Below, piece by piece: positions 1 to 64,000 of a stretch of DNA of 64,000 nt (the first letter of the stretch is position 1; every line of letters starts with the position of its first letter). This stretch comes from Deltaproteobacteria bacterium (GTDB lineage Bacteria > UBA10199 > JADGCS01): positions 55,886-119,885 of the forward strand of contig JADGCS010000001.1 of the NCBI GenBank assembly GCA_015228875.1, read 5' to 3'. The notes beneath the pieces were generated by a model. It was not told the origin of the DNA. It saw nothing but the letters and a program-made list of their open reading frames with translations, and made no database searches. A program made the translations under genes and the position numbers.

Positions 1-48
1 ATGAGGTGCCAGCCCCTTTAGTATTTTCGGCTTGATGCGGGTTATGGT
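1..48 (+). repeat. Repeat family B (REP-like), partial copy at the window edge
   Basis: gtattttcggcttgatgcgggttatgg matches the 3' end of family B. Confidence 0.5.
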
Positions 49-168
49 GTGTGGGTGTCATCGGGCGTAGATGGCCTCGATTTAAGTCAATTCAAGTATT
101 CACTTGTCAAATAACTGGCGCAAATCCAGATAGAACGCATGTCTGGTCAGCCAATTCCGGAGAAATAA

Positions 169-1731
169 ATGGGAAACGATAGCGATCATATAAAAAACGA
201 TTCAAACAATGGGCGGGAGCAGCGGACCTACGAAAGACACTCATCAAAGACTGGTGTAGCTCGCAGGACCTACACCAAGGATAACAACAGAAGGCCGTCA
301 AGATATTCAAACGATGACAGGGACAACAGAGATATGAGGGATAATAGAGACATGAGAGACAACAGGGATGTTCGTGAAAACGGTGTGGTGACCGAGCAAA
401 AAAAAGTCAGCATCAAAGATATAGACCTGACCATCATGGCCCAAGAGGCCCCCAACCTGGTCCATTTTTTTTCGGGCAACGAGGCCATCTACCTTAAAGA
501 ACTCAAAGAGGTCGACATCAACGAGCTCATTTCCGTGGGGAGGCTCTTTGGTGTCGAAAATCCTTCAGGACTCAAAAGACAAGAGCTCATCTTTGCCATT
601 CTGCAGGCACAAAAGGATACGGGGGATATATACGGCGAGGGTGTCTTAGAGACCCTGCCGGACGGTTTTGGTTTTTTAAGGGCCACAGATTTTAACTACC
701 TGCCGGGGCCGGACGATATTTATGTCTCTCCCTCGCAGATCCGCCGCTTTAATCTGCGAACAGGCGATACAGTCTTTGGTCAGATCCGTCCGCCCAAAGA
801 GGGTGAGCGGTACTTTGCGCTTCTTAAGGTCGACAAGGTCAATTTTGAATTGTCCGAACAAGCTCGTAACAAAATTCTGTTTGACAACCTCACACCGTTG
901 TATCCCAACAACAAATTCAACCTCGAACACTCCACCAAAGAATACACATCCCGCATCATTGACCTCTTAGCCCCCATTGGCAAGGGTCAGAGGGCAATGA
1001 TTGTGGCGCCCCCAAGGACTGGTAAAACAATGATGCTGCAAAATGTCGCCAATGCCATCAGCGCCAACCATCCGGATGTCACACTCATTGTGCTGCTCAT
1101 CGATGAGCGCCCCGAAGAGGTCACCGACATGAAACGCTCCATTAGGGGTGAGGTGATCAGTTCCACATTTGACGAACCTGCCACGCGTCACGTTCAAGTT
1201 GCCGAGATGGTCATCGAAAAGGCCAAGCGCCTTGTCGAACACAAAAAAGATGTCGTGATCCTGCTCGATTCAATCACGCGCCTTGCAAGGGCCTACAATA
1301 CTGTTGTGCCGCCATCCGGCAAGATCCTGTCTGGTGGTGTCGATTCTAATGCGCTTCACAAACCCAAGAGATTTTTTGGCGCTGCCCGCAACATAGAAGA
1401 GGGTGGTTCGCTCACCATCATCGCGACGGCCCTTATCGATACCGGTTCGCGCATGGACGAGGTCATCTTCGAAGAATTTAAGGGCACAGGTAATTCCGAA
1501 ATCCACCTCGACCGCAAACTCATGGAAAAGCGCATCTTCCCGTGCATGGATGTCAACAAGTCCGGCACCCGAAAAGAAGAACTCCTCCTTAAACCAGAGG
1601 TCTTAAGCCGCGTCTGGATCCTTCGCAAACTCCTCCACGCCCTCAACGTGGTCGACACATTAGAGTTTCTGCAGAGCAAAATGAAAGACACCGCGGACAA
1701 CACAGACTTTTTGGAGTCGATGAATAAGTAG
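169..1731 (+). CDS. rho: Transcription termination factor Rho with N-terminal low-complexity (DNRDMR)x3 insertion
   Basis: RNA-binding motif [18 protein letters not shown]...ERYFALLKV. Walker [19 protein letters not shown] and conserved C-terminal ATPase region. The N-terminus is rich in R/D/N repeats. Confidence 0.93.
322..375 (+). repeat. 3x tandem 18-bp repeat encoding DNRDMR / DNRDMR / DNRDVR inside rho
   Basis: gacaacagagatatgagg / gataatagagacatgaga / gacaacagggatgttcgt read directly from the sequence. Confidence 0.85.
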
Positions 1732-1768
1732 TTACAGCGTCTGTGTCAGCCAGTATCACCCAAAAGAG

Positions 1769-3844
1769 CTACTTACCTGGCTTTTTTTCGATCCTGCAGA
1801 TCTTGGAACACCCGTCACCATTCCTTTGGTTGCCATCGTCACATTCCTCGCTGCCGGCTTTTTTCCCGTTGCCACACCCCTTTGTGCATTGGCTGGGGTT
1901 ATTATAATTGCAGGCATAACCGCTCTCAATGGCGCAGGCTGAACACCCATCACCGCTGACATTTGGTTCTGCAGAATTCATACCATCTATTGCAGAACGT
2001 GACAGTTGGGTGATTGTTTGTGAAGACACATCGAGACCAAAAATTGTAAAGCCTTGCCGACTCGTGCCAGTCCATATTGATGAACCGGAATTAAAAACAA
2101 CCTTGTTACCATCTGATGAGGTTCTTTGATCAAAAGAATGTCCGTTACCCTGAACGCCACTTGCATCCTTGGATACAAGCGAAATGTTATTCCGCACGCG
2201 ATCATAACGAAACAGATCTTTCATTGTTCTGTTGGTGTCAAGTCTGGTCAATCCGGGATCTTCGGACACAAAGACTACATAGCGCCCGTCAAAACTGACT
2301 TGTGGTTTGTTTGATGCTCCTGTTGGCTCCGCCCCGTCGTGTCTCATCGAAATACGCGTGAAAGTACCCCCAACAGCATTTTTTTCGTAAAGAAACACAT
2401 CTAATTTATTATTGTTGTCATTGGGTACAAGATTGGTTGCCTCCGATTCAAAGGCGATAAAGTTACCGTCGTCACTTATGCTGGGATTATCAGATGCCCC
2501 ATTGGCATCTGACCCATCATCACCCTGAGTGATTTTTTGCGTCCTGCCTTCCACAAGATCGTGAATACATATGTTTTTGATGTCATTGATTGTGCAAACA
2601 AAGGCCAGATAGCGGGCATCGGGTGTGATTTGTGGGTTTGTATTTTGCCCAGAAAGGTCAAGGCCCTCACCGTGAAGTTTTATGAGTTGTGCATCGAATG
2701 GGTCGGGGTAGGTCAGCCTTCCAGTGGCGGCACGCTCGTGCGTTACAGAGTCACGACACATGACTTCGTATGCAATGGTCGCGGTATCATCCATTCCGGG
2801 GCTGGTTCTCAAGTTGACGCCAAACCAGCCGTCAAACCATTCGGTCTCTAAAGAAGATCCGGAATGTGTGTAAACCACCTTACAGGATATATTATTTTCT
2901 TTGTTAGTATTTGGTTCAAATCTCAGTTGACCATCGTCCAGCAAATGGACTTTCGTTGAGATAATATGCAAAGGGTTGTCGATGATAATGTGACGATGAA
3001 TAATTGTTTCATTCCCGTAAACATCGGTTACCTTGATGAGAAGGTCTGTTGCTCCATTTTTAAAAAGACGGGTATCAAAGTCAAAATCCCATGCGCCATC
3101 TACAACCCCAGTTACAACAGTGCAAACATGCGATGGATTACAAAGACTGATACGTCTCACCCCTGTGTCATCAAGGGCAACCCCACGGAATGTGACAGTG
3201 CCGCTGATCGTTGAATCTTCTGCGGGAGCGGTCAATGAGACTTGGGGGTTATTCATCACAAAATAGGCAATCCTGTCTTCAAACACAATTCCATCGGGGT
3301 CAGAGGTTCTCAGACGCAATTGATACGACCTGTTTTCTGTGACCGTCGGGACCGTTAATTCCCCCAAGACCCTTTCACCAATCACGGCACTCCCCCCCAG
3401 GCTGCTGATCACAGCGCCAGCGTCGTCAAGCCACTCCAGTGTATAGGGTGTTGGCGCGTCAGCATCCTCTGATCCCACAGAGCCCTCTACACTCAGGGTG
3501 TCTCCAGTGTTCAAGACGATCCCATTATGCGGGGACGTGATCATGACCTCGTAGGGATCCTGAATATCTAAAGCAATATCTGCCTGCACAAGGCCGTAAC
3601 CGTAGTATACATCAAAGCCAGGTGCCCCAAAGTCTGTGCCGCCCAGACGCAATGCCTGTTGCACCTGATCGTTACTGTATTCTGGGTGGGACTCGCGTAT
3701 GAGTGCGGCAATACCGCATACGTGAGGGGTGGCCATGCTTGTGCCGCTTTTCATCTCATAGGAACTACCTGGGATGGTTGATAAGACATCAACACCGGGG
3801 GCTGCCACATCAACGTTGATCCCAAAATTTGAGAAATCCGCGGA
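1769..3844 (-). CDS. S8 subtilase C-terminal fragment in the -1 frame relative to 3751..5112. It carries the catalytic Ser (SGTSMATPHV), PD40/TolB-like beta-propeller repeats and a C-terminal Myxococcus-type Cys-rich repeat.
   Basis: In frame B, upstream of the GTG the tool used, the sequence reads SADFSNFGINVDVAAPGVDVLSTIPGSSYEMKSGTSMATPHV. Repeated DGxxxAFxS units follow. The C-terminus reads ECDDGNQRNGDGCSKIC. Confidence 0.75.
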   Translation of the reverse strand, partial: SADFSNFGINVDVAAPGVDVLSTIPGSSYEMKSGTSMATPHVCGIAALIRESHPEYSNDQVQQALRLGGTDFGAPGFDVYYGYGLVQADIALDIQDPYEVMITSPHNGIVLNTGDTLSVEGSVGSEDADAPTPYTLEWLDDAGAVISSLGGSAVIGERVLGELTVPTVTENRSYQLRLRTSDPDGIVFEDRIAYFVMNNPQVSLTAPAEDSTISGTVTFRGVALDDTGVRRISLCNPSHVCTVVTGVVDGAWDFDFDTRLFKNGATDLLIKVTDVYGNETIIHRHIIIDNPLHIISTKVHLLDDGQLRFEPNTNKENNISCKVVYTHSGSSLETEWFDGWFGVNLRTSPGMDDTATIAYEVMCRDSVTHERAATGRLTYPDPFDAQLIKLHGEGLDLSGQNTNPQITPDARYLAFVCTINDIKNICIHDLVEGRTQKITQGDDGSDANGASDNPSISDDGNFIAFESEATNLVPNDNNNKLDVFLYEKNAVGGTFTRISMRHDGAEPTGASNKPQVSFDGRYVVFVSEDPGLTRLDTNRTMKDLFRYDRVRNNISLVSKDASGVQGNGHSFDQRTSSDGNKVVFNSGSSIWTGTSRQGFTIFGLDVSSQTITQLSRSAIDGMNSAEPNVSGDGCSACAIESGYACNYNNPSQCTKGCGNGKKAGSEECDDGNQRNGDGCSKICRIEKKPGK

Positions 3845-5112
3845 TTATCACCTGACTGTATTGCGGCAACGGTCACAACACCAGCAATGTTGGCAGGGTA
3901 GTAGTTGTAGGTATCAGAGTGATCGTTCCCTGCAGCGGCCACGACCACAGCATCCAGACTGCGCGCAAACGCAATCGCTTCACGCTCAACAAGTGATCCT
4001 TCATACGAGCTAACACGTCCCAGACTTAAATTGATCACATCAGCCCCCATAGTCGCCGCGTAGGTGATTGCCGCAGCAATATCCGAGGAGCGGCCTTTAC
4101 CAATTGATGATAGAGCTCGCACCGGCATGATCTCGCTCCCATGCGCAACACCAACCACACCGATCCCATTATCGCCCACAGCCGCAATGTTCCCTGCAAC
4201 GTGTGTGCCGTGATAATGTTGATCCATCGGGTTGTTATCCGGGCCTTCATCGTTGTAGGTTGTAAAATTGTAACCGTTAACATCATCAATGTAACCGTTT
4301 GCATCATCGTCGATGCCGTTATCGGGGATCTCGCCGGGATTTTGCCAGATATTCTCGCTTAAATCGGGGTGGTTGTAATCAACACCGCTGTCCACAACGG
4401 CAACAACGACGCCAGCCCCGGTGATGCCCTGTGCCCAAGCCTCAGGTGCGTTTACCCTGTCGATTCCCCAGAGTTCCGGCAGGGAGGGGTCATTGGGGAG
4501 GGGGACTGCGGGATCCACCTCATCGAGTGTAATCACCTCGTCAATTGTTACCGACTCCACATCTGGGTCGTTTTTAAGTTCGTTGATGAGATCTGTCACT
4601 GCGGGGTCTGTTTTGTCTTTGCTGATTTTTGCATCAAGCTTCATGACGTAGAAATCAGAGAGACGGGGAGTCTTGTCTGTGGGAGACCCCTTATTTTTAA
4701 GGGTTGGACGCTGTTGCTTGACCTTATTAAACACATCTTGATGCAACAGGCCTTCGGTTTTCCCCGATGTTTTCATTTTTTTTACAAGTCCGGTAAACAC
4801 GGGCCTTGTCTCGCTGATCTTTTTATGCTGATTAAAAAAGGTATCCAGTTTTGAACCTCCTGATTTTTTGATATCACCTCTCTTAAACCGCATTTTGTCT
4901 GCTGATAATCTGTCCTTTAACAGGCCGCCCAACCCAGGGGCACCGGACTTCGCGGGCTTAAATTTGACGATCAGGCGCACAGGTTCTTTTTCTGCATCCG
5001 CCTGTTGATCCAAAAGTGGATCTAAGCCCTTAAACTGGCCCTGCGTGAGGCAGGGGACAAGAAACAGACAGCCAATAAAAACGATCAACGCGATGGATGT
5101 GTTTTTAAACAT
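3751..5112 (-). CDS. Secreted S8 subtilase, N-terminal fragment: signal peptide, propeptide, and the catalytic Asp/His/Asn part
   Basis: Signal peptide MFKNTSIALIVFIGCLFLV. Motifs VAVVDSGVD, HGTHVAGNIAA and AAGNDHSD. The frame ends in out-of-frame residues after ...SGDNPR. Confidence 0.8.
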   Translation of the reverse strand: MFKNTSIALIVFIGCLFLVPCLTQGQFKGLDPLLDQQADAEKEPVRLIVKFKPAKSGAPGLGGLLKDRLSADKMRFKRGDIKKSGGSKLDTFFNQHKKISETRPVFTGLVKKMKTSGKTEGLLHQDVFNKVKQQRPTLKNKGSPTDKTPRLSDFYVMKLDAKISKDKTDPAVTDLINELKNDPDVESVTIDEVITLDEVDPAVPLPNDPSLPELWGIDRVNAPEAWAQGITGAGVVVAVVDSGVDYNHPDLSENIWQNPGEIPDNGIDDDANGYIDDVNGYNFTTYNDEGPDNNPMDQHYHGTHVAGNIAAVGDNGIGVVGVAHGSEIMPVRALSSIGKGRSSDIAAAITYAATMGADVINLSLGRVSSYEGSLVEREAIAFARSLDAVVVAAAGNDHSDTYNYYPANIAGVVTVAAIQSGDNPRISQILGSTLMWQPPVLMSYQPSQVVPMR

Positions 5113-5426
5113 ACAGGAGACCTCATTCGGTTAAGTGTTTAGCTATAGATGAAAGCAATTTTTGTGCCACTGCTTTGTTTTTTTGCTGGAATAACAATAG
5201 GTTACATGTTTGTCGCCCCAAAGACCTGTTATCAAATTGATAAATTATCATATTAGGGGGCAAAATATTGACACCAGAATTGCTGATACAGCTACAAAAT
5301 TAAAGGCTGATGCGACAGTCCAATCCACAGGTACCCTTAAAAAAAAGCAGAAAAACGCCTTTTTTCATACCAAAAAAAACAAAATAATGCCTTTATTCAT
5401 ATTAAAAAAAGCACTATAATAGAGCC

Positions 5427-6740
5427 ATGCGAAGAACAATCTATCAGGACCTGCTTGGTTGGAAGCGTGCAAAGGCGCGAAAGCCGTTGATTCTCAAGGG
5501 TGCCAGACAGGTCGGCAAGACCTACTCTTTAAAAGAATTTGGAGCAGTCGAGTTTGCACACTGCCATCATTTTGATTTTATTAAAGACAAAAAATTAAAA
5601 ACAGTATTTGAAGGGGACACTGATCCTCTGGCCATCATAAAAAAACTCGAGATTCAATACGATAAAAAAATTGATCCCGCCCGCGATCTTATTATCTTTG
5701 ATGAAATACAGGACTGTCCCAACGCCTTAACCTCTCTAAAATATTTTTGCGATGATTTAAAAAATTCTTTTGTTATTGGTTCGGGTTCTTTTTTGGGTGT
5801 CAGTCTCTCTGCAGAGCCCTATCCTGTGGGCAAGATTAAAACCCTCAAAATGTATCCGATGACCTTTTTTGAGTTCTTAAGAGGGCTTGGTAGAGAACCC
5901 TTGCTCAATGCCATTTTAGAAGGCACTCAGGGCAACAGGATTGATTTATCGGTTCACGAAAAGGCGTTGGAGTATCTTAAATTTTATTTTATCACGGGGG
6001 GCTTGCCCGAGATCGTCAACGAGTTTAAAAACAGCCATTCTGATTTAGCGGGTTCGTTTATCAAAGTGCGCGAGATGCAGTTCGAGATGCTGGACAACTA
6101 TCAGAACGACATGTCAAAGCATGCCGGAAAAATAAATGCATTAAAAATACAGGCGGTCTTTCAAGATGTGCCCGTTCAACTTGCAAGAGAAAACAAGAAC
6201 ACAACAAAGTTTGTCTTTAAGGATGTTTTAACTTCACGCTCAAACTACGAGCAACTCGAAGACCCCATCATGTGGCTTGAAAAATCAGGTTTGATATTTA
6301 AGGTGCCTGTCTGCAACAGGGCCGCCCAACCGTTAAAGGCCTACACGACACACAATCATTTCAAGTTGTACCTGTTTGATGTCGGGCTGCTTGGGGCCAT
6401 GACGGGGCTTGAGCCAAAGACCATCTTCAATTACGATTTCGGCAGTTACAAAGGGTATTTTGTCGAAAACTATGTGTTGCAAGAGTTGACATCGTCTCTT
6501 GAGGCGCCTGTTTACAGTTGGAAAGAAAACACCAGCGAGGTTGAATTTTTAATTGCGCTATCGGGTGAGATAACGCCTGTTGAGGTCAAGGCAGGGATCA
6601 ACAAAAAGGCAAAGAGCCTCAAGGTCTTTATGGATAAGTATTCGCCAAAAAAAAGTTTTCTGGTGTCGGGCCACACCATCAGTCTTAAAAATAAGGGGGT
6701 GTCTTATTTGCCCTTGTATGCGGTGTCTGCGATCGGGTGA
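5427..6740 (+). CDS. AAA+ ATPase family protein (N-terminal P-loop GARQVGKT, DUF4143-like C-terminus)
   Basis: ILKGARQVGKTYSLKEF Walker A, DExx-like IIFDEIQ. The length and layout are typical of stand-alone AAA/DUF4143 proteins. Confidence 0.6.
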   Translation: MRRTIYQDLLGWKRAKARKPLILKGARQVGKTYSLKEFGAVEFAHCHHFDFIKDKKLKTVFEGDTDPLAIIKKLEIQYDKKIDPARDLIIFDEIQDCPNALTSLKYFCDDLKNSFVIGSGSFLGVSLSAEPYPVGKIKTLKMYPMTFFEFLRGLGREPLLNAILEGTQGNRIDLSVHEKALEYLKFYFITGGLPEIVNEFKNSHSDLAGSFIKVREMQFEMLDNYQNDMSKHAGKINALKIQAVFQDVPVQLARENKNTTKFVFKDVLTSRSNYEQLEDPIMWLEKSGLIFKVPVCNRAAQPLKAYTTHNHFKLYLFDVGLLGAMTGLEPKTIFNYDFGSYKGYFVENYVLQELTSSLEAPVYSWKENTSEVEFLIALSGEITPVEVKAGINKKAKSLKVFMDKYSPKKSFLVSGHTISLKNKGVSYLPLYAVSAIG

Positions 6741-6841
6741 CAGCCTGTTGATTTTTTTATTCGGGGCTCAGGGACACTTGGGGCATGGCACCATCCTTGC
6801 CAACCACCCCGATGTTTAAAAAAAGAGGGAAACTCACATCA

Positions 6842-8305
<1,464 letters not shown>

Positions 8306-8309
8306 CCTG

Positions 8310-9276
8310 TTATTTTTTTACGGCATCGGCATTGAGCGCGTTGATCAACTCACCTTTTGTTAAAAAGGCTGCGATTTGATTTGCCGCATCGATGGCGACG
8401 TTATCCTGCGCCTCGTGCGTGGAGGCGCCGAGGTGCGGGGTAAAGATGACCTTGTCGCTTTTTAAAAGAGGGTGATGAGGGTCGACAGGTTCTTTTTCAA
8501 AGACATCAAGGGCTGCACCCGCCACAATGCCGTTTTCTATGGCCGCGCAGAGGTCTATTTCGTTGATGATCCCGCCGCGTGCACAGTTGATAATAAAGAC
8601 GCCTTTTTTCATTTTTTCGAAGGCCTGTTTGTTGACCATGCCGGCTGTTTTTTCATTTTTTGGCGTATGAATGGTGATGTAATCGGCGGTTTTGTAAAGG
8701 TCGTCGAGCTCTACTTTTTTTGCACCCAGTGCCGTGACAGCGGCCTCTGTTAAAAAGGGATCGTAGACAATGACATTCATTTTAAGACCTGCGGCCCTGT
8801 CGGCCACTATTTTACCTATGTTGCCGGCGCCGATGAGACCAAGAGTTTTATTGAAAATCTCCGACCCCATGAAGGCGTTTTTTTCCCACTTGCCGGCCCT
8901 GATTGAGGCGGTAGCCTGCGGGATCTGGCGGGAGCAGGCAAACATCATCGCGATGGCGTGTTCGGCGGTGGTGACTGTATTGCCAAACGGGGTATTCATC
9001 ACGATGATCCCTTGTTTGGAGGCCGCGGGGATATCGACGTTATCAACACCAATCCCTGCACGAGCAATGACCTTAAGTTTTTTTGCACAGGATAAGATGT
9101 CGGCCTTGAGTTTTGTTGCCGAGCGAATAATAATGGCATCAACATCGGCAATCACCTCCTTGAGTTTGTCGATATCTTTACCAAGACCGGGCTGGTTTAA
9201 GACCTCGATCCCCTTTGTTTCCTGAAGTATTTTGATTCCCTTGGGGGAGCACTTGTCCGAAATGAGTACTTTCATA
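8310..9276 (-). CDS. D-isomer-specific 2-hydroxyacid dehydrogenase (short SerA-like phosphoglycerate dehydrogenase, no ACT domain)
   Basis: MKVLISD start with upstream RBS. NAD-binding motif GLIGAGNIGKIVA. Catalytic region FINCARGGIINE...HLGAST. The tool ORF extends upstream through a spurious region. Confidence 0.8.
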
Positions 9277-9410
9277 ATGTTTGCAAAAATTCCAGACAGC
9301 CCCCTGATACGCACGGTTGCCGTGCAGGAGAGCACCCACCTTCTCTGTGGTGGCATGAGGAGGGGGGTGAGTCTGGAAGAACGCGTTAATGGTTGTTATA
9401 CCCTCGATGT

Positions 9411-9507
9411 ATAGGAATTTCAAAGTCGACAGAGCGCGGGTGCATTCCTCGCAAAATGGAGGAATTCAATCGCGTCAAAGTCAAGTTAGTAACTTGTGAT
9501 CATTTGA
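9411..9507 (+). repeat. Repeat family A copy
   Basis: ataggaatttcaaagtcgacagagcgcgggtgcattcctcgcaaaatggaggaattcaatcgcgtcaaagtcaagttagtaacttgtga. Confidence 0.85.
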
Positions 9508-9744
9508 GCCGCGCCTTTACCAGGTTCAAGTCAATAACCGGGACCGTGCTATCATACGGGTGGACATTGTCAATAGCACCTTGATCAGAAGACCGCTGAT
9601 GATGGGACAGAGGCCCTGAGCGGGTATCCTTCGCTCTCAGGAGACAGGTGAATAACGCGCTGATATTATAAAAAAAGTTGATGTCAGGGGCTCTCATGCC
9701 CTATGGGTTTCCTGGATGGGAGAGACCTTTTCTGGAGGGTGCCT

Positions 9745-10122
9745 ATGTTGACCGCAAATCATGAATACGACATCATCACCTGCCGGGGATTTCAATACGC
9801 ATGCGAGATCGGCATTTTTGAGAATGAGCAGGGCGTTAAACAAAAAATTCTTGTGGATCTTAAGGTCCCCATCAAGAAAGACGTGTCTTACGAACAGGAC
9901 AGGGTGCAGGATATCCAGTTCGCTTACGATCAGGCAAATCAGGTGATCAAGGGTGTTGTTGAGGGAAAAAGGTATAATCTGATCGAATCACTCGCAGAAA
10001 AAATTGCCTGTGAGCTTTTACAAAAATTTGCTATTGAGTTTGTCGAAGTGGAGGTCACAAAATTTCCCATCGATATGCCCAACGCAGACTCCGTTTCATT
10101 CACATGCATCAGGGGCAGGTAA
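9745..10122 (+). CDS. folB: Dihydroneopterin aldolase
   Basis: About 125 aa with the FolB-like pattern IxxCRGFQYACEIGIFENEQGVKQKILVDL...YNLIESLAEKIA. A GGAGGG RBS precedes the ATG at 9745. Confidence 0.75.
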   Translation: MLTANHEYDIITCRGFQYACEIGIFENEQGVKQKILVDLKVPIKKDVSYEQDRVQDIQFAYDQANQVIKGVVEGKRYNLIESLAEKIACELLQKFAIEFVEVEVTKFPIDMPNADSVSFTCIRGR

Positions 10123-10123
10123 T

Positions 10124-10777
10124 ATGAAAATCATATCCAATACCGCCATCAGTATCGATGGAAAAATAGGTTTTAAAATAGATCAGCTTGTTTTTTTGGG
10201 GACACGGCGGGACCGTATCAGGATGAGTGAGATTAGGGGAACGGCGGACGCCATTCTGGTTGGAGGGCAGGGTTTTAGAAACTGGCCAAAACCCCTGCTG
10301 GCCAGAGAAGAAGACGAAAAACACGATCTTAAAAAAAAACCAAAACTGAATGTCGTTTTATCCCACAGCCTGCATCTACCGGTTGACAACGAATATCTTG
10401 CCGAAAAGAGAAAAAGAACTCTGGTCCTGACTGACGCCACAGCAATCCCCCATGGATTTCCCTTTGAGGTCGTGCAGTGCAGGGGGCAGATTTCTGCGGA
10501 ATGGATCGCGGACGAGATTGCCAAGAGGGGTGTAGAGACGCTGCTGATCGAGGGCGGTTCAACCATCCTGCACATGTTTTTACAGTCCGAACTCATCGAT
10601 GAGATGTTTATCACGCTGTGTCCGCTGATTATTGGTGGCCATCAGGCCCCGTCGCTTGTGGGCGGCGAGGGATTTACCGTCAGCCATTTCAAGCGTTTCG
10701 AGATCGTTAAAAACGAAGTCATCGGTCACGAGATCTTTCTGCACTACAAGTTACTAAAAAACAAGTTACTAACTTGA
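10124..10777 (+). CDS. RibD C-terminal-domain / dihydrofolate-reductase-like family reductase
   Basis: ISIDGKIG, DAILVGGQGF and LLIEGGSTILHMFLQSELIDEMFITLCPLIIGG are hallmark motifs of the RibD_C/DHFR fold. The ATG lies 1 nt after the folB stop. The C-terminal approximately 12 aa are read from repeat A. Confidence 0.7.
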   Translation: MKIISNTAISIDGKIGFKIDQLVFLGTRRDRIRMSEIRGTADAILVGGQGFRNWPKPLLAREEDEKHDLKKKPKLNVVLSHSLHLPVDNEYLAEKRKRTLVLTDATAIPHGFPFEVVQCRGQISAEWIADEIAKRGVETLLIEGGSTILHMFLQSELIDEMFITLCPLIIGGHQAPSLVGGEGFTVSHFKRFEIVKNEVIGHEIFLHYKLLKNKLLT

Positions 10778-10875
10778 CTTTGATGCCCCGAAGGAAATGC
10801 CCTTGGGGCACGCGATTGAATTCCTTCATTTTGCGAGGAATGCACCCGCGCTCTGTCGACTTTGAAATTCTTGGA
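10762..10875 (-). repeat. Repeat family A copy (inverted), with a nested 24-nt GC motif
   Basis: Reverse complement of the 9411 copy, with inserted ccccgaaggaaatgcccttgggg. Confidence 0.85.
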
Positions 10876-10895
10876 TATAAATATAGAGGTATCAA

Positions 10896-11519
10896 ATGAA
10901 ATGTGAAGAATCAAACCGCAAGTGTCAGCACACAGTTTTCAAGATCGCAGAAAAAAAAGACAACAGCCCCGTCATCAGGGAGTCTGTGGCAAATATTCTC
11001 TCTGCCCTTGGTGAGGATGTGGGACGGGAGGGGCTGGTTAAAACCCCCGAACGTGTGGCAAAGGCGCTGCAGTTTTTAACCAAGGGCTACTACGAAGACC
11101 CCTGCTCCATTATCAAGAGTGCGCTGTTCGAAGAAGACATAAACGAGATGATCGTGGTCAAAGACATCGAGCTTTATTCGATGTGCGAACACCATCTGCT
11201 GCCTTTTGTTGGCAAGGCGCATGTTGCCTATCTCCCCAGAGGGAGAATTGTAGGCCTTTCAAAGGTTGCGCGTGTGGTCGATATCTTTGCGCGCAGGTTT
11301 CAGGTGCAGGAAAGGCTCACCAAGCAGATTGCCGAGACACTCAACAACTGCCTTGAGCCGCAGGGGGTTGCTGTGGTCATTCAGGCGGCCCATATGTGCA
11401 TGCAGATGAGGGGGGTGCAGAAACAAAATTCGGTCATGGTCACTTCGACGATGCTGGGGGCCTTTCAGGAGCTGGCGACACGCAATGAGTTCATGAATTT
11501 TATCAAGGGGAGTTTATAA
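10896..11519 (+). CDS. folE: GTP cyclohydrolase I
   Basis: [18 protein letters not shown]...[25 protein letters not shown]. Confidence 0.93.
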
Positions 11520-11531
11520 AGCGGGGAGAAT

Positions 11532-11939
11532 ATGTCTCACACACGATTAATCTGCCGCTATCCATTTTGCGCGGCGCACAGACTCTGGCGATCGGACTGG
11601 TCCGAAGAAACCAATAAAAAACATTTTGGCAGATGCACCGGTATCCATGGCCACGATTACAGGATAGAGGTCCACCTCACGGGTGATGTGTCAAGGGAAA
11701 CCGGGATGCTCATTAACGGTTTTGCAGTCGACGAGATTGTCGGCACATTTATCAGTAAACACCTTGATCACAAGTATCTCAATCAGGACATCCCTTTTTT
11801 TTCAGATCATCTGCCCACAGCCGAGATGATTGCCTTCTGGGTTTATAGCAGTCTCAAAGCATCGTTTCCCAGTCATGTGACACTCGAGAAAATAGTGATT
11901 TTCGAAACACCCGATCTGATCGTCGAGTACAGTGTATGA
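11532..11939 (+). CDS. queD: 6-carboxytetrahydropterin / 6-pyruvoyl-tetrahydropterin synthase family (QueD/PTPS)
   Basis: CxxxHGH motif (CTGIHGHDYRIEV), FxAAHRL start, about 135 aa. Confidence 0.8.
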   Translation: MSHTRLICRYPFCAAHRLWRSDWSEETNKKHFGRCTGIHGHDYRIEVHLTGDVSRETGMLINGFAVDEIVGTFISKHLDHKYLNQDIPFFSDHLPTAEMIAFWVYSSLKASFPSHVTLEKIVIFETPDLIVEYSV

Positions 11940-13024
11940 ACATCAGACATGTTATCTTTGACTGGTCGGGGACTTTGTTCAACGATCACAGGCCTGGATA
12001 TCTGGCCACCAGGGATATTTTTGTAAAACTTGCCGGCATTGATATTTCTTTTAAGGATTACAAAAAATATTTTAAACTGCCGGCGGTTTCCATTTACAGG
12101 CGTTACGGCATCAAGACCCCTTTTAAAAAAATCAACGAAATCTATTTTAAAATATATGAAAATTACTACAGAAAGGGATCCCTTTTTGACGGGGTGATTG
12201 ATGTCCTCAAAACACTTAAAAAACAGGGGATACAGGTCAGTGTTTTTTCTACGGTCAGACAGGATCTCATTGAGGATCTTGTCAAAGCATACAATCTTGA
12301 GAGTTATATTACAAACGTCACGGGTTCGGTATGTGACAAACGTAAAGAGATGAAAGGGCTGTTACAAAAAATCAAATGTCAGCCCGCTCAAATCCTGTTT
12401 ATAGGAGACATGGAACACGACATTCAGGCGGCGAAAAAAAACGGACTGATCAGCGGCTGTGTGAATAATGGGTATAGTACAAAAGAGATACTTGTTCGTT
12501 CCCGTCCGCGTTTTATGTGGCAGACACAGAGGGATCTGGTCCCTTTTTTAAAAAAAATATCCCAGAAAAAAAATAAAGCAGTTTGTCCCTTAAAATACCC
12601 TGTGTCAACTGTCGGGGCGCTGATCTTTAATACAAAAGGAGAGGCCCTGTTTGTGCTGACACACAAATGGGGATTCACTTACGGGATTCCCGGCGGCAAA
12701 ATAAAAAAAGGTGAAAGTGCAGATGCTGCCCTAAAGAGGGAGCTTCTCGAAGAGACAGGTCTCGATATCATTATCAAGGAACTCATTGTTGTGCAGGACT
12801 GCATTGCTTCGAGGGAATTCTACATCAAAAAGACACATTTTATTTTATTTAATTATCTTGCCTGTGCAAAGAGTGGTGTCGTACAACTTAACAATGAGGC
12901 CGTATCGTTTTTGTGGCTTGATCCTCGTGATGCACTCAACTTAACACTTAATGAACCCACGCGGTATCTGTTAAAAGTTTATCTTCAAAAGGCAAAAAAA
13001 AAGACCCTCGCACATTGCCGGTAG
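11936..13024 (+). CDS. HAD-superfamily phosphatase fused to a NUDIX hydrolase
   Basis: N-terminus VIFDWSGTLFND (HAD motif I DxxGT) and FIGDMEHDIQAAKKNG (motif IV). C-terminus carries the Nudix box GGKIKKGESADAALKRELLEETGLD. The start overlaps the queD stop (ATGA). Confidence 0.75.
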   Translation: MNIRHVIFDWSGTLFNDHRPGYLATRDIFVKLAGIDISFKDYKKYFKLPAVSIYRRYGIKTPFKKINEIYFKIYENYYRKGSLFDGVIDVLKTLKKQGIQVSVFSTVRQDLIEDLVKAYNLESYITNVTGSVCDKRKEMKGLLQKIKCQPAQILFIGDMEHDIQAAKKNGLISGCVNNGYSTKEILVRSRPRFMWQTQRDLVPFLKKISQKKNKAVCPLKYPVSTVGALIFNTKGEALFVLTHKWGFTYGIPGGKIKKGESADAALKRELLEETGLDIIIKELIVVQDCIASREFYIKKTHFILFNYLACAKSGVVQLNNEAVSFLWLDPRDALNLTLNEPTRYLLKVYLQKAKKKTLAHCR

Positions 13025-13244
13025 GCAACGGGAAGGTCTTAAAAGGGGGTCAGTCAGCTCTTTCGAGCTTCTAAGTCTTTATCGGGTGGGCCTGTGTGAT
13101 GTTGCGCCTTTTTTAACAAAAGACCGGTTGCACAACAGACGCGAGAAACACAGAGTGATAACAACAAGATGAGCGTGCCGCGCCGTGTCAGACACCCCCC
13201 CCGTTGATGCGCTATTTTAAATTGGGGCGCGCTTTGGGTTTTAT

Positions 13245-14501
13245 TTGATCATGCGAATATTGGAATCTCTCAATGTCCCCAAAAATGACAACGATTTTCC
13301 GGTCGAAAAGATTCTCAATCACAAATTGATTCTTGAGTTTGAAAAACTTGCGCGGTTTAATTCGTCAAAGCAACTGGTTCAATCCGCAGAATTTCAACAG
13401 CTCAAGCAGCCGTTATCCGAGTTGATTTACGGATACGAGTACGGCTGTTATGTCGACGAATCCGACACGGCGAGAAAAAAACCATTTATCAGAGCTGTGT
13501 TGTGGCACCTTGAGAATGGGATTAACTACAACGGTATTCTCGAGACATTAAGAAACAGGGCGCTTGTGCGCAAGGCTGATATTTATTTTTTTCCCTCGAC
13601 CGACATTGGTATGGCCCGTTCGGGCAACAGAAATGTCATTCGCGATCTCGCCATCGAGCTTGGGTATAATTATTATTTTGCAACAACCTTTGTAAATCTG
13701 GATTCAAGCGATACAAATCATTTCGGACAAAAAACAAATGTGCTGGGGCTGGAGGGAAACGCCATCATGACAAGGTTTCCCGTCTCAAACTTAAGGTACG
13801 TCTCCCTTAATCATTATCACGATATTTTTAATGGTCCCAAAAAGATTCTGGGTTGCGAAAAGGTGCTGCTTGCAGACCTTGTCATCGATGACAACCGGCA
13901 TTTGACGGTTGTTTGTATCAATCTCCCCGATTATTCATCTCCGCGACACCGCTACAAATACATGCGGCAGGTGATGGGCAGCTTGAAAGACCATCAAATC
14001 AGAAAAACACCCATTTTGATTGGTGGGGATTTAAAAACCTCCACGTACAACTGTAAGACAGAATTGCATTTTTTCTTGAGTGTTCTCAATAAGGTCTATC
14101 GTGATTTTGATTTTATTGCAGGTGAGCACCATGTTTTTCCCGAGCGTTTCTTTGAAAAACATTTCTTTGATTACCTTAAAAGCAGGGGGTTTTATTTTGA
14201 TATTTTAAATGAGATGGGAACAGGGTGTTTTAACGTCAAACCAGAAGAAATTTTTGCTGCTTACACAAAAAAAAGAGATACAAAATTATACAATCTGGTC
14301 AGATCTTTGTTAAAAAACAGAAATGAAAAACTTTCGTATAAACACGACTGGTTTATAGGCAACCGCTTTATCAAGCCCAGCGAAAGTCATCAGGCGGAAA
14401 GACCAAAGGTTATTTCGCATTTGTTTTTTGATGGTCGTCCCGTATCGAGTCATGATCCTGTTCTACTGGACTTTGAGATTGCGGATGTTCGGAAAGATTA
14501 A
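13245..14501 (+). CDS. Endonuclease/exonuclease/phosphatase (EEP)-family protein
   Basis: GNAIMTRFPV and ILIGGDLKTSTYN resemble EEP catalytic motifs. The gene is AT-rich. Confidence 0.45.
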   Translation: MIMRILESLNVPKNDNDFPVEKILNHKLILEFEKLARFNSSKQLVQSAEFQQLKQPLSELIYGYEYGCYVDESDTARKKPFIRAVLWHLENGINYNGILETLRNRALVRKADIYFFPSTDIGMARSGNRNVIRDLAIELGYNYYFATTFVNLDSSDTNHFGQKTNVLGLEGNAIMTRFPVSNLRYVSLNHYHDIFNGPKKILGCEKVLLADLVIDDNRHLTVVCINLPDYSSPRHRYKYMRQVMGSLKDHQIRKTPILIGGDLKTSTYNCKTELHFFLSVLNKVYRDFDFIAGEHHVFPERFFEKHFFDYLKSRGFYFDILNEMGTGCFNVKPEEIFAAYTKKRDTKLYNLVRSLLKNRNEKLSYKHDWFIGNRFIKPSESHQAERPKVISHLFFDGRPVSSHDPVLLDFEIADVRKD

Positions 14502-14994
14502 ATGAATCAAAAAATCTCTTGTTGTCTTTTTTGGACGAAAAACCATGCTTTGAAATCACACCCAGTGTGTAGAGGGTATTGGCGTTAAAAAAGATACGGT
14601 AACAGATGTATTGCTGATCCTGCGTGACAAAACTGATTTCTACCCCCGCGTTTTTTTTCACGGTGATTTTTTTTTCTGATTTGACCGTTCCCATTTTGGT
14701 GTTCACAAGGATTGATTTTGTATTGTCAATAAAAAGCTGCTTGTCTTCTTGCGACAGTTCCGTGCTGTGGATTGAATAGATAATCTTGAATTGTGTGTCA
14801 CCGCTTTCGGACAGGACTGTGTTGACGGTGTATTCTGCCCTGACGGTGAAAGAAAACTGTGGTTCGGCTGGCAAAAGAATGGAGAACAAGTCATCGGGTG
14901 TCTGGTACTGTATCCAGTCAGGTTGATCATCAGCCTCTGCGCTGTTTGCGCATAAAGAAAACAACACGGCAATCAGCAGTATTTTTTTTATCAT
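14410..14994 (-). CDS. Secreted hypothetical protein (signal peptide)
   Basis: MIKKILLIAVLFSLCANSAEADD signal peptide. Its 3' end overlaps the convergent EEP gene by about 90 bp. Confidence 0.45.
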   Translation of the reverse strand: MIKKILLIAVLFSLCANSAEADDQPDWIQYQTPDDLFSILLPAEPQFSFTVRAEYTVNTVLSESGDTQFKIIYSIHSTELSQEDKQLFIDNTKSILVNTKMGTVKSEKKITVKKNAGVEISFVTQDQQYICYRIFFNANTLYTLGVISKHGFSSKKDNKRFFDSFNLSEHPQSQSPVEQDHDSIRDDHQKTNAK

Positions 14995-15063
14995 GGGGCA
15001 ATCTTATAATGTGCCCGTAATAAAAACAATTGATTTAAAGGCACGCACTCAATATCAGTTACA

Positions 15064-15153
15064 CCCTAACCCGCATAAAGCGGAAAAACCTACGCGGGCA
15101 GGCGACTCGAAAATTTTGTTGCCGAAACGCGTAGAAAAAACCTATCTAGGTTC
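15064..15153 (-). repeat. Repeat family B copy (inverted)
   Basis: ccctaacccgcataaagcggaaaaacctacgcggg...gaaacgcgtagaaaaaacctatctaggttc. Confidence 0.8.
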
Positions 15154-15154
15154 T

Positions 15155-15625
15155 ATGGCAAAAAAGACCGAAGAGGGCGGGATTAAAATTGTCTGCGAAA
15201 ATAGAAAGGCCAGATTCCTTTACCAACTCACAGATCGTTTTGAGGCTGGGATCGTTCTGACCGGCTCGGAGGTCAAGTCCATCAGAAAAGGCCAGGTGAA
15301 TCTCACAGATGCCTATGCCGACATCCACAACGATGAGGCCTTTATTCTGCAAATGCACATCTCTCCCTACGATAAAGGGGGCTATGCCAATCACGAACCC
15401 AAACGAAAGAGAAAACTTCTGCTGCATAAACGTGAGATTTTAAAGCTCATTGGAAAAACAGAGATCAAGGGAATGACCCTGATTCCACTCAAGGTCTACT
15501 TTAAAAATGGAAAGGCCAAGATTGAACTGGCTCTGGGATCAGGAAAAAAGGGCCCTGACAAAAGACAGACAATCAAAGAACGTGAAACAAAACGGGAACT
15601 CGATCGCGAGATGAAAAGGAGATAA
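15155..15625 (+). CDS. smpB: SsrA-binding protein
   Basis: ENRKARFLYQLTDRFEAGIVLTGSEVKSIR...LLLHKREI, and a basic C-terminal tail. The tool ORF starts upstream inside a family-B repeat; the true start is ATG 15155. Confidence 0.9.
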   Translation: MAKKTEEGGIKIVCENRKARFLYQLTDRFEAGIVLTGSEVKSIRKGQVNLTDAYADIHNDEAFILQMHISPYDKGGYANHEPKRKRKLLLHKREILKLIGKTEIKGMTLIPLKVYFKNGKAKIELALGSGKKGPDKRQTIKERETKRELDREMKRR

Positions 15626-15630
15626 GTTAA

Positions 15631-17433
15631 ATGCAGACAGATACCATTGCCTCACCAGTGATTGTTCCCCGCAAAAAAATCAAGGGGAGCAGAATTATTA
15701 TCAGCTGTCTTGAGAGGGAGGGGGTAGATACCGTGTTTGGTTATCCCGGCGGGGCATCCATGGATATTCATCAAGCGCTTACCTTGTCAAAAAAAATCAG
15801 GGTGGTTCTGCCCAGACACGAGCAGGGAGCGGCGTTTGCTGCCTCAGGTTACGCGCGGGCCACGGGCAAACCAGGGGTCTGCCTTGCGGCCTCAGGCCCC
15901 GGGGCAACCAACCTCATCACGGGGATCATGGACGCAAGACTCGATTCGATTCCCATGGTGATTCTCACAGGGCAGGTTGCGACAAAAGTCATCGGGACGG
16001 ATGCCTTTCAGGAAACAGACATTGTGGGTGCCACATTGCCCTGTGTCAAGCACAGCTACCTCATGAAGGACGTCAATGACATCTCATGGGTGATGAAAGA
16101 GGCCTTTCATCTGGCAAGCTCCAACCGTCCAGGACCTGTGTTGATTGACTTTCCCGTTGATATCCAGCAGGCGCTCGCTGTCCTTGATGACAACGCCGAA
16201 CGCAAAAGAAGCGGGGCTGTTTTTAAAACAGAACCGGCCAAAGGGCAGATCAAAAAGGCCCTTGGGCTGATTAACGAGGCGCAACGGCCCGTTATCTATG
16301 CCGGTGGCGGCATCATATCGGGAAATGCCTCTGATGAACTGAGAAGGTTTGTCAAAAAAACGGGGATCCCTGTAACAACCACCAGCATGGGGCTGGGCGC
16401 ATTTCCAGAGGACGACCCCTTGTCACTGCATATGCTGGGGATGCACGGCGCTGTTTACGCCAATATGGCCATCGCCCGTGCTGATCTTGTCATCGCGCTG
16501 GGGACGCGCTTTGACAACAAGGTGACTGGCAAGATTTCAGAATTTTGCAAAAACGCAAAGATCATTCATGTCGATATCGATGCGAGCGAGATCAACAAAA
16601 ACACAATTGTGGCCCTCCCCATTCAGGGGGATGTCCGGCAGACACTCGAAGCATTCAACACAGAGGCAGTCAAACTTAATATTGAACCCTGGATCAACGA
16701 GATCCAAAAATTAAAAAAAGAATTTGCGCACAGTTATCCAAAGTCAAAAGAGCACATCGTGCCGCAGGCCGTGATTGTAGAGTTGTCCGGGCTTGTCCCC
16801 AACGATGCCGTGGTCTGCACGGGGGTGGGACAGCATCAAATGTGGACCGCACAGTTTTTCAAGTTTAAAAATCCGAGGAGTTTTATTTCGTCCTGCGGCC
16901 TGGGGGCTATGGGATTTGGCCTTCCGGCGGCCATAGGGGCACAGGTGGCTTTTCCGAACAGAATGGTGATCGATATCGACGGCGACGGCAGTTTTTTAAT
17001 GAACATTCAGGAGCTTCAAACCCTTAAGACAGAGAACATCCCGGTCAAGTGCGTTGTGCTCAACAACAGCTATCTTGGCATGATGGCACAGTGGGAAGAT
17101 CGTTATTACAAATCCGTGCGTGGCCACACCTGTCTTGGCGAGGCCAATTTTGCCGAGATTGCCAAGGCGTTTGGCATTGCGGGGGCAACGGTCTCAAGGT
17201 CTGAAGATGTCGCACCGGCCCTTAAGGAGATGTTATCACACAAGGGGGCCTACGTGCTTGATGTCAAGTACCCCTACAACGATGCTACTCACGGGCATGT
17301 GCTGCCGATGATCCCTGCGGACGGGACGTATTTGGATTCGATATTACCGGGTGGGGTTATCCTGCGCGACTACCTGAAGCAGAAGGGTGCAACGGAGTGC
17401 TGCGTATCAAAAGACCGCCCTGCAGGTCTTTAA
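15631..17433 (+). CDS. ilvB: Acetolactate synthase large-subunit-like TPP enzyme
   Basis: GYPGGASMDIHQAL, GPGATNLITGIMDA, and the TPP-binding GDGSFLMNIQEL...NNSYLGMM. Confidence 0.85.
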   Translation: MQTDTIASPVIVPRKKIKGSRIIISCLEREGVDTVFGYPGGASMDIHQALTLSKKIRVVLPRHEQGAAFAASGYARATGKPGVCLAASGPGATNLITGIMDARLDSIPMVILTGQVATKVIGTDAFQETDIVGATLPCVKHSYLMKDVNDISWVMKEAFHLASSNRPGPVLIDFPVDIQQALAVLDDNAERKRSGAVFKTEPAKGQIKKALGLINEAQRPVIYAGGGIISGNASDELRRFVKKTGIPVTTTSMGLGAFPEDDPLSLHMLGMHGAVYANMAIARADLVIALGTRFDNKVTGKISEFCKNAKIIHVDIDASEINKNTIVALPIQGDVRQTLEAFNTEAVKLNIEPWINEIQKLKKEFAHSYPKSKEHIVPQAVIVELSGLVPNDAVVCTGVGQHQMWTAQFFKFKNPRSFISSCGLGAMGFGLPAAIGAQVAFPNRMVIDIDGDGSFLMNIQELQTLKTENIPVKCVVLNNSYLGMMAQWEDRYYKSVRGHTCLGEANFAEIAKAFGIAGATVSRSEDVAPALKEMLSHKGAYVLDVKYPYNDATHGHVLPMIPADGTYLDSILPGGVILRDYLKQKGATECCVSKDRPAGL

Positions 17434-18928
17434 CAGGGATGCTTTTAAAACCTTGGAAGGTTTTTTCTACGCGTTTCGGCATCAATTTTTGCATGGTGTC
17501 CGCCCGCGTAGTATTTTCCGCTTTATGCGGGTTATGACTCACCCTGCCTTCGATCTGCCAGTCATCGTTTAACGGAAAACAAATCAGGGTAAAGGGGTCA
17601 GGGCGCTCCATCAGCCTGTATTTTTTTCCGACAATTTCAAACTCATCACCGGCCTTTAATCCCAGCGGGAGGGAGGGCAGTGCCCTTTTGTAGTTTGTAA
17701 ACGTCGACGGATTAACATGATTAAGGTCGATGACCTCTCTGATGAGATAACCGTTTGCATCGATGGTTTCTATGATGATGGTTGGCTCCTTGATCTCTGC
17801 AATTTTACCTGTTTTATCCTTGATTGTAACGCAGTCTCCCTGCGTGAGTGATTGCACGAGTGTTTTGATTTCGTCCCTGATCCTGAACGTGTGAGGGTTG
17901 ACGTCGTTGAGGTCAACGGGTTCCGTGACCACGACCCCCTTGGCATCGACGGCCTCAATGAACATGACATAGTCGTTGATCGCGGCAACCCTTCCCCTTT
18001 TTTCCTTAAGACTGATGTAGTCCCCGACCTTGATTGCGGCAATGAGCGCTGGATGTTTGTCGCGTCGGGTAGTGGCGGTGCCGATCAATGCCGAGTTTGG
18101 GACTGTGACCACGACCCCATCACCAAACACGTCAAAGTCACGCAGTTCGACAGAAAAAGGGGTGACCTGTTTCACAACCCCTTTGTGTTCGCCAATAACA
18201 ATACTGTCGCCGATACCAAAGTGTTGGTACATATTGGAAAGAAAAAAAGTGGCGAGATTTTTTATCGGGTCCTGAAGTGCAAACCCCAGGCCCAGGCCCA
18301 GGAGTCCCATGCCTGCAACCAGTGCCGTGACATCTACCCCAATCGATTTAAGACCAAAGATCGCTGCCCCTCCAAGCAGGGCCGTCTGCGCAAGTTTGAG
18401 GCCAAGCCCCGTCATTTTTTTGCCGCGCTCGGTGATGTTGGGGTCGTCCTTTATGGCCTTTGCCCTGTTCGAAAGATGGCGATACAAAAGATAGGCGCCA
18501 AGCCCCAATGCCCCCACCTTGCCGATCCCGGGCAGTTGTCTGGTTATAAAATCGTTAATATTGAGAATGTTCCATGAGTGGAGGACAGCAAGCAACGCCC
18601 CCGTATCAAAGACAAGCTCCGCAGTTGTGAGCGCTGTATTAATAGCGGGTTTTGTTGTGTCCTTGATGCGGGATGACTGATGAATTTTTTGTTTTGCATA
18701 GCCCAGCGTACGGTGTAAGGCATACGCGCCCGTGGCAAGACCCGCAGTGGTCAAGAGTGGTGTCTGGACTGTCCTGAGCACACCCGCAACACTGTCAACC
18801 GTGAAAACAGCATGGGATAACCCCTGCAGGGAGGGTGTCGTCTTGACAGGTAACGCATGTTGTACCTGAGTGAGCGGGGAATGAAGAAAATGAGAAACGG
18901 GGCCGTGAAGCAGTTGTCCAAGGTGCAT
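17357..18928 (-). CDS. MscS-family mechanosensitive channel with duplicated C-terminal beta-domains
   Basis: Transmembrane segments, then GLGLGFALQDPIKNLATFFL...IGDSIVIGEHKGVVKQVTPFSVELRD, the MscS signature. An internal 40-aa duplication follows. The C-terminus as translated runs into a family-B repeat. Confidence 0.75.
   Translation of the reverse strand: MHLGQLLHGPVSHFLHSPLTQVQHALPVKTTPSLQGLSHAVFTVDSVAGVLRTVQTPLLTTAGLATGAYALHRTLGYAKQKIHQSSRIKDTTKPAINTALTTAELVFDTGALLAVLHSWNILNINDFITRQLPGIGKVGALGLGAYLLYRHLSNRAKAIKDDPNITERGKKMTGLGLKLAQTALLGGAAIFGLKSIGVDVTALVAGMGLLGLGLGFALQDPIKNLATFFLSNMYQHFGIGDSIVIGEHKGVVKQVTPFSVELRDFDVFGDGVVVTVPNSALIGTATTRRDKHPALIAAIKVGDYISLKEKRGRVAAINDYVMFIEAVDAKGVVVTEPVDLNDVNPHTFRIRDEIKTLVQSLTQGDCVTIKDKTGKIAEIKEPTIIIETIDANGYLIREVIDLNHVNPSTFTNYKRALPSLPLGLKAGDEFEIVGKKYRLMERPDPFTLICFPLNDDWQIEGRVSHNPHKAENTTRADTMQKLMPKRVEKTFQGFKSIPVKDLQGGLLIRSTPLHPSASGSRAG
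17448..17546 (+). repeat. Repeat family B copy
   Basis: aaaccttggaaggttttttctacgcgtttcggcatcaatttttgcatggtgtccgcccgcgtagtattttccgctttatgcgggttatg. Confidence 0.85.
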
Positions 18929-19043
18929 AACAAAAAAACTGTCGCAGAGTATAAAAAAAATGGCAAGGAAAAAGTGGGTCGAAACAAAAAAACAAACCCC
19001 ATATAATCAACTGTTTGCAACGGTTGGGGAGGGGTGGCATGCC

Positions 19044-19077
19044 TCGCGTCATTGCGAGGAGCGCTAGCGACAAAGCA
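19044..19077 (+). repeat. Single family-C unit
   Basis: cgtcattgcgaggagcgctagcgacaaagcaatc matches the arms of the 26.3 kb hairpin. Confidence 0.6.
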
Positions 19078-19142
19078 ATCCAGTGATAACCATTGATTTT
19101 ACTGGATCGCCACGCAGGCCACCTTCGGTGGCTTGTGCGCGC

Positions 19143-20330
19143 TTATTTAACTGGTGTGTCCTGCCTGTTTTTGTGTTTGAGGGTCATGTGGTACTTGAGT
19201 GAGGCCCTGAGGGCACTTGCGCCCTGTGACGTTTTGATGAGTCTCACACTGACAATACGCGCAAGATTGCGGTAGATTTTTGCTGCAATGACAGGAAAAT
19301 TTCTTTCGATATTTTCGAGGTTGTTAAGATCGTGTACCAAAACATCTGCAGGGGACATGGCAATGACATCGGAAGAACGCGTGGTCTCGGCAAGGTAGGC
19401 CACCTCGCCGAATGTTTCTCCCTCGGAAAAACTGCAGATCTGATTGATGATGCCTTCGATCTCGTGACAGACCGAGACCTCTCCCGACAGCAGGGTGTAA
19501 ATCTCGTTTTTGGAGTCGCCAAACGTGATGATTTTATCGCCATTCTTGTATTTTTTTATTTTACCGAGACTGGTGATCAGTTGCACTTCTTCTTTTGACA
19601 TCGACTTGAAGAGATTAACCGTGTCACCGATGGTTGCCGAGATTTTTTCGGAGATGAGATCAAACGCGTCATCGTTGCTCATGGAGAGCTTGATTTCCCT
19701 GTCCGCGTAACGGGAGAAAACTTTTTTATAATGCTGGGCAGCATCCGGGGCGTTGGGAAATTTGACCGCGATTTCGACAAACGGAGAACAGACCGTGTCA
19801 AAGTGGTTGGTGTCTTCTGTCACAAGGACCATGGGGGTGGCATAGCCGCTTTCTGGGTGATTGATATTGGACATGTACTGTCTGAATCCCAGGTGTTCGA
19901 AAAGAGTAACAAGGTGTGCCCAACTGTCGATAAAAACATACTGGCACTTCTGCTTTCGGGCAAATTCGTAGCAGGCAAGGAGGAGTTCTTTTACAATCGA
20001 CCCGCCGCTGTGTGACTGACTGATAGCGAATTTGGTGAACATCGCCGTGTGACCCGGATAATAAGGTTTAAAACCGTCGAGTTCGTAAAAATTTTCGTGA
20101 TGAACAGGCCCGTCTTTAGAAAGGTTGACCCTTAAGGCCCCAACGACCTTGCCGTTTTCTACGGCGAAAAAGTTGTGTGCGTAGCTGTCACAGGGTTCGA
20201 TGAGTTGTTTACTGTCGTGGAGCGCGTGCTCTGGAAAAAGATGAAGTTCTTCGACAAAGACCTTGTAGCGCAAGTGATAGACAGCATCCTTGTCTTCTTT
20301 GGTCGTGGCTTCTTTAACTTGAATGGTCAT
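19143..20330 (-). CDS. GNAT-fold (N-acyl amino acid synthase-like) acyltransferase fused to a cyclic-nucleotide-binding domain
   Basis: N-terminal about 200 aa resemble acyl-CoA N-acyltransferases (ALRVNLSKDG...FIDSWAHLVTLFEHLGF). C-terminal FGEVAYL...RSSDVIAMSPADVL is a cNMP-binding fold. Confidence 0.5.
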   Translation of the reverse strand: MTIQVKEATTKEDKDAVYHLRYKVFVEELHLFPEHALHDSKQLIEPCDSYAHNFFAVENGKVVGALRVNLSKDGPVHHENFYELDGFKPYYPGHTAMFTKFAISQSHSGGSIVKELLLACYEFARKQKCQYVFIDSWAHLVTLFEHLGFRQYMSNINHPESGYATPMVLVTEDTNHFDTVCSPFVEIAVKFPNAPDAAQHYKKVFSRYADREIKLSMSNDDAFDLISEKISATIGDTVNLFKSMSKEEVQLITSLGKIKKYKNGDKIITFGDSKNEIYTLLSGEVSVCHEIEGIINQICSFSEGETFGEVAYLAETTRSSDVIAMSPADVLVHDLNNLENIERNFPVIAAKIYRNLARIVSVRLIKTSQGASALRASLKYHMTLKHKNRQDTPVK

Positions 20331-20665
20331 AAGGGCACCTTGTTATGGGGAAAAACAAGAAAAACAAAACACAAATAACTGCGGGGTTGTTTACTCGATC
20401 TTGGTCACGAATTCAACCGGAGATTTACTGTATCACATTGATTGCATTCTTGCCAAACTATCGATGACAGGTTGTTTTATCCGAGCATTGTTTTAACCCT
20501 TTCACACCTGTCACAAATACATTCTTCTCGCGCCCAAGAAATCGGTGTCGCATAAGGCTTCAACCAACGAACCCAAAAGGTCATTTTCAGGTATCACAGT
20601 CGAGAGTATCTCCCCGATGTGATCTATTGACAAGGATATAAAATATTGAATATACACTTTATTAT

Positions 20666-20938
20666 ATGTATACTGTTTATGAACACAAGAGAGTAAAATT
20701 GCAGATCAAGAAAGCTCCTCCAGATGTCAAAAGAAAGTATATGGCATGGAAAAGGATTATGGAACTCGAGGGTCAGTATGGACTGAGTTTTATCAAGGGA
20801 TTCCATGATGAGGGTTTAAAAGGCCAATGGAAAGGGTTTCGATCATCACGTCTTGGTTTAAAATGGCGCGTTATTTATAAAATATACAAGGATGATTTAG
20901 AGGTTTATGTGATCGAAATTAACCCACATAAATATTGA
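20666..20938 (+). CDS. higB: Type II toxin, RelE/ParE (HigB-like) family
   Basis: 90-aa basic protein ending ...GLKWRVIYKIYKDDLEVYVIEINPHKY, placed upstream of an HTH antitoxin. Confidence 0.7.
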   Translation: MYTVYEHKRVKLQIKKAPPDVKRKYMAWKRIMELEGQYGLSFIKGFHDEGLKGQWKGFRSSRLGLKWRVIYKIYKDDLEVYVIEINPHKY

Positions 20939-21222
20939 GAGGCAACATTATGAGAAAGATTAATAAAAAAAATTTTGAGAAAGCAAAAGATCACATCAAA
21001 ATGACTCCTGGTGAAATGCTTGTCACATTACGTAAACTGCAGGATATCTCGCAGAACGATTTGTCAGAGATGACGGGAATGAGCCAATCAAACATTTCCA
21101 ATATGGAATCAGGGCGCCAACAAATAGGAAGAGATAGAGCTCTCGTTTTGGCTCAGGCCCTCAAAGTGCATCCTTCAGTTATTCTGTTTCCAGATTACCA
21201 AATGGATGAATGTGCGGTATAA
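20935..21222 (+). CDS. higA: XRE-family HTH antitoxin (HigA-like)
   Basis: QNDLSEMTGMSQSNISNMESGRQ helix-turn-helix. Overlaps the higB stop. The alternative start ATG 20950 has a better RBS. Confidence 0.7.
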   Translation: MRGNIMRKINKKNFEKAKDHIKMTPGEMLVTLRKLQDISQNDLSEMTGMSQSNISNMESGRQQIGRDRALVLAQALKVHPSVILFPDYQMDECAV

Positions 21223-21235
21223 CGTTTCGATTACC

Positions 21236-21262
21236 TGCAGCGGCTGTGCCGCTGTCTTGACC
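21236..21262. terminator. Candidate bidirectional terminator hairpin between convergent higA and ORF 21323
   Basis: gcagcggctgtgccgctg stem-loop followed by a T-containing tract; weak. Confidence 0.3.
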
Positions 21263-21322
21263 TCCGTCTATTTTTGACCTTAAACGGGGCGGGCAACAGA
21301 GTCTCGTGATTACTGGTCAAGA

Positions 21323-22210
21323 TCAATTATGAAAAAGCGGCACCTCGCGCATCTTGTCAAACTCTGCGGTATGAAATCTTTTCATGCGCTCCAATACCTT
21401 TTTGCCTGAAGCGGTGAGCTTTATGTACACCCTGCCCATGCAGAAATAGCCTTCAATAGAGGACCGGAACCGGTTGAGTTGTGCCTCGAAGACAGCCATG
21501 TCACTCTCCATGGCCTCGATTTGATTTTTCTTGTCCCTTAAGATCTCTACCAGTTGATGGGCAGCATGGACGTGGTCGGCCCTCTTTTGTTCGAGGCGCT
21601 CCTTTTTTTTGCCCGCATCTATTTCGGGGTTGAAGTAGCTCATGAATGACCGCGTCATGACCATCCACGATGAATTGACATGCCAGGATGTGATTTGATC
21701 TTCTATTTTTTCTATCTCCCTTGTGTGATGCAGAAGTTTTTTTGTGATCTCTACTGTTTGTCTTCTGATCGGGAAGATCTGATCCTGAACCGACTGGATA
21801 AAACCCTTAAGGGCTGAAATCTCAGAGACCTCCCATTGAATTTCCTGGGCAGCGCGCATTTTTACAAGGCCCTCATCGTTAAGCCTGTTAAGAAAAGAGA
21901 GGGGAACTGTTTCGAGATCATGGTTTGTTGTCCCTGTTTCGGCAAAGAGCAGGACGTCGAATTTTTTTACCTGTATGGAATCTGTTGCCGAAAAATCGCT
22001 TCTGATCCTTTCTATTTTTTTGCCTGGCCCCACTGTTTCTGAAGAGGGCGTTTGTAAATCCGATTGATAGGTGAGGGATTCATCCGCATCCAATGTCCCC
22101 GGAGGTACATCAGAGACAGAGATGCTTAACTCGTGCGAGAGCCCGCGATATTTTATATGGTCAGTCATGGCAGCAAGATAACGCATGAAGGAAATGATGA
22201 CTATAGGCAT
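21323..22210 (-). CDS. Hypothetical coiled-coil protein
   Basis: Long ORF without recognisable motifs. Confidence 0.4.
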   Translation of the reverse strand: MPIVIISFMRYLAAMTDHIKYRGLSHELSISVSDVPPGTLDADESLTYQSDLQTPSSETVGPGKKIERIRSDFSATDSIQVKKFDVLLFAETGTTNHDLETVPLSFLNRLNDEGLVKMRAAQEIQWEVSEISALKGFIQSVQDQIFPIRRQTVEITKKLLHHTREIEKIEDQITSWHVNSSWMVMTRSFMSYFNPEIDAGKKKERLEQKRADHVHAAHQLVEILRDKKNQIEAMESDMAVFEAQLNRFRSSIEGYFCMGRVYIKLTASGKKVLERMKRFHTAEFDKMREVPLFHN

Positions 22211-22299
22211 GCCTGATCACAAACCTTTGGTCTCTCGCGCATTGTTGTAGCGTATTGAAATTATTTATGTATTTCTCGTTAACATGACAAAGAACACCT

Positions 22300-24099
22300 G
22301 TGGGTCAGAAATGTAATAAACATTTTGAGATTGGTCTGAAAAGGGGTATGACCCTTTTGGCAGAACAAGCAGAACAAAGTGATACTATGATCAAACAACG
22401 CATCTTACTCTTTGCCCTTTTGTTTTCGATGACGCTTGCGGGGGTGCTGGGTCATCTGATCTGGAAGGACCTGCTGGGTCGCGAAAATAAAGGGTATGCT
22501 GTTAAAATGATCCGGGGTATGTATGCCCTTGTCAATAATGTCGATCAAGTTGTGCATCGACACATTACCCCGGAACTTTATAAAGACATTCTGCATCAGC
22601 CCCTATCAAAGACGTCTTTTAAGGACTCTCAGGTTTTTAATAATTTAAGAAAAGAACTCAAAAAAATTGACGGTCTTCACAATTTTTATATCGGATTTTA
22701 CACAGACTGTAGCGATGAAGAACCCGGTTCATGTTATTTTGATGACTACCCGGGTGGACAGGTTGTCAGGCGCTACGAGCCAGAGAGCCGCCCATGGTAT
22801 CTTGCCACGCATTCCCACACCGACTGGGTCCTGATCAACTTTATGAGGTTAAAGGAAACCCTCTCGACAGATTACCCTCCAAAGTGGGGATGGGTCTTGA
22901 GCAAAAAAATCGTTTACGATGAACAGGACGACCCTGCAGACAGCCCGCGGGACAAGGGTCTCTGGATCAACCTTTATATCCCGTTTGAGCAAAAAGAAAA
23001 TCTGGAACAGGACTTCAACGAATATCATGGCTCCATCCTTGAACTCGCCCTTTCAAAGGATTACCCCTATTTTTTCTTTTTTGAACTTTTTTTTAAGACG
23101 GTGCTGTTTCCCAAAAAAGCAATCTCTGATCCGGGATCACTGACCATCCTGTGCCATCAAAACAACGAGTACGAACTCTTCAGTTCTCTGTACAGGTCCT
23201 TTGTTTCCTGCCAGGTCAACAAAGAGACGATCCATTTTAATTTTTCAAAAAAATATGATCATTCCTGGCACCGCCTTTTTCTGGTGTTCATTGGACTCGT
23301 GTTTGTTTTTGTGACTTATTTTTTCTTCAGGTACATCCAGGGCCTTCAGATGCAGAGCATCAACAACAGACTGGAAATTGAAAAAGCCAAAACAGCAAAC
23401 TTGATCGGATCAAAGCTCATCCACGATCTCAAAAAGGGCATCATGGCCCCACTCAACCAACTCCCGCAGATTTATGAACACAACTTCGAGTCCGAGGCGC
23501 TGCAACGCGATTTTAAGGAGCGTCTCAAGGCCAACTTTAAACAGCATTTTAAATACTTAAGTTTGCTGAGTAAATACACTCAGCTTCTCACAAACAATTT
23601 AAAGAGAACGCGGGAAAAAAGGTGGGTCAAACTTGATCAGACAATCATGGTGCAATACCTCGACTGGATACTGGGCCGCCATGAAGTGGACATCATCCCG
23701 GTGAACGATGAAGATATTGTTTTAAGAATGGAAATCGAATCGACGGAAAAAATACAGGCAGGGCTTTATCTGTCGGTCAACTTTCCAGACATGTATATCC
23801 CCGAAATATCCTTTTACCGCATCCTTAAAAACATCTGGGAAAACTACAACGCCTACGGAAAAGGGTCGCTTGTTATTGAGTGCGAAAAGCAGAACCACAT
23901 GATGATTGTCAGGGCAACAAACCAGATCAAAGAGCAGACTGAACACACAGCGTCAGCAACCAATCTGGGGCTTACCATCATCAATCAACTTTTGGAGGAC
24001 AATTTTGGCGCAGAAAGGGTTAACGCCTCTGTCAAAAAAGATGATGATCTTTACCTGATCAACATTGTTTTCCCGATCCTTGAGGTTCCTCCCGAGTAA
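22300..24099 (+). CDS. Sensor histidine kinase with periplasmic Cache-like domain
   Basis: TM1, periplasmic region with RPWYLATHS (Cache PWY motif) and TM2. Then LIHDLKKGIMAPL (H-box-like) and a C-terminal ATPase with NLGLTIINQLLE. Confidence 0.6.
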   Translation: MGQKCNKHFEIGLKRGMTLLAEQAEQSDTMIKQRILLFALLFSMTLAGVLGHLIWKDLLGRENKGYAVKMIRGMYALVNNVDQVVHRHITPELYKDILHQPLSKTSFKDSQVFNNLRKELKKIDGLHNFYIGFYTDCSDEEPGSCYFDDYPGGQVVRRYEPESRPWYLATHSHTDWVLINFMRLKETLSTDYPPKWGWVLSKKIVYDEQDDPADSPRDKGLWINLYIPFEQKENLEQDFNEYHGSILELALSKDYPYFFFFELFFKTVLFPKKAISDPGSLTILCHQNNEYELFSSLYRSFVSCQVNKETIHFNFSKKYDHSWHRLFLVFIGLVFVFVTYFFFRYIQGLQMQSINNRLEIEKAKTANLIGSKLIHDLKKGIMAPLNQLPQIYEHNFESEALQRDFKERLKANFKQHFKYLSLLSKYTQLLTNNLKRTREKRWVKLDQTIMVQYLDWILGRHEVDIIPVNDEDIVLRMEIESTEKIQAGLYLSVNFPDMYIPEISFYRILKNIWENYNAYGKGSLVIECEKQNHMMIVRATNQIKEQTEHTASATNLGLTIINQLLEDNFGAERVNASVKKDDDLYLINIVFPILEVPPE

Positions 24100-25320
24100 T
24101 TGCTGATGATCAAACCATTTCTCAACATACTGCTGCTCGATGACGACAACAATTTCGCCGCAACACAGGCCGAAAACATCAGGCATCGGCTGCACGCGTC
24201 TTACGGGCTCGATAAAGAGGTTTTTTTTATTGAAAGCAGCACACGCCTGGATACGATTACCGAGACCATCAGCTCAAGAAACTGGGACGTGGTTTTGTGT
24301 GATCTTGGCTGGGGGGATCTTAATCTCGAAGGTATCCAGATTCTCAACGACATCAAAATGTCTTACCCTTCGGTCTACGCCTTTCTGTACACGGCTCAGG
24401 ACCCCAGTGACGAAACAGTGAGTCAGGCACTGCAGTGGAAGCTCAATTTTATAGATGACATCATCCCGATCGATGAGCAGGATTATACAATGCGCATGGT
24501 TGCCAATATCATCGACGTCTTTGAACGCAAGCGGTCCTTGCTCCTTTCCAAAAAGGATCCCGAGGATACCATTAAACTGCTCGAGGATTTTTTAAAGGCA
24601 GAGTCCGTACACAAAAATAAGATGTGCGAAAAAAACTTTGCAGAAGGGTACCTTTTTAAACACGTCTTTCCGGAGTGCCATTATCTGGCACTCACTGAGC
24701 CAGCTTTTGCTGATGATGTGGCAGGGGTGTGGAGGGGGAAGGTCTTAAACATCATTGATCAGCTAGATCACCAGACGCACGAACACGATGTGTCCATCAG
24801 GGGAACACGCTTACTCCCCAAAAATCAGAGGGTGGCGGTCATCAAGGATTTATCACGCGAGCTGCATGACATTCAAAAGAGGATACAACCGCTCCTCAAC
24901 GAACAGGCGGAATCACTCGCTGCCGAGATTTGTGTCTCCCAGTACGAGCTATCCATCAAGATTAAAGAAAACCCCATCGACCAGCGTTTAAAAAAATACA
25001 ACGACCTCATCCTTAACAAAAAAAGATTCCCGCGTGTCGAGGGCCATGACCTTCTTGCCCTCGATAAAACCTCTTTCATTGAGTTTATCAAGTCCACATA
25101 CGGTGGTTTTCCTCAAATGGCCGAAAGACGCGGGTTGGATCTTAACAATATTTACCGTGTCAACAGAAAATTTAAAAACCTGCCGTTTATTGTATTTAAA
25201 TACGAAACGATCGCCGAGATCATCGGCATTCACAATCCGGACGCCCTAAACGAAAAGATCGCCAGGCTGCTGTCACAGGAAAGACAGATCAGACGCGTTG
25301 TCAACAGACTGCCGCGGTGA
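24100..25320 (+). CDS. Response-regulator receiver protein with uncharacterised 250-aa C-terminal output domain
   Basis: ILLLDDD...VVLCDLGWGD...YTAQDPSD receiver motifs. The C-terminal domain was not recognised. Confidence 0.55.
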   Translation: MLMIKPFLNILLLDDDNNFAATQAENIRHRLHASYGLDKEVFFIESSTRLDTITETISSRNWDVVLCDLGWGDLNLEGIQILNDIKMSYPSVYAFLYTAQDPSDETVSQALQWKLNFIDDIIPIDEQDYTMRMVANIIDVFERKRSLLLSKKDPEDTIKLLEDFLKAESVHKNKMCEKNFAEGYLFKHVFPECHYLALTEPAFADDVAGVWRGKVLNIIDQLDHQTHEHDVSIRGTRLLPKNQRVAVIKDLSRELHDIQKRIQPLLNEQAESLAAEICVSQYELSIKIKENPIDQRLKKYNDLILNKKRFPRVEGHDLLALDKTSFIEFIKSTYGGFPQMAERRGLDLNNIYRVNRKFKNLPFIVFKYETIAEIIGIHNPDALNEKIARLLSQERQIRRVVNRLPR

Positions 25321-25328
25321 GGGCCAAG

Positions 25329-26252
25329 TCACCCATTTCCAATCCTGATTTTTTCCGAGGTTGTGTTTTCACGATTGTCTGATACCTCTGTCGCCTCTTT
25401 GCCCGATTGTTCCTCTATCGGGATTGGCATGTATTTGACATCCTCACGGGTGCTGTCCTCAATGAGGATCTGGCTGTCCTGAGTATCAGGGCCCCTGAAA
25501 AGCCCGTTATTCTGGGGCAGAGGTGTGTCTTCTGCGGTGGTTGCCTTCTGGGTCATGCCCCTGAAGAGCCCAAGGACAAGGCGCAGGATGTAAAGCGGAA
25601 TCACCGAAAACATGACAAGCGCGGTAAAACGGGAAAAGGGGGTGATGCCGTCAAGAATCATGGAGACATAGGCAGAGGTGTTAAACTGTGAAATAAAAAT
25701 ATCGACGGCACAAAAGACGCCAAAACCGATGATAGAGGCAACGGGAAAACGGATAAACATGAGATAATTGCGCGTGAGTTTTTTTATGCCAAATGCCAGG
25801 ACAAAGATGGATGTAAAACCCGATGCAATGGCCGCGGAGAGGGCAACAGCAGAGGTCAGGCGATAATTGATCAATTGATCGAGCAGGGTGTCGAACTGTG
25901 AGGTCTCAGGGTCGAGGCTGTGTTTTTTAAACATCATGAGCAGAAAGAAAGAGAGTAAGACCATGCCTGCGGTGTTGAGAGATGCATAAAAGGCGGATTT
26001 AAAGCCGTAAAATTCGAAGACAAGATACAGACAAATAAATGAGATAAAGAGTGCCATGTGGGAGAGTGGCATCAAGCCTGTGATGACGGTGATGTGTGGC
26101 TCACCGTCGGTTGTGGTGGCCTCAACACTGGGGTAGAACGGGATCTGCTTTGCGGACAGGACGAGTCCAAGGACCGCAATAGTGATCGCGACAGCAAAAA
26201 GCAGATACTGCACCAGGAAAATTTTTGTGGGGATGGGTTTCATATCTTGCAA
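25329..26252 (-). CDS. Integral membrane protein (possibly YhhQ/VUT-like)
   Basis: Six or more hydrophobic helices. The family assignment is tentative. Confidence 0.4.
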   Translation of the reverse strand: MQDMKPIPTKIFLVQYLLFAVAITIAVLGLVLSAKQIPFYPSVEATTTDGEPHITVITGLMPLSHMALFISFICLYLVFEFYGFKSAFYASLNTAGMVLLSFFLLMMFKKHSLDPETSQFDTLLDQLINYRLTSAVALSAAIASGFTSIFVLAFGIKKLTRNYLMFIRFPVASIIGFGVFCAVDIFISQFNTSAYVSMILDGITPFSRFTALVMFSVIPLYILRLVLGLFRGMTQKATTAEDTPLPQNNGLFRGPDTQDSQILIEDSTREDVKYMPIPIEEQSGKEATEVSDNRENTTSEKIRIGNG

Positions 26253-26311
26253 AAGCGTGGGCCATGAGAAATTCTGACGTATCCGCAGGAACGTCAGAAT
26301 TGCTTATGGTC

Positions 26312-26462
26312 TGGTAACTTCTCAATAAGTCATGGCGCATGCATACGTCATTGCGAGCGTACGCGAAGCAATCCCCCGAGTTCACTCATGAGATTGCTTT
26401 GGTCGCTTACGCTCCCTCGCAATGACGGCCGCAACTGCCAGGGGTTATTGAGAGAAGTTACA
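26312..26462. repeat. About 150-bp imperfect palindrome built from two inverted family-C units (cgtcattgcgag...aagcaatc) with perfect 15-bp outer arms
   Basis: gtaacttctcaataa (26314-26328) pairs with ttattgagagaagttac (26446-26462). The inner arms are also reverse-complementary. The centre is the palindrome ctcatgag. Confidence 0.8.
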
Positions 26463-26504
26463 TGGCCCGCGCTTTATTAACTGCATTTATTGGGTTTATG
26501 CAAA

Positions 26505-27257
26505 CTAATAGTACGCCCCGTACCCGGTCCACTGCTGCCAGGGATAGTGTGTGTCTGCTGTGACCTTGATCCAGAAGGGGCGCCCGGATGTTCTCCAGGG
26601 GTCAACGATCAGACCGTCCTTGAAGGGTCGTCCCATGGGGATAATGACAGCCACATTGTGTTCGGTAATTTTTTGCATGTTTGCTTCGCCCCAGACCACA
26701 TAGAAAAACCCGCGATTGACCGTCCTTAAATAAGCAAGCAGGTCCTCCGCCCAGTGTTTGCAGGCACCCCTCTTGCGCACGCCGACATCGATCATCATAT
26801 TGTGGACAATAGGAATAAAGATTGACCTGTAGGATTTTTTTAATCTTCTGATCTCGTTAAATAGGCCCACAGTCAGTACGGTGGCCTCGGTTTGCAGACT
26901 GGCGCGGTCAAAGTCGGTGTTTTTATAATGAGCAGTGTACAGATCGATCAGATCTTCCCTGAGTCTATAAAGGGGGTCGATTTGTTTTTTTTGTTCTACA
27001 AGATCAAAGTACTCTTTTTTGTAAGAGGCCTGTTTTTTAGAAAGCCTGTTTAGATTTTTGCCCTTGGAATTTTTGAATCGCCTGATGAGATCGGGCGAAA
27101 GGGTAGAGATCAGTTTGTTGTACCTTGTCGTTATCTCTGTGTGGTAAGAGTCGAAGTTTTCGGGGGTGATTTGAGTAAGGTAGTCCCGTTTTGCCATGGC
27201 AGAAGGGGAGATAAAGACAAAAATCAATAACAGGATCGAGATCAGGGTCTGTTTCAT
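26505..27257 (-). CDS. Secreted hypothetical protein
   Basis: MKQTLISILLLIFVFISPSAMA signal peptide. Confidence 0.45.
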   Translation of the reverse strand: MKQTLISILLLIFVFISPSAMAKRDYLTQITPENFDSYHTEITTRYNKLISTLSPDLIRRFKNSKGKNLNRLSKKQASYKKEYFDLVEQKKQIDPLYRLREDLIDLYTAHYKNTDFDRASLQTEATVLTVGLFNEIRRLKKSYRSIFIPIVHNMMIDVGVRKRGACKHWAEDLLAYLRTVNRGFFYVVWGEANMQKITEHNVAVIIPMGRPFKDGLIVDPWRTSGRPFWIKVTADTHYPWQQWTGYGAYY

Positions 27258-27543
27258 ATGTCTGATAAAACCTTTCTTGCGTTGCATGGGTTGGCAGGCA
27301 CCCCTGTTTTACCATGAAGATTATGCAAAAATCCATGGCGCAAAGCGGCCCTGACGGATGTAACCATTTTTGGCAGAAATCAAGAGAATACTCACTTTAA
27401 ATTAACTTGAAAATTATGCAAAAAGGAAGACGCGTTCAATGCGTCTTTGTTTTTGCCGAAAAAAAATGACATTAGTTTTATTGCATTAACAGGGATGGCG
27501 TTGTAAATGTTCGTATCCTGCAAATCATGGGGAGGGGGGGACA

Positions 27544-27936
27544 ATGGAGCCTTCTAAGATACTGCTTGTCGATGATGAAAGAGGCTACATCGATAGTCTT
27601 TCGGGGCGCCTTGTGATTCGCGGTTTTGATGTCCGTGGCGTCGAGGATGGTTTTAAAGCCATCGAAGCCCTTAAGGATTTCAGGGCAGATGTCGTCCTGC
27701 TTGATGTGGTCATGCCAGGCAAGGACGGCGTGCAGACGCTCAGGGAGATCAAACAAAATTACCCCAACATTGAAGTCATCATACTCACAGGCAACGCAGA
27801 TGCGCAGACAGCGATTAACGTAATGGAGCTCGGGGCCTTCGACTACCTTCTTAAACCGGTTGGTGTGGATCATCTTGTCTGCAGGCTCAACGATGCCTGC
27901 AAGAAAAAAATGCTGCTCTTAAAAAAAGTGTATTAG
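27544..27936 (+). CDS. Single-domain response regulator (CheY-like receiver)
   Basis: ILLVDDE...VVLLDVVMPGKDG...IILTGNAD...LLKP. Confidence 0.9.
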   Translation: MEPSKILLVDDERGYIDSLSGRLVIRGFDVRGVEDGFKAIEALKDFRADVVLLDVVMPGKDGVQTLREIKQNYPNIEVIILTGNADAQTAINVMELGAFDYLLKPVGVDHLVCRLNDACKKKMLLLKKVY

Positions 27937-28152
27937 CCGTTTGTGTCGAGCGGCAATGCGCTTGAGAACATAACAAGTGTCTGTCGGTAAATGCCCTGTT
28001 TCTTCGGAAGTTTGAAAATTTTGCCGCTTGCAAAATATTTCAAACCCTGAAAAATCATGTCTTTATGTTTTGTCACGGGACATGATTTTTCAGGACTCCT
28101 GCGAAACAGGGCGTTTACCGACAGACACAAACCAAGCCAGCGAGGTACAAAA

Positions 28153-29433
28153 ATGAAAAAAATGAGAAAAGTCTACGACATGATGCTGGAGGCATCAGTG
28201 GCTCATGCAAAATGGGATTACGAGGTCTCTTCCAATATCTTAAAAAGAAAGAGTCGTCTCCTTATCCTTTTTATTCTCCTGCTTCCGATTATACTGGTGT
28301 CCCTTGCGCAGGCAACAGGCAATCTGCCGGTATCTCTCGGCGGAAAGGAAACTTACACACCAGAGTTCTACACAACATCGGTCTTTCTCCTTTCGATTGT
28401 CATCGGTTTTTGTGCCGGACTCATTACGGGCTGTATCGGTGCGGGTGGCGGGTTTATTATTACGCCCGCCCTGATGAGCATTGGGATCAAGGGCATCCTG
28501 GCCGTGGGGACAGATCTTTTTCATATCTTTGCCAAGGCCATTATGGGAACTGTCATTCATAAAAAACTGGGAAATGTCTGCGTGGGACTTGCTGTGGCCT
28601 TTCTGGTTGGTTCCGGTATTGGTGTGGTTGGCGGGGGTGTGATTAACCGTACCTTGTACGAGATCAACCCCATCTTAAGCGATACCTTTATCAGCCTGTT
28701 TTATGTGTTTCTGCTCGGGTTTCTGGGAGTCTATGCCCTGACGGACTTTTTAAGGCTCAGAAAAAAGGGGGAAGATGTCGATGTGCACCGGAGCGGCAGC
28801 TCGCTCAAAGAAAAAGACGGAAGTTTAAAAAAAGCAACCCTCTCTTCAAGGCTTCAGGCCTCCAATATACCGCCCGTTATTAACTTTGATCAGGACCTTG
28901 TCCCTGGTGGTAAAAAAATTCCGGCTCTGTTTGTGGCGATCTGCGGTTCAATAGTGGGTTTTGTGGCCGCGATCATGGGTGTGGGCGGCGGTTTTTTGAC
29001 CTTCCCCATGTTTGTGTACATCCTAGGCGTGTCTTCTTACACAACTGTCGGGACCGACATCACACAGATCATTTTTACGGCCGGTTTCGCCTCGATCACC
29101 CAGTATGCCATTTATGGTTTTATTTTTTATACCTTGGCGATGGGGATGCTGATTGGTTCGCTGGCGGGTATCCAGATCGGGGCGTTGACCACAAAGGTTG
29201 TCCGTGGAATTTATATCCGCGGGTTTTATGCCATGGCCATCCTTGCCGGTTTTTTTAACAGGCTTTTTATCCTGCCCAAAAAACTGGATGAGTTGGGGGT
29301 GATTGCGATCCCCAAGACAATACTGGCAGTCCTCACCCAGTTTGGCACGATCAGTTTTTATATTACCATTGCCATTTTTGCGCTGTGGGTGACGAGCAAG
29401 TTTTTTCTTAATATCAAACAGCTCAGGGCCTAA
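28153..29433 (+). CDS. TSUP (TauE/SafE, DUF81) family membrane transporter, tandem two-domain form, paralog 1
   Basis: Two GxGGG signatures: GCIGAGGGFIITPALMSIG and MGVGGGFLTFPMFVYILG. Multiple transmembrane helices. Confidence 0.7.
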   Translation: MKKMRKVYDMMLEASVAHAKWDYEVSSNILKRKSRLLILFILLLPIILVSLAQATGNLPVSLGGKETYTPEFYTTSVFLLSIVIGFCAGLITGCIGAGGGFIITPALMSIGIKGILAVGTDLFHIFAKAIMGTVIHKKLGNVCVGLAVAFLVGSGIGVVGGGVINRTLYEINPILSDTFISLFYVFLLGFLGVYALTDFLRLRKKGEDVDVHRSGSSLKEKDGSLKKATLSSRLQASNIPPVINFDQDLVPGGKKIPALFVAICGSIVGFVAAIMGVGGGFLTFPMFVYILGVSSYTTVGTDITQIIFTAGFASITQYAIYGFIFYTLAMGMLIGSLAGIQIGALTTKVVRGIYIRGFYAMAILAGFFNRLFILPKKLDELGVIAIPKTILAVLTQFGTISFYITIAIFALWVTSKFFLNIKQLRA

Positions 29434-29554
29434 AGCTGGTTCTTTCTATGCCCCGAAGGAAATCCCCTTGGGGGAGGTGCGGTTTAACGTCAATATATGA
29501 TAGTCAGCCCGCGTGGTATTTTAGGACCGATGCGGGGTATGGAGGATAAGCAAA

Positions 29555-30256
29555 ATGATTATTGTAAACAAAAAAACTTTTTATACCGGTTTCTTTATGG
29601 CTGTTGTCTTTGTTTGTGTCCTTGTGGGCATGTTTATGCCTTTGTTCGAGGGAAAAAACGCCTTTGAGTCCGCTGATGACCTGTTTAATTCACTTTCCAA
29701 GGGCTCAACGTATTATATACCCGGTGTTGAGAAGGAGGTCCGGGCTATGGGGCACCAGCCCATCACTTCCGAACAAAAAACCACCGACACAGCAGACACA
29801 CTCAAGGTGTTGACCACAAACAATATACAGGTTGTTCCATCGGGCGATAAGATCAGTGTGACGGGAAACCTCGACGATATCATCAGCGTCGCACTTGGTG
29901 ATGCAGACTTAATGTTTAAAAATGACGGGGACGCGATTGTAAAAAAGTACGGTATTCCCGAGGCAAAAAGGGTGGTCTACATTTGGTGGCATGTATTGAC
30001 CGGTCTCGAAAAATCCCTCGAAAAGGCAGAACGCTTTAAAGAGGCGGCCATGACAAAAAAGGCCAAGGCACGGGGGATAGAGGTTGCCTACAATTTTTTC
30101 GCAATTAATTCACAGGATATCTCGCAGAAGTGGGGGATTCTTTTATTCTCACTGATATTCTATGTGTGCTACACACTGTGGTGGGGTTATGCCATTTTTT
30201 ATCTCGTAGATGGTGTGGGACTCAAACTCAAACCGGGCATGAAAAAAGAGGCGTAA
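29555..30256 (+). CDS. Hypothetical membrane protein
   Basis: N- and C-terminal transmembrane helices. The gene sits between TSUP-1 and the ppsA-like gene with 8-bp spacing. Confidence 0.45.
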   Translation: MIIVNKKTFYTGFFMAVVFVCVLVGMFMPLFEGKNAFESADDLFNSLSKGSTYYIPGVEKEVRAMGHQPITSEQKTTDTADTLKVLTTNNIQVVPSGDKISVTGNLDDIISVALGDADLMFKNDGDAIVKKYGIPEAKRVVYIWWHVLTGLEKSLEKAERFKEAAMTKKAKARGIEVAYNFFAINSQDISQKWGILLFSLIFYVCYTLWWGYAIFYLVDGVGLKLKPGMKKEA

Positions 30257-30263
30257 CGCCGTT

Positions 30264-32864
30264 ATGGGGCCCAAAAAACCGTTTTTTTCCTTCGTAAAAA
30301 AAAAACCTCAAAAAAATACAGAAGAGCTTCGTCACGAGTTTAAAAAGAGATATCATCATTTTAAACTCCTGCTTCTTGCAAACAGCAATGCCCTCAATGC
30401 CATGACGGAGATGGAAGAGGCCCATCAGGGGGAACGCCCGTTAAGACTCAGTTTCATCAGGTCAAGATGCACGACCATTGCCACTAATGTTTATCTGATG
30501 ATCAAAAATCTCAATGCCCTGTCTGGTGACAAATACACCAGGCTGTATGAAAAATTTAAGGAGATTCAATCCAGCATCTCGCCCTTTCTGGTTCGTCATG
30601 AGCCTCTTAAAGACCAGCCCTTGATTCTCTCCATGGAGAAACTCAATAAAACTCTTGCGGATCACTCGGGAAACAAAATGGCAAATCTCGGTGAGATCAG
30701 AAGCAGACTTGGTATTGCTGTTCCCGAAGGTTTTGTTGTGACCTCAAGGGCCTATCGTGCTTTCATGGATGACACAGGTCTCAAGTCCGCCATATACGAG
30801 TCTTTGCAAATGGCGGAGGCAGAATCCTTTGAGGACTACGACAATCTGTGCCGTGAAATCAGGCGAGTTGTTCTAAAGACTGATCTCCCTGATGCGCTAA
30901 AAAACGCCATCACCGAAGGGTATTCTGCCGTCGAAAAGAAACTGGTGGCAGGCGTGCCTGTTGCCATGAGAAGCTCTTCTTCACTGCCTGAACTGGCAGG
31001 ACGCTCCTTTGCGGGGCAGTACCACACTGTACTTGGTGTGACACAAGAGCATCTCTTTCAGGCATACAAGGAGGTCGTTGCGAGCAAATATTCACTGCCG
31101 GCGATGATGTACAGGATCAACCGCGGTATTCGTGAAGACGATGTCACAATGTGCGTCGGCTGCATGGCCATGGTGAGCGCAGAAGCGGGCGGGGTGGCCT
31201 ATTCAAAAAATCCTGTAGATGCACAGGATGACAATGTGATGATTCATTCGGTCTTTGGACACCCCAAGTGTATCATGGACGGGACTGACACAGCGGATTT
31301 GTTGGTTGTGACGAGAGAAACACCGCTGAGAATTGTCAAGAGGGACATCCCTTTAAAAACAAGGGAAATCAAATTTAACCCCGCGGGTCTTTTGTCCGAA
31401 GTGGGGATCAATGAGGAGCGTGGGCTTAAGGCCTCGCTATCCGATGAAAAGGCGCTTGAACTCGCTGCGCTTGTCCTTAAGATTGAGGATTATTACAAGA
31501 CAGCGCAGGATGTAGAGTGGGTATTGACAAGAGAGGGAAAAATTATTGTCGTGCAGTGTCGCCCCATTGTGCAAATCAGTCTTAAGGACCCCGTCAATAT
31601 TGAGGAGGATGATCATACAAGGCCGCACGGGATTCTTATGTCGGGTGGCAGCACAGCAAGTCCGGGCATTGCATCTGGTCCGGTCTTTGTGGCGAGAAAA
31701 GAAAAAGATATCCTTAATTTCCCCCAAGGGGCGGTTCTGGTTGCGGAGCAGTCCCTGCCTTACTGGGCCATTGTATTAAACAGGGCCTCCGCGGTCATTG
31801 CCGAGTCGGGCAATATCGCGGGGCATCTGGCCACTGTCGCCAGGGAATTTAATGTCCCGGCCCTTTTTGGATTAAAGGACGCCACAAAAATCTTGAAGAA
31901 CGGGGAGGCGATCACTGTTGACGCGGACCGCAGGCAGGTCTGTGAAGGCAAGATTGAAAGGGAGTCTTTAAACAGACTTAAAGAATCACAAGAGGTTTCT
32001 CAGCGGAGATATTATAAAAGCACCCCCGTTTATGCAGCCCTGTGTGGCGCGATACAGCACATCACCCCACTGCATCTGCTTGACCCCGATGCCATCGATT
32101 TTGTCCCCGAAAAATGCACGACCTTTCATGACATCACGCGATTTTGTCACGAAAAGGCATCAAACGGGATGTTTGAAACAGGGACTGACAAGGAGTTTAC
32201 AGAGTATCAGAGCAGGCAGCTTGTCTGCGACATCCCGATGCAGTTCTGGGTCATTGATCTTGACGACGGCTTTCGCGAAAGACCCGCAGACAACAACTTT
32301 GTCAAATTTGAAAATATCGTGTCGATTCCCATGCTGGCGATCTGGGCCGGGATGACGGCGATTCCATGGAAAGGCTCCCCGCCTGTTAATTTAAAGGGTT
32401 TCATGTCTGTTATTTTGGGATCAATGGGCGACACGTCACTCGATCCCTCTATGCCCTCAAGGTATGCGATAAAAAATTATTTTATGGTCTCCAAAAATTA
32501 CTGCAGCCTTCAGTCAAGATTTGGTTATCATTTTTCTTCTACCGAGGCTATTATCGGCGAAAATGCCTTTGAGAACTACATTCATTTTCGATTTAAGGGG
32601 GGTGCTGCCGACCGTCGTCAAAGGGTCGACCGTGCGAGACTGATCGCCAGCGTACTCGAAGAGATGGGCTTTCATACCGTGCTTAGAGGAGATTCGGTGG
32701 ATGCCAGAATGAAGGGGCACGATCCCATCTTTACCGAGTCACGATTAAGGATCATCGGCTATTTAACCATCCACACAAGACAACTCGACATGGTGATGGA
32801 GGGAGAAGAATCAATCCAGATCTACAAGGACAAGATTATTGCGGATGTTTTAAAACTGGTCTGA
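30264..32864 (+). CDS. PEP-utilising-enzyme family protein: PpsA-like ATP-grasp domain plus swivel phospho-histidine domain, with an unrecognised C-terminal domain
   Basis: KMANLGEIRSRLGIAVPEGFVVTSRAY (PPDK_N-like), central SGNIAGHLATVAREFNVPALFG (mobile His domain). No PEP-binding TIM-barrel motifs were seen. Confidence 0.65.
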   Translation: MGPKKPFFSFVKKKPQKNTEELRHEFKKRYHHFKLLLLANSNALNAMTEMEEAHQGERPLRLSFIRSRCTTIATNVYLMIKNLNALSGDKYTRLYEKFKEIQSSISPFLVRHEPLKDQPLILSMEKLNKTLADHSGNKMANLGEIRSRLGIAVPEGFVVTSRAYRAFMDDTGLKSAIYESLQMAEAESFEDYDNLCREIRRVVLKTDLPDALKNAITEGYSAVEKKLVAGVPVAMRSSSSLPELAGRSFAGQYHTVLGVTQEHLFQAYKEVVASKYSLPAMMYRINRGIREDDVTMCVGCMAMVSAEAGGVAYSKNPVDAQDDNVMIHSVFGHPKCIMDGTDTADLLVVTRETPLRIVKRDIPLKTREIKFNPAGLLSEVGINEERGLKASLSDEKALELAALVLKIEDYYKTAQDVEWVLTREGKIIVVQCRPIVQISLKDPVNIEEDDHTRPHGILMSGGSTASPGIASGPVFVARKEKDILNFPQGAVLVAEQSLPYWAIVLNRASAVIAESGNIAGHLATVAREFNVPALFGLKDATKILKNGEAITVDADRRQVCEGKIERESLNRLKESQEVSQRRYYKSTPVYAALCGAIQHITPLHLLDPDAIDFVPEKCTTFHDITRFCHEKASNGMFETGTDKEFTEYQSRQLVCDIPMQFWVIDLDDGFRERPADNNFVKFENIVSIPMLAIWAGMTAIPWKGSPPVNLKGFMSVILGSMGDTSLDPSMPSRYAIKNYFMVSKNYCSLQSRFGYHFSSTEAIIGENAFENYIHFRFKGGAADRRQRVDRARLIASVLEEMGFHTVLRGDSVDARMKGHDPIFTESRLRIIGYLTIHTRQLDMVMEGEESIQIYKDKIIADVLKLV

Positions 32865-33438
32865 GACCACTCGTAATCCCCAAAAAATCAAGAAGTTTGT
32901 TTTTAAATCTGATTGTGAAGGCTGGCTTTGGTCCCTCGGGGTCTGTGGGAGGGGTGTGCAGTATTTTGTTGTCACGCGCATCGCTTAATCTTGCGATCAA
33001 ACAGTCCATGTTGATGGGTTTAAGGAGATAAGCAAAGGCCCCTGATTCGAGAATGCGAATAGACAAATCCATATCTGCATGAGCGGTGAGGACAATAATT
33101 TCACACAAGGGGTGCCTTTTTTTGATTTGCTGAATGCAGTAGATGTCCTCAGCGTTGGGGGCCTGTGTGTCAAGCAGGATTACATCGGCCTTAAAAGTGG
33201 CCAGCGCTGCCAAAAGATCCTCCCGGCATGAAACACCCACTGTGTCAAGGTTTCTTGCCTTAAAGATTTTGATCATCCTTTCCCTGTAGTAATCGACATC
33301 GTTAACAAACAACACCCTGGTGCGTTCTGCATAAATCGCGTCACGCGTGCGTGGGTGATCCAAAGACACACCCTTTCGATCAGACACCCCCTCTCTAATC
33401 AAGGCGGGGTAATAACTGATGACACTGTGAAAGCTCAT
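32836..33438 (-). CDS. Response-regulator receiver-domain protein
   Basis: VLFVNDVD...VILLDTQAP...IIVLTAHAD...YLLKP. Confidence 0.7.
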   Translation of the reverse strand: MSFHSVISYYPALIREGVSDRKGVSLDHPRTRDAIYAERTRVLFVNDVDYYRERMIKIFKARNLDTVGVSCREDLLAALATFKADVILLDTQAPNAEDIYCIQQIKKRHPLCEIIVLTAHADMDLSIRILESGAFAYLLKPINMDCLIARLSDARDNKILHTPPTDPEGPKPAFTIRFKNKLLDFLGITSGLRPVLKHPQ

Positions 33439-33609
33439 AAAAATTCATTATGCAATGAGCATGCCAAAATCAGTGGGGTCCGCATTTGTTCTATCTTGTT
33501 GAAAAAAGAGACTTATTTATTAACAGCTGTTTTTGAATGCGGTGACAAACAGGACGGTAGCGTCAGATTTTTTTACAGGTTGTAAAGAACATGTGAGGGA
33601 CTTGATGTA

Positions 33610-33693
33610 TAGGAATTTCAAAGTCGACTGAGCGCGGGTGCATTCCTCGCAAAATTAAGGAATTCAATCGCGTCAAAGTCAAGTTAGTAACTT
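33610..33693 (+). repeat. Repeat family A copy
   Basis: aggaatttcaaagtcgactgagcgcgggtgcattcctcgcaaaattaaggaattcaatcgcgtcaaagtcaagttagtaacttg. Confidence 0.85.
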
Positions 33694-33700
33694 GTTAATA

Positions 33701-35131
33701 CTACCCGACCGTTGAGCGCACCTTGAGATTGTATTTTTCGATCTTGGCCTGAAGCGTTGGTCTTGTGAGCCCCAGAAGTTTGGCGGCATTGGTCCTGTTG
33801 CCATCAGTCAATTTGAGGGCTTCAGCGATAATGATTTTGCCGAACTGGTCCATTAAAGAATCAAACTTGCCATCTTGGGTCGTCGCATCGAACATGTGAC
33901 GAACAAGCTGTTGCACACTGCATTCGGGGTCGCTCATAAATTCATTGGGTGTCTTTGTGTTTTTTTTGCACAGGATAACCTGCCGCAGGTCCTTGACCTC
34001 AACGGGGGCGCCTTGAGAGAAGATCAGAACCCTTTGAATGGTGTTTTGCAGTTCCCTGACATTGCCTGGCCAGTTGTATTCTAAGAGCATGGCAACGGCA
34101 TCTTCAGTCAGGCCTGGATTGGGTTTGCCGTTTTGTGCCGAGAAAAAACTCATGAAATAATCGGTGAGCAGAGGGATATCTCCCTGACGGTCGCGTAAAG
34201 GCGGGACATTAAGGGTGACAACTTTAAGTCTGTAATAGAGATCCTCCCTGAAACTTCCCTCCGCAAGAGCCGCTTCAAGATTGCGATTGGTCATGGCCAC
34301 AATTCTCACGTCGACAGGAATGGTCTCTCTGCCGCCGAGTCTTTCGATGCATTTTTCCTGCAGGAGTCTTAAAATCTTTGCCTGAATATTTGCCGGCATA
34401 TCGCCGATTTCATCGAGGAGTACGGTTCCCTTGTTTGCCTGTTCAATCTTCCCCAGTTTTCTGCTGACGGCGCCAGTAAAGGCGCCTTTTTCGTATCCAA
34501 AAAGCTCGCTTTCGAGCAGGGTGTCGGGGATAGCCACGCAGTTGATGACGACAAAAGGTTTGTTGGATCGTTCGCTGTGCTGATAAATGGCTCTGGCCAC
34601 GAGTTCCTTGCCTGTGCCAGTCTCGCCGCGCACAAGCACTGTGGCATCGTTGGGTGCAACATGCCCGATTTCTTTGTAGAGCTTTTGCATAACCTTGCTT
34701 TGTCCTACAATGACATCGGACTTTGTCCCATCGGCAATGATATTCATGTCTATTCTTTTTCTCATGAACTGGCCCGACTTAATGGCGTCTTTGATGAGTT
34801 CAAGGATCTCCGGGATATCAAATGGTTTAAAGATGTAATCAAATGCCCCCATCTTGGTCGCTTCGATGGCCATATCTGTGGTTCCGTACGCAGTCATGAT
34901 GATCAATGGGAGTTTGGGATCGATATCGTGAATGATCAAAAAAGCGTCATACCCACTCATGCCAGGCATTTTGATATCCATCAAGACAAGGTCGGGAGAG
35001 CGGGACTCAACCAGATTGATGCCCTCCTGCCCGGTCTGTGCAATGATGACGTTATAGCCCTCAGCGATCAGAATTTTTTTAAAACTCTTGAGAAGCTGCA
35101 GATCATCATCGACTATGAGAATGGTTTCCAT
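33701..35131 (-). CDS. Sigma-54-dependent transcriptional activator (NtrC family response regulator)
   Basis: Receiver domain, AAA+ domain with GETGTGKELVARAIY and GAFTGA, and a C-terminal Fis-type HTH. Confidence 0.93.
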   Translation of the reverse strand: METILIVDDDLQLLKSFKKILIAEGYNVIIAQTGQEGINLVESRSPDLVLMDIKMPGMSGYDAFLIIHDIDPKLPLIIMTAYGTTDMAIEATKMGAFDYIFKPFDIPEILELIKDAIKSGQFMRKRIDMNIIADGTKSDVIVGQSKVMQKLYKEIGHVAPNDATVLVRGETGTGKELVARAIYQHSERSNKPFVVINCVAIPDTLLESELFGYEKGAFTGAVSRKLGKIEQANKGTVLLDEIGDMPANIQAKILRLLQEKCIERLGGRETIPVDVRIVAMTNRNLEAALAEGSFREDLYYRLKVVTLNVPPLRDRQGDIPLLTDYFMSFFSAQNGKPNPGLTEDAVAMLLEYNWPGNVRELQNTIQRVLIFSQGAPVEVKDLRQVILCKKNTKTPNEFMSDPECSVQQLVRHMFDATTQDGKFDSLMDQFGKIIIAEALKLTDGNRTNAAKLLGLTRPTLQAKIEKYNLKVRSTVG

Positions 35132-36597
35132 TATTTTTCCTCACATGGCAAAGAGATCACAAAGGTTGTTCCTTTGTTGTTTTCGGAGATGACGTGTATC
35201 TTTCCCCCGTGTTCATTGATGATCCTGACGGCAATACTCAGACCAAGACCAGTGCCGTCATCCTTTGTGCTAAAAAACGGCTGAAATATTTTTTCCTGAA
35301 CAGCCCTTGGTATGCCTGGTCCGTTATCTGCGATGCTGATGACAACGGCCCGGCCTATCGATGCATTTGTTTCAAGGTGTTCGGTAATCTCAATCCTGCC
35401 TTCTTTGACCATGGCCTCGCAGGCGTTGGTGATGATGTTGACAAGAACTTCTATCAGTTGATCTGGATCGGCCCAAATATCGGGGGATTTGTCTTTTCTG
35501 TTGATGATGACTTCTACGTTATACAATTTTAAGCGATGGTGCAGGAGTTGCAAGGTGGAGTCGACAATAGATGACGGGCTGATCTTTTTTTGCTTGAGTT
35601 TGGGTGGTCTGGCAAACTCGACAAAGTTATTGATCACGCTGTCGATGTGTCTGACCTCTTCTGAAATAACGTCAAGGTCCTCCTTCTGATCCCCTGTAAG
35701 AGCTTTGTGTCTCTGCATGGAAAAAAGTCTCATTTTAACGGATGTCAGGGGGTTGCGAACGCTGTGAGCCACACCGGCAGCCAGTTTTCCAACCTCAATC
35801 CATTTCTCTGATTTTTGCAGTATCTCGTGACTTAATTCGAGTTCGATCTTGGTCTTGTCGGCGTTTTCTATCAGGGTGTGTACACTTCTGCTTAATGTCT
35901 TGACCTCGTCGGACGGGTGCGATTCGGCGGGCGCGGCGTGGGCGTCGAATGTCAGCTGGCGTATGGGTTCGAGGATAAAATTAAGCAGGATATAACCAAG
36001 CAGTGCAGTAAAGAAGATCATCAGGCTCATCGTGACAAGGACAAAGGTATTGACAATATTTGCCTTGTGGTAATTTTTTTTGATGGCCTCGTTGATAATG
36101 CGTTGATGCAGTTCCTTGTAAGCCTCACACGATTTTTGAATTTCAAAGAATTTGCCGCGGACATCCTGATGAAGCCTGGCGCCGGCTTCTTTTTCGCCCC
36201 TTTGATACATTGTGATCACCTTGCTCTTTGAGTCAGAATATTTCTGGTATTCCACCCTGATGGTATCAAGCAGTTTTTTTTCTGGTTCGCCCTCGCTGAA
36301 TTGATTGGCCTCGGCCAGTTTTGTATCAAAGAGGTTCTGATATTTTTTGAGTTGGTCAAGCCATGCCGGGTTTCCATCAAGAAAAAAATAACTAACGTAG
36401 CCTTTTTGCATGGCGAGCGCGTTATCAAATTCGTGAGCCGAATTAAGGGCCTTGGTACTCCTGTCTATGATATTTTTTAGGGAGCCATCGACCTGATGAA
36501 TGTACCAGATGGTCACTACAGCCCCTGTGATGGCCATGATCATGATGAAAAGGAGAATGATCAGGATCCTTGTACGCAAACTCAGTTTGAAAAACAT
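35131..36597 (-). CDS. Sensor histidine kinase (partner of the NtrC-like regulator)
   Basis: N-terminal TM/HAMP region, H-box AAGVAHSVRNPLTSV, and ATPase NGPGIP...GTGLGLSIA. Confidence 0.9.
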   Translation of the reverse strand: MFFKLSLRTRILIILLFIMIMAITGAVVTIWYIHQVDGSLKNIIDRSTKALNSAHEFDNALAMQKGYVSYFFLDGNPAWLDQLKKYQNLFDTKLAEANQFSEGEPEKKLLDTIRVEYQKYSDSKSKVITMYQRGEKEAGARLHQDVRGKFFEIQKSCEAYKELHQRIINEAIKKNYHKANIVNTFVLVTMSLMIFFTALLGYILLNFILEPIRQLTFDAHAAPAESHPSDEVKTLSRSVHTLIENADKTKIELELSHEILQKSEKWIEVGKLAAGVAHSVRNPLTSVKMRLFSMQRHKALTGDQKEDLDVISEEVRHIDSVINNFVEFARPPKLKQKKISPSSIVDSTLQLLHHRLKLYNVEVIINRKDKSPDIWADPDQLIEVLVNIITNACEAMVKEGRIEITEHLETNASIGRAVVISIADNGPGIPRAVQEKIFQPFFSTKDDGTGLGLSIAVRIINEHGGKIHVISENNKGTTFVISLPCEEK

Positions 36598-36761
36598 AAT
36601 TCTTGATGTGTTGCTGCCCCTTAACGTGGCAACAAATATTTTTTACAACCTGTAAAAAAAAATGGCAACAAGCAGCTGAGTCAGGTGTCTCATATGACAG
36701 CCAGAGAGAAATTATACACTCATTTCAGTAAGATATTGCCCCATGCAGGTCATGCCTTTTC

Positions 36762-36777
36762 TGGCACACTTGTTGCT
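36762..36777 (+). promoter_or_regulatory. Sigma-54 (-24/-12) promoter TGGCAC-N5-TTGCT
   Basis: ctGGCACacttgTTGCTata matches the consensus with correct GG/GC spacing. It lies 70-90 bp upstream of the small-TM/TSUP-2 operon and is divergent from the NtrC/HK pair. Confidence 0.7.
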
Positions 36778-36780
36778 ATA

Positions 36781-36810
36781 AGATCAAGTAGGATCAAGTA
36801 GGATCAAGTG
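36781..36810 (+). repeat. 3x tandem 10-bp repeat (a/g)GATCAAGTA, followed by a gaagc-tgcttc hairpin, in the 5' leader
   Basis: agatcaagta ggatcaagta ggatcaagtg read directly. Confidence 0.8.
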
Positions 36811-36849
36811 GAAGCTGCTTCAAATTTCTTAGATAGAAAGGACGTTATT

Positions 36850-37020
36850 ATGGGAACTATCATCAACTGGATGACCGAGTTAAATTCATCTGATCGCCTG
36901 ATGTTTGGTGTTTTGACTGTGTTTACAATGGCTGGTCTCGGGATTTCAATTGCCATCATCGCAGAATTATTCTTCAGGGCTCTTGGTATCAAGTGTGACA
37001 AGATTGAAATTCAGCACTGA
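36850..37020 (+). CDS. Small (56 aa) single-pass membrane protein
   Basis: AAAGGA RBS, then ATG MGTIINW... and hydrophobic FGVLTVFTMAGLGISIAIIAELFF. It immediately precedes TSUP-2. Confidence 0.45.
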   Translation: MGTIINWMTELNSSDRLMFGVLTVFTMAGLGISIAIIAELFFRALGIKCDKIEIQH

Positions 37021-37087
37021 CTGGCTGTGTGGAACTTGGTGGGGCAACCTGTGTAAATCTTTGTAAACTTTTTTAAGGAGGATCATC

Positions 37088-38299
37088 ATGGATCTTTATT
37101 TACCTATAGCCGGTGTTGAGATCGCCGCATGGCAGCTTGTGTTGCTTGGTCTCACCGTTGGTGTGATCGGTGGTTTTTTTGGAATTGGCGGGGCCTTTAT
37201 GGTCACGCCAGCCCTTAACGTATTTGGTTTTCCGATGGCCTATGCCATCGGCACAGACATGGCGCACATCGCGGGTAAATCGATTGTGGCCACGGCCAAA
37301 CATCGCAAACTCGGTAATGTAGATTTAAGGCTGGGCATCCTGATGGTTATTTTTACGGCAATAGGCATCGAGGGGGGCGCAACGCTTATCATGTGGCTTG
37401 AAAAGATCGGCAGAGTAGGCCCCATTGTGCGTATTGTTTACATGGTTCTTCTTTTTGGACTTGGTTCCTACATGATGTACGAGTATTTCAAACTGACTCG
37501 TGGGGCGATGAGCAGCGGGGCTCATGATGCCAAGACATCAGGTCTGGCCCTCAGGATGCAGAGCCTTAAACTCAAACCCATGATCACTCTTAAAACGTCC
37601 GGTGTTCAAATTTCTCTATGGGTTATTGCGGTTGTTGCCACCTTCACGGGATTTCTTGCGGGTTTTCTGGGTGTCGGCGGCGGTTTTATCAGGATGCCCT
37701 CCCTCATCTACGTTATCGGCTGCCCAACTACGGTAGCCGTTGGCACAGATCTATTTGAGGTCATGATCTCCGGCGCATACGGCGCCTTCTCTTATGCCTA
37801 CAAGGGCCGCGTGGAGATTGTTGCAGCGATTGTCATGCTGCTTGGTGCGGCACTGGGAGCGCAGTTTGGGACTGTGGCCACAAAATACGTCAAGGGACTC
37901 ACCATACGGCTCTATTTTGCTGTGACCATGCTGCTTGCCGGTGTGTCTGTTATTTTTAAACACATTGCCTCCCACTACAAAAATATGTACGAGCCGTCGC
38001 TTATTGCATGGGCAAAGAGCACAAGTGGTTTGTCCGACAAAGTAGAGGTCAAGGACTGGATCATGATGCACAAACCTGCTGTGCAGAGTTGGGTCACTCA
38101 ACAATCCGATATCTTGCAAAGTGCCTACGTCCTGGATAAGTCCTGGAACAACTATTCTGGCTATCTGATGCTGGGTGCGGCCTGTGCCTTGAGCGCCCTG
38201 ATTATCATTAAAATGATCAGGGGTGTCATTTACGAGCGACGTCTTAATGGCTCGAAGATGCCTCTGGGGCGACAGGTAAACGTCGCAACAGCTGAATAA
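37088..38299 (+). CDS. TSUP (TauE/SafE) family membrane transporter, tandem two-domain form, paralog 2
   Basis: GGFFGIGGAFMVTPALNVFG and LGVGGGFIRMPSLIYVIG. A strong GGAGGA RBS precedes the start. Confidence 0.7.
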   Translation: MDLYLPIAGVEIAAWQLVLLGLTVGVIGGFFGIGGAFMVTPALNVFGFPMAYAIGTDMAHIAGKSIVATAKHRKLGNVDLRLGILMVIFTAIGIEGGATLIMWLEKIGRVGPIVRIVYMVLLFGLGSYMMYEYFKLTRGAMSSGAHDAKTSGLALRMQSLKLKPMITLKTSGVQISLWVIAVVATFTGFLAGFLGVGGGFIRMPSLIYVIGCPTTVAVGTDLFEVMISGAYGAFSYAYKGRVEIVAAIVMLLGAALGAQFGTVATKYVKGLTIRLYFAVTMLLAGVSVIFKHIASHYKNMYEPSLIAWAKSTSGLSDKVEVKDWIMMHKPAVQSWVTQQSDILQSAYVLDKSWNNYSGYLMLGAACALSALIIIKMIRGVIYERRLNGSKMPLGRQVNVATAE

Positions 38300-38429
38300 G
38301 GGTCTTGTCCTGCCCATACCTGGTATCCATTTGTCTTGATTGCATCCCTCACATGTTATAGAGGTCTGCCTGATTTTTTTACTCAAATATAAACCTCGTT
38401 GTGAGTCACGAGGTATTAAGGAGCAGATT

Positions 38430-39239
38430 ATGTCTATAGTCACCATCTCAAGGGGGTCGCATTGTTACGGTACAGAGATAGCCGAAAAGGTTGCCCGCAA
38501 ACTGGGATTTGAGTGTATCTCCAGAGAGATCCTGCTCGATGCCTCAAGGGATTATCATGTCCCAGAGGTCAAGCTCATCAAGGCCATTCACGATTCACCG
38601 TCTTTTCTTGACCGATTAACCCTTGGTAAAAAGAGATACATCACCTACATCCAGACAGAACTGCTTAAACACTTAAACAGGGACAATATTGTTTATCACG
38701 GCCTGGCCGGGCATTTTTTTGTGAGGGACATCAGTCATGTGCTCAAGGTGAGGGTCATCGCCGATCACGAAGACCGGATCAAGCTCGTCATGGGGCGCGA
38801 TCATGTCTCCGAAAAAGAGGCTGTTAAACTGCTCGAAAGGGACGATGCAGAACGCAAAAAATGGGGGCTTGCCCTGTACAACATCGACACAACAGATCCT
38901 TCATTGTATGATCTCGTGTTGCGTATCCGTAAATTCTCTGTCGATGACGCCGTCGACATAATCTGTCGATCTGTTCAATTAAAACAATTTCAGACCACTG
39001 CCGATTCAAAACAAAAACTCGCGGATATCCTGCTTGCCTCACGTGTCAGGTCTATCCTGATTGATATTGCAGCTATCAGAGATATATCAGCGGCAGAGGG
39101 TGTCGTCTATGTCTCCCTTGAGGGACACGCGCTTCAACTGGATGAATTGCATACCCTGATCAGAAAAAAAATCTTTGATGAGGTTGGCTTTTCAGAGGTC
39201 AAATTTGAATCGATCATCACCGGCGGTCTCGCAGATTAA
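38430..39239 (+). CDS. Cytidylate-kinase-like family P-loop protein
   Basis: IVTISRGSHCYGTEIAEKVARKLGF is a (d)CMP-kinase-like N-terminus. An AAGGAG RBS is present. Confidence 0.55.
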   Translation: MSIVTISRGSHCYGTEIAEKVARKLGFECISREILLDASRDYHVPEVKLIKAIHDSPSFLDRLTLGKKRYITYIQTELLKHLNRDNIVYHGLAGHFFVRDISHVLKVRVIADHEDRIKLVMGRDHVSEKEAVKLLERDDAERKKWGLALYNIDTTDPSLYDLVLRIRKFSVDDAVDIICRSVQLKQFQTTADSKQKLADILLASRVRSILIDIAAIRDISAAEGVVYVSLEGHALQLDELHTLIRKKIFDEVGFSEVKFESIITGGLAD

Positions 39240-40429
39240 AACTCGTTCACCCCATTAATCAACGCCACGGCATCCAGATCAAAGCCGTTGGTGACCAGTC
39301 CTCCCGTATTGGCTTCTGCCCGGTTTTTTGCACAGAGCCCGATGTCCCGAATTTTGATATACTTGACTGCCGGCTCGGGAGGGGCTTCGAGGTCTGAGAT
39401 ATCAAAAGGATCGCCGCCGGACAAGCTGGGGTCCAGATATTCCTCCACATCAAGCCCTGCCTTGACAGGATGAACCCCCGCGCATCCTTTAAAGACAAGC
39501 CCTGCGTCATATTGCGTGCAGTCGAATGTCGCGTAGTGTACATCATCGGCGCTGACAGCGACCTCTGCACACTCCCTCCAGCCCGGAAACGGATTTTCGA
39601 AGACGGTAAAATCGGGACCTGGGCCATCAACAATAAGATAACCGTTAAGTTCGATCTTGATCTCGCCATCAGTGCCCAGAGAGACGACATCGTATGTGCC
39701 GCCGGGTGGGCCGAAGATGATCCCTGGAAAATCACTCAACCCAAAACCCGCGTCCGGTCCAAAGTTTGTTGTAAAAATGTCGTCGTCATTTAAAAAATAA
39801 TCTGCCTCATCATCCGGTGGTTCGGGGAGGAGGGGAGAGAAGGGGGTGTCAACAGGTTCGTCTGTTTCCTCTGTGATCACTTCCGCGGGTTCTGTGTCTT
39901 CAATGAGAGTCTCCTCAACTGCCATGAGAGATTCTGTGTCTTCATTGGAGGTCTCTTCAATGGCTGTTTCAGATTCTGCCTGAGCGGGCGTGTTGTTGCG
40001 CACCTCGACAAAGACCGCAGTGGATATGTTTTGCAGGGTGACGAGAATGTTTGTTGTCCCCGCTTGCACGGCCAAGAGCCGGCCTTTGTGGTTCACGGTG
40101 ACTGTATCACTGTCATTTGAGTACCAGATGATTTTGCCGCTTAAGAGCGGGTAAGGGCAGTTTAAGGTGTCTGTAAGATTTGTATAAACTGTGCCGTCGG
40201 AGAGTTGGACATTGAGCATGAGCCCCTTCTTTTGCCCCGGGGTCAACGTGATACTTGTGCCCTGAATCACAGTAATGGAGTCAATGGTTACGTAGGTTGC
40301 GGCCGGTTCCTCATTGACGGAGGGAGCGGGCGGCGTAGTGCCCTGATCAGGCGGGGCAGGGGTTGCAAACCTGTCTGGAGTAAAACATGCAGGGAGCAGG
40401 CAAAAAAGCAGCAAGGGGAGTACGCGCAT
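39236..40429 (-). CDS. Lipoprotein with Big_2-like Ig domain and acidic linker
   Basis: LLFCLLPAC lipobox, BIG2-like TVTVNHKGRLLAVQAGTTNILVT, and a long E/D/T-rich spacer. Confidence 0.5.
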   Translation of the reverse strand: MRVLPLLLFCLLPACFTPDRFATPAPPDQGTTPPAPSVNEEPAATYVTIDSITVIQGTSITLTPGQKKGLMLNVQLSDGTVYTNLTDTLNCPYPLLSGKIIWYSNDSDTVTVNHKGRLLAVQAGTTNILVTLQNISTAVFVEVRNNTPAQAESETAIEETSNEDTESLMAVEETLIEDTEPAEVITEETDEPVDTPFSPLLPEPPDDEADYFLNDDDIFTTNFGPDAGFGLSDFPGIIFGPPGGTYDVVSLGTDGEIKIELNGYLIVDGPGPDFTVFENPFPGWRECAEVAVSADDVHYATFDCTQYDAGLVFKGCAGVHPVKAGLDVEEYLDPSLSGGDPFDISDLEAPPEPAVKYIKIRDIGLCAKNRAEANTGGLVTNGFDLDAVALINGVNEF

Positions 40430-40430
40430 A

Positions 40431-41702
40431 TTATTCCCCCGTGATTGAAACACCCGCCACAATTGGGGTGAGCGTCTCACCGACCTGCTCTTTTGTTTCA
40501 ATATTGAAAACCTTGATGGCAGGGTTTGCGTCCCCTTCTGAGGTGCTGATCACCCGGTAACTTGCCCAGAGATAAGGGGGGTGAACATGGATGTCGCGGA
40601 TATCTGTTGCGTAGTCCTGAAAGGTTGTGATCGCAGATGAATCGCTTAAATCTTGCGGGAAAGAAACAATTTTTGATTCAAATGTGAAACTGCTGATGTC
40701 GTATCTGGCAAGGACAGCAAAAATTTTATCGCCCGATGGTTTGAGGTATTCGACGTAGCCACCAAGCCCCGAATCGTGGATAAATAATTCTGTGGTTTGG
40801 GCCTCGATATTTATGACCTCGATCCCGCCATACGAGGTGTTAAAGGAATAATCCGCAGTGTGTGAAACAAAGAGTCGGGTCATGTCGTCACTGGCCGCAA
40901 GGGCGGAGGGATTGCGCCCCTGCATTTTGATGGTGCCGGTGATGTGATGTTCGTTGACATCAATCATCCCGACGAGACCGTTTGAGTTCGCCGTAAATGT
41001 GCTCTGAAGATCCTGCAAGAGAACGTACAGTGTGTTGTTAACGATAAGCATCTTGTACGCACTGCCATTTTGGTCGCCATCGTCATTAAGGTATGCGGCA
41101 AAAGAATAGCGATGGGGTATTTCGCCCGTGTTGGTATTCATTTCGATGACATCGGCAGGGTCGCCGTTACTATCGATATTGTCGGGGTCACTCCCCGGAT
41201 TGTAAAGGGAGATAAAGGCCCTGTTGCCCTCGATGATACAATCACGCGGGTTGGTGCCGTTGCCTGTGGAGAATTGATTGAGGGTTTTAAAGGGGTGTTG
41301 TGGGTCGTACGGGTCGATGATTTGAAGGTTATCCGAACTGACCGAGTTGAACATGGCCCCGGCGTGAAGAACGTATAAAAGCCCTTCATGCAACCGCACG
41401 GTTGCCTCTGTCCCTAGCAGGGTGACCCCGGAGTTGGTAAGCACTGTAACTCCGTCTTCGATTTGGGCGGCATAAAGCTGACCGCTAGACTGGTAGTCCG
41501 TTGCAAAAACAAAAACAGTTTGCCGGTCTTCTGCGCTGTCCTCTGGGTCGAAATCAGTCTCATCCTCGATACCTATGGATGGATCAACAGCGACACCCTT
41601 TGCAGGCTCCACAGAGATACTGCCGCAAGAGAGCAAAAAGCAGACCGACAAACAAATGAATAAAGCAACACAAACAGTTTTTTTAGGGGAACGGATAGAC
41701 AT
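40431..41702 (-). CDS. Lipoprotein, probable beta-propeller
   Basis: FLLSCGS lipobox, then a repetitive beta-rich sequence. Confidence 0.5.
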   Translation of the reverse strand: MSIRSPKKTVCVALFICLSVCFLLSCGSISVEPAKGVAVDPSIGIEDETDFDPEDSAEDRQTVFVFATDYQSSGQLYAAQIEDGVTVLTNSGVTLLGTEATVRLHEGLLYVLHAGAMFNSVSSDNLQIIDPYDPQHPFKTLNQFSTGNGTNPRDCIIEGNRAFISLYNPGSDPDNIDSNGDPADVIEMNTNTGEIPHRYSFAAYLNDDGDQNGSAYKMLIVNNTLYVLLQDLQSTFTANSNGLVGMIDVNEHHITGTIKMQGRNPSALAASDDMTRLFVSHTADYSFNTSYGGIEVINIEAQTTELFIHDSGLGGYVEYLKPSGDKIFAVLARYDISSFTFESKIVSFPQDLSDSSAITTFQDYATDIRDIHVHPPYLWASYRVISTSEGDANPAIKVFNIETKEQVGETLTPIVAGVSITGE

Positions 41703-41924
41703 GGGGTTGTCCTCGCAAAAGTCTTTGTCCTACAATGTCTTGATGGTCTTTATTAAAGAAAAACTTAAAACCACAGAACGGTTGCAGCAACGACAAAGCT
41801 CAGGCAGGTCTTCTGACTTATGGGACTTGATATGATTTTATCAAGAGACGATTAAGGCAACCTTCCCATGTTTTGTCTGGCAAGCTAGCGCTTGGCGCAA
41901 CTACGCGACGAAATCTTCTGTTTT

Positions 41925-41967
41925 GCACGGGATGCACCCGCGCTCAATTGACTTTGAAATTCCCAGA
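41925..41967 (-). repeat. Repeat family A partial copy
   Basis: gcacgggatgcacccgcgctcaattgactttgaaattcc. Confidence 0.6.
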
Positions 41968-42096
41968 CACCAACACACAGTGGTTATACGCCCTACAACC
42001 CCATTTACAGCGGCGGGACCGCGCCGGATTTGCACCGGCTTCCCGTTTAATCCCCGAGGGGAACCTGATGTGTGGTATTTACACGGCGTTGTGATT

Positions 42097-42933
42097 TTAT
42101 GTCAAGACCAGACTGATGGGACAGTGATCGGAACCCCATTGATCCATATGTACCTCTGCCTTTTTTACCCGACCGAGCATATCGGGAGTGACCACAAAGT
42201 AATCAATACGCCACCCGATATTTTTCTCTCTGACACCCGGGCGGTAGGACCACCAGCTGTAAACATCCTTGGTGTCTGGATGAAGATGTCTGTAGGTATC
42301 GATGTAATCATGACCGAGAAATTTTGTAAATGACTCGCGTTCTGTGAGTGTAAAGCCACTGTTGTTCTCGTTACTTTTTGGATTCTTAATGTCGATCTCT
42401 TGATGCGCTACATTCATGTCACCGCAGCAGATAATGTTCTTTTGTGTGCTTCTTTTTTTTTGCAGCACTTTTAACAGATGCTCGTTAAACTTGAGTTTAA
42501 AGGGGATGCGTTCGAGCTCCCTCCCGCCGTTGGGGACATAAACATTGACCAGCGTAAATTTGTCAAAGTCCGCAATGATGGTTCTCCCTTCGTTATCACA
42601 TTCGGGCCTGCCCAAACCAATCGTGACAAGTTGTGGTCGTATTTTTGTAAGTATGGCGACGCCGCTGTAACCCGGTTTTTTTGCGCAGGCGAGGGCATAG
42701 TAGATGGGGGGGCGTTGTCCTTTTGATGATGCCTGTTCGTCAAAGGGGAGTTCTTCGGGGTCATTGAGCAGGGGGATCAAGTTATATTCCCTCGCTATTT
42801 TTAAAAAATCGACGGCCATGATCTTGGTTTCCTGCAGGCAGACAATGTCCGCGTTGGTTTGGTAAAACCATTCCCAGAAACCCTTTTTAATGCAGGCACG
42901 GATGCCGTTAACATTCCATGATATGATTTTCAT
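42097..42933 (-). CDS. xth: Exodeoxyribonuclease III
   Basis: MKIISWNVNGIRA...CLQETK...GDMNVAH...WSYR...GWRIDYF...SDHCP. The tool ORF is extended N-terminally through a repeat-A copy. Confidence 0.9.
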   Translation of the reverse strand: MKIISWNVNGIRACIKKGFWEWFYQTNADIVCLQETKIMAVDFLKIAREYNLIPLLNDPEELPFDEQASSKGQRPPIYYALACAKKPGYSGVAILTKIRPQLVTIGLGRPECDNEGRTIIADFDKFTLVNVYVPNGGRELERIPFKLKFNEHLLKVLQKKRSTQKNIICCGDMNVAHQEIDIKNPKSNENNSGFTLTERESFTKFLGHDYIDTYRHLHPDTKDVYSWWSYRPGVREKNIGWRIDYFVVTPDMLGRVKKAEVHMDQWGSDHCPISLVLT

Positions 42934-43050
42934 AGGTTGTCCATGAGGACCGAGGTAACAGGGATTGCAATTCTCATGATTTGTCAGTAATTCATTGCTT
43001 GCAAAACCATGAAACCTTCTTATGAACTTAACGTAAATCACATGGGTTGG

Positions 43051-43135
43051 CAAGTTACTAACTTGACTTTGACGCGGTTGAGTTCCCTCGTTATGCGAGG
43101 AATGCACCCGCGCTCTGTCGACTTTGAGATTCCTG
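43051..43135 (-). repeat. Repeat family A copy (inverted)
   Basis: caagttactaacttgactttgacgcggttgagttccctcgttatgcgaggaatgcacccgcgctctgtcgactttgagattcc. Confidence 0.85.
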
Positions 43136-43154
43136 GACATCAAGCAGGCTGATC

Positions 43155-43694
43155 ATGTGCTCATTATCCATGAAAAAAAATTTTATTTTTATTGTTGTCA
43201 TTTTTTTGTTGGGATATTTTTTGTACTCTGCCCTGTTTTCTCAGTCGGGGCTGGCCATTGGTAAGGCGGCCCCCTTATTTACTGTAGAGACACCAGGGCA
43301 TGAGCCATTTCAACTCAAAGATCATATTGGCAAAAAGGTGATCCTTTTGAATCTCTGGGCCACATGGTGTCCCGCCTGCCGCGAGGAGATCCCGGTACTT
43401 AATCAAATCCAGTCAGAACTTGATGGTGCAAAATTCATGATGGTTTCTATCATGCTTGATGAGACAAAGGACGCACAACAAAAACACGAGGCTCTCAACA
43501 GATTTAAGGAAAAAATACCCATTCACTTTCCTGTGTATTTTGATAACGGCTTTGCTGTGGCAGATGCTTACGGCACTTATAAACTGCCCGAATCCTACAT
43601 CATCGATTTAAACGGTGTCGTCAGTTACAAACATGTGGGACCCATAATGGGCTGGGATAAAAACGACATTATAGAGAGAATCAAGCAACTATAA
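43155..43694 (+). CDS. TlpA-like thiol:disulfide oxidoreductase (thioredoxin fold), membrane anchored
   Basis: WATWCPACREEIP motif with an N-terminal hydrophobic segment. Confidence 0.8.
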   Translation: MCSLSMKKNFIFIVVIFLLGYFLYSALFSQSGLAIGKAAPLFTVETPGHEPFQLKDHIGKKVILLNLWATWCPACREEIPVLNQIQSELDGAKFMMVSIMLDETKDAQQKHEALNRFKEKIPIHFPVYFDNGFAVADAYGTYKLPESYIIDLNGVVSYKHVGPIMGWDKNDIIERIKQL

Positions 43695-43699
43695 TATAC

Positions 43700-43816
43700 A
43701 GGAATTTCAAAGTCGACAGAGCGCGGGTGCATTCCTCGCAAAATAAAATGGAGAAATTCAATCGCGTCCCCCAAGGGGATTTCCTTCGGGGCATCACAGT
43801 CAAGTTGGTAACTTGA
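43700..43816 (+). repeat. Repeat family A copy, with a nested 24-nt GC motif
   Basis: aggaatttcaaagtcgacagagcgcgggtgcattcctcgc...cccccaaggggatttccttcggggc...gtcaagttggtaacttg. Confidence 0.85.
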
Positions 43817-44567
43817 GGTCTATTTTTTCCCCGGGTCTTAAAAGGCAGACCTCACTTGTCACACCTTGTTTTGTCATTTCTTGTGAGAGTGTTTCGCTTA
43901 TTTTTTCGAAGGTTCGGCCGTGATAATTAAAGGATCCAAACGCATTGGGGATCATTTTTTTGGCCCCCAAATCTTTAAAGGCCTGCACTGCCTCTGCAGG
44001 GGTCATGTATCTTTTGCCCGCAATAAAATCGGGATTTAAGTGATCGATGGGAAGGATAGCCACATCGATGTTGTAGTTTTTACCAATATCGAAAAAACAG
44101 GCCCCATCGTATTTTGTATCGCTACAGTAAAAGACCGTGGCTGTGGGGAGTTTGATGATGTAGTGAAGACTGTTCTGAGGGATCAATGGGCAGTTTCTAA
44201 ATCCCCTATGAAGGGGTTTTAATCCGATAATTTGACACGACCCGATCCCCATTTCTGCTCCATTTTTGAGTTCGTTGATGGGGAATCTGTGGAACCTGCT
44301 GATGATCCTGCCAAGTCCCATGGGGAGAATAATCTGGGCGGTCTGTTTAAAATACCTGAGGGCATCGAGATTCATCCGATGATGATGGGCGTTGCTTAAG
44401 AGGACACAGTTAACCTTGTGAAGGTCCTCGGTGTTTATTGACGGGTCATCCAGTCTCCTGAGGTAGAACATTTTTTTGTCAAAGTTGGGATCGATGACAA
44501 GACTGATATCTGACGTTTTGAGCCACACGGTTGTGTGTCCGAGAAATGTGATGCTGCATTCATTCAT
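43800..44567 (-). CDS. MBL-fold metallo-hydrolase
   Basis: ITFLGHTTVWL...LLSNAHHHRMNLDAL pattern. Confidence 0.65.
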   Translation of the reverse strand: MNECSITFLGHTTVWLKTSDISLVIDPNFDKKMFYLRRLDDPSINTEDLHKVNCVLLSNAHHHRMNLDALRYFKQTAQIILPMGLGRIISRFHRFPINELKNGAEMGIGSCQIIGLKPLHRGFRNCPLIPQNSLHYIIKLPTATVFYCSDTKYDGACFFDIGKNYNIDVAILPIDHLNPDFIAGKRYMTPAEAVQAFKDLGAKKMIPNAFGSFNYHGRTFEKISETLSQEMTKQGVTSEVCLLRPGEKIDLKLPT

Positions 44568-44705
44568 AATGGGTTAGGGCTCTAAAGCCAAGCCCTGTCA
44601 TAGGGGCGAAAACAATTGATTTGACCAACCGACGCATGTAGTAACAACAAGTTGGATTCTTGTCAAAGGATCCGCTTTTGAGATTATTACAATCGGAGAA
44701 TCATC

Positions 44706-45830
44706 ATGGATTTTGTAAAACGACCCACTGTTGCAGTGGTGCATCTTGATCATATCAGACACAACGCAAGACAGATCCTTGCCCTGCTCCCCAAGGGGCA
44801 GGAGGTCATGGCCGTTGTCAAGGCCAATGGTTATGGGCTGGGCTCGGTCATGACAGCACGCGCACTGGGTTCTTGCGGGATTAAAAAATTTGGTGTGGCC
44901 ACGTTCGAAGAAGGTCTCGAATTAAGAAAACAGGGGATCAGTCACGAGATTCACATCCTCGATGGGATCATGGCCCCGCTCGAAGACTACCATTCCAACA
45001 GGTTGTACCCGGTTATCTACGAGATGGAACATCTTAAGGCACTTAATGAGTATCTTGCTCGTGAACAGCGCGAATTTTCTGCAAGCCTTAAATTTGATAC
45101 CGGCATGGGCAGACTTGGTTTTGCACCGGCACAGGTCGACGAGGTGGTTGCGATGCTCAAAAGGACACCCGAACTCAAAATTGTTGCCGTGATGACCCAC
45201 CTCTCAAAGGCCGATGTCGACAATACAGAACACACTGCCCGACAATACACACTGTTTGGAAAACTAAGAGAGATCCTTAAAGAGAGGGGGCTCAAAAACG
45301 CAAAGTACGGCATCTGCAATTCGGCAGCCATTGTGGACCAGCGCTTCGAAGACTTCGATTTTGTCAGGCCGGGCATTATTCTCTACGGTTGTTATCCCGA
45401 TCCAAGACAGCATACAAAGATCGACCTCAAACCCGTGGTCGAACTTAAAACCAGGATTTTCAGCCTTAAAAAATATCAAGTCAATTCTTCCATTGGTTAT
45501 CGCGGCACCTTTGTGACAGACAGGGAATCCTTAATCGCCTTTTTGCCCATTGGTTATGCTGACGGTTATCCCAGACTCGTCTCAAACAGGGGACACGCCA
45601 TTATCAGGGGGCTAAAGGCCCCGATTGTCGGCAATATATCCATGGACCTCATGGCCATTGATGTCACGGATATCAAAGACGTGGAACTCTACGACGATGT
45701 CATCCTTATCGGACAAGACGGGAGCGAGATCATTCGGGTCGAGGACGTCGCAACATGGGCCGAGACCATTTCATACGAAATCATCTGTGGCCTGTCAGTC
45801 AGGGTCCCCAGGGTGTACGAAGGGGCGTGA
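44706..45830 (+). CDS. alr: Alanine racemase
   Basis: AVVKANGYGLG PLP-lysine motif, length about 375 aa. Confidence 0.9.
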   Translation: MDFVKRPTVAVVHLDHIRHNARQILALLPKGQEVMAVVKANGYGLGSVMTARALGSCGIKKFGVATFEEGLELRKQGISHEIHILDGIMAPLEDYHSNRLYPVIYEMEHLKALNEYLAREQREFSASLKFDTGMGRLGFAPAQVDEVVAMLKRTPELKIVAVMTHLSKADVDNTEHTARQYTLFGKLREILKERGLKNAKYGICNSAAIVDQRFEDFDFVRPGIILYGCYPDPRQHTKIDLKPVVELKTRIFSLKKYQVNSSIGYRGTFVTDRESLIAFLPIGYADGYPRLVSNRGHAIIRGLKAPIVGNISMDLMAIDVTDIKDVELYDDVILIGQDGSEIIRVEDVATWAETISYEIICGLSVRVPRVYEGA

Positions 45831-46588
45831 TGCGGTTCTTTTACGATATCGTTAATTATCTGGGGGATTTTTTTGTCTTCTGCGTCAACAGCTTTCTGTG
45901 GCTGTTAAGACGCCCCTTCAGGCACCGGCTTTTTATCGATCAGGTCAACACGGTTGGTGTCGATTCCATCCCCATCATCGTCCTTGTCAGTATCTTTACG
46001 GGGATGGTCTTCGCCCTGCAGACCACATACGCGTTCCGCCTGTTTAATGCGGAGAGTCTCGTCGGGGCCACTGTGGCCCTGTCGCTCACGCGCGAGATCG
46101 CCCCTGTCTTTGCTGCCCTTATGATCACGGCACGCATTGGTTCCTCAATGGCCGCAGAACTAGGCACCATGAAGGTCTCAGAACAGATCGATGCCCTCGA
46201 CTCCATGGCGGTCTATCCCCACCAGTACCTCGTTGTCCCCAGGGTCTTTGCAGCCACACTTATGGTCCCGTTGCACACCGTTATTTTTGACTTTATAGGC
46301 GTGCTGGGTGCGTATTTTGTCGGCGTGATCCTCTTGGGGATCCCCAAGGGTTATTTTATGATGCGCATCGAAAACATGGTCGACCCTGATGACGTTTTTG
46401 GGGGTGTGGTCAAGGCGGCTGTTTTTGGCTTTATTCTGGCGAGCATCTCCTGTTTTGAGGGATTTCGCACCAAAAACGGCGCCAAGGGTGTGGGTATCTC
46501 AACCACAAGGGCCGTGGTCATCTCCTCCGTTTCCATACTGATTATCGATTATTTTCTCACACAACTCATTCTGGAGTTCATCACATGA
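45830..46588 (+). CDS. mlaE: Phospholipid ABC transporter permease MlaE
   Basis: MlaE-like transmembrane pattern. The start overlaps the alr stop. Confidence 0.85.
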   Translation: MRFFYDIVNYLGDFFVFCVNSFLWLLRRPFRHRLFIDQVNTVGVDSIPIIVLVSIFTGMVFALQTTYAFRLFNAESLVGATVALSLTREIAPVFAALMITARIGSSMAAELGTMKVSEQIDALDSMAVYPHQYLVVPRVFAATLMVPLHTVIFDFIGVLGAYFVGVILLGIPKGYFMMRIENMVDPDDVFGGVVKAAVFGFILASISCFEGFRTKNGAKGVGISTTRAVVISSVSILIIDYFLTQLILEFIT

Positions 46589-47337
46589 TCAGTATCAAGG
46601 GACTCAAAAAAAGTTTTGGCGCCCAGGTTGTCCTTGATGATCTCTTTTTCGAGATCCCAGACGGCAAAATCACTGTTATCATAGGCCGCAGCGGTGAGGG
46701 AAAAAGTGTTCTCTTAAAGCACATGATGGGACTCATCCGCCCCGACAGCGGCGAGGTCGTTGTAGACGGCGTTTCGCTGTTCACGCTTGATGACTTTCAA
46801 CTCAACGAAAACAGAAAGCAGTTTGGCATGCTCTTTCAAAATGCGGCCCTCTTTGATTCGATGACCGTGTTTGAAAACATAGCATTTCCCCTGGTCGAAC
46901 ACAGCGTTCTTTCGGGGAATAAGATCACAGAGAGGGTGAACGACCTGATCTCCCTTGTGGGGATGGATGAGGTTGTTTTAAAAAAATTTCCATCAGAACT
47001 CTCTGGGGGGATGAGAAAAAGGGTGGGGCTTGCCAGGGCGATAGCCCTTAAGCCCAAGATACTCCTCTATGACGAGCCGACAACGGGGCTGGACCCCGTG
47101 ATGACCGACGTTGTAGACCACCTGATATTAAATACACAAAAAAAATTGAAAGTTACCTCGGTAGTGATTAGTCATGACATCTCTGCTGTTTATGCCATTG
47201 CCGATAAAATCGCCATGCTGCATGAGGGTAAAATATTAATGGATGGGACACCCGATGAATTTAAAAACACAAACAACGAGGTCATTAAAAATTTTCTTGA
47301 GGGCAGGGCAACGGGGGAGCAGCTTAAAGACTTGTAA
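46585..47337 (+). CDS. mlaF: Phospholipid ABC transporter ATP-binding protein MlaF
   Basis: GRSGEGKS Walker A, LSGGMRKRVGLARA signature, LLYDEPT Walker B. Confidence 0.9.
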   Translation: MISIKGLKKSFGAQVVLDDLFFEIPDGKITVIIGRSGEGKSVLLKHMMGLIRPDSGEVVVDGVSLFTLDDFQLNENRKQFGMLFQNAALFDSMTVFENIAFPLVEHSVLSGNKITERVNDLISLVGMDEVVLKKFPSELSGGMRKRVGLARAIALKPKILLYDEPTTGLDPVMTDVVDHLILNTQKKLKVTSVVISHDISAVYAIADKIAMLHEGKILMDGTPDEFKNTNNEVIKNFLEGRATGEQLKDL

Positions 47338-47370
47338 CGCGTCTCAAAACGCCGCACAATAAACGCCAAC

Positions 47371-48726
47371 ATGAAGAGCAACAATTTCAAAGCCGGCATT
47401 TTTGTCCTGATCACAATGGTCCTTCTTGTGATCATGATCCTCAAGATCAGTCAGGGTGGTCTCATCTTTTCAAAGACATATTACCTTTACATGGACATCA
47501 ATTCTGCCGTGGGCCTTGCAAAAAACAGTCCTGTCCAGATTGCCGGCGTGGATATCGGGATTATTGAGGATATCCTGCTCACAAACCGCAACACGGCTCG
47601 ATTAAAACTCTCCATCAGGGACGACATAAGAATCTCCAGACAGGCATCGGGCAACATCAAGACAACGGGTATTCTGGGCGATGCCTATGTCGAGATCATG
47701 CAGGGCGAGTCCATGACAGAGACACTTAAAGATGGCGATGTGATCACCGATGTGACCAGTTTCGGGGATATCAATTCAGTCACGGGCCAGATTGCTGCCA
47801 TTGCGACCGATGTTAAAGCGATCACCGCTCAAATGCGTAAACTCATGGCGGGAGACGGTTCCACTTTTGACAACACCATGAAGAACATCGAGAAAATTTC
47901 CAACTCGCTTTCCAATGTCACCTCAGCAAACGAAGACAACATCAACGTCATCATTGCCAACATGAAGGCGCTGTCGCAAAACCTTAATTACATGGTGGCC
48001 CGCAACATGGGAAGGGTCGACAGCACGTTTTACAACCTCGACGATATTACAGGGACCATCTCCCGCGGAGAAGGCACTATCGGACAGCTCGTCAAGGACG
48101 ACAAAACGATCAACAAACTCAACGAGACGCTCGAAGGCATCAACGATTTTTTGGGCGGGGCCAACAGGCTTAAGGTAGATCTGGGCATGCACTCCGAATA
48201 CCTTGCCGGGACGGGAGATTTTAAAAACTATGTCTCCCTAAGTTTAAAGCCAAGGCCCGATAAATATTTTCTACTCGAGGTAATGAGCGACCCCGATCCC
48301 AGTTTTGAAACGGGGATCGAAGAGACCATTGTGACCTCCGGGGCAACAAGCAACAAAATCACCACAAAAACGCGCACAAAAAAACTTGATGGGTTCATGT
48401 TTTCGGCGCAGATCGCAAAAAAAATACACGACTTCACCATCAGGGGGGGGCTCATCGAATCGTCCGGCGGTATCGGGGTTGATTACGACAAAGGCATCTT
48501 TGGCCTTTCTTTTTCTGCGTTCGATTTTAAGAGCGATGAAGGGCAAAAGCCGCACCTTAAGGCCATGGGGCGCACGCAGGTGAGTCACAATTTTTATTTT
48601 CTGGGCGGTGTTGATGACTTTATCAACACCAATCAGGATCTGGCCTGGTTTCTGGGCGCCGGTCTTTCGTTCACGGACGACGACATCAAATCACTCCTGG
48701 GGATCATGACAGGGTTAAAGCGGTGA
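47371..48726 (+). CDS. mlaD: MCE-domain protein (MlaD-like) with long C-terminal extension
   Basis: N-terminal TM, then MCE-like VGLAKNSPVQIAGVDIGIIEDI. Confidence 0.75.
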   Translation: MKSNNFKAGIFVLITMVLLVIMILKISQGGLIFSKTYYLYMDINSAVGLAKNSPVQIAGVDIGIIEDILLTNRNTARLKLSIRDDIRISRQASGNIKTTGILGDAYVEIMQGESMTETLKDGDVITDVTSFGDINSVTGQIAAIATDVKAITAQMRKLMAGDGSTFDNTMKNIEKISNSLSNVTSANEDNINVIIANMKALSQNLNYMVARNMGRVDSTFYNLDDITGTISRGEGTIGQLVKDDKTINKLNETLEGINDFLGGANRLKVDLGMHSEYLAGTGDFKNYVSLSLKPRPDKYFLLEVMSDPDPSFETGIEETIVTSGATSNKITTKTRTKKLDGFMFSAQIAKKIHDFTIRGGLIESSGGIGVDYDKGIFGLSFSAFDFKSDEGQKPHLKAMGRTQVSHNFYFLGGVDDFINTNQDLAWFLGAGLSFTDDDIKSLLGIMTGLKR

Positions 48727-48801
48727 GCTGGGGGATATTTGTTGGCAGTGGGCCGTGTAAGTCGAGGCTGATGTTTCCCGGCTAAGGGCTGGGGGCTGCT
48801 T

Positions 48802-50037
48802 ATGGCACAAATCAACAGTCATTATTTAAAACTCAAATCAGGTTATTTGTTTCCAGAGATTGGTCGCAGGGTGAGCGAATTTGCTCAAAAAAATCCTGCA
48901 GCCCGTCTCATCCGTCTTGGTATTGGTGATGTGACACGGCCGCTCCCCGATGCTGTGGTCAAAGCGGGCAAGGCTGCCTTTGACGAGCTGTCACGGGCCG
49001 AGACATTCAGGGGCTATGGTCCAGAAAAGGGCTATGAGTTTTTAAGACGGGCCATTGCAGAAAACGATTTTAAACCCCGTGGGGTTGTTGTTGATCCAGA
49101 AGAGATCTTTATCTCCGACGCCTCCAAGTGCGACACGGCCAACATGCAGGAGCTCTTTGATCAAAACTGCAGGGTGGCGATTCCCGATCCTGTCTACCCC
49201 GTCTATGTCGATACCAATGTGATGGCGGGCAGGACAGGCAGTGCAGACGGGCAGGGGAGGTACGAGGGGCTTCATTATCTTTCATCGGGTCCTGAGAGCG
49301 GTTTTCTTCCCCAAATTCCCCGAGAAAGATTCGACATCGTCTACCTTTGTTTTCCAAACAACCCAACGGGCGTTGTCGCCACAAAGGACGAGCTTAAAAG
49401 ATGGGTCGATTACGCACGGGCAAACGAGGCCGTTATTTTTTTTGACGCGGCCTACGAGGCTTACATCACCGATGAGCACATCCCTCATTCTATTTTCGAA
49501 ATCGAGGGGGCCAGCGAATGCGCAGTTGAATTCCGCTCATTCTCCAAAACTGCGGGTTTTACCGGCACGCGGTGCGCCTTTACGGTGGTCCCGCGGGCGT
49601 TGATGTGCCGCAATAGCCGCGGGGAAAAGGTTGCGCTTCACGCCCTGTGGCACAGGCGTCAGTCTACAAAGTTTAACGGTGTGAGTTACCCCGTTCAAAG
49701 GGCGGCGGAGGCCTGCTACTCGGACGAGGGTAAAAAAGAGATCAGGGAGTTGATCGCTTATTACATGGAAAATGCCAAGTTCATTCACCAAACCCTTTCA
49801 AAGATGGGGTTTGCGGTCTACGGGGCCATCAACGCGCCTTACATCTGGCTTAAAACACCACACGACACAGATTCGTGGGGTTTCTTTAACGAGCTTTTGC
49901 ACAAGGCCCATGTGGTTGGCACGCCCGGGGCCGGTTTTGGGGCCTGCGGCGAGGGGTATTTAAGGCTCTCCTCATTTGGCTCGCGTGCGGACATCGCAGA
50001 GGCCATGGAGCGGATCAGACAGATTTATGATATTTAA
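48802..50037 (+). CDS. dapL: LL-diaminopimelate aminotransferase
   Basis: N-terminus [20 protein letters not shown] is characteristic of DapL. Class I aminotransferase fold with [15 protein letters not shown]. Confidence 0.85.
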
Positions 50038-50038
50038 A

Positions 50039-50095
50039 TATATCATGTGATATTTTAAAATATCATACGATATTTGACAATAACATATGATATAT
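50039..50095 (+). promoter_or_regulatory. Three spaced ATATC-N4-GATAT palindromes, a candidate operator upstream of the HTH-MNT gene
   Basis: atatcatgtgatat, atatcatacgatat and atatgatatat lie within 60 bp in front of ORF 50124. Confidence 0.5.
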
Positions 50096-50123
50096 CGTAA
50101 AATCATAAAAAAGGCCATTCGCC

Positions 50124-50747
50124 ATGCAGTTTCGCAATCACCTCATCAACTTACTTGCCGACCCTGTCAAAATACGTGTGTATCAAGCATTATCTCTCCA
50201 CACTGTCGGCTTGACCGGCAGGGCACTGGGCCAGATCGTTGAAACCTCGCCTTTTAAGATCAATCAGGTCCTGAAATATCTGGTTGAACAGGGGCTTGTT
50301 ATCCAAACCGTCCTGGGGAAGGCCCATCGCTACAGCCTCAACCTCGAACACGTCTTTATCAAAAGTGCCATGATGGCTCTGCTCAAGTCTGAGAAAGACA
50401 TTTTAAAAAACATGGGGCGCATGATGACCAACAGGCTCTCCCCAAAGCCTCTGGCCATTATCCTTTACGGGAGTGTCGCGCGGGGAGACGAGGGGGCGAG
50501 GAGCGATCTGGACCTCCTTGTTGTCTTTGGAGACCGGCCCCCTTCTTCGAAGGTACTCATAAAAAAGTTTGAAGACATCCCCCTTATGTACGGCAATTTC
50601 CCGTCGATCACATGTGTTGGACTGTCTGACTTTCTGTCGCCAGACAGTGCCCACCAGGCGTTGATGAGGCACATTAAAAAAGAGGGTAAAAGCATTGCGG
50701 GTTTATCAGTCACTGCATTAATAAGCAAATATGGTCACAAAAGTTAA
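50124..50747 (+). CDS. Minimal nucleotidyltransferase (MNT) with N-terminal winged-helix DNA-binding domain
   Basis: LYGSVARGDEGARSDLDLLVVF matches the GS-x9-DxD nucleotidyltransferase motif. Confidence 0.7.
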   Translation: MQFRNHLINLLADPVKIRVYQALSLHTVGLTGRALGQIVETSPFKINQVLKYLVEQGLVIQTVLGKAHRYSLNLEHVFIKSAMMALLKSEKDILKNMGRMMTNRLSPKPLAIILYGSVARGDEGARSDLDLLVVFGDRPPSSKVLIKKFEDIPLMYGNFPSITCVGLSDFLSPDSAHQALMRHIKKEGKSIAGLSVTALISKYGHKS

Positions 50748-51135
50748 CACAGTCGCTGTTATAAAAAACGAATACAAAAGCTACAAAAAAAAGGCCGACC
50801 AGTTCTTTGCGGTTATGAACATGTGTCTCGAAGACCGAGAATGGGACGCTGTTTTTCTTAATGGCCTGCACGCGGTGATCAGTATCAGTGATGCCCTGTG
50901 CGTTTTTCAACTCGGGCAGAGGAGCACCGGGCGCTCTCATACCGACGCATCAAAACTGCTTCAACAGGCTTACCCCACGGCCGAAGGAAAAAAACGCGCC
51001 GGTCAGTTTTTTGAAATGATTAATATTAAAAACGAGGTCGAATACACACCACGCCTGTTTCAAGAAGGCGAGGCCCGCACGTTTTCCCTCAAAGTCAGCC
51101 GGTTTATAGAATGGGCGGTCAAGAAGCTGCCTTAG
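50731..51135 (+). CDS. HEPN-domain protein (partner of MNT)
   Basis: Overlaps the MNT stop. An R-x5-H motif (RSTGRSH) sits in a helical protein of about 130 aa. Confidence 0.6.
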   Translation: MVTKVNTVAVIKNEYKSYKKKADQFFAVMNMCLEDREWDAVFLNGLHAVISISDALCVFQLGQRSTGRSHTDASKLLQQAYPTAEGKKRAGQFFEMINIKNEVEYTPRLFQEGEARTFSLKVSRFIEWAVKKLP

Positions 51136-51282
51136 TGCCTTAGTACCTCGATTCATAAACATGGCAACATATTTATTCACTCGGCACCCAGTACTGAGTG
51201 AGCAAAAATATAATTCAATGGTAATCAAATTACGTTACCGTATTTGCGAATCGAAGTACTTAGTGGGGTGTTACCGCGCGGT

Positions 51283-53793
51283 TTATTCTGTCACCTGCAA
51301 GACACCACCAATCACTGCAGGGGCATCTGTGACAGTTGGTTGTGTCCCGATATTTGGTACTGTATACAGCGAGGCATCCGGCAGGTCGTATGTGGTGAGG
51401 CTTAAACCCGCGCCTGTGCACTCGGAGGTTGCGACAGAAGTCATCTGTTGTTCTCTCTCAAGGGCCTTAACGTAGTAGGTGGTATTGGTTGCGATGTCTG
51501 TTACCGCTGCCCCGTTTGCAATCGCAAACTCGGGGACCCAACGTATAAAGACGTCACCATCCATACCCTCGGCACAGTTTACCTCGGTCCCCGTGTCTTC
51601 GTTGATGCACTTGCCCGGGATCCCCCAGAGGTCACCGTGTCCCTCGTAACTCAGATAGTACTTGGCCCCCGTGGTGTGTGTGTATTCAACCATGACGGGG
51701 TGATCGAAGGTCACAAATGTACCATTGGCATCTTTGATAAGGGACAGCTTTTGGTGATTCTCGGGGCCTGTCTCCCATGTGTAGTATTCATCGAGGTCCC
51801 AGATTTTAAACGTGCAGGTCTGGTTTGCGTCCCAGTCGCAGGCAAGGCCCGAGAAGGATGCGGGGTCGATGAGCGTCCCCATCCAGATCCCCCAAGGATA
51901 GGCCGCGTTGGTACTGGAGAGGACCACATCACTCGTGCCATGGATGAGTTGCATGGTGTCTTCGTTAAAACTGTAGCTTGCGTAATTTGTACCCGCAGCG
52001 AGGCTGCCGGGTGCGGTGTTAAATGCCAGGTCCTGATAGGACGTCCCCGCATCAGCGGCCCATGTGCTTGCCTCAAAGTAGGGATTTTCGGTTGTGATCG
52101 CTGTGGGATCGATACAGTTTTCGAAGCAGGCAAAGGACGCTGGGATTTCGGTATCACCGGGCATGACGTACTCATTGCGGTAGAAGATGACCTGCGTTAA
52201 ACCGGTGAGGGGGATGAGTTCGTTATTTGCGTTTCTCAATTTAACGCGCCCATGACCGCCGAGTGATTCGGCCCAAAAGCCAAAGTCCCAGTCGTTATCA
52301 GTAAAGGTGATCACTACCGGTGTGATGTCTTCCCAGTACCAAGTGGTTTCGTTCATCTGCGCGACCTTGTAGAGTTTGTCTTCTGTGGCGTTCCATTCGA
52401 CCCGGTAGTTGGTGCAGCCGTTTTGATCACAACTTCCCCAGTTGAGGGGGACACCGGCAATCTCATCGAGGGTGACTGTGTCCCTTGTGTGCCTGACAAG
52501 CTTGCCCCCTGCTACAAAGAGTTCGTACTCCTCTTCTGCAGACTCGCCCCCAGGACCCCACGACATTTTTTGCACGGTATCACCCGATTCGAGGCTGACA
52601 TCGCCGTTTACCCACAGCCCCCAGTAACCGACATAACCGTGGTGGTCTTCGATGCCATCATTGTATTTTATCGGGAATCCTGAGTCCAGTTCAAGACGCG
52701 CCCCGGGAGTCTGTGATGTTTCATGGTGGTAAAGACTGTATCTAAAGACAATGTCGTGATAAGCCGCGCGTGAAAGACACAATTCGGAGCTATCGGCGGC
52801 ATTGGACCTGTAAAAATAGTTGTCGTTGTAGGCAAGATTAAATGTATCGGACTTGTTGGTGCTGTATAAAGTTTTAAAAAGGTCCATCGAATCATACGTC
52901 TCTGTGTTGGAGATAGTCCCCGAACCTGCAGAACCATTGGTGTTGCGGGCCATGGTCACTGCCTGCGTGTATTCTGCATAACCAAAAGAACCCGTGTTAT
53001 AAAACTGCAGCATGATCTGGCCGTCGTCGTCGTATGTGCGCATGTGACCTGTCATGACCTGCGGCCCCCTTGAACCATCATCTAAAACATCGTAACCGGC
53101 AAAGTTCATGGTGAAGATACCAAGGGGGTTTGCCTCGGAGGCGGATTCTTCGATCTCCAGTCTGGCATCAATGAACATGGCTGGTTCTGAATGAAATTCG
53201 TCGCCACTGCCTTCTTGCTTAAACCAGACCGAGACAACCTGTCCTGATGTGTCCGTCTCGCGATAGGAGTTGACGGTCCAGAGTTCATACTCCGGTGCTG
53301 AGCCGCTTGAGGATTGATCTTGTGAGCTTTGTCCCGCCGACTGGGCATTATCCTTGTTTGACGAGCACTGTGTGGTGTCGATCATCGCCAAATAATCACC
53401 CGCGTTGAGCATGGCATAGTATTGAGTCTGGTCTGTCATGCAGAGGATCTGGTTGATGAGATCGAAAACCTCTGCCGATCTTTCGTGCACATAAGTGAAG
53501 GTTATGTCGTTGTGATAGTCAGAATCGGCGGGCAAGTCGGCTACGGCGTACTGAAGCTTTGTGAGAGTCTTTGCAAGACCCGCGCTGATGGCAGTTGACG
53601 CTGTGGTCTGGGCATCGACAACGCTGACCTGTTCTGCCAGGGTGAGTGACTGCGAGGCAAGTCCCACAGCCCCCGCGCCGCCTTCGGTGGTCGCCGAAGT
53701 ACTGATGGCACTGCCCCCGCCGCCAAAACAGTGCAGGATGAGCATGGCCAGACACACGATGACGAGGCTCAACAATTGTTGGTGTTTTTTCAT
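51283..53793 (-). CDS. Large secreted hypothetical protein (836 aa)
   Basis: Signal peptide MKKHQQLLSLVIVCLAMLIL, G/S/T-rich, no recognisable catalytic motif. Confidence 0.5.
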   Translation of the reverse strand: MKKHQQLLSLVIVCLAMLILHCFGGGGSAISTSATTEGGAGAVGLASQSLTLAEQVSVVDAQTTASTAISAGLAKTLTKLQYAVADLPADSDYHNDITFTYVHERSAEVFDLINQILCMTDQTQYYAMLNAGDYLAMIDTTQCSSNKDNAQSAGQSSQDQSSSGSAPEYELWTVNSYRETDTSGQVVSVWFKQEGSGDEFHSEPAMFIDARLEIEESASEANPLGIFTMNFAGYDVLDDGSRGPQVMTGHMRTYDDDGQIMLQFYNTGSFGYAEYTQAVTMARNTNGSAGSGTISNTETYDSMDLFKTLYSTNKSDTFNLAYNDNYFYRSNAADSSELCLSRAAYHDIVFRYSLYHHETSQTPGARLELDSGFPIKYNDGIEDHHGYVGYWGLWVNGDVSLESGDTVQKMSWGPGGESAEEEYELFVAGGKLVRHTRDTVTLDEIAGVPLNWGSCDQNGCTNYRVEWNATEDKLYKVAQMNETTWYWEDITPVVITFTDNDWDFGFWAESLGGHGRVKLRNANNELIPLTGLTQVIFYRNEYVMPGDTEIPASFACFENCIDPTAITTENPYFEASTWAADAGTSYQDLAFNTAPGSLAAGTNYASYSFNEDTMQLIHGTSDVVLSSTNAAYPWGIWMGTLIDPASFSGLACDWDANQTCTFKIWDLDEYYTWETGPENHQKLSLIKDANGTFVTFDHPVMVEYTHTTGAKYYLSYEGHGDLWGIPGKCINEDTGTEVNCAEGMDGDVFIRWVPEFAIANGAAVTDIATNTTYYVKALEREQQMTSVATSECTGAGLSLTTYDLPDASLYTVPNIGTQPTVTDAPAVIGGVLQVTE

Positions 53794-53991
53794 GGCTACT
53801 CCTTTATGCCCACGTTTGCGCCGAGTGCTTTAAACACTGCAGACAGCAGAGAACGCCAGCATTAAGTTTATAGGTTGGATCGGATAGGAGCCCACTATCA
53901 CACATGCGGATAAAACGCAAAAAACGATTTTTTCCCCCGCGAGCCAATGCACAACGCCTTATTGTAAACCAAAAATGACGCTGTTGCAATA

Positions 53992-54083
53992 GAACCTTGG
54001 AAGGTTTTTTCTACGCGTTTCGACATCAATTTTTGCATGGTGTCCGCCCGCGTAGTTTTTTCGGATTTATGCGGGTTATGGGA
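53992..54083 (+). repeat. Repeat family B copy
   Basis: gaaccttggaaggttttttctacgcgtttcgacatcaatttttgcatggtgtccgcccgcgtagttttttcggatttatgcgggttatgg. Confidence 0.85.
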
Positions 54084-54154
54084 GCTGAGCCACATCTCTT
54101 TTGACAGACGGGCTCAATACATTATAGCGGTGTTAAGTCCTGCAGGCGTTTGTC

Positions 54155-55522
54155 ATGAACAAAAACACATCATTTTACAAATCACTCAAATACTCCATTT
54201 ACGACGGCAGCGCCCACGCGGTCATGGTGGGGGCGGGTGAGAGTTATCTCATGGCCTATGTTGTGGCCCTGGGGTTCAGTAATTTTGCGATTGGTCTGAC
54301 AGCATCTATTCCCCTCCTCATTGCCGCTTGTTCACAGCTCTACATTGTCAATCGGGCCGGGGACATCACCTCACGCAGGTTTTTTATTGTGAGACTGGCA
54401 CTGCTGCAGGGCGCAATGTGGATTCCGTTGATGGTCCTTCCGGCCCTTCTGCCCGCGTACAGGGTCTCTGTGGTGGTTCTTCTGCTGATCCTCTACCACA
54501 GTTGTATCCATCTAGCCACACCCGTCTGGAACTCGTGGATGGCGGACCTTGTGGACCCCGCAAAAAGGGGGGATTACTTTGGCACACGAAACAAATATCG
54601 TGCCTTGTCTGAGGTCATTGCCTATCTCATCTGCGGTTTTATTCTGCAATTTATGTCAACAGATGATTCGCTTGACGGATTTTATATTATTTTCTGCGTG
54701 GCCTTTGCGGCAAGGGGCGTGTCTGCCCTGTTTCTGCACAAAATAGAAGAACCCACTTACCAGAGACCACAGGCAGAGGACCAGTTTACCTTTCTTGAGT
54801 TTTTAAAAAAGGCTCCCCATAACAACTTCGGCAGATTTGTGTTGTTTAATTTTTGTCTGATCGCGGGGTCGTTTCTCGCAAGCCCTTTCTTTACGGCCTA
54901 CATGCTCAAAACACTGCACTTTAGTTACATTGAGCTTGTGGCAATCTATGCCACATGCCTTGTCTTCCAATTCTTTTTTTATCACAGTTGGGGGATCATT
55001 GCAGATCGTTATGGCAATATCCGCGTCCTCAAGGTGACAGCACTTGGGCTGTCTGTCATCCCTGTTTTGTGGGTCCTCACCCGTAATTTCTGGTGCATCA
55101 TTTTTTTTCAGTTTTTGGCAGGTGTGACCTGGTCAGGCTATCTTTTAACCTCATCCAATTTTATCTATGATGCGGTCTCGCAGAAAAGGCTGCAGCGCTG
55201 TGTTGCCTACTTTAATTTTATGGGGAATTTTGCCATTTTTATCGGCGCCTTGTGTGGCGGCGCCATCACAAGGATCTATGATTTTTTCCTGGGGGACTTA
55301 TGTCACATGATGCCGCAGGGTTTTGTATATTACCTGCTGTTTACTCTCTCGTCTGTTTTAAGACTCCTTGCGGTGGTCTTTTTTGCAGAACGCCTTAAGG
55401 ATGTGCGTCCCGTACAACAGGGCAGTCTCTTTAAACTGCTTGGTGACTTTATGACTGTGAGTCTCACCTTTGAATCCGGCGGGCGCAGGAGGCCACAGCA
55501 GCAAGACGATTTAAAAAAATAA
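54155..55522 (+). CDS. MFS transporter
   Basis: Twelve predicted transmembrane segments in a typical MFS layout. Confidence 0.7.
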   Translation: MNKNTSFYKSLKYSIYDGSAHAVMVGAGESYLMAYVVALGFSNFAIGLTASIPLLIAACSQLYIVNRAGDITSRRFFIVRLALLQGAMWIPLMVLPALLPAYRVSVVVLLLILYHSCIHLATPVWNSWMADLVDPAKRGDYFGTRNKYRALSEVIAYLICGFILQFMSTDDSLDGFYIIFCVAFAARGVSALFLHKIEEPTYQRPQAEDQFTFLEFLKKAPHNNFGRFVLFNFCLIAGSFLASPFFTAYMLKTLHFSYIELVAIYATCLVFQFFFYHSWGIIADRYGNIRVLKVTALGLSVIPVLWVLTRNFWCIIFFQFLAGVTWSGYLLTSSNFIYDAVSQKRLQRCVAYFNFMGNFAIFIGALCGGAITRIYDFFLGDLCHMMPQGFVYYLLFTLSSVLRLLAVVFFAERLKDVRPVQQGSLFKLLGDFMTVSLTFESGGRRRPQQQDDLKK

Positions 55523-55819
55523 TCAATGGCAAATGACCTGCGTGTTGTTTTTTTGGGGGCCTTGTTGCTCCTCCATCCTTTTTATGATTTCCTGTTCTTG
55601 TTGTTTGGCTTCGAGTTTTTTTTGGTTACGGTGTCTTTTGTATGCACGTTTTTCTTCGAGCGTGTAGTTTTGCGGGTCCCTCTGGGTATTTCCCTTAAAA
55701 CCGGAGCCGATAAACTCCACCGCGGGCGATAACACGGCACAGTTCTGCACACCGAGGGATAAAATCAGGGTTGCTAAGACAGTCAAATGGCGATATTTTG
55801 CGGAGTCTAAAGAGGTCAT
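55523..55819 (-). CDS. Small secreted basic protein (hypothetical)
   Basis: Signal-peptide-like N-terminus and K/E/Q-rich tail; weak evidence. Confidence 0.25.
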   Translation of the reverse strand: MTSLDSAKYRHLTVLATLILSLGVQNCAVLSPAVEFIGSGFKGNTQRDPQNYTLEEKRAYKRHRNQKKLEAKQQEQEIIKRMEEQQGPQKNNTQVICH

Positions 55820-55827
55820 CTATGATA

Positions 55828-56727
55828 TTGAAACATGTTTTTATATTTTTACTACTTATGGTCCTGATTCCGCAACATTCCTTTGCAGAACTCACAAAAA
55901 GACACAACATCCCTCACGACGGTGTGATTAATCTCTACTCCTACCACTTCAACGAATTTCTCCATATAAAGTACCTCGATGAACAGGGTCGCTGGATTGA
56001 AAGTGCCTACAAAAAAATAAATTACATCCTCAGATCACGCAAGGACAATCAGGAGATCAACATGAGCAAACCGCTCGTTGAGCTTGCGGATCACCTGCAG
56101 GATCACTTTAAGGCCGATACCATAGAGGTCATCAGCGCCTACCGCAGCCCCGAGTTTAACAAGGCCCTCAGAGATGCGGGCCGCAATGTGGGAGAAAAGA
56201 GTTATCATATAAAAGGCATGGCCATGGATATTCACATCGACGAGGTCCGTGAAACAACCCTGCGTGATTATCTCTTGTCACTGAGGATGGGCGGTGTGGG
56301 TTACTACGGGCCAGAACTCATGGTACACATGGACCTTGGCCCTGTTCGTCAATGGCAGGGCGGTGCGTTTAAAGACAATACCGAGATCGGTTATTTTTCA
56401 AAGGGTCCGATAAAAATCAGGACCGACCGGTTGTATTATCGTAAAGACGCGGCTCTGCGCATATCAATGGAAGGGTTCGTGCCCACAGGGGGGACAAAAC
56501 TTGTTTTGCAAAAATTTTACCGCGGTCATTTTGTAAAAGCGGGTGATTGCTCTTTTCTCCTTGCCCAAAAACGGGCCGGGGCCACTGGACAGGTGGGGAT
56601 AGTGACCACTGTACGTGATGTCACGGGCGCAATGACATCCCAAAGCCCCCTTGGAAGATTCAGACTGAGGCTTCAGGGCAGGGGACAGTGGCAGAATTCA
56701 AACGAGTTTTACATTAAGGGGATTTAA
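55828..56727 (+). CDS. DUF882 / peptidase M15-like (YcbK-type) secreted protein
   Basis: Signal peptide, then VISAYRSPEFN...SYHIKGMAMDIHID, a motif typical of DUF882. Confidence 0.7.
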   Translation: MKHVFIFLLLMVLIPQHSFAELTKRHNIPHDGVINLYSYHFNEFLHIKYLDEQGRWIESAYKKINYILRSRKDNQEINMSKPLVELADHLQDHFKADTIEVISAYRSPEFNKALRDAGRNVGEKSYHIKGMAMDIHIDEVRETTLRDYLLSLRMGGVGYYGPELMVHMDLGPVRQWQGGAFKDNTEIGYFSKGPIKIRTDRLYYRKDAALRISMEGFVPTGGTKLVLQKFYRGHFVKAGDCSFLLAQKRAGATGQVGIVTTVRDVTGAMTSQSPLGRFRLRLQGRGQWQNSNEFYIKGI

Positions 56728-56750
56728 AATTATAAACGGGACGATACCCC

Positions 56751-57317
56751 ATGTTGCTCTTAATCGACAATTATGATTCCTTTACCTACAATCTGGTGCA
56801 GTACCTTGGGGAACTGGGGGCCGATGTTGTGGTCAAACTGCACGATCAAATCAACTGCGATGACATCGACAGCCTGCAACCCGATCACATTGTTATTTCA
56901 CCCGGTCCCTTAACCCCAGACGAAGCGGGGATCTCAATTGAAGTGGTCAGGAGATTTTCGGGCCGCATCCCGATATTGGGTGTTTGTCTTGGTCACCAAA
57001 GTATTGGAGCGGCGTTTGGTGCCCACGTGATTAAGGCTCCAGTGGTGATGCACGGAAAAACATCCAAAATCTATCATGACGGGAAAACTATATACAAAGG
57101 GCTTCCGGTGCCTTTTGAGGCGACACGTTATCATTCACTGGTGATTGACAGGGACGCCTTGCCCAGTGAACTGGAAATCTCTGCAACAACTGATGACGGT
57201 GTCATCATGGGCGTGCGACACAAACACCACCCAACAGAGGGTGTGCAGTTTCACCCCGAGTCTGTTCTGACTCATGAGGGCAAAAGGCTCTTGGGAAATT
57301 TTATTGAATGTGTGTGA
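56751..57317 (+). CDS. pabA: Glutamine amidotransferase, anthranilate/aminodeoxychorismate synthase component II
   Basis: LLIDNYDSFTYNL...ILGVCLGHQSI...HPES. Confidence 0.85.
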   Translation: MLLLIDNYDSFTYNLVQYLGELGADVVVKLHDQINCDDIDSLQPDHIVISPGPLTPDEAGISIEVVRRFSGRIPILGVCLGHQSIGAAFGAHVIKAPVVMHGKTSKIYHDGKTIYKGLPVPFEATRYHSLVIDRDALPSELEISATTDDGVIMGVRHKHHPTEGVQFHPESVLTHEGKRLLGNFIECV

Positions 57318-57323
57318 ATCATT

Positions 57324-58034
57324 ATGAACAACACAGTCATCAAAAACAAAACGGCGGTCATTATCCCTGCGGGGGGTGCAAGCCTGCGTTTTGGAGGCGG
57401 GCAAAAAAAACAGTTTGTCACACTCAACGGCAGACCTGTTGTTAACCACAGCATTGCAGCCTTTATCAATCACCCCGCTGTGACAGAGATCGTGGTCTGT
57501 CTCCCCAAAGAAGACCTTGATCACCCCGAGATCATCCATGATAAAAAAATCCGCAGGGTCGAGGGTGGCGGTACGCGAAGCAGCTCTGTCCATAAGGGTT
57601 TTAGTCACCTTACAAACACAGATGACAACACCGTGGTCCTCATCCACGACGCCGCGAGGCCCATTTTATCAAGGTGCCTCATCGATGCGGTGATTGAGGC
57701 GACGCTCAAGGGTGGTGCGGCCATCCCCGTTACCAGACTGACCGACACGATCAAAGAGGTCGATGATCACAAGACCGTCATTAAAACACTCAACCGCGAA
57801 CACTTAAGGGCTGTGCAAACCCCGCAGGGGTTTTTGTACGGAATCTTAAATAAGGCGTATCGGTTCCCTGCCTTTGATGACCCTCGGTACACCGATGAGG
57901 CCTTGCTTGTAGAAGAAACGGGCCAGACAGTATCGGTGGTTGATGGGGAGAGGGAGAACATCAAGATCACTAATCAGTTTGATCTTAAGGTGGCAGAGGC
58001 GATATTGAGCCGGACATGGGGGGGGCTGCCATGA
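57324..58034 (+). CDS. ispD: 2-C-methyl-D-erythritol 4-phosphate cytidylyltransferase
   Basis: AVIIPAGGASLRFG...KQF motif. Confidence 0.9.
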   Translation: MNNTVIKNKTAVIIPAGGASLRFGGGQKKQFVTLNGRPVVNHSIAAFINHPAVTEIVVCLPKEDLDHPEIIHDKKIRRVEGGGTRSSSVHKGFSHLTNTDDNTVVLIHDAARPILSRCLIDAVIEATLKGGAAIPVTRLTDTIKEVDDHKTVIKTLNREHLRAVQTPQGFLYGILNKAYRFPAFDDPRYTDEALLVEETGQTVSVVDGERENIKITNQFDLKVAEAILSRTWGGLP

Positions 58035-58510
58035 AATTTCATACCGGTATCGGCTACGATGTCCATAAACTGGTCAGGGGCAGGGACTGCATCATAGGCG
58101 GTGTCAAGTTTGATCACACGCACGGACTTCTGGGCCACTCCGATGCCGATGTGCTTTTGCATGCGGTCTGTGATGCCCTCTTGGGAGCACTTGCCCTGGG
58201 TGATATCGGCGATCATTTTCCCGACAGAGACCCCAGGTATAAAAATATTGACTCCCGCATTCTTTTAAAAAAAACCTACCAGATGATTTTAGACCGGGGC
58301 TATGTGCTCAACAACCTCGACACCATCATCGTCTGCGAAGACCCAAAAATAAAGCCCCGCAGGCAGGAGATCATCAGCACCCTTGCAGAAATATTAGCAG
58401 CAGACAAGACACAGATCTCCGTCAAGGCCACAACCGAGGAACACATGGGCTTTACAGGCCGCTGTGAGGGGATCAAGGCCTGGGCTTATGTTTCAATAGT
58501 GGAGAAATAA
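58031..58510 (+). CDS. ispF: 2-C-methyl-D-erythritol 2,4-cyclodiphosphate synthase
   Basis: GIGYDVHKL...GHSDADVLLHA motif. ATGA overlap with ispD. Confidence 0.9.
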   Translation: MKFHTGIGYDVHKLVRGRDCIIGGVKFDHTHGLLGHSDADVLLHAVCDALLGALALGDIGDHFPDRDPRYKNIDSRILLKKTYQMILDRGYVLNNLDTIIVCEDPKIKPRRQEIISTLAEILAADKTQISVKATTEEHMGFTGRCEGIKAWAYVSIVEK

Positions 58511-59950
58511 ATGCAGATTTACAACACACTCACAAGAAAAAAAGAAGACCTGATCCCCTTGGAGGCGGGCAGGGTTAAAATGTACGCCTGCGGGATCACG
58601 GTCTACGACTTCTGCCACCTGGGACACGCGCGGGCGCTGCTCACCTACGATATCATTGCCCGCTACCTTAAATATAAAGGTTATCAGGTCCTGTTTGTGC
58701 GCAACATCACCGACATCGACGACAAAATCATCAACCGCGCCAATGAGAGGGGAATTGATTATCGTGACCTCACAAAACAATACATCGGTTATTTTTATGA
58801 AGACACAAATACCCTTGGTCTTTTAAGACCTGATCACGAACCCCGCGCGACGGACTGCATTGCCGAAATCATAGCCCTCGTCCAGGGTCTCATCGATAAA
58901 GACCTTGCTTACAACGTGCATGGCGACGTCTTTTATGCGGTGCGAAAGTTTAAGGGGTACGGTAAACTCTCCGGAAAAAATATCGAAGAGTTGAGCTCCG
59001 GCGCGCGAGTGGATGTCAACGAGGCCAAAAGGGACCCGCTTGACTTTGCACTGTGGAAGGCCGCCAAGCTTAACGAGCCAAGCTGGGACTCGCCTTGGGG
59101 CAAGGGCCGGCCCGGGTGGCACATCGAGTGTTCGGCGATGAGCATGAAATACCTCTCTGCGACCTTCGACATCCACGGTGGGGGGCGTGACCTGATCTTC
59201 CCGCATCACGAAAACGAAATCGCGCAGTCCGAGGGTTTTACGGACAAGCCATTTGCGCGGTACTGGTTTCATAACGGTTTTGTAAACATCAACACGGAAA
59301 AAATGAGCAAGTCGCTGGGTAACTTTAAAACCATCAGGGATATTCTGCAAAAATTTCCCGCCGAGGTTGTCAGGTTTTTTATCCTCTCGTCCCACTACCG
59401 TTCACCGCTCGATTACACCGATCAAAATATTTTCGACGCCGTCACAAGCCTCGAAAGATACTATGAGACCAAAAAGAGACTCAAAGATTATTGCGCACAA
59501 GGTCTTGATCCCGCGAGCCCTGAAAAATTGGGGGACAAGATCGCCGCATTTAAAAACGATTTTATCACATCGATGGACGATGACTTTAATACAGCAAAGG
59601 TTGTGGGTGCGGTCTTCGAATGGGTGCGGGTGTGGAACAAACTGCTCGACGAAGGCAGAGCGCTGTGTGATGACATCAGGGTGTTTTTTAATGTTATAGA
59701 AGAGATCCACCAGACCCTTGGCATGTTTGGATCAGATCCAGATGTGTTTTTGACCGAACTAAAAAACAAAAGGGTGACGCAAACGGCCGTGTCGCCCGAA
59801 TCGATCGAGGGTCTCATCGCAGAGAGGCAGGGCGCACGCAAGGGCAAAAACTTTAAACGCTCCGACGAGATCAGGGATGAACTTCTCAAAAACGGCATTG
59901 TGCTCAAGGATCACCCCGACGGCACAACGAGCTGGACTGTGAAAGGGTAA
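58511..59950 (+). CDS. cysS: Cysteine--tRNA ligase
   Basis: HLGHAR (HIGH) and KMSKSLGN motifs. Confidence 0.95.
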   Translation: MQIYNTLTRKKEDLIPLEAGRVKMYACGITVYDFCHLGHARALLTYDIIARYLKYKGYQVLFVRNITDIDDKIINRANERGIDYRDLTKQYIGYFYEDTNTLGLLRPDHEPRATDCIAEIIALVQGLIDKDLAYNVHGDVFYAVRKFKGYGKLSGKNIEELSSGARVDVNEAKRDPLDFALWKAAKLNEPSWDSPWGKGRPGWHIECSAMSMKYLSATFDIHGGGRDLIFPHHENEIAQSEGFTDKPFARYWFHNGFVNINTEKMSKSLGNFKTIRDILQKFPAEVVRFFILSSHYRSPLDYTDQNIFDAVTSLERYYETKKRLKDYCAQGLDPASPEKLGDKIAAFKNDFITSMDDDFNTAKVVGAVFEWVRVWNKLLDEGRALCDDIRVFFNVIEEIHQTLGMFGSDPDVFLTELKNKRVTQTAVSPESIEGLIAERQGARKGKNFKRSDEIRDELLKNGIVLKDHPDGTTSWTVKG

Positions 59951-59959
59951 AGGTTCTCA

Positions 59960-61489
59960 ATGTCAACCATCTTCAATCACCTTCTCTCAAACCAAACACC
60001 CTACACCATCATCCTTGCACTTGTGCTGCTGCATTTTATACTCAAGGTCATTGACACAAGGGTAATCAAAAAAAACAGGCACATCGCATCCCTCATCCGG
60101 GCATTTAGAAATCTGGTCCTGCCGACCTCCATCACCCTTGTGGTTGTGCTTAAAATTCTCAACTATCCTGACACCTCAACACCTGTCAGGCTTGTTAACA
60201 CCCTGCTGTGGGTCTTTGTTTTTCATATCATCCTGTCCCTTCTTAACGTTATCCTGTTTGTTGGGGAACACAAGGGATCCTGGCGCGATCAGGTTCCAAA
60301 AATCTTTGTCAATCTCTCACGTCTTGTTTTGATCCTCATTGGTCTTGCCTTTATTCTCTCGGTTGTCTGGGGACAGGATCTCAAGGCCCTCTTTGCTGCA
60401 CTGGGTGTGGGTTCGATTGTGGTTGGCTTTGCCCTGCAGGATACACTGGGGAGCCTCTTTGCGGGTATCGCACTCTTGTCCGAAAAGGCCTACAAGGTGG
60501 GCGATTGGATCGAGATTGGTGAGACAAAAGGGAGGATTGTCGATGTCAACTGGCGGTCCGTGAGCTTGCAGACACGTGAACACGACCTGGTGCGTATCCC
60601 CAACTCTGTGATGGGAAATCAGATCATTAAAAATCTTAACAGACCAACCACGGTTCATACCGAGATCGTCAATATTGGTTTTTCATACAACGATCCCCCC
60701 AATCAGGTTAAGGAACTTCTTAAACAGGCGGCACTGACCACAAAGGGTGTTCTGCCAAACCCAGTTCCAGAGGTGCAAACCATGGGTTATAACGATTCTG
60801 CAATAGACTACCGCGTCCTTCTGCACCTCAGCGACCTCAACCACCTTTTAAAAATCCGCGACGACTTTTTATCGCAGGTCTGGTACCTCGCCAAAAGAAA
60901 CAAGCTCACGATCCCGTTTCCGATCAGGACTATCCACAGGGAGACGCAGGTGCATCGCAAGGCACCGCACACGTCACCGTCACTTGTTAATCTTCTCAGG
61001 GCTGTTTCCATTTTTTCACCTCTTGAGGAGGCAGATCTTGTGACACTTGCTGACAACGCGCTCACGGAACACTACGGTAAAACCGAAAGGATTGTCAGGC
61101 AGGGTGATCCCGGAAACGCCTTTTATGTGATTATCAATGGCGAGGCGGTTGTTGAGGTGTGCGACGATCACGGCAAGATGCAGACTGTCGGCAGGATCAA
61201 AAAAGGTGATTTTTTTGGTGAGATGTCCCTGCTCACAGGAGAACCGCGTTCCGCCTTTGTCACAGCCCAGCAAGATATGGACGTTCTTGTGATTTATCCC
61301 GGCGCGTTAAAGCCACTCCTCGAAAGTAAAACAGAGATTGCGTTACAAATGGCCGAAATTATCGAGACCCGCAAAAAAGGACTCAAAGAGGTCAGGGAAA
61401 AGGCCCATCTGTCGCCTGCCGAAGTTTCAGAGATCAACGGCAGGGTGAACAAACTGTTTAACAGGATCAAACATTTTGTGGGTGTGTAG
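59960..61489 (+). CDS. MscS-family mechanosensitive channel fused to C-terminal cyclic-nucleotide-binding domain
   Basis: VGFALQDTLGSLFAGIAL...VGDWIEIGETKGRIVDV (MscS), then RQGDPGNAFYVIINGEA...GDFFGEMSLLTGEPRSA (cNMP-binding). Confidence 0.8.
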   Translation: MSTIFNHLLSNQTPYTIILALVLLHFILKVIDTRVIKKNRHIASLIRAFRNLVLPTSITLVVVLKILNYPDTSTPVRLVNTLLWVFVFHIILSLLNVILFVGEHKGSWRDQVPKIFVNLSRLVLILIGLAFILSVVWGQDLKALFAALGVGSIVVGFALQDTLGSLFAGIALLSEKAYKVGDWIEIGETKGRIVDVNWRSVSLQTREHDLVRIPNSVMGNQIIKNLNRPTTVHTEIVNIGFSYNDPPNQVKELLKQAALTTKGVLPNPVPEVQTMGYNDSAIDYRVLLHLSDLNHLLKIRDDFLSQVWYLAKRNKLTIPFPIRTIHRETQVHRKAPHTSPSLVNLLRAVSIFSPLEEADLVTLADNALTEHYGKTERIVRQGDPGNAFYVIINGEAVVEVCDDHGKMQTVGRIKKGDFFGEMSLLTGEPRSAFVTAQQDMDVLVIYPGALKPLLESKTEIALQMAEIIETRKKGLKEVREKAHLSPAEVSEINGRVNKLFNRIKHFVGV

Positions 61490-61509
61490 TTTTTTTTAGA
61501 ACCTAAGTA

Positions 61510-61703
61510 GAACCTTGGAAGGTTTTTTCTACGCGTATCGGCATCAATTTTTGCATGGTGTCCGCCCGCGTAGTATTTTCCGCTTTATGCGAGTTATGTT
61601 TTTTCTACGCGCAGGGGTTTGGCGCATTTCGTCAAACATGAAATCATTCATGTTTGAACGCAATGCACCCCGCGCAGTATTTTCAGCTTTATGCGGGTTA
61701 TGG
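61510..61703 (+). repeat. Two tandem repeat family B copies; the second has a variant core with a perfect caaacatgaa/ttcatgtttg hairpin
   Basis: gaaccttggaaggttttttctacgcgtatcggc...gctttatgcgagttatg, then ttttttctacgcgcagggg...cgcgcagtattttcagctttatgcgggttatgg. Confidence 0.85.
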
Positions 61704-62996
61704 ATTTTTAAGCGTGCCCAGACCTGCCACGTATCCCGATGACCATGCCCACTGCAGATTGTACCCGCCAAGGGTTCCCGTCACATCAAGGACTTCGCCC
61801 GCAAAAAACAGCCCTCTGACAATTGTTGACTCCATTGTTTGGGGATCAATGTGTGTTGTGGCGACCCCGCCGCGCGTGACCTCGGCCTGAGCAAATCCGG
61901 CTGTTGCAACAGGGACAAAAGAAAACTCCTTCACAAGCGTTGAGAGTTGTGCTGCGGTATGGTGAGAGACGGCGCCTGTGGTTAATTTGCCGACCCCTGC
62001 AATAGCGCAGAGTGTCTTTGCCAGATTTGCAGGCATGATTTTTGAAAGCACCGTGCACGCCTGTTTTTTGTTGTCCGTTTTTTTTCTGCCGTTAAGCCAA
62101 TTTTTAAAATCCTCACAGGACGGGGCAAAATCAACGGATAGAGACTCGTGCGGGTTCCAGAAAAGTGAGGCGTTAAAGACGGCGGGGCCGCTCAGTCCCG
62201 TGTGTGTAAAAAGAATACCGCCCGCAAAGCTTTTGCCCGCCGTAGTCACAACGGCATCAAGGGAGACGCCCGCAAGTTTTGAAAAATGGTTTTTAAGTGC
62301 GGCGGGAAAAATCACTCCCGCGAGCGCCGGATGCCGTTTGGTGACCTTGTGTCCAAACTGCCTTGCCAACCGATAACCCAAATCGGAACTCCCCAGGTGG
62401 GGACAGGACAAGCCCCCCGTGGCAATGACAAGATTCTTTGAGGAGAAGGTGTTGTTGTCGGTTTTTACGGTAAATATGGGAATTTCAAAGTCGACAGAGC
62501 GCGGGTGCATTTCTCGCATGACGGAGGAATTCAACCGCGTCAAAGTCAAGTTGGTAACTTGTTTCCGACCAGGGTCGTGCTGAACAGACAGGACATTGGT
62601 GCTGGTGAGTAACGTCACACGTTGTTTATCCAGTTTTGTGACAAGCATGTTAAGAATGTCGCGTGAGGTTTTTTTACAGAACAACTGCCCCTTGTCCTTT
62701 GTAAAAAACTCTATATGGGCCGATTGCACCCAATTAATAAAATCGGTGTTTTTAAAACGGTTGAGCGCGTGAGTGCAGAAATCAGGATCTTCGGAAACGT
62801 AGTCTGCACTTGATACTTTAAGGTTTGTAAAATTGCAGCGTCCACCGCCTGAGGCGAGTATTTTTTTTCCTGCAGAGGTGTTTTTTTCGAGAATGAGCGC
62901 CTTGTGGCCCCGGTTTCCCGCTGTGACAGCACAAACAAGCCCTGCGGCCCCCGCCCCGATGATGATGACATCAAATAAAGTGGCAGATTGATCCAT
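61698..62996 (-). CDS. HI0933-like FAD-dependent oxidoreductase carrying an in-frame repeat-A insertion
   Basis: FDVIIIGAGAAGLVCA dinucleotide fold, NLVIATGG and C-terminal GEVLDVTGTLGGYNLQWAWSSG. Family-A repeat copy 62479-62562 is translated without a stop. Confidence 0.7.
   Translation of the reverse strand: MDQSATLFDVIIIGAGAAGLVCAVTAGNRGHKALILEKNTSAGKKILASGGGRCNFTNLKVSSADYVSEDPDFCTHALNRFKNTDFINWVQSAHIEFFTKDKGQLFCKKTSRDILNMLVTKLDKQRVTLLTSTNVLSVQHDPGRKQVTNLTLTRLNSSVMREMHPRSVDFEIPIFTVKTDNNTFSSKNLVIATGGLSCPHLGSSDLGYRLARQFGHKVTKRHPALAGVIFPAALKNHFSKLAGVSLDAVVTTAGKSFAGGILFTHTGLSGPAVFNASLFWNPHESLSVDFAPSCEDFKNWLNGRKKTDNKKQACTVLSKIMPANLAKTLCAIAGVGKLTTGAVSHHTAAQLSTLVKEFSFVPVATAGFAQAEVTRGGVATTHIDPQTMESTIVRGLFFAGEVLDVTGTLGGYNLQWAWSSGYVAGLGTLKNP
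62479..62562 (+). repeat. Repeat family A copy located inside a CDS (in-frame)
   Basis: gggaatttcaaagtcgacagagcgcgggtgcatttctcgcatgacggaggaattcaaccgcgtcaaagtcaagttggtaacttg. Confidence 0.85.
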
Positions 62997-63006
62997 TGTG
63001 AAAAAG

Positions 63007-64000
63007 CTATTTAACCCCGACACCTGTATACTCAAACCCCATCTCTTTTAAAAAGCGGGCATCGTACAAATTGCGGCCGTCAAAGATTTTGGGTTGTTTA
63101 AGGTTTGAGAGCACAGCATTAAAGTCGGGGCTTCGAAATTCGTTCCAATCGGTGGCAATAATCAGCGCATCAGCGCCCACGGTGCATTCCAGCGGGTCGT
63201 TGTGGTAATGAAGTTTGTCGATATAGGCGAGCTTGGTGTTGTCCATGGCCTCGGGGTCGTACACATGGAGTTCAACCCCCGAGTCGACCAGATGATCAGC
63301 AAGCTTAAGGGCCTGAGACTCGCGGATATCGTCGGTCTTGGCTTTAAAGGCGAGTCCCCACAGGGCCATCTTTTTGCCTTTGAGTCTCTCCCTTGAACCA
63401 AAAGAGGCGCAGATTTTTTTAAAAAATTTTAACACCTGTTTGCTGTTGACGCTGTCACACGCCTTAAGTGTCTCAAACGGGGTATCGGCATCTTCGGCGA
63501 CCCTGATAAGCGCCTTGACATCCTTTGGAAAGCAGGACCCACCGTACCCAAGACCCGGATAAAGAAAGGCGGGACCTATGCGGGGGTCGGTCCCCATGCC
63601 GGCCCTGACATCGTTGACGTCTGCGCCCACAGCATCGCAGAAATTGGCCACCTCATTCATGAATGAGATGCGCAGGGCGAGCATGGCGTTTGCCGCGTAT
63701 TTGGTGATCTCGGCAGAACGACGTTTCATAAAGACCAGTCTTCTTTTTTGATGTGTAAAGGGCGCGTAGAGTTTTTCGATCAGGGGCTTGATGGAGTCGT
63801 CATTGGTCCCGATGACAATCCTGTCTGGTTTCATAAAATCGTTGACAGCATCGCCTTCTTTTAAAAATTCGGGGTTGGAAAAAACACAGTACGGGTGTTT
63901 GAGTCCTTCTTTAAAAATTTTTTCGATCTGATCGCCAGTGCCTACGGGGACTGTGCTCTTGGTAGCAATGATCACCTGCTTTTGAGCCACGGCGCAGATT
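63007..64000 (-). CDS. ugd: UDP-glucose 6-dehydrogenase, C-terminal part; the N-terminus lies beyond the window end
   Basis: GSCFPKDV catalytic Cys region, TDWNEF, UDP-binding domain. Confidence 0.85.
   Translation of the reverse strand, partial: ICAVAQKQVIIATKSTVPVGTGDQIEKIFKEGLKHPYCVFSNPEFLKEGDAVNDFMKPDRIVIGTNDDSIKPLIEKLYAPFTHQKRRLVFMKRRSAEITKYAANAMLALRISFMNEVANFCDAVGADVNDVRAGMGTDPRIGPAFLYPGLGYGGSCFPKDVKALIRVAEDADTPFETLKACDSVNSKQVLKFFKKICASFGSRERLKGKKMALWGLAFKAKTDDIRESQALKLADHLVDSGVELHVYDPEAMDNTKLAYIDKLHYHNDPLECTVGADALIIATDWNEFRSPDFNAVLSNLKQPKIFDGRNLYDARFLKEMGFEYTGVGVK

Follow-up and report, generated by a model that had tools for sequence, protein, structure and literature searches.

The minus strand of the window (the whole 64-kb stretch of DNA that was analyzed) carries, at positions 61698 to 62996, a gene for an aminoacetone-oxidase/HI0933-like FAD-binding enzyme of 432 amino acids (P0001), which is identical to MBF0103796.1 and is annotated by NCBI as an intact CDS. 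The family assignment was based on TIGR00275 (387 bits versus a cutoff of 183.8) and on PF03486 and PF22780; the PF03486 match (E = 8.8e-85) is divided into two stretches by an insert. Here, the open reading frame (ORF) runs without a stop codon through one copy of an interspersed repeat, repeat A, and is translated as ...KQVTNLTLTRLNSSVMREMHPRSVDFEIPIFT... / ...HDPGRKQVTNLTLTRLNSSVMREMHPRSVDFEIPIFTVKTDNN..., the peptide being exactly the one quoted in the original prediction.

Compared with its homologues, the gene has an extra 90 nt (62478 to 62567, minus strand), i.e., 30 codons specifying residues ~144 to 173 (RKQVTNLTLTRLNSSVMREMHPRSVDFEIP), with a placement that is uncertain by ~2 codons; QVTNLTLTR and SVDFEIPIFTVK are peptides within the insert. 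The excess amounts to 30 residues relative to 13 of the 14 aligned homologues and to 29 residues relative to the remaining one, and the segment is missing from all 14 as well as from the PDB structures 2gqf, 3v76, and 9x7q. The conserved blocks that flank the insert align with those of the homologues, collinearly and in the same frame. The in-frame gain that had been predicted from an 84-nt copy thus stands, while its size, given as about 28 residues, is 30 residues (90 nt) by comparison with homologues; likewise, the alignment supports the clean insertion (of 90 rather than 84 nt), while the target-site duplication looked for along with it is not clear. The nearest homologue is only 48% identical, and there is no empty-site orthologue.

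An AlphaFold2 (AF2) model of the enzyme has a pLDDT of 85.7 and matches 2gqf and 3v76 in Foldseek with TM scores of 0.88 to 0.91. In this model the insert lies between strands 135 to 141 and 174 to 179, and pLDDT is below 50 at residues 146 to 170. The insert is thus predicted to form a low-confidence loop at a beta-hairpin turn, compatible with the host fold, which agrees with the loop placement considered in the original prediction.

Repeat A is ~90 to 95 nt long and is present in exactly eight copies in the window, as found by repeat finding, alignment, and an nhmmer profile (E values of 7e-31 to 1e-14); the 84-nt copy reported earlier within the HI0933-like gene is one of these. With lengths of 87 to 127 nt, the eight copies occupy ~1.3% of the window, at a density of about one per 8 kb. 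For the element's 32-nt head (62479 to 62510), seven window matches were obtained at three or fewer mismatches, versus 0 expected in shuffled sequences. Five copies lie between genes or overlap a gene end, one lies in a CDS, one in a riboswitch, and one in a 5' region. The reference copy (9403 to 9497, plus strand) is intergenic and lies 46 nt before the start of a 2-hydroxyacid dehydrogenase gene (8310 to 9356, minus strand), and a diverged copy (74%; 8208 to 8302, plus strand) has its right end 7 nt past the stop of the same gene. Another copy (33601 to 33695, plus strand) ends 5 nt past the stop of a sigma-54 activator gene (33701 to 35131, minus strand). Two copies contain a nested 27-nt hairpin: one (10762 to 10881, minus strand) overlaps the 3' end of an RibD_C gene (10004 to 10777, plus strand), and the other (43690 to 43816, plus strand), which also has a 5-nt indel, overlaps the stop of an AhpC/TSA gene (43155 to 43694, plus strand). 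This AhpC/TSA gene (start, 43155) and xth (true start, 42933) are divergent, and the intergenic DNA separating them contains a copy at 43050 to 43144 (minus strand); a diverged copy with a changed right end (41888 to 41974, minus strand) lies in a cobalamin riboswitch. Many copies sit just past gene ends. The copy in the flavoprotein gene (plus strand) has its core at 62479 to 62562, with nhmmer extending it to 62471 and another boundary call placing the end at 62468; this left boundary is fuzzy by ~2 codons (62468 to 62478), as similarity to the other copies fades. It shares 87% identity with the 9403 reference copy and 92% with the 43051 copy. Repeat A is most probably a non-autonomous, interspersed selfish DNA element of ~90 nt whose copies have proliferated in this genome.

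The left arm of the element, ~30 nt, is unpaired; an imperfect hairpin occupies the center, and a 7-bp hairpin forms the extreme right end. In the flavoprotein copy, the central hairpin, as mapped from the 9403 copy, has 16-nt arms and an 8-nt loop (62500 to 62539, plus strand), and the terminal hairpin is CAAGTTG G TAACTTG (62547 to 62561, plus strand); the latter is perfect in the reference copy (CAAGTTA G TAACTTG). Diverged copies keep the hairpins through compensatory changes. The peptide of every in-gene copy begins at the right-end hairpin (QVTNL...), and CAAGTTAGTAACTTG is the end sequence of the element. Three of the six reading frames of the consensus are free of stops; the frame used in the flavoprotein is open in seven of the eight window copies, and the two other open frames give the peptides RNFKVDRARVHSSQNGGIQSRQSQVSNL and GISKSTERGCIPRKMEEFNRVKVKLVTC. 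The core M-H-P-x-S-x-D-F (motif MHPRSVDFEIP) is invariant across all window copies. In a peptide-level selection test against random substitutions, P values of 0.09 (8208 copy) and 0.035 (flavoprotein copy) were obtained, a weak result that is not relied on here.

The earlier label of MITE is not earned. A search for terminal inverted repeats of repeat A found none, the two ends do not pair, and the flanks of the eight copies, which offer no empty site for comparison, contain no consistent direct repeat indicative of a target-site duplication. Some copies have CTTG at each end, and four of the eight are preceded on the left by TTGAT, a motif that is inconsistent in the other four. No transposase domain, including those of Y1 transposase/RAYT, was detected among the ~50 window ORFs scanned. 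Repeat A has no match in Rfam, introns and ribozymes included, even at E = 10, and only chance matches (E = 0.8) in a BLAST comparison with plasmids; the element within the flavoprotein gene contains no promoter-like or terminator-like sites.

Repeat A is not limited to one protein. A HMMER scan of proteins with a profile of the repeat peptide revealed 12 further proteins that contain it in the same frame, and the ten that were traced all come from this metagenome-assembled genome (MAG; locus tags HQM16_*, proteins MBF0103796 to MBF0107355); the identity of frame in all 13 proteins is partly a consequence of searching with that frame. When the three frame peptides were concatenated and used in a word-indexed search of proteins, a method poor for short queries, no candidates were obtained. 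Several of the 12 are hypothetical proteins or have the element at the annotated N terminus, where start-codon miscalls could be responsible. A second conserved enzyme, the SGNH hydrolase P0133, contains a clean insertion of 30 to 31 residues with its catalytic blocks retained, and its copy is more diverged than the flavoprotein copy and still open in frame. In the AF2 model of P0133 the insert is placed between helix 117 to 128 and strand 161 to 168, with pLDDT below 50 at residues 138 to 157, that is, in a predicted loop compatible with the host fold. P0129 contains the nested hairpin variant (27 nt, 9 codons), likewise translated in frame.

A structured RNA contains the repeat as well. The cobalamin riboswitch aptamer (RF00174) at 41786 to 42083 (minus strand) matches its covariance model over the full length (positions 1 to 189) with 94 bits, the gathering score being 31.5. 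Its terminal loop, in which the consensus has 4 nt, holds a 101-nt insertion that is closed by a stem, and the repeat A copy at 41888 to 41974 accounts for most of it.

Taken together, these observations make us fairly confident that a selfish repeat of ~90 nt was inserted in frame into an otherwise intact flavoprotein gene and that the same process was repeated genome-wide. We propose that one copy entered the gene at the beta-hairpin turn of the FAD-binding domain, in an orientation and phase in which repeat A is open. The net gain is exactly 30 codons, so that the downstream frame is kept. The enzyme would thereby have acquired a flexible surface loop, which selection may tolerate as neutral or mildly harmful, and the process has, on this view, recurred in one riboswitch loop and in no fewer than 12 further annotated proteins. 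The insert-bearing proteins are presumably made and active, although an open reading frame does not in itself establish function, and the insertions are presumably neutral. Because repeat A has neither terminal inverted repeats nor obvious duplications, our best guess is that it is moved in trans by a transposase recognizing hairpins, in the style of IS200/IS605 or REP-RAYT.

If the insertion had instead killed the flavoprotein, the gene would be a young pseudogene and its open frame a chance read-through. The properties of the element give this reading some room, since three open frames and a net length that is a multiple of three would leave roughly one in two random insertions open by chance; moreover, P0001 has substitutions at eight family-invariant positions, three of them nonconservative (E99T, D226A, and K391T). 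However, the 1.3-kb gene is free of stops and frameshifts even though its copy of the element already differs by ~10% from the consensus, the GxGxxG and ATGG motifs are retained, and so are 98 of 106 invariant family columns (92%), as many as in a bona fide distant homologue (91% for the most divergent one in a leave-one-out comparison). Because these 98 residues are kept, the gene does not look like a pseudogene at the sequence level, and the alignment, in which the host enzyme is full length, sides with the earlier view of a tolerated insertion rather than a disrupted gene. The older and more diverged copy in the SGNH hydrolase, in frame and with catalytic motifs intact, and the use of the same frame in thirteen genes in total point in the same direction, and we regard loss of function as unlikely. 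Far less probable still is a segment that was never mobile, be it a native, lineage-specific loop of the flavoprotein that seeded the other copies or a misassembly at the repeat. The window does come from a MAG, and repeats are classic sites of misassembly, but the same gene lies on both sides of the repeat, collinear and in frame with its homologues. A native loop is difficult to reconcile with insert DNA that is 87 to 92% identical to intergenic copies in a host protein that is 48% identical to its nearest homologue, and both versions are opposed by the intergenic location of most copies and by the 12 unrelated proteins on other contigs that carry the repeat.

The in-gene copies could also be adaptive, the 30-residue peptide having been co-opted to give the host proteins a shared new property, such as a tag for binding, targeting, or degradation. 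A single frame in all 13 proteins (in part a product of the search design), the core that is invariant in all window copies, and slightly fewer amino acid changes than expected in the flavoprotein copy (the weak P value of 0.035 given above) would fit such a role. The core is, however, equally conserved in the intergenic and riboswitch copies, which have no useful translation, and the constraint therefore appears to act on DNA or RNA and not on the peptide. As the peptide is modeled as disordered, the host proteins are unrelated, and the statistics are weak, co-option seems very improbable. It is even harder to credit that the element is excised from RNA or bypassed by the ribosome to yield a mature protein lacking the loop. 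Stable hairpins formed by the element in mRNA would be in keeping with this, and bypassed mobile inserts are known elsewhere, as in phage T4 gene 60 and the yeast mitochondrial "byps"; the hallmarks of bypassing are matched take-off and landing codons and a stop right after take-off. Repeat A has no in-frame stop codon in the flavoprotein gene, and being open in frame, it needs no bypass. The absence of any Rfam match, to introns and ribozymes among others, speaks against excision, and copies with an indel are seen outside genes only.

The preferred reading, in-frame insertion of a selfish repeat, has precedents. Rickettsia RPE-1 to RPE-10 (Ogata et al. 2000 and 2002) are ~100- to 150-nt repeats that occur both in intergenic DNA and in conserved genes, in which their open frame adds about 30 to 50 residues, as well as in tmRNA and RNase P RNA (summarized in PMC2229807, PMC1779305, and PMC10969869). 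By description, repeat A resembles RPEs in its presence in intergenic DNA and conserved genes with a conserved open frame, in its apparent tolerance in unrelated enzymes at fold-compatible sites (flavoprotein and SGNH hydrolase, by AF2 models), and in its lineage-specific proliferation; the copy in the cobalamin riboswitch parallels the RPE copies described for tmRNA and RNase P RNA. There are also differences. Repeat A is smaller (about 90 to 95 nt versus 105 to 150 nt); the termini of RPEs pair through ~12-bp terminal inverted repeats, whereas repeat A has two internal hairpins only and unpaired ends; one of eight window copies lies in a gene, compared with nearly half of the copies in three RPE families; and the host lineage is unrelated to Rickettsia. 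The host is an uncultured MAG labeled Deltaproteobacteria, whose PurA has its best GTDB match at ~52%, is at most 53% identical to any species representative, and has matches across many phyla. In a pattern scan, the invariant core AAAGTCNANNGAGNGCGGGTGCAT was absent from 185,579 species genomes, from metagenome contigs, and from viral contigs, and the right half CGCGTCANAGTCAAGTTRGTAACTTG had no match in metagenome contigs. The lack of a copy in the 185,579 species genomes argues against a family shared with RPEs.

The original prediction of an RPE-like process in a different lineage is reinforced by the 12 further proteins, the second enzyme, and the riboswitch copy. Its statement that such insertions are rare outside Rickettsia was too strong, because fusions have been reported for ERIC, Correia, pneumococcal repeats, BRE, and QMITEs (PMC2229807, PMC3184786, PMC5896051, PMC10969869). 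Stop-free repeats fused to genes include ERIC/IRU, the 107-bp Correia element, BOX/RUP/SPRITE, Bordetella BRE, and Coxiella QMITE1/2, and classical MITEs are bounded by terminal inverted repeats and by target-site duplications, often TA (PMC2229807, PMC3184786, PMC5896051). Repeat A is like bacterial MITEs, ERIC, Correia, and QMITE elements in being small and multicopy, in coding for no transposase, and in having stop-free frames fused to genes, and like MITE-type repeats it supplies last residues and a stop codon, here to the RibD_C and MBL-fold genes; it differs in that terminal inverted repeats, typical of classical MITEs, are absent and no target duplication is clearly seen. With REP/BIME and IS200/IS605-derived elements it shares imperfect hairpins, the lack of terminal inverted repeats, and the lack of an evident duplication, and the TTGAT to the left of half of the copies is reminiscent of IS200/IS605-type insertion beside a fixed 4- to 5-nt target. 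REPs are 20 to 40 nt long and essentially extragenic. Repeat A is far longer and is present inside genes, and its window has no Y1 transposase/RAYT.

In-frame repeat fusion itself is thus already known in several systems, and repeat A is a new family in an unrelated, deep-branching lineage. A more ambitious and rather doubtful extension is that repeat A is a true RPE counterpart outside the Rickettsiales, selected for survival in genes and structured RNAs and spread under the guidance of its hairpins, with neither inverted repeats nor duplications involved; the features cited for it are the 30-codon net insertion, the 9-codon subelement, the three stop-free frames, and the self-contained hairpins. 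If this were true, repeat A would provide a steady supply of new surface loops for the proteome of the lineage. The usual teaching is that in-frame colonization of conserved genes by selfish repeats is an oddity of Rickettsia linked to its intracellular life, and repeat A represents a second, independent system, in which the hosts are one riboswitch and no fewer than 13 proteins, including two conserved enzymes. It bears on whether such repeats are tuned for translatability, on how proteins and RNAs absorb random loops of 30 residues or 100 nt, and on which enzyme mobilizes repeats without inverted termini.

The repeats also affect gene ends. As had been predicted, the C terminus of the RibD_C protein derives from repeat A, and the contribution is small, comprising the last 4 to 10 residues (..KLLT) and the TGA stop; the copy at 43690 to 43816 similarly ends the MBL-fold gene at 43800 to 44567 (minus strand), to which it contributes ..KLPT and the TGA stop. 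The N-terminal extension proposed for xth, on the other hand, is an artifact of mechanical ORF listing: the enzyme begins at MKIISWNVNG, and its ATG (42933) is separated by 116 nt from the element upstream. When this MAG is annotated automatically, the repeats give rise to false N-terminal extensions and altered C termini.

The first 32 nt of the segment reported within the flavoprotein gene (62479-62510) recur seven times in the window with no more than three mismatches, against an expectation of zero from dinucleotide-preserving shuffles. According to repeat finding, multiple alignment, and an nhmmer profile for which five copies were used, the window contains exactly eight copies of this element, repeat A, and no others. 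On the plus strand they lie at 8208-8302 (diverged, 74%), 9403-9497 (which serves as the reference), 33601-33695, 43690-43816 (with a nested 27-nt hairpin and a 5-nt indel), and 62468/62471-62562 (the reported copy); those on the minus strand are at 10762-10881 (also with a nested 27-nt hairpin), 41888-41974 (diverged), and 43050-43144. Identity between the reported copy and the others is 87-92%, and the minus-strand ORF that contains it (61698-62996) runs through it without a stop, the translated segment reading ...HDPGRKQVTNLTLTRLNSSVMREMHPRSVDFEIPIFTVKTDNN.... The eight-copy family and the stop-free read-through thus confirm the original prediction of a repeat copy inside a flavoprotein coding sequence.

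The host protein, an HI0933-like flavoprotein of the aminoacetone-oxidase family (432 aa), is 100% identical to MBF0103796.1, annotated by NCBI as intact on a 125,110-nt contig of a “Deltaproteobacteria bacterium” MAG. It scores 387 bits against TIGR00275 (cut-off, 183.8) and matches PF22780 as well as PF03486 (E = 8.8e-85), the latter match being broken into two stretches. Its closest homologues are only 48% identical and measure 393-404 aa. In an alignment with 14 homologues, an extra block located between ..V.HDxx and xFxV.. amounts to 30 residues relative to 13 of them and to 29 relative to the remaining one, and the rest of the protein is collinear; the same segment is absent from the solved structures 2gqf, 3v76, and 9x7q. 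Because of this excess and this absence, the gain is put at 90 nt (about 62478-62567), or 30 aa, so that the insertion stands while the predicted size of about 28 residues does not. The high-similarity core of repeat A makes up 84 of the 90 nt. F175 is invariant across the family, and I174-F175 may stem either from a degenerate left end of repeat A or from the host. In an AlphaFold2 model (mean pLDDT, 85.7; TM 0.88-0.91 to 2gqf and 3v76), the insert is an unstructured excursion (pLDDT <50 at 146-170) between strands 135-141 and 174-179, at a beta-hairpin tip of the FAD-binding domain. The model points to a tolerated loop, and the fold suggests that the tip is solvent exposed and far from the flavin. 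Neither promoter-like nor terminator-like sites were found within the repeat-A copy in this gene.

Read in the orientation GGAATTTC...AACTTG, repeat A falls into four segments: an unpaired left arm of about 30 nt, an imperfect central hairpin (CGCGGGTGCATTCCTC/GAGGAATTCAATCGCG), a short linker, and a perfect 7-bp hairpin (CAAGTTA-G-TAACTTG) that forms the far right end. Since the two ends of the element do not pair, it has no terminal inverted repeats; no direct repeat consistently flanks the eight window copies, four of which have a TTGAT pentamer before their left end. In lacking inverted termini and a clear duplication, repeat A differs from a classical MITE, and that label, proposed earlier, is not demonstrated. 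Both hairpins are kept in the diverged copies, with two compensatory pair changes, and all eight copies share an unchanged 14-nt core, GAGnGCGGGTGCAT. The consensus is stop-free in three of the six frames, and seven copies are open in the frame that the flavoprotein uses (QVTNLTLTRLNSSVLRGMHPRSVDFEIPIHQ), the exception being the copy with the 5-nt indel. The nested hairpin (nine codons; GC-rich, CCCCAAGGGGATTTCCTTCGGGGCA) occupies an identical internal position in its two repeat-A copies (10783-10809 and 43768-43794) and also stands alone, as a mini-element, at 29447-29475, after the TauE gene. No Rfam family matches repeat A, and no transposase domain was detected among the approximately 50 window ORFs scanned.

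DNA scans for the invariant core of repeat A in 185,579 species genomes, JGI metagenome contigs, and IMG/VR, and for its right half in the metagenome contigs, gave no match. An HMMER search of 1.84 billion representative proteins with a peptide profile made from seven window copies gave 12 genuine matches (E = 5e-16 to 7e-8); one further match was a spurious repeat protein. All 10 matches that were looked up come from seven other contigs of the same MAG (locus tags HQM16_*). The flavoprotein itself is missing from the representative matches, presumably because another protein represents its 50% cluster, and the 12 proteins are therefore a lower bound. In every matched protein the element peptide begins at QV[TA][NH]L (the terminal hairpin). 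Eight carry the element internally, e.g., a 616-aa membrane protein, a SAM methyltransferase, an SGNH/GDSL hydrolase, and this MAG's P0129, in which the nested variant is translated as nine extra residues (MPRRKSPWG). Four carry it at the annotated N-terminus, where start codons may have been mis-called. P0126 and P0128, both on other contigs of this MAG, show an N-terminal element with a hydrophobic, signal-peptide-like stretch immediately after it; judging from these sequences, the invariant internal ATG (MHPRS...) could be the true start, giving a positively charged n-region. A 334-aa hypothetical protein of the MAG (P0125) contains two copies translated in different frames (...RSRPPRGIPSGHQSQVSNL... 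at ~86-107 and QVTNLTSTRLGSSVMQGMHPRSVDFEIPGYK at 227-257), and its ORF may be largely repeat built.

The SGNH hydrolase (P0133) has a single clean block of 30-31 extra residues (VANLTVTRPDSSVLHGIHPRSVDVEIPRQG) relative to eight homologues (370-408 aa) and retains the GDS, GxND-like, and DxxH blocks. AF2 models this block with low confidence, as a loop joining helix 117-128 to strand 161-168. The copy has diverged further than that of the flavoprotein and is still open, as would be expected if the host gene were under selection with the insert present. In both conserved enzymes the insertion is clean and in frame, the host motifs are intact, and the modeled position is a loop.

A full-length cobalamin riboswitch (RF00174, 94 bits; 41786-42083, minus strand) carries a 101-nt insertion (about 41878-41978) in a terminal loop that has 4 nt in the consensus. 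The insertion is mostly the repeat-A copy at 41888-41974 and has a closing stem of its own (GUGUCUGG...CCAGACA) that extends the helix of the riboswitch. The downstream ORF (40431-41702, minus strand) has no Pfam or NCBIfam match. In a full-text literature search, we found no report of a repeat within a riboswitch aptamer.

Four of the eight window copies abut the 3' end of a gene, which could reflect target preference or survivorship. The unrelated RibD_C (10004-10777, plus strand) and MBL-fold hydrolase (43800-44567, minus strand) genes terminate in element-derived residues, ..KLLT* (region 10747-10777) and ..KLPT* (region 43800-43816), in the same frame and at the same TGA in the right end (terminal hairpin) of repeat A. 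Two further copies, sharing their orientation relative to the upstream gene, have the hairpin end 7 nt (8302-8312) and 5 nt (33695-33703) past stop codons. At 10747-10771, the terminal 10 nt of repeat A (AGTAACTTGT) are present in duplicate. The N-terminal extension of xth that had been ascribed to repeat A is an artefact: the real start is MKIISWNVNG (ATG 42933), 116 nt from the repeat, and the Exo_endo_phos domain runs from residue 74 of the mechanical ORF.

The best-supported account is that repeat A would be a selfish, non-autonomous repeat that proliferated in this MAG's genome and that, because half of its frames are stop-free and whole codons are added, is often tolerated in loops of proteins and structured RNAs. 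The flavoprotein and SGNH hydrolase are then probably made and working, and their inserts would be neutral. As to how the element moves, a hairpin-recognizing enzyme acting in trans would fit, because inverted termini and duplications are absent; we regard this only as a lead.

That the host gene is a pseudogene is unlikely: of the 106 columns that do not vary across the 14 homologues, the flavoprotein retains 98 (in a leave-one-out comparison, 91% are retained by the true homologue that diverges most), and by its sequence the gene does not look like one. Co-option of the repeat-A peptide is still harder to credit. The invariant core shows the same conservation in untranslated copies, and it is therefore the nucleic acid, not the peptide, that is constrained. 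An assembly artefact or a native loop would be a very improbable source of the segment, and repeat A recurs in 13 genes and one riboswitch; RNA-level removal or bypass of the insert is equally far-fetched, the reading frame being open through it.

Rickettsia palindromic elements (RPEs) are 100- to 150-bp repeats, abundant in intergenic and coding DNA, that form in-frame fusions in conserved genes, where enzymes tolerate them, and that also occur in tmRNA and RNase P RNA (PMC2229807, PMC1779305, PMC10969869). Repeat A resembles RPEs in behavior but differs in its unpaired termini, shorter unit, and unrelated host lineage, and it is not a member of the RPE family in the strict sense. Other small repeats with documented in-frame fusions include ERIC, the 107-bp Correia element, pneumococcal BOX/RUP/SPRITE, Coxiella QMITEs, and the BRE of Bordetella (about nine genes); some of them contribute a protein's C-terminal residues together with the stop (PMC2229807, PMC3184786, PMC5896051). 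As a phenomenon this is therefore already known, and to call it rare outside Rickettsia was an overstatement. With corrections of size, xth, the MITE label, and rarity, an RPE-like in-frame insertion in a different lineage is supported. New here are the repeat family, its anatomy, and the host lineage; repeat A represents a clean, multi-gene RPE-like system outside Rickettsia, plus a riboswitch insertion, and involves no new principle.

The housekeeping protein PurA (6842-8131, minus strand) has a best match of only about 52-53% identity among 185,579 GTDB species genomes, its top matches are scattered across many phyla, and numerous window ORFs lack a Pfam domain. The organism appears to represent a deep-branching lineage without close relatives that have been sequenced, hence the lack of empty-site orthologues. 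A second repeat family, B, is unrelated to A (~40-100 nt; core GCCCGCGTAGTATTTTCCGCTTTATGCGGGTTATG) and has copies at 5-46, 15064-15161, 17446-17536, 29500-29541, 53984-54081, 61508-61598, and 61661-61702. Two of these fill the space that separates the MscS-cNMP gene from the flavoprotein stop codon, one overlapping that stop, and another falls in the mechanical SmpB ORF (14993-15625), within the 66 residues of “N-terminal extension” ahead of the SmpB domain, which begins at residue 67. A subtilase (Peptidase_S8; 1769-5112, minus strand) is divided between two overlapping ORFs, with profile positions 1-184 in ORF 3751-5112 and 206-288 in ORF 1769-3808, which indicates a frameshift, a sequencing error, or a pseudogene.
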